The notes under the pieces: generated by a model
The model's database searches: none
The model's input: the letters and a program-made list of their open reading frames with translations, nothing else
Told to the model about the DNA's origin: nothing
Made by a program: the position numbers and the translations under genes
Assembly: GCA_964016885.1 (NCBI GenBank)
Contig: OZ024746.1
Coordinates: forward strand, 13,578,001 to 13,642,000
DNA: 64,000 nucleotides
Source of the DNA: Eledone cirrhosa
Taxonomy: Eukaryota
Direction of reading: 5' to 3'
Shown here: one piece after another, positions 1-64,000 of the stretch
Layout: every line of letters begins with the position of its first letter
How positions within the stretch are numbered: position 1 is the first letter of the stretch

Positions 1-7744
<7,744 letters not shown>

Positions 7745-7941
7745 TATGTACACGTACATACATATATGTATACAGACGAACAGTAGTATGTATATATACA
7801 TACATGCACACATATATATATGTACGTATGGATTCATCGAACATATATTATAATGCTCGGTGTGTTTGTAAACAAACATCCCGTATTAAGCCGTAGTGTG
7901 GAAAAACCATCGTTGCTCGTTTGTTCAACACTGACAAAGGA

Positions 7942-7984
7942 ACGCTGTACTAGTTTCAAGCTTATTAGCTATCGTCAGCAACGT
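7942..7984 (-). ncRNA. Type I minimal hammerhead ribozyme motif (Penelope-like element type)
   Basis: Minus strand reads ACGUUG-CUGACGA-U AGC UAAUAA GCU U-GAAA-CUAG-UA^-CAGCGU: 6-bp stem I, intact core, palindromic ACUAGU stem III; stem I extends imperfectly to 7923/8009. Confidence 0.85.
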
Positions 7985-8488
7985 ATACCTTCCTGCCAGA
8001 TTGTTGAACGTATATACTTACCTCATGCATATTAACGGCATATTAACGGCACCCGGCTGATTAACCCACTCGATATGCAAATTGGGCTACTCAGCCGTTA
8101 ATATTCTTTTTTCCAAATACCACTTTGGAAGAAGAATCAGGATGGAGAGAGAGGTGCTGTACCCCAGCTAGTTTTATGAAAGGTGGGTGAAAGTGGCGAG
8201 AATGGCCCAAGTGAATGGGCCTTCTCTCTATATCAGCCTGTAGGTTGAGGAAAAGGAGGAGGAGAGGAAAGGAGTACAAACTCTTCGTACTCCTGGAGAT
8301 GAGGGTTGCACATTTTTTCGGGGGTATGTGTTACCCATATAAACTGTCTCCCCCATTGGGGAAAATCAACTAAATTTTTAAATTGCATTTGTGATAACAT
8401 TTTACACGTTTTTTATTGTATGTAAATTTCCCCCTTTGTATTTGTCCCCTTCTTTTGTGCCCCTGTGGCTAATAAAGAAACATATCTA

Positions 8489-8556
<68 letters not shown>

Positions 8557-8620
8557 CATATCTCTCTCTCTGTCTCTCTCTCTATATATATAATGCACGT
8601 ATGTATATATATATATATAA

Positions 8621-8900
8621 TCATCACCGTTTTACGTCCGTTCTTCCACGCTAGCATGGGTTAGATGGGTTGTCCTGTTGTGGGCAGTGTCTGGTCGGCT
8701 GACCATGCCTTGCTCATACAGGAACTGATTTGGCTTGATTTCTACAGCTGGATGCCCTTCCTAGCACCAACCCCATTTACAGTGAGTGCTGGGTGCTTTC
8801 CCCGTGACGCCTACACGTCCACTTTACAGTGTGGGCTGGGTGCTTTTTTGCCGTGGCACCTCCACGACCACCTTGCAGTGGGGGGTGTGGGGGCATATTG
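8621..8900 (-). mobile_element. SINE/LINE 3' portion with RTE-like tail (family B)
   Basis: Near-identical to 63804-64000; shares CAGCTGGATGCCCTTCCTA and the (CAT)n tail with 58128-58479. Confidence 0.8.
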
Positions 8901-9064
8901 TCTATATGCTTCAGCTTGTACCCATGGGAGGTAGGGTACTCTGTATTACTGCGTGACGCCAGAGGTCACGGTCGTGTGTCATTGCCTTTGACAGGTATAC
9001 ATATACATATATATATATATATACATATATATATATCATCATCATCATAATGCACATATGTATA

Positions 9065-9097
<33 letters not shown>

Positions 9098-9125
9098 CAT
9101 CATCATCATAATGCACATATGTATA

Positions 9126-9158
<33 letters not shown>

Positions 9159-9269
9159 CATCATCATCATAATGCACGTATGTATATATATATATATATA
9201 TATTTATTAAAATAACAGATTAAAGTTTAAGCAAAGAATCGCTGCTTTCACCCTTATTATTATTTTATT

Positions 9270-9285
<16 letters not shown>

Positions 9286-9314
<29 letters not shown>

Positions 9315-9331
9315 GTATATATATATGTATA

Positions 9332-9372
<41 letters not shown>

Positions 9373-9373
9373 G

Positions 9374-9404
<31 letters not shown>

Positions 9405-9421
9405 GTATATATATATATATG

Positions 9422-9453
<32 letters not shown>

Positions 9454-9702
9454 TGTATATATATGTATATATATATATATGTATATATATATATGTATAT
9501 ATATGTATATATATATATATATGTATATATATGTATATATATGGATATATATATATGGATATATATGTATATGGATGTATATGTATATATATATATATGG
9601 ATATATATGTATATGTATATATATATGTATATGTATATATATGTATATGTATATATATATGTATATGTATATATATGTATATGTATATATATATGTATAT
9701 AT
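9286..9702. repeat. (TA)n/TATG microsatellite
   Basis: Direct inspection. Confidence 0.95.
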
Positions 9703-9885
9703 AATTGTTTCTACTTTAGGCACAAGGCCAGCAATAACCCAGTGCATTACTGGTACTTTATTTTATCGACCCCGTAAGGATGAAAGGCAAAGTCAACCTC
9801 GGCGGGATTTGAACTCAGATCGTAAAGGGACGTAACTATGCTGGAAAGCATGGCGTCCGACCCTCTACCGATACTGCCAATCCAT
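9703..9885 (-). mobile_element. tRNA-derived SINE (family A), young copy
   Basis: Minus strand has A box TGGCAGTATCGGTAG and B box GAGTTCAAATCCC; almost identical to 18612-18797. Confidence 0.85.
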
Positions 9886-9956
9886 CATCATCATCATCGT
9901 TTAACGTCCATGTTCCACGCTTGCATGTATATATATATATAATGCACGTATGTATG

Positions 9957-9997
<41 letters not shown>

Positions 9998-10181
9998 GTA
10001 TATATAATGTGGTTGGTGTTAGGGAGGGCATCCAGCCGTAGAAAACCCACCAGACATTCCTATACGAGCGAGACAACCAATCTTGTTTCAAGTGGGAAAA
10101 TTACCGTCCAAACCCATGCTAGCGTGGAAGATGGACGTTAAACGATGATGATGATGAAGATGATGAATGCACGTATGTATG

Positions 10182-10226
<45 letters not shown>

Positions 10227-10830
10227 ATACATCATACATATGTATATATATAAATATGTATGTATACGTACGTACGTACATACATATGTACATAAGTATA
10301 AATATAAATATATATAAATATAAATATATATATGTATGTATGTAGGGAGCTGATATGACTGTTCTCTCTTCGATTATTTCATGCACAAATATTAATCATC
10401 TTGATAGAAGCACTTAATGAGCGGCGGTGGTGGCGGCATATTGATGGAAAGCTGGGCACACAAACACCTTAATGATAAAAATAAACATGAACACAAGGCA
10501 TACTTACATGTATGTATTGCAGAGAACCCACTAGCCACACACACACACACACACACACACACTCGGAGAACGTATACATGTATATTATACAGCAACTATG
10601 AAACATTCACCAGTGATCGTACATGTATTAATGACAGACTGCTTAACCGCATACACATGCATTCACGTATGCAAATACATACGTATGCATTAGCGTTAAT
10701 GTGTCGTCAGTATACACACACACACACACATACACACACGCAGATACATTGTCGTTAGTCCACACACACACACACAGAAGCATTGTCGTCAGTGTATACA
10801 CACACACACATACACACAAACATTGTTGTC

Positions 10831-10945
<115 letters not shown>

Positions 10946-11608
10946 TCGTCAGTACTCACACACATTCTCTCACTGAATTGACACCAGTGTTGATGCGGTG
11001 GCGCACTCACACACTTGCATCGATGTGTGGGTGTATACAAATTCATCCTTATATTGCCGTTGGTTTTATATACACATTGATTTCAGTATACACAAAGGAA
11101 TTTAGTGCAGTGCCCCGGGTATTGAGAAGAGCAAGGGGTGGTGTGTCAGTCGGTAGGTCGGTTTGGGGCCCCACTTGAATTATGAGATGAACTCTCCTTG
11201 AAAAAAAAAAAAAAAAAAAAAAAATCACGGAGGCACTTTCACATACACAGCTACGGTCATACACACACACACGCGTGCTTCGACGGGAATCATCACATAC
11301 CTACCTAAAACATTGCATGATTGAGCGTGTCAGCAAAGGAGGAATTTTTGTATAAGTGTGTCGGTATATATATATATATATATATATAAATGAAAAGTAT
11401 AGAGATTATTGTAGCACGAAGCCAACAGTATTCCATAATATATAAGTGACTATAGCGTCAAAATGGAAAAATAGTTAACGTAAGATGTGGGAAAATAATT
11501 CAAACTCAATTCAAAAAGAATCAGGATATAGATTCATCCACAGAATTTGGTGAAATCCAGGGAAAAATCAATCGAGCCATAACTCAGAATAAAATAAAGT
11601 TTAAAATA

Positions 11609-11665
<57 letters not shown>

Positions 11666-11696
11666 AGATCAAAAGATGGTTAAAGGAGTTCCATTA

Positions 11697-11767
11697 TATT
11701 TTATTATGCGCATTTCAAAAACAAACATCATCATGCAATAATATTTGTGTTTTCATCAGATAAAATA
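11697..11767 (-). ncRNA. Type I hammerhead ribozyme motif in a ~170-bp Penelope-like LTR fragment between (TA)n tracts
   Basis: Minus strand: UAUUUUAU-CUGAUGA-long stem II-GAAA-UGCGCA-UA^-AUAAAAUA; perfect 8-bp stem I and palindromic stem III. Confidence 0.85.
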
Positions 11768-11830
11768 GAACATGATATGAAGGCTAAAAAACACTTGTGG
11801 ATAGTGCAGTTTTAAATCAACATATCATTA

Positions 11831-11870
<40 letters not shown>

Positions 11871-12317
11871 TAATGATTGTTGAGTGAGATGGAGTTAGTC
11901 AGAGTATCGCTTAAGGTTAATGTATTAAATATGTGTGTGTGTGTGTGTGTGCGTGTCTATACATATATGTGTGTGTGTGATGGTGTCTATATTTATGTAC
12001 CTGTGTGTGTGTATATAGGTATATAAATATATAATGCATGTTATTGAAAGGAAATTGCAACCTAGATATAGGAAATAACTTTCTAAACACGAAATATAGA
12101 TGCGTGTCTCTACTGTTAATTTATTTGCACTACCCCCATTTCAACGACCCCCGCCACCTCCATTATTAATGATATTGTGTGATTAGAGGTGACAGCTTGT
12201 TGACAAAAGATTACCAGTTTTTTTATTCAGTTGAAATCATTCTGAATATATTGATAAAATATAAAATAAATATCTTTTTTTCCCCAGTAAATATGAGCCT
12301 GTCTCAGATTAAATAAA

Positions 12318-12361
<44 letters not shown>

Positions 12362-12390
12362 TGTGTTTGTATACATTGCGCGCGCGCGTG

Positions 12391-12443
<53 letters not shown>

Positions 12444-12515
12444 TATATATACATCTATGTGTGTGTGTATACATCTATGTATATATAAATAAATGTGTGT
12501 ATATAAATAAATGTG

Positions 12516-12556
<41 letters not shown>

Positions 12557-13782
12557 CTGTGTGTGTGTGTATATATATAAATCTGTGCGTGTGTCTATAT
12601 AAATAAATAATATATCATTATTTTTATTATATAATCGATTTCCTTCATCCTTAATCATCTGATTCTGCTTTGAAAATTAAATTCGTTTGTTATATTATAA
12701 ATCCTATATTTTCTTCCCTTTCTCTCTATTTCTGTGTAATTTACGGTTTAGAAGCAAGAAATCACCGTGGCTTCAATATTTTGTAAAATAGGGGAAGAAA
12801 AAACAAAACAAAAAAAAAAACGATATTGTTTGTTGCTCATCTCCTAATGGTTACGACTATTATTTCCCTTCATGAATTTAAATAAATGAGAACTTCACCT
12901 GCTCTCATCACCAAATCATTTCTGTACATATATATGAACTGTATCGTGTCTTGGAATCGATAATAATATATATTAGTCAATTTATTACTGCGGTCCGATG
13001 CTACGACCACCTTTTTATACTTAGAATTGTTTATGTAGAAAGACAGAAATGTTAATTTGTTCTCTCCTCCCCTCACTCTCTTGCTTTCCCAACCACAAAA
13101 CTATTGGAATTTCAGACGAGCCACATAGTGGAATTAACTTTTCATTATATCTAATCACTGCTCTTTTCTTTTCTTTCTTTTTTTACCATCTTCACCTTTC
13201 ACCCCTTTTAGTGTTTGATGAAATAAGTACAGCTTTTTGTAATTTTTTGCGACCCTAAAGCGTTTATGAATTAGGCTGTCGTAAGAGAATATGTAATCTC
13301 GTGGTAAATGAATGTTAGTAGGTTTTAACTGGCCAACTCCTGGTTGTTGCTATTTACTTTGTTACTGTGGTTATTGTAAATAGAATAACCACGGTAAAAG
13401 CCGTATTTTAGTGGTCAATTTATGACGAATCGAGTTCTATTTCAGTTTTTATTTTATTTTTAAAAAGGTCTTATTTATTTCCCCTGTTATATCAGTAGGT
13501 TTAGTGGAAAAGTTAGATATTATCTGTATTTCAGGAGAGAGAAAAAGTTTATAAATTGTTTCTACATTTGGCACAAGGCCAGCAATTTGAAGGTTAGGGA
13601 AAAGTTGATAAAATACTGGTGCTTTATTTTAGGGATTCCGTAAGGGTGAAAAGGAAAAGCTAACCCCGACAGGATTTGAAATAATTATACCGATGGTCTA
13701 TGAGTGAGTGTACAAACAGAATAAAAGAGCAATCAACACATGTGGAACATGTGTGTGTGTGTGTGTGTATGTGTGTGTGTGT

Positions 13783-13823
<41 letters not shown>

Positions 13824-14379
13824 AATATATATAGTTTAATGTTAATAAATAAAAAAACAATAAATAAATAAATAAATAAACAAAGCAATATTATGAATAT
13901 TTCAGGAATTACGTACTAGAAAACGACACCCATTACCTTAAGCACGAACGCGCAATATAAATTAAGTTTATCATCAACAACAATAACGAAATATAATTTC
14001 TAAGTTCTACACAAACAAATACACTCATCACGCAAGCAGTAATAATAGTAAATAAAAATAGTGCGTGTGTTTTGATTGGCAAAATTGACCACATGACCAT
14101 CCCCAAATATAACAATAGTTTCTTTGTAAATCAATTTTCCATTTTAGTGAAACCAAGTAAAAGAATTGCGTGTGTCTGTGTGTTGTTTTCGCTTTTATAC
14201 CCAAAACCTTCCGAAGTTCCTTCTTGAATAGGCGGCGAATTGGCAGCCATTAGGGCGTCAGATTAAATGTTTCAATATCTGTTTTGACTAACTGCTCTCT
14301 GAGTTCAAATCCCGACGTGGTTGACTTTGACTTTCATCCTTTCTAGTATTGGGGTTGATCCTTTCTCTATCACGTTCAC

Positions 14380-14504
<125 letters not shown>

Positions 14505-15147
14505 GAAGAAATCGGTTGTGTTCCAACTTGGATAGGGATGGGCTCCGCCAGGTTTAAAATGCGTGCCAGAACGTCTGGAACAGTTTAATAATACTATTAC
14601 TAATATATATATATATATATATGTGGAAATAACGAATTGATTTTGAGACACTGGGAAAACTCAGTTTTTTTTAGGAGAAATTTAAAAAAGAAATCCGTTG
14701 TTTCTGGAATAAATTTCTTCTTCTCATTGGAGATATCATCTCCTATCGGGAGTTGAGGACCTTCTGCACACTCCCAATAGAAATCTCTCTTTTATTCTAA
14801 GTCATTGGATTGGCCATATCGAAGCCACGACTTCTTACCTACATAAACATGGGTCGTCATAGACTGAGTTAGTTAATCGGTGCTACTGATATGAAAAATG
14901 GGTCGGGGGAGCGTACCTCGAACACCGCAGAGTGTACTGGGTGCATTCTATCGCGACACCAGCTCTAGGGAGGTTGTCATCTCTTTGACACAACTGAAGA
15001 GTCCGACTCTTTGTTTGGCAAGTTTTCTACAACTGTCTGCCCTTCCTATCACAAACCACTTTACAGAGAGTATTGGGTGTATTTCTCGTGTAGATAACCA
15101 GCACTAGACAGGTGCCGTGCTCTTCACATAACTGAAAAGTTCTTTCC

Positions 15148-15180
<33 letters not shown>

Positions 15181-15185
15181 TATAG

Positions 15186-15371
15186 GGCGGTGGTTTGGCA
15201 GTATCGGTAGAGCGTCAGACACCATGCTTTGCAGCATAGGAGTTATGGCCCTTTTTGCTCTGAGTTGAAATCCCACCAGGTTAACTATGCATTTCATCCT
15301 TACGGGGTCGATAAAATAAAGCACCAGTAATGCATTGGGGTAATTGCTGGTCTCGTGCCAAAAGTAGAAAC
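15186..15371 (+). mobile_element. tRNA-derived SINE (family A)
   Basis: A box TGGCAGTATCGGTAG, B-box-like GAGTTGAAATCCC, body TTTCATCCTTACGGGGTCGATAAAATAAAG. Confidence 0.8.
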
Positions 15372-15734
15372 CATAGGTGGTGGTGGTGTAAGGATACCAT
15401 GTCATAGGTGCATGCTAGGTGGGGAAAGTATGTCGTGGGTAGCATACAAGTGTGATGATTGGGGGGGGGGGGTCGCCTTCGATAGCGTGTATGGTAGCGA
15501 CGGGGTGGGGAAATGTTGTGATGAGCGTGTGTGTGTAGTGGAGAGTGTAATGTGATGATGAGGGCATTATGTATATATCGATATGTGCGCACACATAATG
15601 TATATTCTACATAGTTTGTATCGATATATGACACGCACGCACACACACGACACGACACGACACCACACCACACCACTCACTCACTCACTCACTCACTCAC
15701 TCACTCACTCACTCACTGTCTCTGCCTGTCTGTC

Positions 15735-15781
<47 letters not shown>

Positions 15782-16116
15782 GCGCTATATATGTCTACAC
15801 ACAATCTATACTCTATATATTGTGTGCTGAAGAGGAGCCTGTAGCTAAGGGTTTAATATCATTGTATACTGTATATATGTCTACATCTGGAGGCACGTGG
15901 CCTAGTGGTTGGGGTTTTATGATCATGTCCTGGATTCGATTCCTGGACTTGGTTGTTTTCTGTTCTTGAGCAAAACATTTCATTTCACGTTGCTCGATGG
16001 ACTGGTGTCTTGTGTTAGGGGGCTTGTACCCTCAGTTCCTTAACGCCAAGGAAACCGTGATAAGCACCGGACTTAAAACAGACTCTAGACTTGTGTATTG
16101 TATGTATATATGTTTA

Positions 16117-16193
<77 letters not shown>

Positions 16194-16792
16194 TCGTGTG
16201 TGTCAGTTCCTGTCCTGTGATTGAGCTAGTCTAAACATTTGTGATGTGTCTTATGTTTGTAACGCAGTCCGGCAAATAGAAATAAAATTATCCGAGGCTG
16301 AAATAAGTAGTAGGATCGATATGATTGACTCAATATACTTTTGAAGGCCTGGTACTGATACGGTTTTAGTTTAATAACTGAAATGTGTAAGGGTATATTT
16401 GCTCACTGTTGGATCAATATCGGTTTCGACAAAACAATTCACTCGTGAGGTTTAAGTGCAAGTGGCTGAACATTCCACAGACATGTGTACCCTTAACTCA
16501 CTACTTAACAGAGATATTCCTCCGGGAATCGAACTCGTGACCGTAAACCGAACTCTTTAACTACTAAGCCACGCACCTTCACGCAGTTATGTGTATAAAA
16601 GAAGATATGTTCGTTTTGCCGTTGTTTTTGCCGTGTGTGCCCCCTACCCCCATTTAGTACAGTCTTAGCCACTCAGGTTTTTTGAACATCTATCTAAAAA
16701 TAGACCCTACACCGCCCTATATTTATATTCCTCTCATCTTCCTCGCCTCTACCTCCCTATCATTTTTCTTTGTCTTCGTTAAAATTATTTTT

Positions 16793-17650
16793 GTTCTATT
16801 TTCCTAGTTTTCTCCATTATGTTTTCCTTGTTTTCTCCGTTCTATTTTCCCAGTTTTCTCCGTTCTATTTTCCCAGTTTTCTCCGTTCTATTTTCCCAGT
16901 TTTCTCCGTTCTATTTTCCCAGTTTTCTCCGTTCTATTTTCCCAGTTTTCTCCGTTCTATTTTCCCAGTTTTCTCCGTTCTATTTTCCCAGTTTTCTCCG
17001 TTCTATTTTCCCAGTTTTCTCCGTTCTATTTTCCCAGTTTTCTCCTTTCTATTTTCCCAGTTTTCTCCTTTCTATTTTCCCAGTTTTCTCCGTTCTATTT
17101 TCCCCAGTTTTCTCCGTTCTATTTTCCCAGTTTTCTCTGTTCTATTTTCCCAGTTTTCTCCTTTCTATTTTCCCATTTTTCTCCTTTCTATTTTCCCATT
17201 TTTCTCCTTTCTATTTTCCCAGTTTTCTCCTTTCTATTTTCCCAGTTTTCTCCTATTTTCACAGTTTTTTCTGTTCTATTTTCCCAGTTTTCTCCGTTCT
17301 ATTTTCCCAGTTTTCTCCGTTCTATTTTCCCAGTTTTCTCCGTTCTATTTTCCCAGTTTTCTCCGTTCTATTTTCCCAGTTTTCTCCATTCTATTTTCCC
17401 AGTTTTCTCCATTCTATTTTCCCAGTTTTCTCTGTTCTATTTTCCCAGTTTTCTCTGTTCTATTTTCCCAGTTTTCTCTGTTCTATTTTCCCAGTTTTCT
17501 CTGTTCTATTTTCCCAGTTTTCTCTGTTCTATTTTCCCAGTTTTCTCCTTTCTATTTTCCCAGTTTTCTCCTTTCTATTTTCCCAGTTTTCTCCTATTTT
17601 CACAGTTTTTTCCGTTCTATTTTGCCAGTTTTCTCCGTTCTGTTTTCCCG
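16793..17650. repeat. 23-bp minisatellite (TTCTATTTTCCCAGTTTTCTCCG), roughly 37 units
   Basis: Visible tandem units; the overlapping ORFs have a 23-aa period (3 x 23 nt). Confidence 0.95.
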
Positions 17651-18137
17651 CTAAGCTACCGTCACCGCGTTTCTATATCTTCCATTTCTATTGAAGTACA
17701 TTAGTTTGTATCATTTTCTCGTCTTTGTGTAATTCGCTGAAAGGCACAACATGCCTCGTGTCTCCGTTTTGTTACTTCTCAATGTGCACTGGAATGAATA
17801 GTATCAATATTAATAGATCGAAACTATAGTGATTTCCAGAGGTTGATTGAAAAGAAGGGACTGTTCGTTTTCCCGTGTTGTCTTTGTGCTGGAGCCTCTC
17901 TCTCCTCTCCTCCCCACCTCACTCCCCACTCCCCCTCACTCCCCACTATCCCCCATCCATATCTCCCTTCGCTCCCCTTCCCCATCTCCCCCTCTATTTA
18001 TCTCCCCTTTCTCTCCCCTCATCTCCCCCTTTATTCGCGTGTAACATTTGGTCCAACAGTTTGACCACTCCAGACCAATATGTGTCCAGTTGCCGATGTG
18101 GTATTCCATCGTAGTTGATATCATTAAGAAGCAGTGT

Positions 18138-18178
<41 letters not shown>

Positions 18179-18213
18179 ACAGGAACGAAGTATCAATGTA
18201 GCATCATTAAAGA

Positions 18214-18312
18214 ATTCACAAGTCTGATGAGTTATCGATTCTAGAGTCGGACGCGACCAATACCAATCATACCTTGAGCTGATCGATTGTGAAACATGCG
18301 TCAATTGTGAAT
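18214..18312 (+). ncRNA. Type I hammerhead ribozyme motif with large loop II, Penelope-like LTR fragment next to (AAT)n
   Basis: AUUCACAAGU-CUGAUGA-GUUAUCGAUU...GAUCGAUUGU-GAAAC-AUGC-GUC^-AAUUGUGAAU; stem I 9/10 bp, GUC cleavage triplet. Confidence 0.8.
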
Positions 18313-18439
18313 AAACATAATGATGCCACAGTGATACTTCATTCCTGATCATTATATATAATAATAATGATTTCTTTCTTTCTTTATTTTTTTATTTATT
18401 TATTTATTTATTTAGTTATTTATTTATATTATATATAAT

Positions 18440-18797
18440 AATTGTTTCTACTTTTTGGCACAAGGCCAGCAATTATCCTGTGTATTACTGGTACCTTATT
18501 TTATCGACCCCATAAGGATGAAAGGCAAAGTTAACCTCGGCGGGATTTGAACTCAGAATGGCAAGGACCGTAACTCTGCTTCAAAGCATGGCGTCCGACC
18601 CTCTATATAATAATTGTTTCTATTTTAGGCACAAGGCCAGCAATTACCCAGTGCATTACTGGTACTTTATTTTATCGACCCCGTAAGGATGAAAGGCAAA
18701 GTCAACCTCGGCGGGATTTGAACTCAGATCGTAAAGGGACGTAACTATGCTGGAAAGCATGGCGTCCGACTCTCTACCGATACTGCCAATCCACCAC
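18440..18797 (-). mobile_element. Two tandem family A tRNA-SINE copies (18440-18605 and 18612-18797)
   Basis: Both match 9703-9885. Confidence 0.85.
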
Positions 18798-19161
18798 CCT
18801 CTATATAATAAAACGAAGTCATCGGAAGGACCGGTGCATCTCTCCCCCCCCCCCCCTTTTTTTTTTACACACATCCACAAACTTATAGATGTATATACAC
18901 ATGTACAACACATATATATATATATATATATATATACAAACACACACACACACATATATATATATACATATATATACACACATATACACACCCGCACAAA
19001 TATATATATTAAGAAATCCATACAATTGCGTGTGTCTGCATTATAGACATCTCGAAGTTTATACAGGACTATATATACACAAATCTATTCAGATGAGTGA
19101 GTGAGTGTACGTAACTGTCAAAAATTAGTTTCACTTTTCAGACCGGCCGTTTTGACGTATG

Positions 19162-19210
<49 letters not shown>

Positions 19211-19819
19211 ACTGAAGATCACTCCTCCCCAATTCAGATATTTGTACAATCAGTTAAATGTCTTTCCAGAGTTAGTTCACCGAGTGGCCACATGTACTAC
19301 TGTTATCGTCGAAGTTGACCCCCCCCCCCCCTACCTAGTTTACTTAATATCATTCTTAGTCAAGTTTCCAGACACATTGCAAACGAAAAAAAAAAAAAAA
19401 AAAAGAAATGTTTGCGCTTTTATATCAGTACGGACACATAACTCATAAACAACTGTTTTATCGAGCGAAATAAGTATTGTTCAGTTTCTTTACCAAAGTT
19501 TTAACAATGCTATTTTTGTGAATTGTATATATATAGGGTAGGTGGGTAGTAACGTGATAGAAAACTCATTTTAGAACAATATATAGATTCTAAATAACAT
19601 TACCAGAAATTATAGCGTTTTTGTGAGATCGCATGAGTTATTGTAGAGAGTGTTTCGGCCCTTCATATAGTTTTAGGGAGGTGTTGTAACGGTTTTAGTA
19701 TCGAAAATGTTATTAATAACGTTATGACATTAGTTATCTTTGTTAATCCGGCAAAACGGATAATTCGGCATGTGCGTGGAACCAAAAGTGCCGGGAAATC
19801 GGTGTTGTACCTTTGGCAA

Positions 19820-20092
<273 letters not shown>

Positions 20093-20156
20093 ATTACCTA
20101 TTGAGTTCGCTGAGATGCAACCGGTACCAGCAGTGAAACCCATGCTAGTCCCGTCA

Positions 20157-20193
<37 letters not shown>

Positions 20194-21001
20194 GTCGGAG
20201 GTAATATTGAATAGATTGTATGATATAATTCGCATAACTAAGGCTACAATGTATCCATCACTTTTTTTTTGCGACATTATAGCAGGCATGGGCAATCCTT
20301 TTCGAGCAATGGGCCACATATGATGTGGTGATGTGGTTCATCATAAGGTGGACCGCACTACTGAAAACAAATTCAAGGTGATTTTGAAATTAGGCGATTC
20401 ATAAAGCCAAACGGACCGCTGTTTGCTCATTAGTGTCAATTCAGATAATTTGGCTGCTTTTTGTAGCAGAGGATACTTCGTTAATTTGGCGGCAGGGATT
20501 TGCGTGTGTGCACATTTTTGTTTTAACTCAATATATCAACCTTTGATTGCACAACTAATGACAACCTTTACCTCTCTTCACAAACACGGCAACATAATTT
20601 GCACTCAGTACCACATCTTCGTTCATGTGTCCTTCCTTCCTTAAGACATTAGTTTGGTTTGAGGGAGATTTGGCTGTTTTTTTTCTTTCTTTCTGACAAA
20701 TTCCGACGACCGCGTGTTGGTTCTTTTGCTGGTTCGTGAATACACGCTCTATATGTGTTGATGTGTTCGCCTCTTCCTGCGTTGTGTGTGTGTGTGTGTG
20801 TGCGCGCGCGCGAGCTAGTTTTAGTGTGTGCATATACGTGCACTGGATTGCGTGTGTGAATATGCTTGTGCCCGTCTGTGCGCGCTCGCTCTGTATCTAA
20901 CTTATGATCTGGGCTTGTGAACTAATTTCTTTTTTCTAAATATTAAGTTTTAAAAAAAATGTAATTTTTTTTTGTTTAAATTTCTAAAATCTTTTTTTTA
21001 G

Positions 21002-21071
21002 ATGTAATTTATTTTTGTAAAAGATTATAATGTCCAAAATCGCCAGTGTGCGCCAGACAACATGCCTTGCG
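21002..21071 (+). other. Candidate alternative 5' exon of ADAR2
   Basis: Strong acceptor TTTTTTTTAG ending at 21001, donor G|GTATTT at 21072; ATG 21062 gives MPC plus a phase-1 join to 29098 (MPCDGEQ...). Confidence 0.25.
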
Positions 21072-21689
21072 GTATTTAGTCGTTTTGTATTTTGTTGAAA
21101 TTGGTTTGTTATTATTGCCTTTTAGCCCTCCCTGATTAAAATATTTAACAGTAATCTATTGTAATAAGTCTATTAACATTTATGGCCTTGTATATTAATG
21201 TTAGAAATCAACACCCTGAAACCATTAAAAATTACGCCAGTGAATGTATTAAAAACACGTCCCTTCTCAACACAACTTGTAGTATTTCCTATCTTAAAGG
21301 AAATTAAATCTTTGAATCCTTGTCTTAGTTATTATAGTTTTCTTATTTTTTAATTCATATTCAATTTGTATCGACTTTACTCCCCCCCCCCCCCCTCTAC
21401 AGCTTAACAAAAGACAAACTTCTTGTTTTTAATTTAATTTATAATTTTAGACGTTATTGTTAGTGATTGCATCGGTGAAAGTATTTCTGAATTTGTGTGT
21501 GTGTGCGCGGGCGCGCAAATCGGTCGATTTAGTTGTAGTGATTAGTTTAGCTGTTATCAAATATCAACTAATATATATAAAAAAAAAAACTTCGATATGC
21601 GATAAACATAACATTTACATAAATTGTAGCACATATACAAATAGATGTGTATTTTGGTAGTTTGGGGAGAAAAATATAAATTTTTTTCT

Positions 21690-22207
21690 TGGAGTGGAGG
21701 TGGTAGTGAACGCCCCCCCCCCCCGTTCCACTGCCCCTGTATAAACCGCTTCCCACAAATTTAGACCGGAATTCCTCTCTTCATACTGAACTTAAAAAAA
21801 TATTTTGAAGAACTACAACATTTTACTTTCAGTGTGCGTGTGTTGAGTGTTTTCTCCAAGAGTAGTGTATATGGCATTTTGTCACTTTTTCTGTGAGCTA
21901 TAGGGAAATAGGCGGGAGATAGATATATAGATAAAAAGAGGGAGGGAGGTGTGTAATGGTAGTTTCAACGTAGTATGAGATGCTTTCAGTGCAGTTTATT
22001 GATCTGTTGCAGTTGTAAAGTTACCTGCTACTTTACTACTCCGCCTAACCCTTTCACTTGACTCACATCTCATATCTCACTTCAACTCTACACACTACCG
22101 CCACCGCTGCTATACTTTCTGTTGTTGACTTGCCGCAACATTTTACTGGCTCTAGCAGTGAACAGTTGTTGAAATATATTCTTCACAAGACAAACGGTAC
22201 ACAAGCG
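21690..22207 (+). promoter_or_regulatory. Candidate promoter/5' UTR of ADAR2
   Basis: C-rich tract, TATAAA near 21740, TCAGT Inr-like motifs near 21829 and 21986, and it lies at the edge of the CpG-retaining zone. Confidence 0.3.
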
Positions 22208-22313
22208 ATGTTGGCTTACTCTCGAGCTCCCTTTACACATGCTTACCACCACGTCTACAGAGAACGCCGGAGAAAGAAATACAGGAATGGATGGAATCAT
22301 GTATTACAATATT
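22208..22313 (+). CDS. ADAR2: Candidate first coding exon of ADAR2 with an Arg/Lys-rich motif (MLAYSRAPFTHAYHHVYRERRRKKYRNGWNHVLQY)
   Basis: ATG in GCGATGT context, non-repetitive coding-like sequence, donor T|GTTAGT in phase 1 matching the phase-1 acceptor at 29098. Confidence 0.55.
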
Positions 22314-22638
22314 GTTAGTTAGTTATTTTCTTTCTCGCCACTTGTTTTTGAACCCCCTCCCATCATACAAAAAATAACAACAAAAAAACAAAACAAAACA
22401 AACAACAAAAAATGAAACTACATATACTTTACGTTAAATTTATTTTTTTAATACCGACTTTTAATATTGTCATCATTCTGCCTTGTTTTTTCTTGGGGAC
22501 AGGGTGTTTATAAGATATTATTTTTTTATAATTAGTTAAAACAAATATGCAGTATTTATTTGTTTTGTTAAAACTTATTTTTAAATCAAGTTGTACTTAG
22601 TAGGATTTTGACAGTTCTCAAACTACTTGTGCATTTCG

Positions 22639-22700
<62 letters not shown>

Positions 22701-23018
22701 TATGCATTTGTTTTAGCGTGAACTTTTTTTCACCCACCTATTTTTTTAATTATTTTTTTTAAAAATATTATGCCTTGCTTTAAAAATCTGTCTTCACATT
22801 TTTGTTTTAAACATTAGATGTTTAGAATCTGACTAAAAATGTTTTCAGTTTAAAGAAAACAAAAAATTAAAGTTTGAACTGAGTAAGGTTAGGGGATTGT
22901 ATTGTTTCACTTTCTGACAATTTAAATGATGCTGTTTCACTTTCAATTTGTTAAGGATAAAAATATAATTACAAATGCCAAATATCAGCATCATCAGCAG
23001 CAGCATCAGCATCAGCAG

Positions 23019-23053
<35 letters not shown>

Positions 23054-24181
23054 CCATATACTTATCTATTTTGAATGCAAACGAAATATATCTATAAAAA
23101 AAAAAGTACTGTGACTGCAAATGTTAACCGTAAGCAGTTGCTGATTTTAAAATAAATTTAAAGTTGAAAAAAGATTTTTAAAAAATACTGAAAGTGATGT
23201 TAAAAGCAGGAACATTTGAAGAGTTCTTTGAGATATGGCTTAATAAAAAAATGTTAGAGGTGGTTTTAAAACCCCCAGCATTAAAACGAATAAATGGCCA
23301 TAGCATTTAACATATGTGCGTGTATATGCATTATATATATATATGATGTGTGTGCGAGCACATATTACATTTACACATTTCACTCATTTCACACATTATT
23401 TGGAATGTTGGCCAATGGTTTGAATTGTAACTTTTTCTTTCAGCTGAAGGCTGTGATGTTTTTTCTTCTTTAGGCTGTTATATGACCAGCATATTTTAAT
23501 GCTTTACCATATTTTATCTATCTTCTTTTGAGTTTATATGTTGTTGGGATTGATTTTGCTGTTCATCTTCTCTAGACTTAGGGGTTGGGTGGGAAACTTT
23601 GTAGTGGTGGTGGTGAGCACTTAACATATACTGTACATTTTATTCACTCAACTACATTGTGGAATTGCACCAGTTTGACATTATATAGTATTTAACCCGT
23701 TCGATATCAACCCATTTCCTCTACTTCTGCAATACAATATCTCTTGTTTTAAAGTTTTCATAGCATCTATAATAATAATTTAGTGAAAAAAAAAATTTTC
23801 TTCAGTTAACTGCCAAACACCAAGTGTAGTAATAAAACAATTTTACTAATCCCTGTAAATTCTGAATCTTTTTTCAAATTTTAATAGAAATATGCCCTTG
23901 TAGACTTGCTGTTCTCTGTTCAAACTCTACTAGGATTATTATTATTATTATCATCATCATCACACAAACTTTCTCATGCTGTCATGGGTTGGACGGGACG
24001 TTTTGAGACATTTTATGCCGGATACATTTCCTGACACCAACCGTTTTAGCTGCTTTTTACAAGGAATACAGTGTAGCTATTTTAAACCAGGATACATAGG
24101 TTTCAGTGAAAAAACCCAACACTACTAGTAATATGGCTGGATGGTGATGTGGGTCAGTGTGATGAAACTATATATATTAAG

Positions 24182-25398
24182 GCCGACACCTATATGTAAT
24201 AAGACTGATATCTATATGTAATAAGACTGATATCTATATGTAATAAGACTGATATCTATATGTAATAAGACTGACACCTATATGTAATAAGACTGATATC
24301 TATATGTAATAAGACTGATATCTATATGTAATAAGACTGATATCTATATGTAATAAGACTGATATCTATATGTAATAAGACTGATATCTATATGTAATAA
24401 GACTGATATCTATATGTAATAAGACTGATATCTATATGTAATAAGACTGATATCTATATGTAATAAGGCTGATATCTATATGTAATAAGGCTGATATCTA
24501 TATGTAATAAGACTGATATCTATATGTAATAAGACTGATATCTATATGTAATAAGACTGATATCTATATGTAATAAGACTGATATCTATATGTAATAAGA
24601 CTGATATCTATATGTAATAAGACTGATATCTATATGTAATAAGACTGATATCTATATGTAATAAGACTGATATCTATATGTAATAAGACTGATATCTATA
24701 TGTAATAAGGCTGATATCTATATGTAATAAGGCTGATATCTATATGTAATAAGACTGATATCTATATGTAATAAGACTGATATCTATATGTAATAAGACT
24801 GACACCTATATGTAATAAGACTGATATCTATATGTAATAAGGCTGATATCTATATGTAATAAGACTGATATCTATATGTAATAAGACTGACACCTATATG
24901 TAATAAGACTGATATCTATATGTAATAAGACTGATATCTATATGTAATAAGACTGATATCTATATGTAATAAGACTGATATCTATATGTAATAAGACTGA
25001 TATCTATATGTAATAAGACTGATATAGATATCAGTCTTATTACATATAGATATCAGTCTTATTACATATAGATATGTAATAAGACTGATATCTATATGTA
25101 ATAAGGCTGATATCTATATGTAATAAGGCTGATATCTATATGTAATAAGACTGATATCTATATGTAATAAGACTGACACCTATATGTAATAAGACTGACA
25201 CCTATATGTAATAAGACTGATATCTATATGTAATAAGACTGATATCTATATGTAATAAGACTGATATCTATATGTAATAAGACTGATATCTATATGTAAT
25301 AAGACTGATATCTATATGTAATAAGACTGATATCTATATGTAATAAGACTGATATCTATATGTAATAAGACTGATATCTATATGTAATAAGACTGATA
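24182..25398. repeat. 22-bp minisatellite (GACTGATATCTATATGTAATAA), roughly 55 units, with about two inverted units at ~25022-25075
   Basis: Direct inspection. Confidence 0.97.
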
Positions 25399-26539
25399 TG
25401 TTAAAATACCACAAATAATCTGTGGCATAATAGTACCTTTCAGTGATTAGAATCTGCTACAATTTGGTTTCCAGAGAACTTGACGTAGGCTAGAACGGGT
25501 TTTGCATCCCTTTCATCCCCCTGAATCATTGTCTCTATTGAAGGGTTAAAGATAGAATTGTGCAGCATTTAGTTACATCCCTCTTATGTTCTGAGTTGAA
25601 ATCCCACTGAAGTTAACTTTGCTTTTTATCCTTCATGGGGGTCAATAAAATAAAGTATCAGTAAAACCCCGGGGCTCATAATTTTTTTAATTTTTTTTTA
25701 ATTTTTTTTTAATTTTTTATTTTTTTTAAATTTATTATTTCTCTATTGAAACATATGCATTGTTTGAATTTCTCTTTTTCATTAAAATTATTTAAGTTGA
25801 AGTTTTCATTCATATTGAATTCTCACTTTAAAAGTATGTAAGAAGAGATATAGAGATGGATAGTGTGTTATTACCATACACTTTACTATAAGACTATATA
25901 TAATATGGTGCTGATTGGGAAAGGGAGCATTCTAAATTGTTAAATTAAAGTAAAAAGGAATCTATTTTAACAAAGGGTTGTATTTTACTTAAAGCATTGT
26001 GGAATAAGAAATACATATTTAACTAGGAAATAAGTTTAAATATTTGGAAGTTTCTACAAATCTGATTTTGACACTTTGGCTGTTTTCTAGAAAGTCTGTA
26101 TCGTGTTGCATAATTTTTCCTCTTCTTCTTCCTCACCCACTTATTCTTGAGAGGGTCGTAGGGACAGAGTCCTCAAACACTTCTTCCGGCAGGTCCTGTC
26201 AGAAGCAACCGTAATTGTGTAATTCAGGTTTTGGTAGTGTGTGTGTTATAGAGATGGATTAAATGTTCGAGGAGTCTATTCACTTTTTTCTGTCTCTATG
26301 GATAATTTACCCAATTCTCTCACCTATACATCGTCTATAGTCATGGTCGCTCTCTGACAGGTCAAACCTGTAGTAGTGGAAACTTCTGGTGTCCTTGGCT
26401 CTAGGGCCATCTCCCTACTCACCACCATCAGCACAGTCATTAACAGTTATTACAGTTATTTTCCATTTTGGATTCTCACACTTTCTGATTTTAAACACTC
26501 CCAGTGTTTTGATAATTCATTGTTTCATCTTTTGTCATT

Positions 26540-26588
<49 letters not shown>

Positions 26589-27349
26589 TATATATATATT
26601 ATATATTTGTTATATTTTAACGATACAATTTCTATTTTTTTTTACCTATTTAAAATAATTCTTAATATATTGTAAATGTAGTTGGTGTTAGGAAGGGCAT
26701 CCAGCTGTAAAATAGCTACCCAAATTTAGTCCTTTTCGGAGCAAGGTGTGGCATGGCTAACTCTGGCCAGACTTGCCTCCCAGTGGGGCGGCCTGTCTAA
26801 CTCATGCAAGCATGGAAAAATGGGTGCTAAATGGTGATGATGGACCATTGTGGTAACCTATACATGGTTGCTCGATCAGCTAAAATTAAGATCTGAGCCT
26901 GAATCTACTGCTTTCCCATCATATCATCTTCAATAAAGAAAGAACTCCTTAAAAGACAATGTAATTTCACATGTCCCTAAAACCATGTTAGGGTCACAAC
27001 CGTAATACTTCTGATTCTAGATTTACTCACTCAGGCTGACCTGGGGCTAAATAATAATTTTACATATCAAACTTGCATGTCATTTTATAAGATGTTCTAT
27101 TACTGGAAACAAAGAAAGCTATATTTTCTGAACTTTTGCACAATTCTGTAATATGTGATATATGGATGTATAAAGTGTTATTATATAATTACATGCTTTC
27201 ATCCTTATGGGAATCGATAAAATAAAGTACCAGTAATGCACTGGGGTTGATTTAATCGACTCTCCCCTCCCCTTCAAATTGCTAGCCTTGTGCCACATGT
27301 AGAAACAATTATATAATTACATGTGTGTAAAGCATTTCATTATATAATA

Positions 27350-27350
<1 letters not shown>

Positions 27351-27390
<40 letters not shown>

Positions 27391-27535
27391 GACACACAGA
27401 CAGACAGACAGACAGACAGACACACACAGACACACACACAGACAGACAGACAGACACACACACAGACAGACACACACACAGACACACACACAGACACACA
27501 CAGACAGACAGACACACACACAGACAGACACACAG
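27351..27535. repeat. (CA)n/(CAGA)n compound microsatellite
   Basis: Direct inspection. Confidence 0.9.
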
Positions 27536-28329
27536 TACAAGGTTGTCCAAAATACATTAGTCTTGCTTCAGTAAGAATTTTTAGAAATATGGTGTCTTGA
27601 AATTTACACACACTTTCATGTGTGTGTGTGCGCACACACACGTTTATACCTATCATTTACCCCCCTCTCCTGTACACATATACATGTGTTGTGTGTGTGT
27701 ATATATATATGTCACTATTTATTGGTTGTTTGCTGCAAGAAGTGTGAAAGCTGTGTATGTACAGACAACAAAAGCCCCCTTTAAGAGAAGCCAGCTGCCT
27801 GTCTTCTGGTTGGCTGTGGAAGAACAAGTATCATGCTTTGCTCTTGTCTTTTAAGGAATATACTTTGAAAATTTGATATCTTGTGGAATTTATCATAAAA
27901 AATATCTCTTCGGTATTCCTCTTTGTTATTCAAAGAAGAAAAACATTTGACAGTATTTGGTATTGTCAGTGATAACAGCACTGGAATAGTCGGAACATGT
28001 TAGATTCTCAGACTTTTATCTGTTGAGCAATTTTTGAAAAAAATTAACAAAAAAAAAAAAACCCTATGTAAAATTTTCTGCATTTTCTCCTTCACTTTAA
28101 TTTTCTTTATTGGTTCATAACTAAATTTTAATGTTTTAAAAAAAAAAAATGTTTATCTTTATTCTTAGTAAAATATGTACATTTTGAATTTCTTTAACCT
28201 GTATATTATGAATTATACTAACTATAGTACTAACTTGATTTCTTATTTCATTTCTACATGTAAATTACTATCAATATGTTGAAATATTTTCTACCTTGTG
28301 TATATTATTGTTGTTGCTGTTATTTTGGT

Positions 28330-28940
28330 AGCGGATTGCCAGTATTTGGTAAAATGTTGGACAAAATGCTTTGTAGTATTTAGTTGAGATTGTCTACTTT
28401 CTGAGTTTAACTGAGGTTAACTTTGTCTTTCATCCTTCTCATATTGATAAAATAATGTACCAGTTAAATTGTACCTCTAAATTGCTGGCCTTGTGCCAAT
28501 TTTAGAATTATTATATTATCATGAGGGTGTACATTGGCAGAATTGTAGATAATTACCTGTCAGATAATGGAAGTAGTGATGATGATGGTGGTGGTGGTGC
28601 TGATGGCTGACATCAATCTAATGAGTTATGTATATACGGAGTTGGTGGAGTTGTAGGGGCCCTCACACAGCGTTTCTTGGATTTTTTAAACCTGGTGGAG
28701 CCCATCCTTTTCCAGGTATGAACACAGCTGAGTTCTTCTAGAGAAGGAGAGAGAGTGAGATAGAGGGAAAATCAACCCAAGTACTAGACTGCTGCATTTT
28801 TTTAATTTTTTTTTATTGACCTCAAAAGAATGAAAAACAAGTTAACCGTGGCAGAATTTGAACTCAGAATGCAGAGAACCAGAACGAATACTTCAAAGCA
28901 TTCTATCTGATGTTCTAAACATTCTACAAATTTGCCACCT
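28330..28940. mobile_element. Two old family A SINE copies in inverted orientation (+ ~28330-28510; - ~28770-28940)
   Basis: Degenerate matches: CTGAGTTTAACTGAGGTTAACTTTGTCTTTCATCC and its complement-type GAATGAAAAACAAGTTAACCGTGGCAGAATTTGAACTCAG. Confidence 0.65.
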
Positions 28941-29097
28941 CTAATAAGTTACACTCTTTATCAAACTTTGTGCTTTTAGAAACTATTATTATATATTTTA
29001 GTGGTTTGGAATAATATTTACTGTAAGCTTTTCATTTTATCTTTAATTGTTAATAAAAGTGAAATAAAATAGTCCATTATTTTTTCTTTTCCTTCAG

Positions 29098-29865
29098 ATG
29101 GTGAACAAGATGTGAAGTCTGAAGAAGGTGAAAACAAAGACGGCAAAGGAGAAATGTCAGCCCAGAAGCGCTCCTTTCCCTGGAATGGTGAAAATGGCAG
29201 TGGTCGTCCATCGAACAAGAAGAAGAAAGCTCATGGTCCTACTCTTCCAAAGAATGCGTTGATGCAACTTAATGAAATAAAGCCTGGCTTGGAATTTCAA
29301 TTAATGGGTCAAACTGGGCCTGTTCACGCTCCAACATTTAATATGAAAGTGGAGGTGAATGGCGAAATCTTTGAAGGAGCTGGTTCTACAAAAAAGAAGG
29401 CCAAACTTCAGGCTGCAGAGAAAGCTCTACGATCTTTTGTTCAATTCCGAAATGCATCTGAAGCATATCAGGCGATGGGCAAAAAGGTGAATTCGTTAGA
29501 TTTTACATCAGATACAGCAGATATTGGTACTTTTATAAATGATTTTGAAGATAAAGTGGAAGGTGAAAATAATGAAGTTGCTCAAGGGGTTCCCAAAGCA
29601 AACGGTTCCCATACAAATCAGAAATCTACGTTACCTCCCCAGCCTGCTGGTAAAAATCCTGTAATGATTTTGAATGAATTAAGGCCAGGCTTAAAGTATG
29701 AATTTGTTTCTGAATCAGGTGAGAGCCATACCAAAACATTTGTGATGCAGATTACAGTGGATGGCATTGATTTTGAAGGTACTGGCCGTAACAAGAAGCA
29801 AGCAAAAGCTAGGGCTGCCCAAGCTGCCCTTGCACAAGTTTTTAATATGCAACTGTTCCCACCTG
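29098..29865 (+). CDS. ADAR2: ADAR2 (double-stranded RNA-specific adenosine deaminase, ADARB1-like) exon encoding bipartite NLS, dsRBD1 (~29247-29441) and dsRBD2 (~29652-29845)
   Basis: [49 protein letters not shown] and [37 protein letters not shown] match vertebrate ADAR2; acceptor TTTTCCTTCAG and donor G|GTGAGT; 768 nt, phase 1-1. Confidence 0.97.
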
Positions 29866-30213
29866 GTGAGTACTTTGGCTTTCATTTACATCTCTTTCAC
29901 TTAGGACTGACTATATGACTTATGAAATGTTTTCAATTCCCCTTAATTTTTTATAAGAATATTTTTTTATGATGACCATGACTCATAATGTAATTACAGA
30001 TAATTATTTCAACTATTAATTTGTTTTGTAGCTATTAACCCTTTCAACGGTATCTACACACACAATTATGTATATGTGAAATTATATATATATATATATA
30101 TATGTGAAATTATATATATGTAAATATATATATATGTGTATATATGTGCACATATATGTGTGCATATGCATATGTGTGTATATATGTACATGAGTGTGTG
30201 TATGTCTATGTGA

Positions 30214-30252
<39 letters not shown>

Positions 30253-30257
30253 AAATA

Positions 30258-30328
30258 CAGGATGCAGCAGAAAAACCTTCCATATTTTACATGGTCACTG
30301 TAAAATATGGAAGGTTGTTCTACTGCAC

Positions 30329-30332
<4 letters not shown>
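30258..30332. mobile_element. 75-bp palindromic Tc1/mariner-type MITE
   Basis: TA-CAGGATGCAGCAGAAAAACCTTCCATATTTTACA / TGTAAAATATGGAAGGTTGTTCTACTGCACCCTG arms with a 7-nt spacer. Confidence 0.8.
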
Positions 30333-30375
<43 letters not shown>

Positions 30376-32394
30376 AACACAGCTGTTCAACTTTCATATT
30401 TTTTGGTATTAGTTTATTTTTCTCCTAAATCCATAATACTATTTATGTGTCAAGACCTTAACAGCTCCATTTTCAGAATAAGAATGACAACAGTTTTGTT
30501 GTGTTGTTCATACACCTTGCTTGATCCCAGAGGAATTATGGAATACTAGTAAAATTTTTAATGTTGGATTTAAAAAATAGAAAGAAAAAACTATTCAACA
30601 ATTGTGTTCTGATAGGTTTTGAGAATAAATTTTTTATTATTCCCATGATCCTTTGCAATAACTGCAAAGTGTGTGAACAACATTCTATTACTTCCTTCCT
30701 CTCTGTCTGAAGATGGAGAGAATATGAAGGCTTTGACACAAGAAACAAGTAGTAAGGAAATATGAAAAATTCTTAAAGGGAATTTGTCAAAATTGAACGA
30801 AATCATGTTTTTAAGATAAGATTTAAAATAAAAGCTGTTCTTTGTGTGTGCGTGTGTATAAGTGTGCACAAATGTGTGTATGTATATCTGTATATAGGTA
30901 TATATTTGTATATAGTTGTATATCTGTATATAGGTATATATTTATATATATATGGATACATATATATGTATGCATCAGTATTTTTGTGTATGCAATTATG
31001 TATGTATATATTTATGTATATGCATGTGTGTGATATATATATATATACATATACATGAACATCTATGTATATTATATATATGTATATATTTTGTGTGTGT
31101 GTGTGTATATATATATATATACATACACACACACACACATACATATATATATGCACACACGCACACATACATACATGCATATACACATATTTCCACACAG
31201 GCTTTCTGACATAGCCATTTATTTATGACTTCTTTCTCTCCAAGTGTCAAAACATGGTCTTTTGATTTTTTTTTTTGTTTTGTTGCTTTTGCAATTCTGA
31301 TCAGGTTTGTGTGCCATTTTGATGCTGAAGAAGAATGAAGTAGCCTTTGCTCTTAGATTTCAGTCAGAAAGTAGAGAATGTGGTCTTATTAATTCCTTTC
31401 TTTTTTCCCTCCCCCTCTTATGTTTCAATTCTGTTGGTATTATTACCGATGGAAGGGTTAAAAATCATTTAATGTTTTGTTTTTCGTCATAATTAAAAGA
31501 AATCATTGGTCATAAACCTTTAAGTAGTTTAAATTTAGTTACTTATACATACCAGAGAGAGTAACTTGTCGTGTTTTATATGTAAAAAAAAAAAAGCCCT
31601 GATGTAATACTAATTTACTTACTGTCCTGACAAAACCACGACAACTTCTATAATTTATGGACTAACTGTTATTTCTTATGAAATGTTGAAGTGGCAAAAT
31701 GTTGGAAGAGCAACTTGTCAAAAGAGAGTATAAATTACTCATTTCTTTGGTCCTTTGGCATGAAGTTCTTTCACCATTATGTCACTTTGCCATTTCACAG
31801 AATATAACTAAAAAACTGACCAAGTGTAGGTACCCCTGCCAGAGATTCAATATCATTTGGTTAGTTGAGCTGATGTGGTACCTGTCTGCTGGTCAGTGGC
31901 AAAAATCTGTGGAGTGGCAAAGTGAGGGAATGGTGTCAAGACATCCTGCTGCTATTGTGAACATCACAGTGCACTGTATGAGCTTGTGTTTATATACCAT
32001 TTCGCCACTTTGCTTGTATTTATATAACTTTGCTTTGTTTCTTTTTTTTTTTTTTCTTTTTTTTTTTTTTTTTGCTATTCTCCAGAGAATGAGCAATCCC
32101 GGAACTGATTGATCCTCAGAAACAAGCTGGGAACATAAAAAAGTCTGACCAGCTAATCCTCCGGGGCTTTTTCTGGGATACTAGCTTTTGCAGGTCAGCT
32201 CTGATGGATATTTCACTTCCAAATAAGCTGATTTATTATCACATTTCAGTTCTAGGAAGAATTGTCCAGGTACTCCACAAATTTCTGATAATGCTACCTT
32301 TTTGTGAAGAAAAAGTTACTCATTTTCCCAAAAACTCATAACCACTTTGCCAACTCTAATTTGTGATAGGGGGTGGAATGGTCGGTGGTAAAAC

Positions 32395-32444
<50 letters not shown>

Positions 32445-32531
32445 ATGTATGTATATATATATATATATGTATATGTTTATGTATGTGTATATATATATAT
32501 CTATATATATATATATATATATATATGTTTG

Positions 32532-32562
<31 letters not shown>

Positions 32563-32627
32563 GTTTGTATATGTATGTGTGTATATATATATGTTTGTAT
32601 GTGCGTGTATATATATGTTTGTATATA

Positions 32628-32747
<120 letters not shown>

Positions 32748-32751
32748 GATG

Positions 32752-32802
32752 AGATTCTACAGGACTAGAACTGTTTCATTCATTAGAAATCATCAGGAAT
32801 CT
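32752..32802 (-). ncRNA. Type I hammerhead ribozyme motif (antisense copy in the left arm)
   Basis: Exact reverse complement of 33182-33232. Confidence 0.8.
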
Positions 32803-33181
32803 GGGTATCAAAAAATAAATATGGTATTTATAGGTCTCTACAAGTGGTAGGAGAGGGTGGGGAGTGGGATGGGTGCAGGTCATTGGTTGATAGAGAAGGG
32901 AATTCATTAAAGGCTAATTCTACATAGCTATAGTTAATTTATATTTATTTATGTTTTTAGAGTAACAAAGGAATGGTATGCCATCCGGAACTTGTTTATA
33001 GATTTCTGTCTGCCTTTGTTACTCTAAAAACATAAATAAATATAAATTAACTATAGCTATGTAGAATTAGCCTTTAATGAATTCCCTTCTCTATCAACCA
33101 ATGACCTGCACCCATCCCACTCCCCACCCTCTCCTACCACTTGTAGAGACCTATAAATACCATATTTATTTTTTGATACCC

Positions 33182-33232
33182 AGATTCCTGATGATTTCTA
33201 ATGAATGAAACAGTTCTAGTCCTGTAGAATCT
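33182..33232 (+). ncRNA. Type I hammerhead ribozyme motif, sense to the ADAR2 pre-mRNA
   Basis: AGAUUC-CUGAUGA-U UUC UAAU GAA U-GAA-ACAG-UUCUAGUC-CUGU-A^-GAAUCU; predicted cleavage after 33226. Confidence 0.8.
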
Positions 33233-33314
33233 CATCTATATTAAAACTATTATACTCTGCTATGTATTGAGTACCTTACTTACTGTGGTTACCTCCGATT
33301 CAACCCGGAATAAC

Positions 33315-35740
<2,426 letters not shown>

Positions 35741-35741
35741 A

Positions 35742-35818
35742 CAGGGTGTCCCCAAAATGTATACATACTTCAACAACATTCTAATCAAAGTGTGTATACA
35801 TTCTTTTGGGACATCCTG
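35742..35818. mobile_element. Tc1/mariner-type MITE
   Basis: TA-CAGGGTGTCCCCAAAATGTATACA...TGTATACATTCTTTTGGGACATCCTG-TA; TIRs and TA target duplication. Confidence 0.85.
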
Positions 35819-35838
35819 TATATGTGTTTGTATATGTA

Positions 35839-35869
<31 letters not shown>

Positions 35870-36177
35870 GTTTGTATATGTATGCATATATATATGTATA
35901 TACCTGTTTGTGTGTATGTATACATATATTTGTATTTGTGTATATATGTGTCTGTATATGTATATATATATACATAAGTTTAAATGTATGTGTAAATATA
36001 CACACGTTTATATGTATGTGTATACACACATGTATATGTGTTTGTATGTATATATATATATATGTTTTTGCGTGTATATATATATTTATTTATATATATT
36101 GTTTTGCGTGCATGTATTTATGTATATATACATATACACACACACATATACACACATGCATAAACATGTTGTTATGC

Positions 36178-36260
<83 letters not shown>

Positions 36261-36331
36261 CACATACACATACATACAAATATACAAGGAAGAGGAAGAC
36301 AGTACTCAATACAAAAATGTAGAGTGGTATG

Positions 36332-36459
36332 TTATTTATTAGAAACTGAATTTTTACAAATTGATACTCTGAGTTTCATGTTTCTAATAGAATTGTTCCA
36401 AGATTGGTAACATGAAACTTACTGTAGCAATTAGTGCAGCTTCAGTTTCTAATAAATAA
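36332..36459. repeat. Imperfect inverted repeat with ~55-60 bp arms
   Basis: TTATTTATTAGAAACTGAA / TTCAGTTTCTAATAAATAA outer arms and GAGTTTCATGTT / AACATGAAACTT inner arms. Confidence 0.8.
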
Positions 36460-36908
36460 ATATTGAAGGTTCGTCTTTCTGGATATTTTCAAATTTAGGT
36501 ACTGCCATTTGTTTTTCTTTTTTTGTTTTTCTTTTTTTATTAACCATTTTAACTTTTATCTTCCAAATCTTGTTTGTTTTCGTTTTGTTTTGTATCAGTC
36601 TCTTTCCCCCACCCTTTTTTTTCTTTCTTCACAAAAGCAGGGAGAGAGAAAGAGAGAGAGAGTGAGAAAGTGATTGAAAAAAAGAAATAAAAAAAAAAAA
36701 AAATGTCTTTGCAGAATCAAGAGTAAATTCATGCGGGACAAATTACCCTCTCCATTTTAGCTAAATATCAAGTAATACAATTGTTGAAATAAATGTAGAG
36801 GTAGGGACTAGAGAATCTGTTGTATGCGACTTAGTTGTTTGAATTAATATAGAAGATTAAATTTTTATGCACACATTCTCGCACTTTCCTTGCAGAGTAA
36901 ATTGTTAT

Positions 36909-37106
36909 TTAACTCTTTAGCATTTACGTTACTCTATATCTACCATTGTATTTTCATGGTAAACACTTTATCTCACATAATATCGAATCTATGAGATTTT
37001 GGTATTTATTTTGAGAACAATACCATAACATAACTATGAGCAGCCGGTTATGGCCGGTTTGAATAGAAAGAGGTGAGATAATTCTGGCCGGATGCTGAAG
37101 GGTTAA
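36909..37106 (+). mobile_element. TTAA-flanked piggyBac-like MITE, family 1, orientation A
   Basis: TTAA-CTCTTTAGCATT...GAAGGG-TTAA; shared core TCTCACATAATATCGAATCTATGAGA. Confidence 0.8.
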
Positions 37107-38480
37107 AGCAGTCTCTCAAACTGCGATTCCATCCATCCATTTCTTCACTAAATTTTTGTCTAGTATGAACAATCACCCATTGTTGATTTGAGCAGTTTTC
37201 CAGGAACTGTGCTTGTACTGCAGGCAAATACATGTTTACATGTTTACACCTTAATACATGTTTACACCTTAAACTTCTCTCACTATCAATGATTGCATAT
37301 GGTGGAGATAAACCTGGTGTAATGTTTGCAATACATGCTCTGCTTGAAACTGCCTCTGGGTTCCTGATGCAAAGCTACTCATGTAAATTTTCATATTTTA
37401 TTTATCTTCCAATATTATTTATGTAAAAACATTTATTATATTCCATTTACTAGTTTAATATAGTTATTTTATTCAATCTTTCCAAATTTTTGATTATTTC
37501 TTTACTTGAAACATAAGCAGTGTATTTAAATAGAAATCTGTTTACAAAATGGCTGAAGACTTAACATGCCATATTACTGGCAGTGGGGTGGGAGGTTCTG
37601 TTGTTTTATCTTATCAGATATGCTAGTGTATAAGATAGACTTTTATTATTTTTAAACATGCCCTCACTATATTATATATGTTTTATATGTTTTACATTGT
37701 TTTTATCAGCCATGTACATTGTGGAACATTCTAAATTGCATAGCATTCAATGTACACACAATGCTCACATTCAAACATGTTCAACATATCCATTTACTGT
37801 TGATGAAACGAACATATTCTCTTTTGTTCACTCATGTTCACACTCTTCTTGTGTTTAGACTCAATTTGATCTCTCTCACTTCCTCCCTCCCCTTCTCTCT
37901 CTTCCTCTCCCTCGCTCACTTCTTCCCCTTGTCTCTATATATATCTAATGCCTGTTTCACTATCTCTAATGCTTGTCTATCTAATGTCTCTCTCTTTCTC
38001 TGCCTCACACACTCCATTCATACTATTTGACTAATTCATTTCTTAACCATCTCTCCTATTTTCAAAAATGTTTATCTGTCTCTCTCAGTGTATCTCTTCC
38101 CTCACACACTCCCTAATGCCTGTCTCCATAACAGCCTAACAGTTGCCTATATTTTAGCACCCTTTCTATTAACCCCCCTCTCCACTTCTCCATCAGCCCC
38201 TCCCCAACTCACACTCACTACCCCTCTCCATCTCCCCTTTCACTACATACCCATCCCACACCTCCCCTACCCACATCTTTCTCCATATCGACCTCGCATC
38301 CCTTCCCCCTATATCCCTCCTACTTCAAACCCCACCCCACCTTTCACTCCACCCCTCCCTGTCACTTCACCCTACCTCTAATCTCTCTTTACCTCTCACC
38401 TCATCCCTACCTTATTTCCTATTCTTTCTCTCTCTCTCCTCACTCAGTATATAACTCAACATTTTTTGCACTTCTCTATT

Positions 38481-38483
<3 letters not shown>

Positions 38484-38527
<44 letters not shown>

Positions 38528-38543
38528 TCTCTCTCTTTCTCTT

Positions 38544-38587
<44 letters not shown>

Positions 38588-38619
38588 TTCTCTTTCTCTC
38601 TTCTCTCTCTCTCTTTCTC

Positions 38620-38704
<85 letters not shown>
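38484..38704. repeat. (CT)n polypyrimidine microsatellite
   Basis: Direct inspection. Confidence 0.95.
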
Positions 38705-38708
<4 letters not shown>

Positions 38709-39478
38709 TCAAATATAAATGAAATTTTCAATTAGGAAAAGTTTTTTTTCTTTGTTTTGAATAATGTCTTTACTTTTTGTGAAAAATTTTAGAGAATGTG
38801 TCTTAAGTATATTTATTACCTTTTTTTAACACACACACACACACAATCCAAATGAAGTAATAGCAAAAGTTAGTTTCATTTCTATCTCCGTGTTCTAGTA
38901 TTCATGTATGTGTAAATATCTAACTTGGAAGTCTATTGTCAACCAACACACAACTCACACGTATATATTTGTGTATATATTATGTATATATGTAATTTTC
39001 TTGAACACCAAACATTCTCACTGAATTAACTAATCAACTGATAGAGAAGAAATTACAGGTTGTTTAATATAAGGGTTTGTGAATGATGAGTAGATGCTTA
39101 TAACATTTTTACAAAAAAGTTTTCTTTTCACCTTTCTTGATATAAGAAAAATATGAATTCCATTTCTCATTTTCCTCCCCTCAAATCACCATTTTCTTTA
39201 GTAATATATTTATATTGTTTGAAGGGTGAGTGATGTGAATTGTTTCAGTTAAATGCAAACCATAATGATTCATTTAATATTATATTTATAGTGTTCATTC
39301 ATTTGTTTATTTCATTTAATTTTATCTTGTTTTAAGTTAAGAATGTTTTATTTTTCTAAGTTATTCATTTCATTATTTTGTATACCATGAAATTTGAAAA
39401 AAAAAAAAAAAATTAATTTTTATTACCTATGTAACATAATTTGATTTTACACCCACAGTGGCAGAAAAATACTCCCAA

Positions 39479-39516
<38 letters not shown>

Positions 39517-41389
39517 AGAGAGAGAGAGAGTGTGTGTGTGCATCATCACCATCTTTATGTTCACTTTTCTATGCTGTCATGGGTTTTGAGACAATGATTT
39601 ACAGCCAGATGCTCTTTCTGATAGTTACCCATTTAGTCTCCTCTTATGACACAGGAATATGCTGCACCTATTCTAAAACCCAGGATGGTCAATTTCTGTT
39701 GTGTGTGTGTATAAAATACCCTATCTTGCAATAAACTACATAGCGTGGTTTCCATCTGCAGATTCATAATTTTATTTCTAGAATGCTGCTTACAAATGTG
39801 CGCTATTTCATATAATTTTGACACAATTTATTTTAGTTTTTTTATAAAATCTTCCTCACCATTATTTTCATATTGTCCACATATTGATATACTCATCTGT
39901 GTGTATGTGAATGACTCAATCAACAGGATATCTGTTTATTGTGTAGCTCCAAGTAAACTCTAATTAAACACACCTATTATCAATGACATTTCAAAGATCT
40001 TTTTTTTTTTTTCAGCCATACTATATGTAGTGTACATTATTCAATGTATTCTTTTCAATTTAAGGGATGGACTTTGAGGGAGAATTGGTGCTATTTCTAG
40101 CAGTTTGAGCAAGCACATAGAGATGTTTCCTTTTAGTTTGTGAAATGGTGGCAGTGCATATTTTCTCTTGGCTTCTACAAAGTCTCTCTCATATCATTGT
40201 CATCTACTGTTCATTTTCCCATACATGTATGTATGTGTGTGTGTGCATATATATATATATGGTGGTGAATTGCCAGTTTTTAGAGCAACTCACAAAATGC
40301 TTCATGGAATTTATTCTAGCTCCTTCATAACATAGGATGCAGCATAAGAAATACAAGAAGTAAAGTAAATTCTTTGCAAGTTGACACATCATTGATAAGG
40401 CCACAGTAGTGTGTCAAAAAAGAATTTAGACAAACTGGTTCCCAAGTGCACTGTGTATGCAATCGAATATGCAAATGGGAGAAAAAAATGTACAATACAT
40501 TTAGAAGGGTTCATGTCCTTGTTCAAAGTTGATTATTCACTCCATCACTCTGTAGAATTTCTTTCTATGTAAATACTTACATAATTCAATATAAGGATAT
40601 CAACATTTTAAAATTTTTTTTATTGAAAGATTCTCATCTATAATCCTGGTTTGAAAAATAGAATAGGGAGCAGGGACGACAAAAACAACTGCTTTCATTC
40701 AAACTGCACCAACTATTGAGTTTTCCTTCTTACACATCTGTACACTAACTTGAACATAAATACTGCCATTATTCTGAAATACTATACTTTGGCAAATCAT
40801 CATCATCATCATCATCATCTTCGTTTAACGTCCACTTTCCACGCTAGCATGGGTTAGACTTGAAATGTCTTAAAATGTCTAAGTAAAACCATTGTAAGGT
40901 TTTGTTGTACATAGTTAAAAATTCAGAGTAAATTATTAGATTCAATCTGTGTGTGTGTATGTCTACTCATCAGTTTTGTATAACATCCTTTTGTAAGCAA
41001 CCATGTAGTAGCCTGTGTATGTTTAGAGAAAAAGAGGTGGTGGGTTGACAGAATTGGTAGTATCAGATAAAATGCCATTTCAGTATTTGTTCTGGCTCTT
41101 TACATTCTGAGTTCAAACCCCACCAATGTCAGCTTTGCCTTTCAATAAAGTACCAGTCAAGTACTGGGGTTAATTTAATCAATATTGGCCTTGTCTAAAT
41201 TAGAAATCAATATTTTGAGAAGAAATATAGGTGGTAGGAGGAAGCACTCTTTAAAAATAGAATGAGCAATGACTCCGCTTATTGAGTGGATCAGTGGAAC
41301 ATTCCATGTTACTTCTAAATAAGAAATCATATTCTCATCATATTGTAAAAGAACTCCTTGACTCTTCATCTATTGATTATGATCCAAGC

Positions 41390-41516
41390 CAGTGGTTCCC
41401 AAAGGAGCGTCTGGGGTTCCATGAAAAAGGATAGAGGAGTATTAGACTTTGGGGTTTTCCCCAAAAGTTTCTCAACCAAAAAGGGTTCTGCATTTGAAAA
41501 TGTTTGGGAAACCCTG
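41390..41516. mobile_element. hAT-type MITE
   Basis: TIRs CAGTGGTTCCCAAA / TTTGGGAAACCCTG; 8-bp TSD ATCCAAGC / ATCTAAGC. Confidence 0.8.
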
Positions 41517-44500
41517 ATCTAAGCATATAACAGTGTACATAATGTGAAATGTTACAGAAATGAAGTATACCTCTCTCTAACTTTATTTGTAGTGACCTTC
41601 CTTAAAATCACTGGCTATGGTGCTTTTTTGAGAGGTAGGGGGTTGGATCTGTTGTGATATGAACTGATTGGCAGCCATTTTCATAATGTTTAGTTTTAAT
41701 TACCATATATACTCATGTGTAAACTGAGAAATATGTGGTAAAATGGAGTGGGGCTGGGGGATCGACTAATGTTTGAGGCCAATATTTTGCTAATTTTCAT
41801 TAACTTCAAATTCTATGTAAATGAGGTGCTAAAATATTTTCACTTTGGAGGTAAATATTACATCAGTTTTACTTTGGACGTAAATATTGCACTGGTTTCA
41901 CATGGGTCGTGGATGTTTCACCTTAGAGGTGAAATGTGTTATTTATGTGTTTCAAATGAATAAGGCTGTCAAAATGGTCGGAAATTGGTAAAAAGTCATT
42001 CTGTAATGGAATTGGGAAACAAAAACTATATTCTAAATGACATTTCAAACATTTTAAATATCAAAATATTAAACCTTCATAAATATTCTCTACTGATGAG
42101 AATTTAACAACCACCTGAACATGTGTTGATTACCTGCTTCGAGGGTTTGGAATTTTGCCCATTTTTTAGACATAAAAATGAGGGTTGTCTTATATTCGAA
42201 TATATATGGTAATTTTCCTATAAATTCATGAATGTCTGTTTTCAATGTAACATTCTTCACAATCCATTATAGGAAGTAGTATATATTTTAGTTAAGAGCA
42301 CATACTCTAAAGATGTCTTCACTAGCCAATTTTGTAAACTCTTATCTTGATTGGTATTGTGTTAGCAGTAAACCTAATTGAATTTATTCAAATTCTGAAG
42401 GAAAACTGTTAAATGAATTTTATAATTATTGCTTGAAGGTATTGATTTTGTATGCCCTGTTTTCACCATGTGTTAGTAGTTAGGATACTATACAAATTGG
42501 ATGTTTTTGAAGGTTTTGTACCATATTCCATTTGACAAACTTGTCATCCAAGAATTCTTGATAATGTTTGCTTTGTGAATGATTAATGGATGTTTTTAGT
42601 TAATCATTTGCTAAGTGCTTCAGAATAATGGAAGCATATTAGGCATCCAGTTAGTTACTTCAATATACTTATAAAAGAAAAAAAACCCAGCAGTTATGTA
42701 TGTCTGGTGTAGTTTTAACAGAAAAAGATGTGCTTTGTTTCTGCTTTGTTTCTGTTTTGATAGAACAGGATTTTAAAGTAAATTTAAAAACCGCTTTAAG
42801 AAGGAAAAAAAAAATGAAACAAAAACGTTTTTGTATTGAATTTTGTAGCTGTCTGTGTTTAGATTTATTAACAAAGTTCTCTTGTTCAGTTGTCACCAGT
42901 TTTATTACATCCCAAATCTTATTTCAATACTTTGAATATAATGATAGAAAAGAATTGCTTTTGTATTATTTGAAATTCTATTTTACTTAGTTTTCCCCTT
43001 TCCCACTCTCATATACTAATTTTCTGATTATATCAAGTGTTTGCATTAGGGATATTTAGTGTTTCTTGGCAAAATAATATTGTTTGGTTTACCAGTAGAG
43101 TTTATTTTGTTCTTTTTATTACTTTTTCTGAAGCTTAGAATTATAATTGTTAAATTTCATGATTTTAATCTTTTGCCATATTTATTTATTTGAGAAATTG
43201 ACTGTTAAGATAATTAGAATAAGTTATTACTTAAGCTAATAGTATTATATAACAGTTGTCATTCTAAATTTGGTAGCTTTAAATACTTTCATTGGACAAG
43301 AAAAATGAAATAACCTTCAGAATGTTACTCCCATTGATTGATAAAATAACCTTCAGAATTTTACTCCCATTGATTGATAAAATAAATTCAATGGCATCCC
43401 TTATTTCAGATCAATTCAGAAGGAATTATGGATTAAATAAAAGCGTCAATGGGACAGAAGATTTCTGGATTTAAATTTGGTTCCACACTGTTGATGTTGG
43501 CAGAAATCTTACGGAAATTAAAAAAAAACAACAACAAAAAAACTCTCCATCAGATTCTCCTGGTACAGTTTACGAATTTGTTGATAAAGCTTCCTTGGTC
43601 CTAATACATTTTGATGATAGGATAAAAGCTGGTGTAACAAGGAAAATATGGCTAAAATCAATGTTTGGATTGCCTGAGCAACAGGAACAGCAGCTATTGC
43701 ACAGCTGAATGTCATAACATCAGGATATACATATACATATATATATATATGTATGTGTGTGTGTATATATATATGCACACACATATACACCATTGGAACT
43801 TCCAGTTTTATTTATTCGTTGTGTTGAGTAAGGAGGGGGAAGAACTGGTATGGAATTGATTAACAAAATTGGAGTTGGTTGCTTCTGCTGGGATATTTTA
43901 GCAATGAGAATTCTTTTCACATGGATTAATACCAAAAGATGAAAGGAAAACATACTTTTACAAAACCAAAGTCTTCTTTGCAAAAGGATTTTATATTATG
44001 TGTGTTTACATCTTGGTTGTATTGACTGATCCATTTGAAAGGATACAAACTATCAAACTGGCTCCATTTTTGCCAATTTCAGTTTCTAAATTTTTTTTTT
44101 TACGGAGAGAGAAATCATAGTAATTCCTCCGTAGATATGAATTCCATTTCCCTCCAAGAAAAACATAAAAAAAAAATCACTAGATAATACTTTACATTTA
44201 CTCATCAGTGAATTGATAGTTATTTTAGAGACTTACATAGTCTCATGTACTTAACTTTGAATCTTATTACACCACACCTGTAAGAGAAACAGGTGCTTCA
44301 CTAATGGAATGTTATTTTACATTGTTTTGGTTTCTTTTTTTGTTTTATTTTTTGTCTTAGAAAAACAAATCAAATGACTCTCATTAAGCACAAAACATTT
44401 TCATGATGTGTGTTAAGAATCTCCAGTTTGTAAACGCACTGACTTATAAAGTAAACATAATGGCTGGCGGTAGTAGTGGTGGGGGTTAAAAGTTTCAGCA

Positions 44501-46074
44501 ACATTTCGATTATTTATTCACACTTAAAGGTGAGGGATGGTGGGATGGTTAAAAAAAGAAGACAAAAACCCCCACAAAAACAAACAAACGAACAAAAAAC
44601 AATAACAAGGGAAAAAAAAACAACTGCTGAAGCTATTTGTTTTTCTTAGATATTTATGAATTCATAAAACCTAACTTTAACATCCATTTTACTTGGACAT
44701 GTATAACATGAATAATAAAACTTTATTTGATTTTGATGAAAAAAATCTTTTTTTTCCTATGAAAATTTATGATTTAAACATTTTTTTTATTAGTATTTCA
44801 CATTATTTTTTATAAAACTTGTCACATTACACATAATACTACTTAGTATATATTTCAATAAGGAAGAACATATAGGCATAAAATACTTGTCCACACTTCA
44901 TTCAAATGTCTGAATTTCTTAAATTACAATGGTTCATTCACAAGAACTCAATTTCTTTTTTGTTGGATGGCTCCCAAACTTATCATATATTTCAATTATA
45001 TATTTAATAGCCTCATAATTAGAAAACAGAATATCAAGTTACATAAAACATACAGATGCTGATGCTTATAGGTTTTGGTACTTTTTGAAAACAAACAAAA
45101 AAAACAAGCAATTACTTGTTTTGTGTATATTGGATATTTTGGCAAACTATATTATATGAAGAGAATGGCTAGCTATATGTTTCAACATATTAAATAGAAA
45201 TATCTTCAGAATAATTTAAGAATTTTTTTGTTGTTATAATTAGGAAAATAAGCTCATGCTTAACAATTTTGTTAGCTTACATTGAAGAGAAAACTAACGC
45301 GTGCAAAATAATTTATTTCCAAAATATTTTTGAAATTTTTTTTTTTATATGAAAGCACTAAAACTGTTTAGCTCAATCTTTTTGTTTGAAGTTAAATTTG
45401 CTAAGTTTCCAATTTATTTTATGTACTCATCAATCACTTAATTTGTTTGTGGGTGGTGGCAGAGGTAGATGAAATATGGATATCAGCAATTTTAGTTAAA
45501 GAATATTATTTACCTGTCTGAGATAAGTTTGTTGGCTTTGTTCCAATTAAGGAACGGTTCAGACTGTTTTATTTACTCTCTTTCTCTAACATGCACAGTA
45601 ACATTTAGGCAACTTTATTCAAGCTAGTAACTATATAGATGAGTTTCCCATATGTTCATTCACCTGAATATCAGCCAAGCTTTTCAACATGATTTGAAAC
45701 CAATGTTTTTGGAACTGATTAACCATAAACTCTTTATAGTTTATCTTGTCAGCATCAGTAATGTATTCATGGGGAAATAAACATCAGCAGAATGTTTTCA
45801 AACTTAATCATCTTTAATAATCTTTTTTTTTCTTTAGATATGTGTGTATTTTGTTTTCCTTTTGGGTATAAATCAGTTATTTTTAACTCTTTGGATACCA
45901 AACCACTTGAAATTGCCCCTGGTTCTGAGATACAAATCAGTTTATTTTGATGTGTTTATATTTATCTAAAAACATTCCATCATTTTATGTCAAAACACCA
46001 GATGACTAATGAGAAAGTTAGTTTTGTTATTGAATCCCACCAAACTATTGAATGCTTTCAAAATAATTTGAAAA

Positions 46075-47125
46075 TCATAGGTAGTGTCTTTCATTAGAAA
46101 TATGGCAACGAAAGGGTTCCTGACATAGACAGACAGTGTCTTTCATTAGAAATATGGCAACGAAAGGGTTAATGACGTAGGCAATGTCTTTCATTAGAAA
46201 TATGGCAACGAAAGGGTTAATGACGTAGGCAATGTCTTTCATTAGAAATATGGCAACAAAAGGGTTAATAACATAATGTCTTTCATTAGAAATATGGCAA
46301 CGAAAGGGTTACTGACATAGGTAGTGTCTTTCATTAGAAATATGGTAATGAAAGGGTGAATGACATAGGTAGTGTCTTTCATTAGAAATATGGCAACGAA
46401 AGAGTTAATGATATAGACAGTGTCTTTCATTAGAAATATGGCAACGAAAGGGTTAATGATATAGACAGTGTCTTTCATTAGAAATATGGCAACGAAAGGG
46501 TTAATGATATAGACAGTGTCTTTCATTAGAAATATGGCAACGAAAGGGTTAATGATATAGACAGTGTCTTTCATTAGAAATATGGCAATGAAAGGGTTAA
46601 TGACATAGGTAGTGTCTTTCATTAGAAATATGGCAATGAAAGGGTGAATGACATAGGTAGTGTCTTTCATTAGAAATATGGCAACGAAAGAGTTGATGAT
46701 ATAGACAGTGTCTTTCATTAGAAATATGGCAACGAAAGGGTGAATGATATAGACAGTGTCTTTCATTAGAAATATGGCAACGAAAGGGTTAATGATATAG
46801 ACAGTGTCTTTCATTAGAAATATGGCAACGAAAGGGTTAATGATATAGACAGTGTCTTTCATTAGAAATATGGCAATGAAAGGGTTAATGACATAAGTAG
46901 TGTCTTTCATTAGAAATATGGCAATGAAAGGGTGAATGACATAGGTAGTGTCTTTCATTAGAAATATGGCAACGAAAGAGTTAATGATATAGACAGTGTC
47001 TTTCATTAGAAATATGGCAACGAAAGGGTTAATGATATAGACAGTGTCTTTCATTAGAAATATGGCAATGAAAGGGTTAATGACATAGGTAGTGTCTTTC
47101 ATTAGAAATATGGTAAGGAAAGTAT
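46075..47125. repeat. 48-bp minisatellite, about 21 units, derived from a TTAA-MITE terminus
   Basis: Unit AGTGTCTTTCATTAGAAATATGGCAACGAAAGGGTTAATGATATAGAC; 16-aa periodicity in the minus-strand ORF. Confidence 0.95.
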
Positions 47126-48288
47126 TAAAGTAGGTTTTGAATGTTTTGTATCAGATTTCTATATTTTTTTGTATACTGTGCTAAATGTTAGAAAAGAGTT
47201 GTACATTTTACCAGTCACTCTTAAATTTCTCTAAGTCTAAAATAGGGCTAGCCACAACACTTTCAGTGAGTCTATTGGAAGGTTTTGAAAGGCTTTTACC
47301 TAAATTTAGGTCTTCCATATCTATTTTCGTTTCCTATTTTTTGAGATATATGGATGATGAAACTGTTATTGTATTTCATTCTGTTTACTTCAAATGCTTT
47401 GCTTGACTGGTAAGCTCCCTTATCTGGTGGTATAAAGGTTGGCAAAAGGTGGAATTTGTGTGCAAGAATGTAATTCAAACTCAGTAAGATATAGTTAGGG
47501 ACATTCTATTTGGAGATTTAAATTGGTCAAATAAGTTGGAAACTTAGGCTTGTTTCCCCTCTATATTATGGACAGAAGATGAAAATATCAATCAATGTAT
47601 TCTTCTCAAGCAATAAGCAGGTTTCACAAGTCTATATAAAACATTTGGTTTTTAGGTATATTACTTGGTTATTTGCAGTAAAAGAGTAAGAATTGGAAGT
47701 CTGTTACAATCATTTCATTAATGTTGGCAACTTTTGGACAAATCTCAAAATATTTAACTGAAATAAGATCATAATTCTTGTTCATTATTTTTTCTTCCTT
47801 CAATTCCAGAAAAAGTTATTTTTAATACTTATTTATAATTATTGATAATGTATAGTTCTGGTGAATTGAACTTAAGCAGCCTTATGGCATAAGATGTAGC
47901 TAATCCAAGTAATTGATTTGTGTTGGTGTTGTATCAGGTCAGCTCTCATTGATAAAAACACAACTTAGTCACAACCATCCTATTTGTCTGATAAGATGTA
48001 TTTAGAGTCAAATTATGCAATCTGTTCTTTGTTGCTGTTGTTTTTAAAAAAAGATTGTAAGTTATAATTCAAGAGTTTCTCTATCATGTTGATAAAGTTA
48101 TCCTGTAGGTTCACAAGAGCATTGTGCTGGTTTCATCAGTGGTTTTAGCTATGGTTATGAATTTTAGTAATGTGAATCAGATTTTAACCCTTTCATCACC
48201 GTATTTCTGCTGGTTTCAACTAGGTTTGCATATAACCAAACATTTAGAAGAATTTAACAGAAACTTAGTTTTTCATTAGTAAACATTA

Positions 48289-48509
48289 CTTAGCATTTAC
48301 ATTATATATATTATTGCATTTTGTGGTAAATGCTTTATCTTACATAATTATCTCACATAATATTGAGTCTGAGATTTTAATGATATTATTTATTTTGAGA
48401 ACAATACCATAATGTCAGTGTGTCTGGGCAGCCAGTTATGGATGGTTTGAACAGAAAGAGTTGAGAGAATTCTGGCCAGATACAGTTGGTTTTATTGCTA
48501 AAGGGTTAA
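48289..48509 (+). mobile_element. TTAA MITE family 1, orientation A
   Basis: TAGCATTTACATT...GCTAAAGGGTTAA; matches the other copies. Confidence 0.75.
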
Positions 48510-48689
48510 GAAAAATTTCTAAAATAAATTATGATGATAGGTTTTAATATAAGGGTGAGCAGTTTTGTATTATAAATCAAGTTCAGTTTGAAGTGATATA
48601 AAAAGGGTTAACTCATGTGTTTTTACATAGAAGTAAGATTTAAATTATTATTATTGACAGTTCATTATGTGTTTGAATTTGAGAATGTT

Positions 48690-48820
48690 TCAGATATATC
48701 AATATTGAAATGTTTCTGATATATCAATATAGAACTGCTTCAGATATATCAATATTGAACTGCTTCAGATATATCAATATTGAACTGCTTCAGATATATC
48801 AATATTGAATGCTTCAGATC
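48690..48820. repeat. ~25-bp tandem repeat, 5 units
   Basis: TTCAGATATATCAATATTGAACTGC repeated. Confidence 0.85.
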
Positions 48821-48910
48821 CTAATACATGCTTTGTATGATAGTAATGGCTACCTTGCTTGAGAAGCTGTTTGGAAAGTGGGAACAGTTATTTTTATCTT
48901 TAACCCGTTT

Positions 48911-49177
48911 GTTACCAAAATACCTGAAACGCCTGTGGCCATATGTTACTGAAACACCTGTGGCCATATATTACCAAAATACCTGAAACACCTGTGGCCA
49001 TATGTTACCAAAATACCTGAAACACCTGTGGCCATATGTTACCAAAATACCTGAAACCCCTGTGGCCATATGTTACCAAAATACCTGAAACACCTGTGGC
49101 CATATGTTACCAAAATACCTGAAACCCCTGTGGCCATATGTTACCAAAGCATGTGAAACCACTTGTGGTTATGTTAA
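48911..49177. repeat. 34-bp minisatellite (GTTACCAAAATACCTGAAACACCTGTGGCCATAT), about 8 units
   Basis: Direct inspection; starts just after TTAACCCGTTT. Confidence 0.9.
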
Positions 49178-49192
49178 CAAAACACTCATAAC

Positions 49193-49340
49193 CAGGCATG
49201 TCAAACATGCGGCCCTCACAAAGGTTTTTACATCGCGAACATGTTTTATCTTCGTAATATAAAATAAAAAAATGTGTTGTAATGTGTGCAATTAGTTGTC
49301 GTATGTGGCCCTCAGGGAGACCCTCAGTTTGACATACCTG
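49193..49340. mobile_element. hAT-type MITE
   Basis: TIRs CAGGCATGTCAAAC / GTTTGACATACCTG; TSD CTCATAAC / CTCAAAAC. Confidence 0.85.
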
Positions 49341-50479
49341 CTCAAAACCACCCTGGTTCACTTACATTTTAATCAAAATACTGACATCATGTTAGTAATG
49401 ACGTGGTTTGTTCACCATCTGACATTGTTATGAGGTTAATCTGTGTTTATGGGTTTTTTTTCTTCTCAAATACCAAATCCTTTATTTTTCTTATATAAAT
49501 ATAATGTTTTAACTTTTGCGAATTTCTTTATGAAATTAGTATAGTATAAGTTAGAGTTGAATTAATTTTTAATGCAGGGTCAGGTGTGTGCTGCAATCAA
49601 TCATATGTGAACTTTGAAAGTAGATGTTTCAATTTCTGTTAGTGAAAACTTTTCTTCCAAAATTGTTGTCGGAAACCTGTTGCCTATTTACTTTCATTTA
49701 TTTCAATTGAGGTCTTCCATATAATAACAGTACAACTAATCGCTACACAAAATGTAAACAAAGAAAAAAGAAGAAACTGAATTAAATTAAGGCATTTTCA
49801 CAACAACAACAACAACAACAATAATAATAATGGTTTCTTATATAGCCACAAGGCCAGCAATTTGGGGAGAGCAGAAAGTCGATTAAATCGACTCCATAAT
49901 GGATATTTAGGAAGCTATATAAATATTGGCTAATAACTCATTTTATATATTTTTAAACAAAATTTCAATAAAATTTGAAAAATGTTACAGATAACTGTAA
50001 ATAATTTTTGAATTAATCAGGTAAACTACCCCTAGAAACTGAAAAAAGTAGGTAGCCCTGTGGGAATTGAAGCACATATACTTCAAATTTCCCAGTTTTA
50101 AACATTTTTATTGAATTCAAAACACCTTTTTTAAAAATATGTCAGCAAGCTTAGCTTCACTAATGTTTACTGCTAACATGTGAAGGCAAGTCCATTTGTA
50201 ATTATATATTGGAAATCACATACCGCATTTTCTTGTGCACAATATAAGAAATTTTGAACTAAAGAGCAAAAAAAGGGGTTTGGATTGGAGGGTTGTATTA
50301 TGCAGAAGCACACATTTTCAAAAATACTCATACTATATCAAGTATTCACTGCAAGTATTTAACTGCAAAATACTATTTCAGTTTATTTGGAGGTAAAGAT
50401 ATTTTTGTGAGTCTTTTGGATTAAGAAAAATAACAAATGGATTCAAATATAAAAACCAAATAAGATTTTGATGGATAAC

Positions 50480-50930
50480 TTAATCCTTTCATGACCATAT
50501 TTCTATTGAAATACACTCTATTTCAATTAATTAATGAAGAATTTTGAGGGATTTACTAAAATTATCAATTATTTTATTACTAAGATAGTGGCTTAACCCT
50601 TTAGCATTCTCATTACTCTATATTTACTATTATATGTTCATGGTAAAGGCTTTATCTCACATAATATCGAATCTATGAGAATTTGATATTATTTATTTTA
50701 AGAACAATACCTTAACATCAGTTTGGGCAACCAGTTACAGCCGGTTTCAACAAAAAGAGGTAGATAATTCTGGCCGGTTTTGGCCTGTTTGAACATTAAA
50801 GGGTTTAATGTAAGGTTCTGCTATAAAATTATGTTGGAAGATTTTAATTTTATTTGGAAACTTTTAAAATGGGTGATTTATTTTATAGAATCAAAGCTAG
50901 GTTTTGCTGGATTGGCAACAAAAGGGTTAA
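50480..50930 (+). mobile_element. TTAA MITE family 2 with a family 1 copy (50593-50808, orientation A) nested at an internal TTAA
   Basis: Outer parts are the reverse complement of the uninterrupted copy at 57257-57497. Confidence 0.8.
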
Positions 50931-51810
50931 TACAAGTTTACAAAAAATATAACATACAGTGACATGATTGTACCCTAGGGTCATATTATTACACAAAGAT
51001 GTAATTTATTCTGATTAAAAAAACAAACTTTTTAGCTTAGGAAAGGAGTTGTATTACACACAAAGATATGATTTATCCCTTTTTTGTTTTTACAAACTTC
51101 AGAAAAGGGGGCTAAATTTATTTCACTGCGTTTAGCTTCAGAAAAGGAGTCGTATGTTATACACAAAGAAATATGGTAGTCCTTTTCTTTTTGAACACGT
51201 CAAGTTATAAAGATTTCATTTTATTGCAGCACTAATTACATTCAGAAATGCATATTACTTAGTAAATTGACATTGTGCATTGTGAGGATGAAAGACTGAG
51301 TAAATTGTGAATTCATTAACTTTCAGCTCACATTCTCTTATATTAAGTTGTTTTAGCTGCTTGCATAATTTAGTATCAATTTTCTTGGCAATTGTTAATG
51401 TTATCATCTTCATATGACAATGGCTTTGTCAGCACACTGCTAGCTATTTCATTCTCTTGTCATCTCTTCTGTGAGGTCTAGTATCGTGTGTGATGACTTC
51501 AATATTTCTCACCTGACTCTGTGTGTGTGTGTGTGTATACACACATTATGTATATGTGTGTGTAAGTCACTCCTGATAAGTAAACCTATCATCAACAGCA
51601 TTCCAGCCATGACCATCTTGTCTTTTATCTGCAGGACTACATTATTCAAAATATCCTTATTTTGGATAATGTAGGATTTGAGTTGAAGGAATTTGGCTGT
51701 TATTTCTAGCAGGTCGAGTGACTACAATGCAGGCTCACTTGGCTTGGTGACTGAACTTAATGTGCAAATACAGCCAAATAAGTAACAAAGTGGTTTCACA
51801 TTTGTAAGAT

Positions 51811-52153
51811 GGAGGCACATGGCTTAGTGGTTAGAGCATTGGCCCTGCAATCGAAAGGTTGTGAGTTCAATTCTCAGACCGGGTGATGTGTTGTTTCCTT
51901 GAGCAAGGCACTTTATTTCACATTGCTCTAGTTTACTCATCTGTAGAAATGAGATGATAGGGACTGGGGTCCCTATCATTCCACTGCAAAGTGGTCGTGG
52001 AGGTGCCAAGACAAAAACCACCCAGCACTCACTGTAAATGAGGTTGGTGTTAGGAAGGGCATCCAGCTGTAGAAATCAAGCCAGAATCAGTTCCCGTCCC
52101 ACCCTTGCAAGCAGGGAAAAGTGGACGTAAAATGATGATGATGATGATGATGA
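51811..52153 (+). mobile_element. Full-length tRNA-derived SINE with RTE-like tail and (GAT)n end (family B)
   Basis: Head GGAGGCACATGGCTTAGTGGTTAG, B box GAGTTCAATTCTC, tail GGACGTAAAATGATGATG. Confidence 0.9.
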
Positions 52154-52245
52154 AGACCTTAGTGCTATGACCAAATGTTACCATAGTCTCAATTTGATCT
52201 AAACCATCTGAGGAAAATTGAGTATATGGAAAGTGGGTGGAAGTT

Positions 52246-52493
52246 TGCTAGGTGGACTGTCTCTGTAGTGTAAAGGACTAGCTTAGTTAGTGTTAAACAT
52301 TGGGTCTGCTAGATGGACGGCCCCTATAATGTAAAGGACTAGTTTAGTTGGTGTTAAACATTGAGTCTGCTAGATGGACGGCCCCTATAATGTAAAGGAC
52401 TAGTTTAGTTGGTGTTAAACATTGTGTCTGCTAGATGGACGGCCCCTATAATGTAAAGGACTAGTTTAGTTGGTGTTAAACATTGGGTCTGCT
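52246..52493. repeat. 61-bp tandem repeat, 4 units
   Basis: TGCTAGATGGACGGCCCCTATAATGTAAAGGACTAG... recurs every 61 nt. Confidence 0.9.
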
Positions 52494-52577
52494 GAAAGAT
52501 TAAATTAACATTTATGTATGTATATAATACTTGTGTGTGTTTATATATATATATATAAATGTGTAATGCTATTTATA

Positions 52578-52703
<126 letters not shown>

Positions 52704-52885
52704 ATTTATTTATGTGTGTGTGTATTTATATGTGTGTGTATTTGTGTGTGTGTGTGTGTGTGTGTATGTATATGATATTCATGTTTGTCTATGAATAGAA
52801 ATTTCTTTCCATATGTTTTATTGCCGAATGATATGAAAATGGCAGTTGATCTATTAGGGTTATTTAGATAGTTGTTGAGTAATGG

Positions 52886-53103
52886 TTAACCCTTTAGCAT
52901 TCACATTACTCTATATATTTTCATGGTAAAGGCATTATCTCACATAATTATCTCACATAATATCGAATCTATGAGATTTTGAAAGTATTTATTTTGAGAA
53001 CAATACCTTAACATCAGTTTGAGTGAGCAGTTACAGCCAGTTTCAAAAGAAAAAGGTAGAGAATTCTGGCCGGTTTTGGCCGGTTTGAACATTAAAGGGT
53101 TAA
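52886..53103 (+). mobile_element. TTAA MITE family 1, orientation A
   Basis: TTAA-CCCTTTAGCATT...ATTAAAGGG-TTAA. Confidence 0.85.
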
Positions 53104-53378
53104 AGCTAGACATGAAAGTGTAGGTGTTAGTTGTAAAGTATAAAATGTTGAATTATTTTTGTCAGCTGTATTGGTTAAGAAGATTTATCATCACATCAAT
53201 ATAAATCAATGAATAAATCTTTAGACCTGTCATTTAAATTTCTATATGTAATTCTTATTAGATTATTATAATTATTTATTACAATTTCTGATTGTTTGGA
53301 TAAGTTGCCAGTTGCTAACTATGTGATGTGTAAAGAATATGCTAAATCCTTGCTAAGAAAATTGCCTGCTAACTTTGT

Positions 53379-53604
53379 TTAACACTTTAACATTTAAACT
53401 GGGTATATTTGGCCAGAATTCTTTCACCTCTTTCTGTTCAAACTGGCTGTAACCGGCCGCTCAAACTGACATTAAGGTATTGCTCTCGAAATAAATAACA
53501 AAATCTCATAGATTCGATATTATGTGAGATAATTATATGAGATAAAGCATTTACCATGAAAATATATTAGTAAATATAGAGTAATGTAAATGTTAAAGTG
53601 TTAA
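53379..53604 (-). mobile_element. TTAA MITE family 1, orientation B
   Basis: Reverse complement of 52886-53103 (TCTCATAGATTCGATATTATGTGAGA). Confidence 0.85.
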
Positions 53605-54614
53605 GATTACATTTATTTCCCTCCTTCACATCTTCAGTGGGCTTTGTCTTGTACTTTTAGGTATAAAATGTGAACCTGACATCCTATGGTGTACATCTTA
53701 CGTTAGCATGGTTGATTATTGATGCTAGATTAACTGTGTCTTTGGTGACTACCGATGAATATTAGCTACTGAAACAACTTGAAATCATATTGTTATAATA
53801 TAATAATAAAAGTGCAGTGTAATAAAAGTAGAAAAAATGTGGTGTTATTGCTTGACAACAATACAATACAATACATATTCATTGAGAGGAATCCATAATT
53901 ATCATTATGTTGAGTGGACAAAATCACTGCTAGCTATGACTGTTCCATTTATGTCACACCGTCAGAGCGCCCTGTTGTTCAATTGTGTTAAGGGGAGAAA
54001 AAAAGATGTTTACTCATATAGACTGGTAATGGTCGTTTAGCATAATAGCCACTTATCAGTCATCATATGAGAGTTTAGCATGCTAATGAGTAGTCAGCTA
54101 TAGGCTTGACAGTAAACCTTGTTTAATGATGGTGACATGAGGAGGTAACAAAGTAGCATTCTCTATGATAAAATTATTAGAAGCCAACTACCACAAGACT
54201 CCATGATTGCCCCACTAACTCAGCAGACTTTCAAATTGAAAGCAGTAAACTTTGCCTAGAAACACAATTCAGTAGAATAACAGATTTCAGCGATGTTACC
54301 TGTGTTTACAGTAGCAGTAGCTGATTGTGATATCATTACCAGTAAATGAAAATTGTAGGAGGCAGAATCTCATCTTCCACTTAATTGGATGTAACTCTTG
54401 ACAAACCATTTACACTGTGGAATGAATGGATGTGGATGATGAGGGAAGAAAAGTCATTCAATCACATAAGTTATTCTAGATCGTGGTAGTTGATGGAAAA
54501 TACCTCCTCACTGTGTTTCAGTGATGTTGAACCAAAGACAGTTGTGAACTTAACATTAGCAACATTTGTGGGGAAAGTTCTTGTGTGGATTTTTATAATT
54601 ACAATTTCACTCAT

Positions 54615-54798
54615 TAGCATTTAAACTGGCCATATCCGACCAGAATTCTCTCACCTCTTTCTGTTCAAATTGGCTGTAACCGGCTGCTCATACTGATGTT
54701 AAGGTATTGTTCTCAAAATAAATATCAAAATCTCATAGATTAGTTATGTGAGATAAAGCCTTTACAGTGAAAATATAATGTAAATATTAATGGGTTAA
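54615..54798 (-). mobile_element. TTAA MITE family 1, orientation B
   Basis: Matches the 53379 copy. Confidence 0.8.
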
Positions 54799-54850
54799 AG
54801 AGTCATCATATATGTCCAGTTACATTATACACTAACATTATACACTAGTA

Positions 54851-55237
54851 CAGCAGTCTGCAACCTTTCGGACCTCATGGACCACTAAATTCATAATTTG
54901 AAATCCTGCGGACCACTAATATGAATTTTTTTAAAAAGATTAATATATTTGTAAAATAATGTCAAAGAACTTCCATTTTATTAAACAATACTGAAGCGTA
55001 CGTGTATCATATTGTCGATAGATGATACATATGTGTAAAATTCTTGCATGGATTTTAGTTCTTTACTGAGGAGAATCATTTTTAGGGATGTTATAAACAT
55101 AATAATAAAACAAAAATATTATTCAGTTAAAATTAACAAAACATAAAAATTGCAAATAATGTCCAAATTTTTCTGTTGACCACCAAACTTTTCTCTCAGA
55201 CTCCAGTGGTTCGTGGGCAACCGGTTTGTGACCGCTG
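54851..55237. mobile_element. hAT (Charlie-like) MITE
   Basis: CAGCAGTCTGCAACC / CCGGTTTGTGACCGCTG ends, subterminal GGACCAC motifs, TSD CACTAGTA / CATTAGTA. Confidence 0.8.
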
Positions 55238-57256
55238 CATTAGTATATATATAATGTACAGTTTTTTACTTCAGTTTTTCGGGGTCCAGTCAAATTTTTT
55301 TGTTTTTGGGTTGGTGTTGACAATAGCTGTCAATGCAATGTCAAGGGTCTGAATTGATTGGATTTTTATTTTATCATTAAAAATTTTAATCTTTCCATAG
55401 CAACACATTTCATCGATGAGAAATACTAAATCATGCATTCAGTTAATTAAATTTCCATTTCTACTGTTAAGAAATGTTCCGTTGAAATATTCTCTGACAA
55501 AATCAATTCAAATAAGAAGTTTATGGTATTTAATTTTAATTAATTTAAAAATCTAGTAGTAATGAGTAACCAATCTATTTCTGTTTCACTTTGGAAGCAT
55601 AGCCATGGTTCATTGAGCATCAATTTAAAACCAAATAATTTAAATGTGTATGTGATGAATGTTCTAATTACATTTTGTAAATAGATCTGCTCAGTTTAAG
55701 ATTTATATATACATATATCATCATCGTTTAATGTCCATTTTTCCACGCTAGCATATATATAAACACACACACACACCTCTCTCTCTTCATTTTTGTATTT
55801 GCTTTGCAAGATTTTTGATGTGAAAACATATTGAAACATATTGTTATACTTTGAGAATTTTTAAAATTTAAATAGGAACTCTATAAATTGGAAACAAAAG
55901 TGGTTTTGGGTTGGTATCAAGTGTTAAATAGAAATTGAGACTAGGTTATGGCCATAATTATTACATTGGAATTTTGTTTTCAATAAATAAAATAAGTCTA
56001 TAATTATTTCATTTTATGTTATTGTGTGAATTGAACAAATGTACTAACTTATAGAGATCTAACATACTGACTGTTCAGCAAGTGTCAACATCCACACTTT
56101 AGTTGTTCTGAGTTGTCTTTGACATTTAGATGGTTTTAAGGTATTCTAATATAACACCAGTCATGTGGCTAAAGTGAGAAATTTCAGTTGCTAGCTGTAA
56201 CTTTGGTCATTCTCTCTTCTATTTTAAAGTTCTTGACATCTGACACACTAAACCACATCTATTTTCTCTTTGTTCAATATCTTAAGATTGTTCCCACTTT
56301 TGTCTTTTTAAATGTTACTATGTGATATAATTGGCTTATTGTCTACAAGTAGCTGAAGATGACATTTAAACATTTTATGTTTTTTTTTAGCATTGTTACT
56401 TGCGGAAATTCTATTTGTTAGTTTTATTTTTCAATTTTGGTTGCTATTTTTTCTTTTTTTCTTAAAAAACTTATTTTTATCTATTTTCTTTTCAAATGAA
56501 AAAGTTAGTTTTATTAAATAAAATAGGAATAGTAATCAAGCAGAAATGTATTTTAGTTTTGAAATTATATTTTCTTATTTGATTCTAATCAATTAGATTG
56601 TATTGATAATTTTTTAAAATCTTTATCCATAAAAATTAACATATCAACCATCATCATCATCATCACATATCTGATTTTCCCCATGCTGGCATGGGTTATA
56701 TTTCAATTTTGATAGTAAGCTTTGTCAAGCTAATATTCATTTTATTATCTCCACATACACACTAAATTTTCTGTTTTCCTTTACGACATAGAATGGGTAG
56801 TTTTGTGAGCTTTTATTCAAATTACCTTAATGGGAGAGGTACAGTTTGATAATTACTGTACTAAGAGGTGTAGATAGTATCACATTTTCTATCTAGGTAA
56901 GAACAAACTGCTTTACATGAAAACAACATGCCCACAACCCATATATGTGTAAGCTGTTGTTTAGTCAGGATTTGTTCTCTTCAAGCAGACATACATACAT
57001 AGAGGTAGTTGAACAGTTAGAAACTCCATGAGTCTTTGGCATTGATACAGGAGGACCAAATAAGTTATGGACCATGATGTCTGGACATGCAGTTCTCTTT
57101 AGCTATGTAATTTGTATATGGTTGAAAGCTGTGTTCACATTCATTCAGTTTCTGCAAAGTTGTCATCTTTCACTCCAAAGCTCCCGGTCTTCACAGTTGA
57201 AACCATGTGATTCAGATAGTTGGTAACATGGAGATAAAGCTAGGATAACCCTTTGT

Positions 57257-57497
57257 TTAACCCTTTAGTTACCAACCTGGCCAAAACCTGATTCTGGTTC
57301 TATTAAATAAAATCACCCATTTTAAAGGTTTCCAATTTATAATAAAATCTTCCAACATAATTTTGTATAAGAACCTTATATTAAGTTACTATCTTAGTAA
57401 TGAAATAATTAATAATTTTAATAAATCCCTCAAAAGTCTTCATTAATTAATAGAAACAGAGTGCATTTCATTAGATATGAGGTCATGAAAGGGTTAA
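57257..57497 (-). mobile_element. TTAA MITE family 2
   Basis: TTAA-CCCTTT...AAAGGG-TTAA; related copies near 58523 and 59502 are in the opposite orientation. Confidence 0.8.
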
Positions 57498-57766
57498 CTA
57501 AAATATTTAATCTGCATGAAAGTTTGTGAGACAATTTACTCAAGGAAGTCTATTGATTTGTTATCAGCATATATACTTTCCAATACTAGTATGAATAATA
57601 ATTGATCTATAAATCAGTATTTACTGCTTTGTAACACATGAAACCCAATTAACAAGACATACTTAAAAACTACTTAACAGTACCATGATGCATCACCTTA
57701 ACTGCTAAACATTTTTATTCTAAAATTACAACTTTTCACAATCATCTATCCACTAGTAAAGTTACT

Positions 57767-58003
57767 TTAACCCTTTAGAATTTAAACCAGCCATATCCGG
57801 CCAGTCTTTCTGTTCAAACCAACTGTAACTGCCACTCATACTGATGTTAAGGTATTGTTCTCAAAATAGATAAATCTATTTCCAAATAAATCTATTTCCA
57901 AATAATATCCAAATCTCATAGATTCAATACTATGTGAGATAATTATCTAAGGTAAAGTGTTTACTATGAAAATACAATAGTAATGTAAATGTTAAAGATT
58001 TAA
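57767..58003 (-). mobile_element. TTAA MITE family 1, orientation B
   Basis: Matches the 53379 copy. Confidence 0.8.
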
Positions 58004-58127
58004 ACATTTGGTTTAACAAACCAGTTTTTATATATTTTTTACTAAATTATTACATGATGTTAGTTAATTTTATGCAACTATTTTTAGTTAGGCTCAGTGA
58101 TGTGCTTAGCTTAGGAGCACATCTCTA

Positions 58128-58479
58128 TCATCATCATCACCATCATCATCATCATTATTTTACGTCTGCTTTTCCCTGCTTGCAAGGGTGGGACGGGAAC
58201 TGATTCTGGCTTGATTTCCACAGCTGGATGCCCTTCCTAACACCAACCTCATTTACAGTGAGTGCTGGATGCTTTTTTGCCTTGGTACCTCCACAACCAC
58301 TTTGCAGTGGAATGATATGGACCCCAGTCCCTATCATCTCATTTCTACAGCTGAGTAAACTGGAGCAATGTGAAATAAAGTGTCTTGCTCAAGGAAACAA
58401 CACATCACCCGGTCTGAGAATTGAACTCATAACCTTTTGATTGCAAGACCAATGCTCTAACCACTAAGCCATGTGCCTC
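58128..58479 (-). mobile_element. Full-length family B SINE
   Basis: Close reverse complement of 51811-52153; the two spurious ORFs translate almost identically. Confidence 0.9.
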
Positions 58480-58861
58480 TATGATAGTGGTAAATTGTCA
58501 ATAAGAATTGTAAACAAATACCGTAACCATTTCATGACTGTATTTCTTATGAGATATTCTCCATTTCAATTACTGAAGAATTTTGAGAGATTTACTAAAA
58601 TTATCATTACATTACTAAGATAGTAACTTAACATATGGTTTTTATATAAAATTATATTGGAAGACTTTAATTTAAATAGGAACCCTTTAAAATAGTTTTT
58701 GTTTCATAGAACCAGAGCTGGCGTTGCCTCCTTCTCCAATAAACATGAAGTTGGTTACACATAACATAAAACACATCTAATCATGACTATAAAATATTTT
58801 TGAAAGACCTTTGGATCTTTGCTGTGTTGTAATTTCATATTTATCTATACAAGGGAATTGT

Positions 58862-59053
58862 TTAACCCTTTAGCATTTAAACTGGCCATATCCAGCCAGA
58901 ATTTTCTCACCTCTTTCTGTTCAAATTTGCCATAACCGGTTGCTCGTACTTATGTTAAGGTATTGTTCTCAAAATAGATAATTATGTGAGGTAAAGTGTT
59001 TACCGTGAAAATACAATCGTATATATAGTGTAATGTAAATACCAAAGGGTTAA
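58862..59053 (-). mobile_element. TTAA MITE family 1, orientation B
   Basis: TTAA-CCCTTTAGCATTTAAACTGGCC...AAAGGG-TTAA. Confidence 0.85.
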
Positions 59054-60148
59054 ATTGAAACAGTTTCATACAAAAAACCTCCCAATTCAATCTCTAAAAA
59101 ACTAAGAATATATGTTGCCTACAGGATTGTGGTTGTTGGTTTGAAACCACACGGTTCCTTAAGCTTCTATTATTTGAGTTAATCATAAGTTTGATTTCAA
59201 GTTATTTTCTCTTTAGACTTGTTGGAGAGCCAGAGCTTAAGAGCCTGCTCTAATGCCTATCTTTGATATAGATTCTTGTGTGCATATGTCTACTTGATGT
59301 TTAGCTCCAGTTCAGTCATGATCAAACGGCCTATGATAAAAAGGCATTTCAGCCATGACCTTTAAGTCTGTCTAAAACTACCTTATTTTATGTGCCCCTT
59401 GCTTATTTAAGATGACTTGTGGGAGATTTGGTTGCTATTTTTAGTAAGTCAAGTGACCATGTAAGGGCTCATTTATTGGCTCATGCAGATATTTATATAT
59501 ATTAACTCTTTCATGACTATATTTCTAGTAAAATAAACTCTATTCAATTAATTACTGAAGAATTATTATTATTTCATTAAGATAGTAACTTAACATGTGG
59601 TTATATATAATTACATTGGAAAATTTAAATTTATAACATTTTAAAATGGATGGTTTGTTTCGTAGTGCCAGGGGCAGTTCCAGCTTGGTTGCTATCAAAG
59701 CATTAATATGGATGTGCAACTGTTCATAGATATTTTGCACATATGTATTTATACTTTGCTGAAGTCATTGTTCTTCGGTAAAGAATTTCACTTCACTGCC
59801 ATTATCTGTTAAGCCTGGAAAATAGATATAAGAAATTTAATAAAAGTTTAACTTTCGATATATTTGTGAATTTTCCAAGGGTTAGAAATTGTATCTGCTC
59901 TATGTGTAATGTTATCTCTGAAATGAACAAACTTTGTATGAAGTGGCGGTCTTTGTGATAGCACACCAAGCCTGGAAAATAGATTTTAGAGATATTGAAA
60001 ATATAGCATGCAATATAGCTGTGATAGAAGCTCTGTAATAAGTGAAGTCTGTGTGTTATCACACTTAAAACAAACAAAACAATTGCCTGTTTATCACCAT
60101 ATCCTTACTCTGATATAAACTGTATGTTAACCTTAGTTAATCAGTGTT

Positions 60149-60224
<76 letters not shown>

Positions 60225-60495
60225 TATGTTGTGGCATCTTATATATGTATAAATACATTAATTTTATTCGTTTTGTTTCATGATATTGATTTGTTGTCTA
60301 TCTGCTTATGTACAAGTTCTTGTGAATGCCAGCATAAGGGCAACATATGAACCAACATATAAAGATAAAATTGCATCCCTATTTCAATTTGGCATGTGTG
60401 TATATAAGATATGTGAATATATAATATAGACATATATGTACATTGTCTAATCCATGCTAGTGTGGAAAAATGGATGTTAAATGATGATGATGATA

Positions 60496-60611
60496 ATTGT
60501 TTCTACTTTTGGCACAAGGCCAGCAATTACTCAGTACATTACTGGTACTTTATTTTATCGACCCTGTAAGGATGAAAGACAAAGTTGACCTCGGCGCGAT
60601 TTGAACTCAGA
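60496..60611 (-). mobile_element. 5'-truncated family A SINE
   Basis: Matches the 9703 copy. Confidence 0.8.
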
Positions 60612-61379
60612 CGATGATAATAATATAAAAATGTATGTATGTATGTTTGTGCATATGTATTGTTTTATTAGTTTGTCATTAGAGTATGGCCATGCTGGGA
60701 CACTACCATGATTTATTTAATTGTATTGATCCCCAATACTTTTACAAGTCAGGCACTTATTTCATTGAACTCAAATTGCTATGCTATGGGGCATACCCAC
60801 ACTCACATATGCCCCCCCCCCCCCCCAAAAAAAAAAACACTATAGCCCTACTTTGGTATAGTAGAAGACATTTGCCCAAGATGCAGTGGGTATAAAATAT
60901 ATATTGTCATCATCATGAGTCATATCATTTATGTCTGTTCTCCATGTTGACAATGTTTGATAGGTGGTTATGGTCAGGGACATAGATGTGTAAGAAAACA
61001 CATCTTGCTCATATTTTGGCACGATATCTACAGCTGGATGTCCTTTGTCGTGCCAACTACTTTTCAGAGTGTACTGGGTGTTGTTTATTGTGGCACTAGC
61101 ACTAGAAAAGTTGCTTAGCCCTTGACAGGATCAAAGAGTCACCTCTATCCTATGCTTTCTCAGTTTGTTCATCCACCACTTTACAGAGATGTGCTGAGTA
61201 CATTCCATTGTGATACAAATTCTAAATCATCATCACTGTTAAATATAATATATATAAATATTACTTATTTGTACTAAGGAAGGGTTGAGCTGGTTCTAAA
61301 CAGAGACCACCCGTTCAGTGATCATAGATGTCTGACACAAATATTGTCAGCCAGTGCTGATTCCAATGATGGAAACCAT

Positions 61380-63130
61380 ATATGCAAAGATCATGTTTTC
61401 AACTGTCTACCTTGCCGTTTATGCCATCTTAGGATGGGCTCTGGTGTAACTGCATCACAAATGAATTCACCTCTAGGGCAGCAGAGTGCATAGCTGAAAC
61501 AAGTGGCAGCTGTTGTAGGAAAGCAATTCAGCTTTGATGACAAAGTTTGGAGATTAGCACAAAATCCAATGTTTGAACATTTAGTATTTGGCAAAGGTAA
61601 AAGTGGATAAAAATCTCCAGCTTGTGTAAACTTGTCATTCTCATTGGTCATGTCTTGCAGAGGAAGATGATGTGATTATTTATTCAATAGGTGCAGATTT
61701 TTGAGACCAGGTGGATCTCTGATCTAGACTGTGTGCATGGTTGATACAGATTCTCTCATCTTTACAATGGTTGACACACATCTTTCTCATCTCTACCGTG
61801 GTTGATACACACATCTCGCTCATCTTTACCATGGTTGATACATCTCTCTCATCTTTACCATAGCCTGTGGCAGTGAAGGAAGCACTAAGACACTTGAAGT
61901 GATTGACTTCTTCCAGAATTGTCCCACAGAAACACCTGGGAAATCTCATATGGCATGCTCTACATGCTTTATTGAAAAATATTACAGACAGAACACAACC
62001 CTACCGGGCTTCAGGGTGAATGTCAAAGAAGTCAGATTCCTAGCGGTAACTGTGAACCATTGATCATGTACAGCTGTATTACACTTGCAACTCATCTGTG
62101 ATTATGATGTCTTGCAATGTATTGTGGTTGACTGGATTAAAAGCAGGTGATCATATACTACTGGTAGCTTCATTGTTGTTCTAGAACCCTTCTCAAGTTG
62201 AAGATTTGGTCCGTGCAGTTTTGGCTGTGATGGAAACCACACTAATTTAGATGTGCACATTTTCGCAGAACAATGGTGAATATTTTGGTTGAAATATTTA
62301 CTAAACTGATACCCTAGTATTTACTGTAACAGTGTTTATCCTTGGAGAAAAGGAGAACTGTATTACTCCAGACTTGTAGTGTAGATTCCATGTTCCAGAT
62401 GTATATGATTACATGGTGTAGCTATAGGGACAAGATATCAGAACAGTCGGCAGGTGAGTCATCATCACCTGGGGTCCTTTCTCCTTGATGGTTGGTGCAT
62501 CCAAGCTGCATGTGAAAGGAGTAGTGTCTGAAGAGTCTATGTGTAGGTTTTAAGCAGGTTGGCAGACTGGTTGCAATTGAGTAGATTCACACAATGGTCA
62601 CCCCAATGGCTGAGATGTTCACTGTGGTTTGAGATAACCACACCTTAAGTATCAATGATTGTTTCCTTTATGGCTGCGGAGCCCTTCATGGTCAAGCATG
62701 TCTAGAGTGCACCAGTATTCATTAGGATCTGCATGAGCAGATTTGGGCTCTCTGCCTTCCGAGAAGTGACACCACTGTTTCAGGGTTGGTTGAGTTTCTC
62801 TGAGAGTCCTATTGTATGGCCTGAGATCCAGTCTTTGTGAATACACTTGTTATATCTTAATTCTTGAGTTGCTACATCCTGTAGGTGATGTTTGAGGTTG
62901 TACCACTTATCTTTGGCTGTGGGTTCAGTTTGTTCTATTGTGTCCACTCATTGAAATAGTTACTCAGTTCTAGTTGAAAGTGTGTGGCAATGTTGCATTT
63001 TATGTTTGCAATATCATACTTTGGGGACCTCTTAGATGGTTTGTTGACTTTTAAATGAGCATTTTAAGGCCAGTTCCCCCCCACTAAATAGGGGTTAGCT
63101 TGGATGTCTTCATGACAGGGAATCCTTTTT
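61380..63130 (-). mobile_element. Highly degenerate non-LTR retrotransposon (RTE-like LINE) with reverse transcriptase remnants
   Basis: Minus-strand peptides AFNPVNH (cf. AFDSV), SDFFDI...GCVLSVIF (cf. QGCVLSP.LF) and LEEVNHFKCL (cf. E.V..F.YLG), broken by stops; boundaries approximate. Confidence 0.65.
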
Positions 63131-63329
63131 GAGGCAATGCTTTACAGCCACATTCCTTTTGTTACTTGCCCTTTTAGCTTACAATATACAGGGATATGGT
63201 GTACCTAATTTTAAACCAGATATGTGTTTGTGGGGCGTATGTGTGTGTGTGTACACACACATTCCCTCCATACGTATATTATGTGTATATATAAGTGAAG
63301 AAATATCAGCTGAAGATGTCTTTTGCCTC

Positions 63330-63555
63330 TTAACCCTTTAGCATTTAAACCAGCCATATCTGGCCAGAATTCTCTCACTTCTTTCTGTTCAAGCCAGCCG
63401 TAACTGGTCACTCATACTGATGTTAAGAAATTGTTCTCCAAATAAATGATATCAAAATCTCATAGATTCGAAACTATGTGAGATAATTATGAGATCAGCC
63501 TTTACCATGAAAATACAATAGTAGATATAGAGTAATGTAAATGTTAAAGGGTTAA
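63330..63555 (-). mobile_element. TTAA MITE family 1, orientation B
   Basis: TTAA-CCCTTTAGCATTTAAACC...AAAGGG-TTAA. Confidence 0.85.
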
Positions 63556-63803
63556 TGTGAGAAAGTAATGTGGAACTGTTGTGGCTCTATTGAAGATTTT
63601 CTCATTATTTCATAAGTTAGTCATGGATAGATTTGAGCTCAGTTCTACTAACTGGCACAATTAGCTCTCCTGTTGATATCAGTAAAAATGTGCATGTGTG
63701 TGATATCTCCATGAGATGGAGGCCATCACAGCCTAAACGTCGTTGAATAAAAAACAAATAATCTCTTCAATAGGTTGAAAGTCATTTGTATATCTGATGT
63801 TTC

Positions 63804-64000
63804 ATCATCATCACCGTTTTACGTCCGTTCTTCCACGCTAGCATGGGTTAGACGGGTTGTCCTGTTGTGGGCAGTGTCTGGTCGGCTGACCATGCCTTGC
63901 TCATACAGGAACTGATCTGGCTTGATTTCTACAGCTGGATGCCCTTCCTAACACCAACCTCATTTACAGTGAGTGCTGGGTGCTTTTTCGTGGCGCCTAC
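63804..64000 (-). mobile_element. SINE/LINE 3' portion with RTE-like tail, cut by the window edge
   Basis: Near-identical to 8621 onward. Confidence 0.8.

Follow-up and report, generated by a model that had tools for sequence, protein, structure and literature searches.

Octopod ADAR2 has an alternative first exon whose basic peptide resembles the vertebrate R-domain in composition only

Introduction

Does the ADAR2 gene of an octopod carry a counterpart of the Arg-rich R-domain of vertebrate ADAR3 and ADAR2R? The question is raised by a short, basic reading frame in a 64,000-nucleotide stretch of the Eledone cirrhosa genome (here called the window, with positions counted from its first letter), for which an initial annotation had proposed a first exon resembling that domain. 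According to the available portions of the literature, the vertebrate R-domain is about 11 residues long and works as a nuclear localization signal (NLS) that binds KPNA2 (PMC2761270), while in ADAR3 it has six consecutive Arg and binds ssRNA in vitro, the relevance of which was called unproven by the authors (PMC2761270; PMC9418441). Conservation of the equivalent exon 0 of ADAR2 extends to zebrafish, and its donor immediately follows the motif (PMC2626628, Maas and Gommans 2009), and editing by the resulting isoform, ADAR2R, resembles that of the major form (PMC2626628; PMC9479739).

A short coding exon upstream of the dsRBD exon

On the forward strand, the ATG at 22208 starts an open reading frame of 35 codons (22208-22312; MLAYSRAPFTHAYHHVYRERRRKKYRNGWNHVLQY), followed by one further base, T22313, and by GTTAGT, which places a phase-1 GT donor at 22314. 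The acceptor AG lies at 29096-29097, and T22313 plus two bases from 29098 form a Tyr codon through which the frame continues into the dsRBD exon. The start codon, the donor and the in-frame join reported in the initial annotation all agree with the window sequence, and the coding part of the exon is 22208-22313. The intron behind it (22314-29097, forward strand, 6784 nt, GT..AG) does not contain the extra-dsRBD exon discussed below and houses a 22-nt minisatellite of 56 copies at 24168-25399.

The peptide has a net charge of +7, with 8 K/R and 1 D/E, and its basic cluster runs from R18 to R26 (RERRRKKYR, 22259-22285, forward strand), of which K23 and Y25 are not conserved in relatives. Elsewhere in the repeat-masked window, at least 7 K/R in 9 residues were found in 1 of 152 other ATG-started open 35-codon frames; a cluster of this kind is uncommon, yet it arises by chance.

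A separate ATG-started frame at 8215-8370 (forward strand), single-copy in the window, contains the Arg run RLRKRRRRGK and scores above the 22208-22312 peptide against the vertebrate exon-0 profile described below, where it serves as a chance control. It is followed by AATAAA and a microsatellite, has a donor-like phase-1 site (GTATGT) and no Pfam match, and is possibly the 3' end of a retroelement.

Splicing of the exon in related octopods

The ADAR2 isoform X2 of Octopus vulgaris and O. sinensis (P0002; CAI9725040.1, XP_029637251.1) begins with a peptide identical to that of the window at 28/36 positions (E 2.5e-13 vs the window), and its gene models join this peptide to the two-dsRBD exon at the same point as 22313->29098. 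It is an orthologous first exon with the same junction, in a protein with two dsRBDs and a deaminase domain; the O. vulgaris/O. sinensis peptide differs in having Met-Lys-His where the window has Lys-Lys-Tyr, as well as one extra codon and an extra N-terminal Met. P0002 is an automated model, on which our literature searches found no publication.

We also placed contigs from 4 of the 24 listed sequencing runs (X1, X10, X19, and X23) on positions 20810-22620. Run X1, from a related octopod (organism A), is of kind "RNA?", RNA labels being guesses. Over 22206-22313, one X1 contig of 166 nt (depth 52) differs from the window by 7 substitutions and has no gap, and 30 loose letters of the same contig, read by eye, match 29098-29127 at 28/30 positions. 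The contig thus jumps from the GT boundary to the AG boundary, which is the pattern expected from spliced RNA. The same 7 substitutions appear in a DNA run, X23 (organism E), whose alignment spans 21879-22349; its depth bins and insertion offsets place all indels upstream of the ATG. The A>G difference at 22296 is not attributed to self-editing, as the G is also present in the DNA of X23.

The junction 22313->29098 predicted by the initial annotation is used in a related octopod, on the agreement of one contig in one relative (X1, organism A) and one pair of gene models (P0002). It was seen in relatives of the window's species; the contigs of X19 and X10 do not reach the exon, and their blanks are neutral. 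X19 gave two depth-2 pieces, 21746-21896 and 21930-22080, both letter-for-letter identical to the window. The region 21522-21679 is a dispersed repeat, on which many diverged X19 contigs with unrelated flanks pile up.

Taken as an exon, 22208-22313 is confirmed as a real coding alternative first exon of octopod ADAR2, and an octopod isoform containing it is already in automated annotation. No description of the exon turned up in the literature found by our searches, whose coverage lacked most subscription journals, and the available parts of PMC9989829 and PMC6651903 hold nothing on it.

The peptide has few detectable relatives. Residues 1-44 of P0002 as query retrieved only P0002 itself among 2 candidates, a two-sequence profile retrieved only P0002 among 13 candidates, and phmmer over 213 fetched proteins again gave P0002 only. 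Against 1.84 billion representatives, phmmer returned one repetitive 2699-aa protein at 36% identity, judged spurious on reading. There was no usable match in the ESM Atlas and none for the peptide in Pfam, and a metagenome scan gave 14 loci, with the exon in 0 of the 9 inspected. Such negatives weigh little for a 35-aa query against clustered sets. In these sets, the only credible match was P0002 of O. vulgaris/O. sinensis. Conservation in other cephalopods is likewise partial: the peptide is present in O. vulgaris/O. sinensis, but an equivalent exon occurs in only 1 of the 22 members of two cephalopod clusters, in which single models may miss minor exons.

Place of the exon in the ADAR2 gene

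The exon at 29098-29865 (forward strand) is the shared two-dsRBD exon of ADAR2, equal to coding exon 3 of squid, and matches PF00035 in two stretches (E 3.4e-30), giving two ADAR2-type dsRBDs. Its product is 97% identical to O. vulgaris ADAR2 and 86% to the cloned squid sqADAR2a; an internal Met lies in frame at 29154, and the first dsRBD is preceded by a Lys-rich stretch that looks bipartite. The deaminase exons are absent from the window; the orthologue P0002 carries PF02137. At 29190-29210, the window retains a two-residue Gly-Ser stretch that it has in common with Argonauta and squid and that is absent in O. vulgaris, O. sinensis, and O. bimaculoides.

In the squid gene, as described in the available part of PMC10278661, coding exon 3 is the two-dsRBD exon and the introns are 40-65 kb long. 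Searching the window by tblastn with three-dsRBD isoforms found neither the extra-dsRBD exon nor the canonical exon 1, and no other annotated first exon was found there either. By analogy with squid, the extra-dsRBD exon and canonical exon 1 would be located further upstream in this species. With the extra-dsRBD exon upstream of 22208, transcripts starting here would encode the two-dsRBD form only. Compared with squid sqADAR2a and sqADAR2b (ACO52474.1, ACO52475.1; PMC10278661, PMC7192619), the gene is the same and the product would resemble sqADAR2b in having two dsRBDs. The route differs, however: sqADAR2b arises by skipping exon 2 from a distal exon 1 conserved across coleoids, whereas the octopod two-dsRBD form would start internally, with another N-terminus.

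Among the O. vulgaris/O. sinensis models there are five distinct first coding exons, and also a start at the internal Met, all on the two-dsRBD exon. Models from abalone, limpet, Gigantopelta, scallop, and oyster (P0143, P0167, P0169, P0172, P0191) likewise join short first exons to it, and these are mutually unrelated. Molluscs may often use an internal start of this kind, in which the extra dsRBD is bypassed. The short first exons found in Pecten, Patella, Saccostrea, O. sinensis X3, and amphioxus were compared with the window peptide, and homology was rejected (p 0.05-0.98).

As to the extra N-terminal dsRBD known from squid ADAR2a, it also occurs in gastropod and bivalve ADAR2 models, including P0007, P0009, and P0011 (by eye, P0004-P0022). 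Three dsrm stretches were found in Gigantopelta, Crassostrea, and Mytilus, and two passed in Haliotis and Patella; scallop models have two extra dsRBDs by eye, and Owenia, Lingula, and amphioxus have two dsRBDs. The extra domain looks mollusc-wide.

Evidence for an internal start

The stretch upstream of the exon, 21983-22207 (forward strand), is a leader without any ATG and probably represents 5' UTR and/or proximal promoter of the internal start. Reading upstream in frame, the first stop codon is met at 22046, and the chance of finding zero ATG in 21983-22207 at the local ATG rate is ~0.02 (a post-hoc figure). The X1 contig is collinear with the window for 28 letters upstream of 22206, and upstream there is a single AG in frame and in phase 1 (22204-5), which has no pyrimidine tract and reads TG in the relative. 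A cassette-exon reading of 22208-22313 was rejected on both grounds, the unsuitable AG and the collinear contig. We take 22208-22313 to be a first exon, with an internal promoter as its likely source.

Base composition changes sharply just behind the exon. With tandem repeats masked, the CpG observed/expected ratio (o/e) is 0.84 over 7800-22313 and 0.25 over 22314-64000, with GpC o/e at ~1 on both sides. The change point is at 22480 (support 22337-23134; 2dLL of 145 vs a maximum of 18.7 in 200 permutations), and the low CpG o/e behind the step persists to the end of the window. In the available part of a study on O. bimaculoides (PMC9476566), methylation marks the bodies of broadly expressed genes; its pattern MP2 is a methylated body with an unmethylated start site, and MP3 is a long gene with an unmethylated first third. 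From composition, we infer that the step at 22337-23134 marks the start of gene-body methylation near a start site, in the manner of MP2, and the internal start would then be broadly or germline active. The step could instead reflect MP3. If methylation does start at 22337-23134, the 8-22 kb region would be outside the methylated unit even if it is an intron of the distal isoforms.

A model for the internal first exon

The reading that we favor, with moderate confidence, is that 22208-22313 is an alternative first exon of octopod ADAR2, likely under an internal promoter, that gives a two-dsRBD product only, and that its basic patch is likely of independent origin, loosely constrained and not an R-domain. 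A promoter within the gene, situated near 22 kb and downstream of the extra-dsRBD exon, would transcribe a short first exon, and splicing of this exon to the dsRBD exon would yield an mRNA in which ATG 22208 comes first. Initiation would then occur at 22208, where the leader has its first ATG and position -3 is a purine in both sequences compared, and translation would add 54 residues before the internal Met at 29154 of a two-dsRBD ADAR2. The main job of the exon would be the choice of promoter and isoform and not the peptide, a layout echoed in other molluscs.

Published accounts give cephalopod ADAR2 a single first exon and two splice forms, to which an internal promoter would add a third form. 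The CpG footprint suggests that the internal start may be the broadly active one in the octopod, and work on canonical clones may miss this third form.

A possible convergent analogue of ADAR2R

The best of the alternatives, which we regard as possible but doubtful, keeps the same internal first exon and makes its patch a convergent analogue of ADAR2R, acting as an importin-alpha signal and/or an RNA-affinity tag that would render the two-dsRBD enzyme nuclear, in contrast to sqADAR2b, which is cytoplasmic and axonal. The layout is common to the octopod exon and to vertebrate ADAR2R (PMC2626628) and the ADAR3 R-domain (PMC2761270), as far as the available parts of these papers go: an alternative upstream coding exon, a candidate separate promoter, and ~50 added residues with a basic patch. 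The vertebrate exon 0, however, joins a small exon 1 that contains the major start, whereas the octopus exon joins the dsRBD exon directly. In mammalian ADAR1 (p150/p110), too, promoter choice sets the N-terminus of an ADAR, but this is another paralogue, with an effect on localization shown there and hypothesized here.

The patch itself gives a mixed answer. V16G, K23M, Y25H, and N30S separate the window from organisms A and E, and M23, H25, and S30 are also found in O. vulgaris, so the "RRRKK" of the window is likely recent and lineage-specific (the polarity being the probable one). All three octopods share the core R18-x-R20-R21-R22-x-K24-x-R26, with five basic positions retained while their neighbors change, and a function could explain it. 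NLS patterns, including the loose K[KR]x[KR] rule, were used in a motif scan. In the window species, K-K-Y-R fits this loose rule, and the net charge of +7 is also in line with an NLS-like role; against this, O. vulgaris lacks a K[KR]x[KR] match, neither peptide fits the stricter NLS patterns, a bipartite-like basic stretch is already present in the shared exon, and the unrelated frame at 8215 has an equally basic patch.

A convergent signal would have some explanatory value, as sqADAR2b is cytoplasmic and axonal for a reason left unexplained in the available part of PMC7192619, where the localization of sqADAR2 generally is unaccounted for. One could tentatively imagine an independently evolved octopod switch resembling ADAR2R, in which a broadly active internal promoter yields a nuclear two-dsRBD form with an Arg-rich leader for import or RNA binding and the distal promoter yields the cytoplasmic or axonal forms. 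We give it limited credence; were it true, promoter choice would decide the intracellular site of cephalopod editing. Should the leader alter localization, the exon would offer a direct test of a partly cytoplasmic ADAR2 and a case of convergence with vertebrate ADAR2R.

Constraint on the peptide and the leader-only reading

According to a second alternative, which we judge rather improbable, only the promoter and the 5' leader matter, most protein starts at Met 29154, and the frame that encodes the peptide is open incidentally. The models of O. bimaculoides and one of O. vulgaris do start at this Met, and the evidence for selection on the peptide is modest. Between the window and the exon of organisms A and E, there are 3 synonymous changes over 21 sites and 4 nonsynonymous changes over 84, a ratio of 0.34 that is not significantly below 1 (Fisher p 0.14), and the comparison of exon with flank gives p 0.10. 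The noncoding 21960-22190 has at least 9 substitutions in X23, and constraint at the nucleotide level could explain the conservation.

Against an incidental frame, the ATG and the frame are kept in three species, the sole O. vulgaris indel is a whole codon, X1 and X23 have 0 coding indels vs 37 gap letters in the flank of the alignment, and 22208 combines first-ATG position with the purine at -3. A substitution-only neutral simulation, run at distances d estimated from flank differences and 31-mer shares, gave the probability of a frame staying open and at least as identical as 0.04 at d 0.12 and 0.001 at d 0.19 for organisms A and E, and at most 0.02 at d 0.19-0.5 for O. vulgaris. Relative to O. 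vulgaris, the peptide has 7/35 residue changes (two within the patch) and one indel vs 6/254 in the dsRBD exon (p 2e-4). These comparisons suggest that the peptide is under mild constraint and changes far faster than the dsRBD exon.

Comparison with the vertebrate R-domain

True homology with vertebrate exon 0 and the ADAR3 R-domain, inherited from the bilaterian ancestor, is very unlikely. In its favor are the upstream position in an orthologous gene, a separate coding exon with its own ATG, and a register that places octopus F9 and Y17 on the vertebrate F and Y/F. The vertebrate set comprised 20 exon-0 entries (16 unique) among the 120 matches listed, with a profile built from 13 of them; ADAR3 was known from description only. 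Against this profile, the window peptide scores 25.2 and that of O. vulgaris 23.1, vs 62-96 for vertebrate members (self-inclusive), while unrelated Lys-rich stretches reach up to 29.2 and the control frame at 8215 reaches 29.4. Full shuffling gives a profile p of 0.01-0.02, and shuffling with K/R positions fixed gives 0.95 and 0.82. Pairwise, 4/16 vertebrate peptides have p<0.05 under full shuffle (5/16 for the control frame), and none of the 16 beats the shuffles with K/R fixed. The full-shuffle signal is thus due to K/R clustering alone, as it is lost with K/R fixed. The best match, shark peptide P0089, follows the same course, from a full-shuffle p of 0.002 (window) and 0.04 (O. vulgaris) to a K/R-fixed p of 0.10, and the non-basic score of the F9/Y17 register has p 0.21-0.23 on the whole set. 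The statement in the initial annotation that the likeness is one of composition only was accurate, and no similarity goes beyond it.

The details of the patch differ as well. Among 11 residues, 7 are K/R in the window and 6 in O. vulgaris, vs 9-10 in all 19/19 vertebrate ADAR2R entries; the longest Arg run is 3 in place of an almost wholly basic stretch; and 9 codons separate R26 from the donor, which in vertebrates stands directly behind the motif. The octopod patch is shorter and interrupted, with M and H at positions 23 and 25 in both relatives examined. The exon is fast-evolving and has so far been seen in octopods only; its peptide changes by 20% within octopods, whereas from shark to primates the vertebrate motif hardly varies. 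Of 96 non-cephalopod invertebrate ADAR2 entries, 82 had an inspectable N-terminus, those of amphioxus, Lingula, and Owenia among them, and a run of three Arg is absent from the first 45 residues of every one; these are redundant gene models that can miss rare exons. Lys-rich patches in 8/82 were assigned by eye to the shared exon. Three database searches returned only P0002 or the spurious repeat protein.

The suggested identity as an R-domain-like exon and its ancestry in bilaterians do not survive these results: we reject R-domain homology of the octopod exon, whose basic patch is likely of independent origin, and the exon gives no ground for tracing the R-domain to the ancestor of bilaterians.

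Alternative first exons often add mitochondrial signals, but a presequence leader is extremely unlikely here, as it has in its favor the composition only (8 K/R, 1 D/E), while the amphipathic moment is not above that of shuffles (p 0.37-0.89), only one Arg lies within the first 17 residues, and Pro occupies positions 8-9.

Repeats in the window

Beyond the intronic minisatellite, the list of open reading frames reveals AT-rich microsatellites in very long tracts, together with two more tandem arrays, at 1-7750, 33300-35800, 16700-17700, and 46240-47150.
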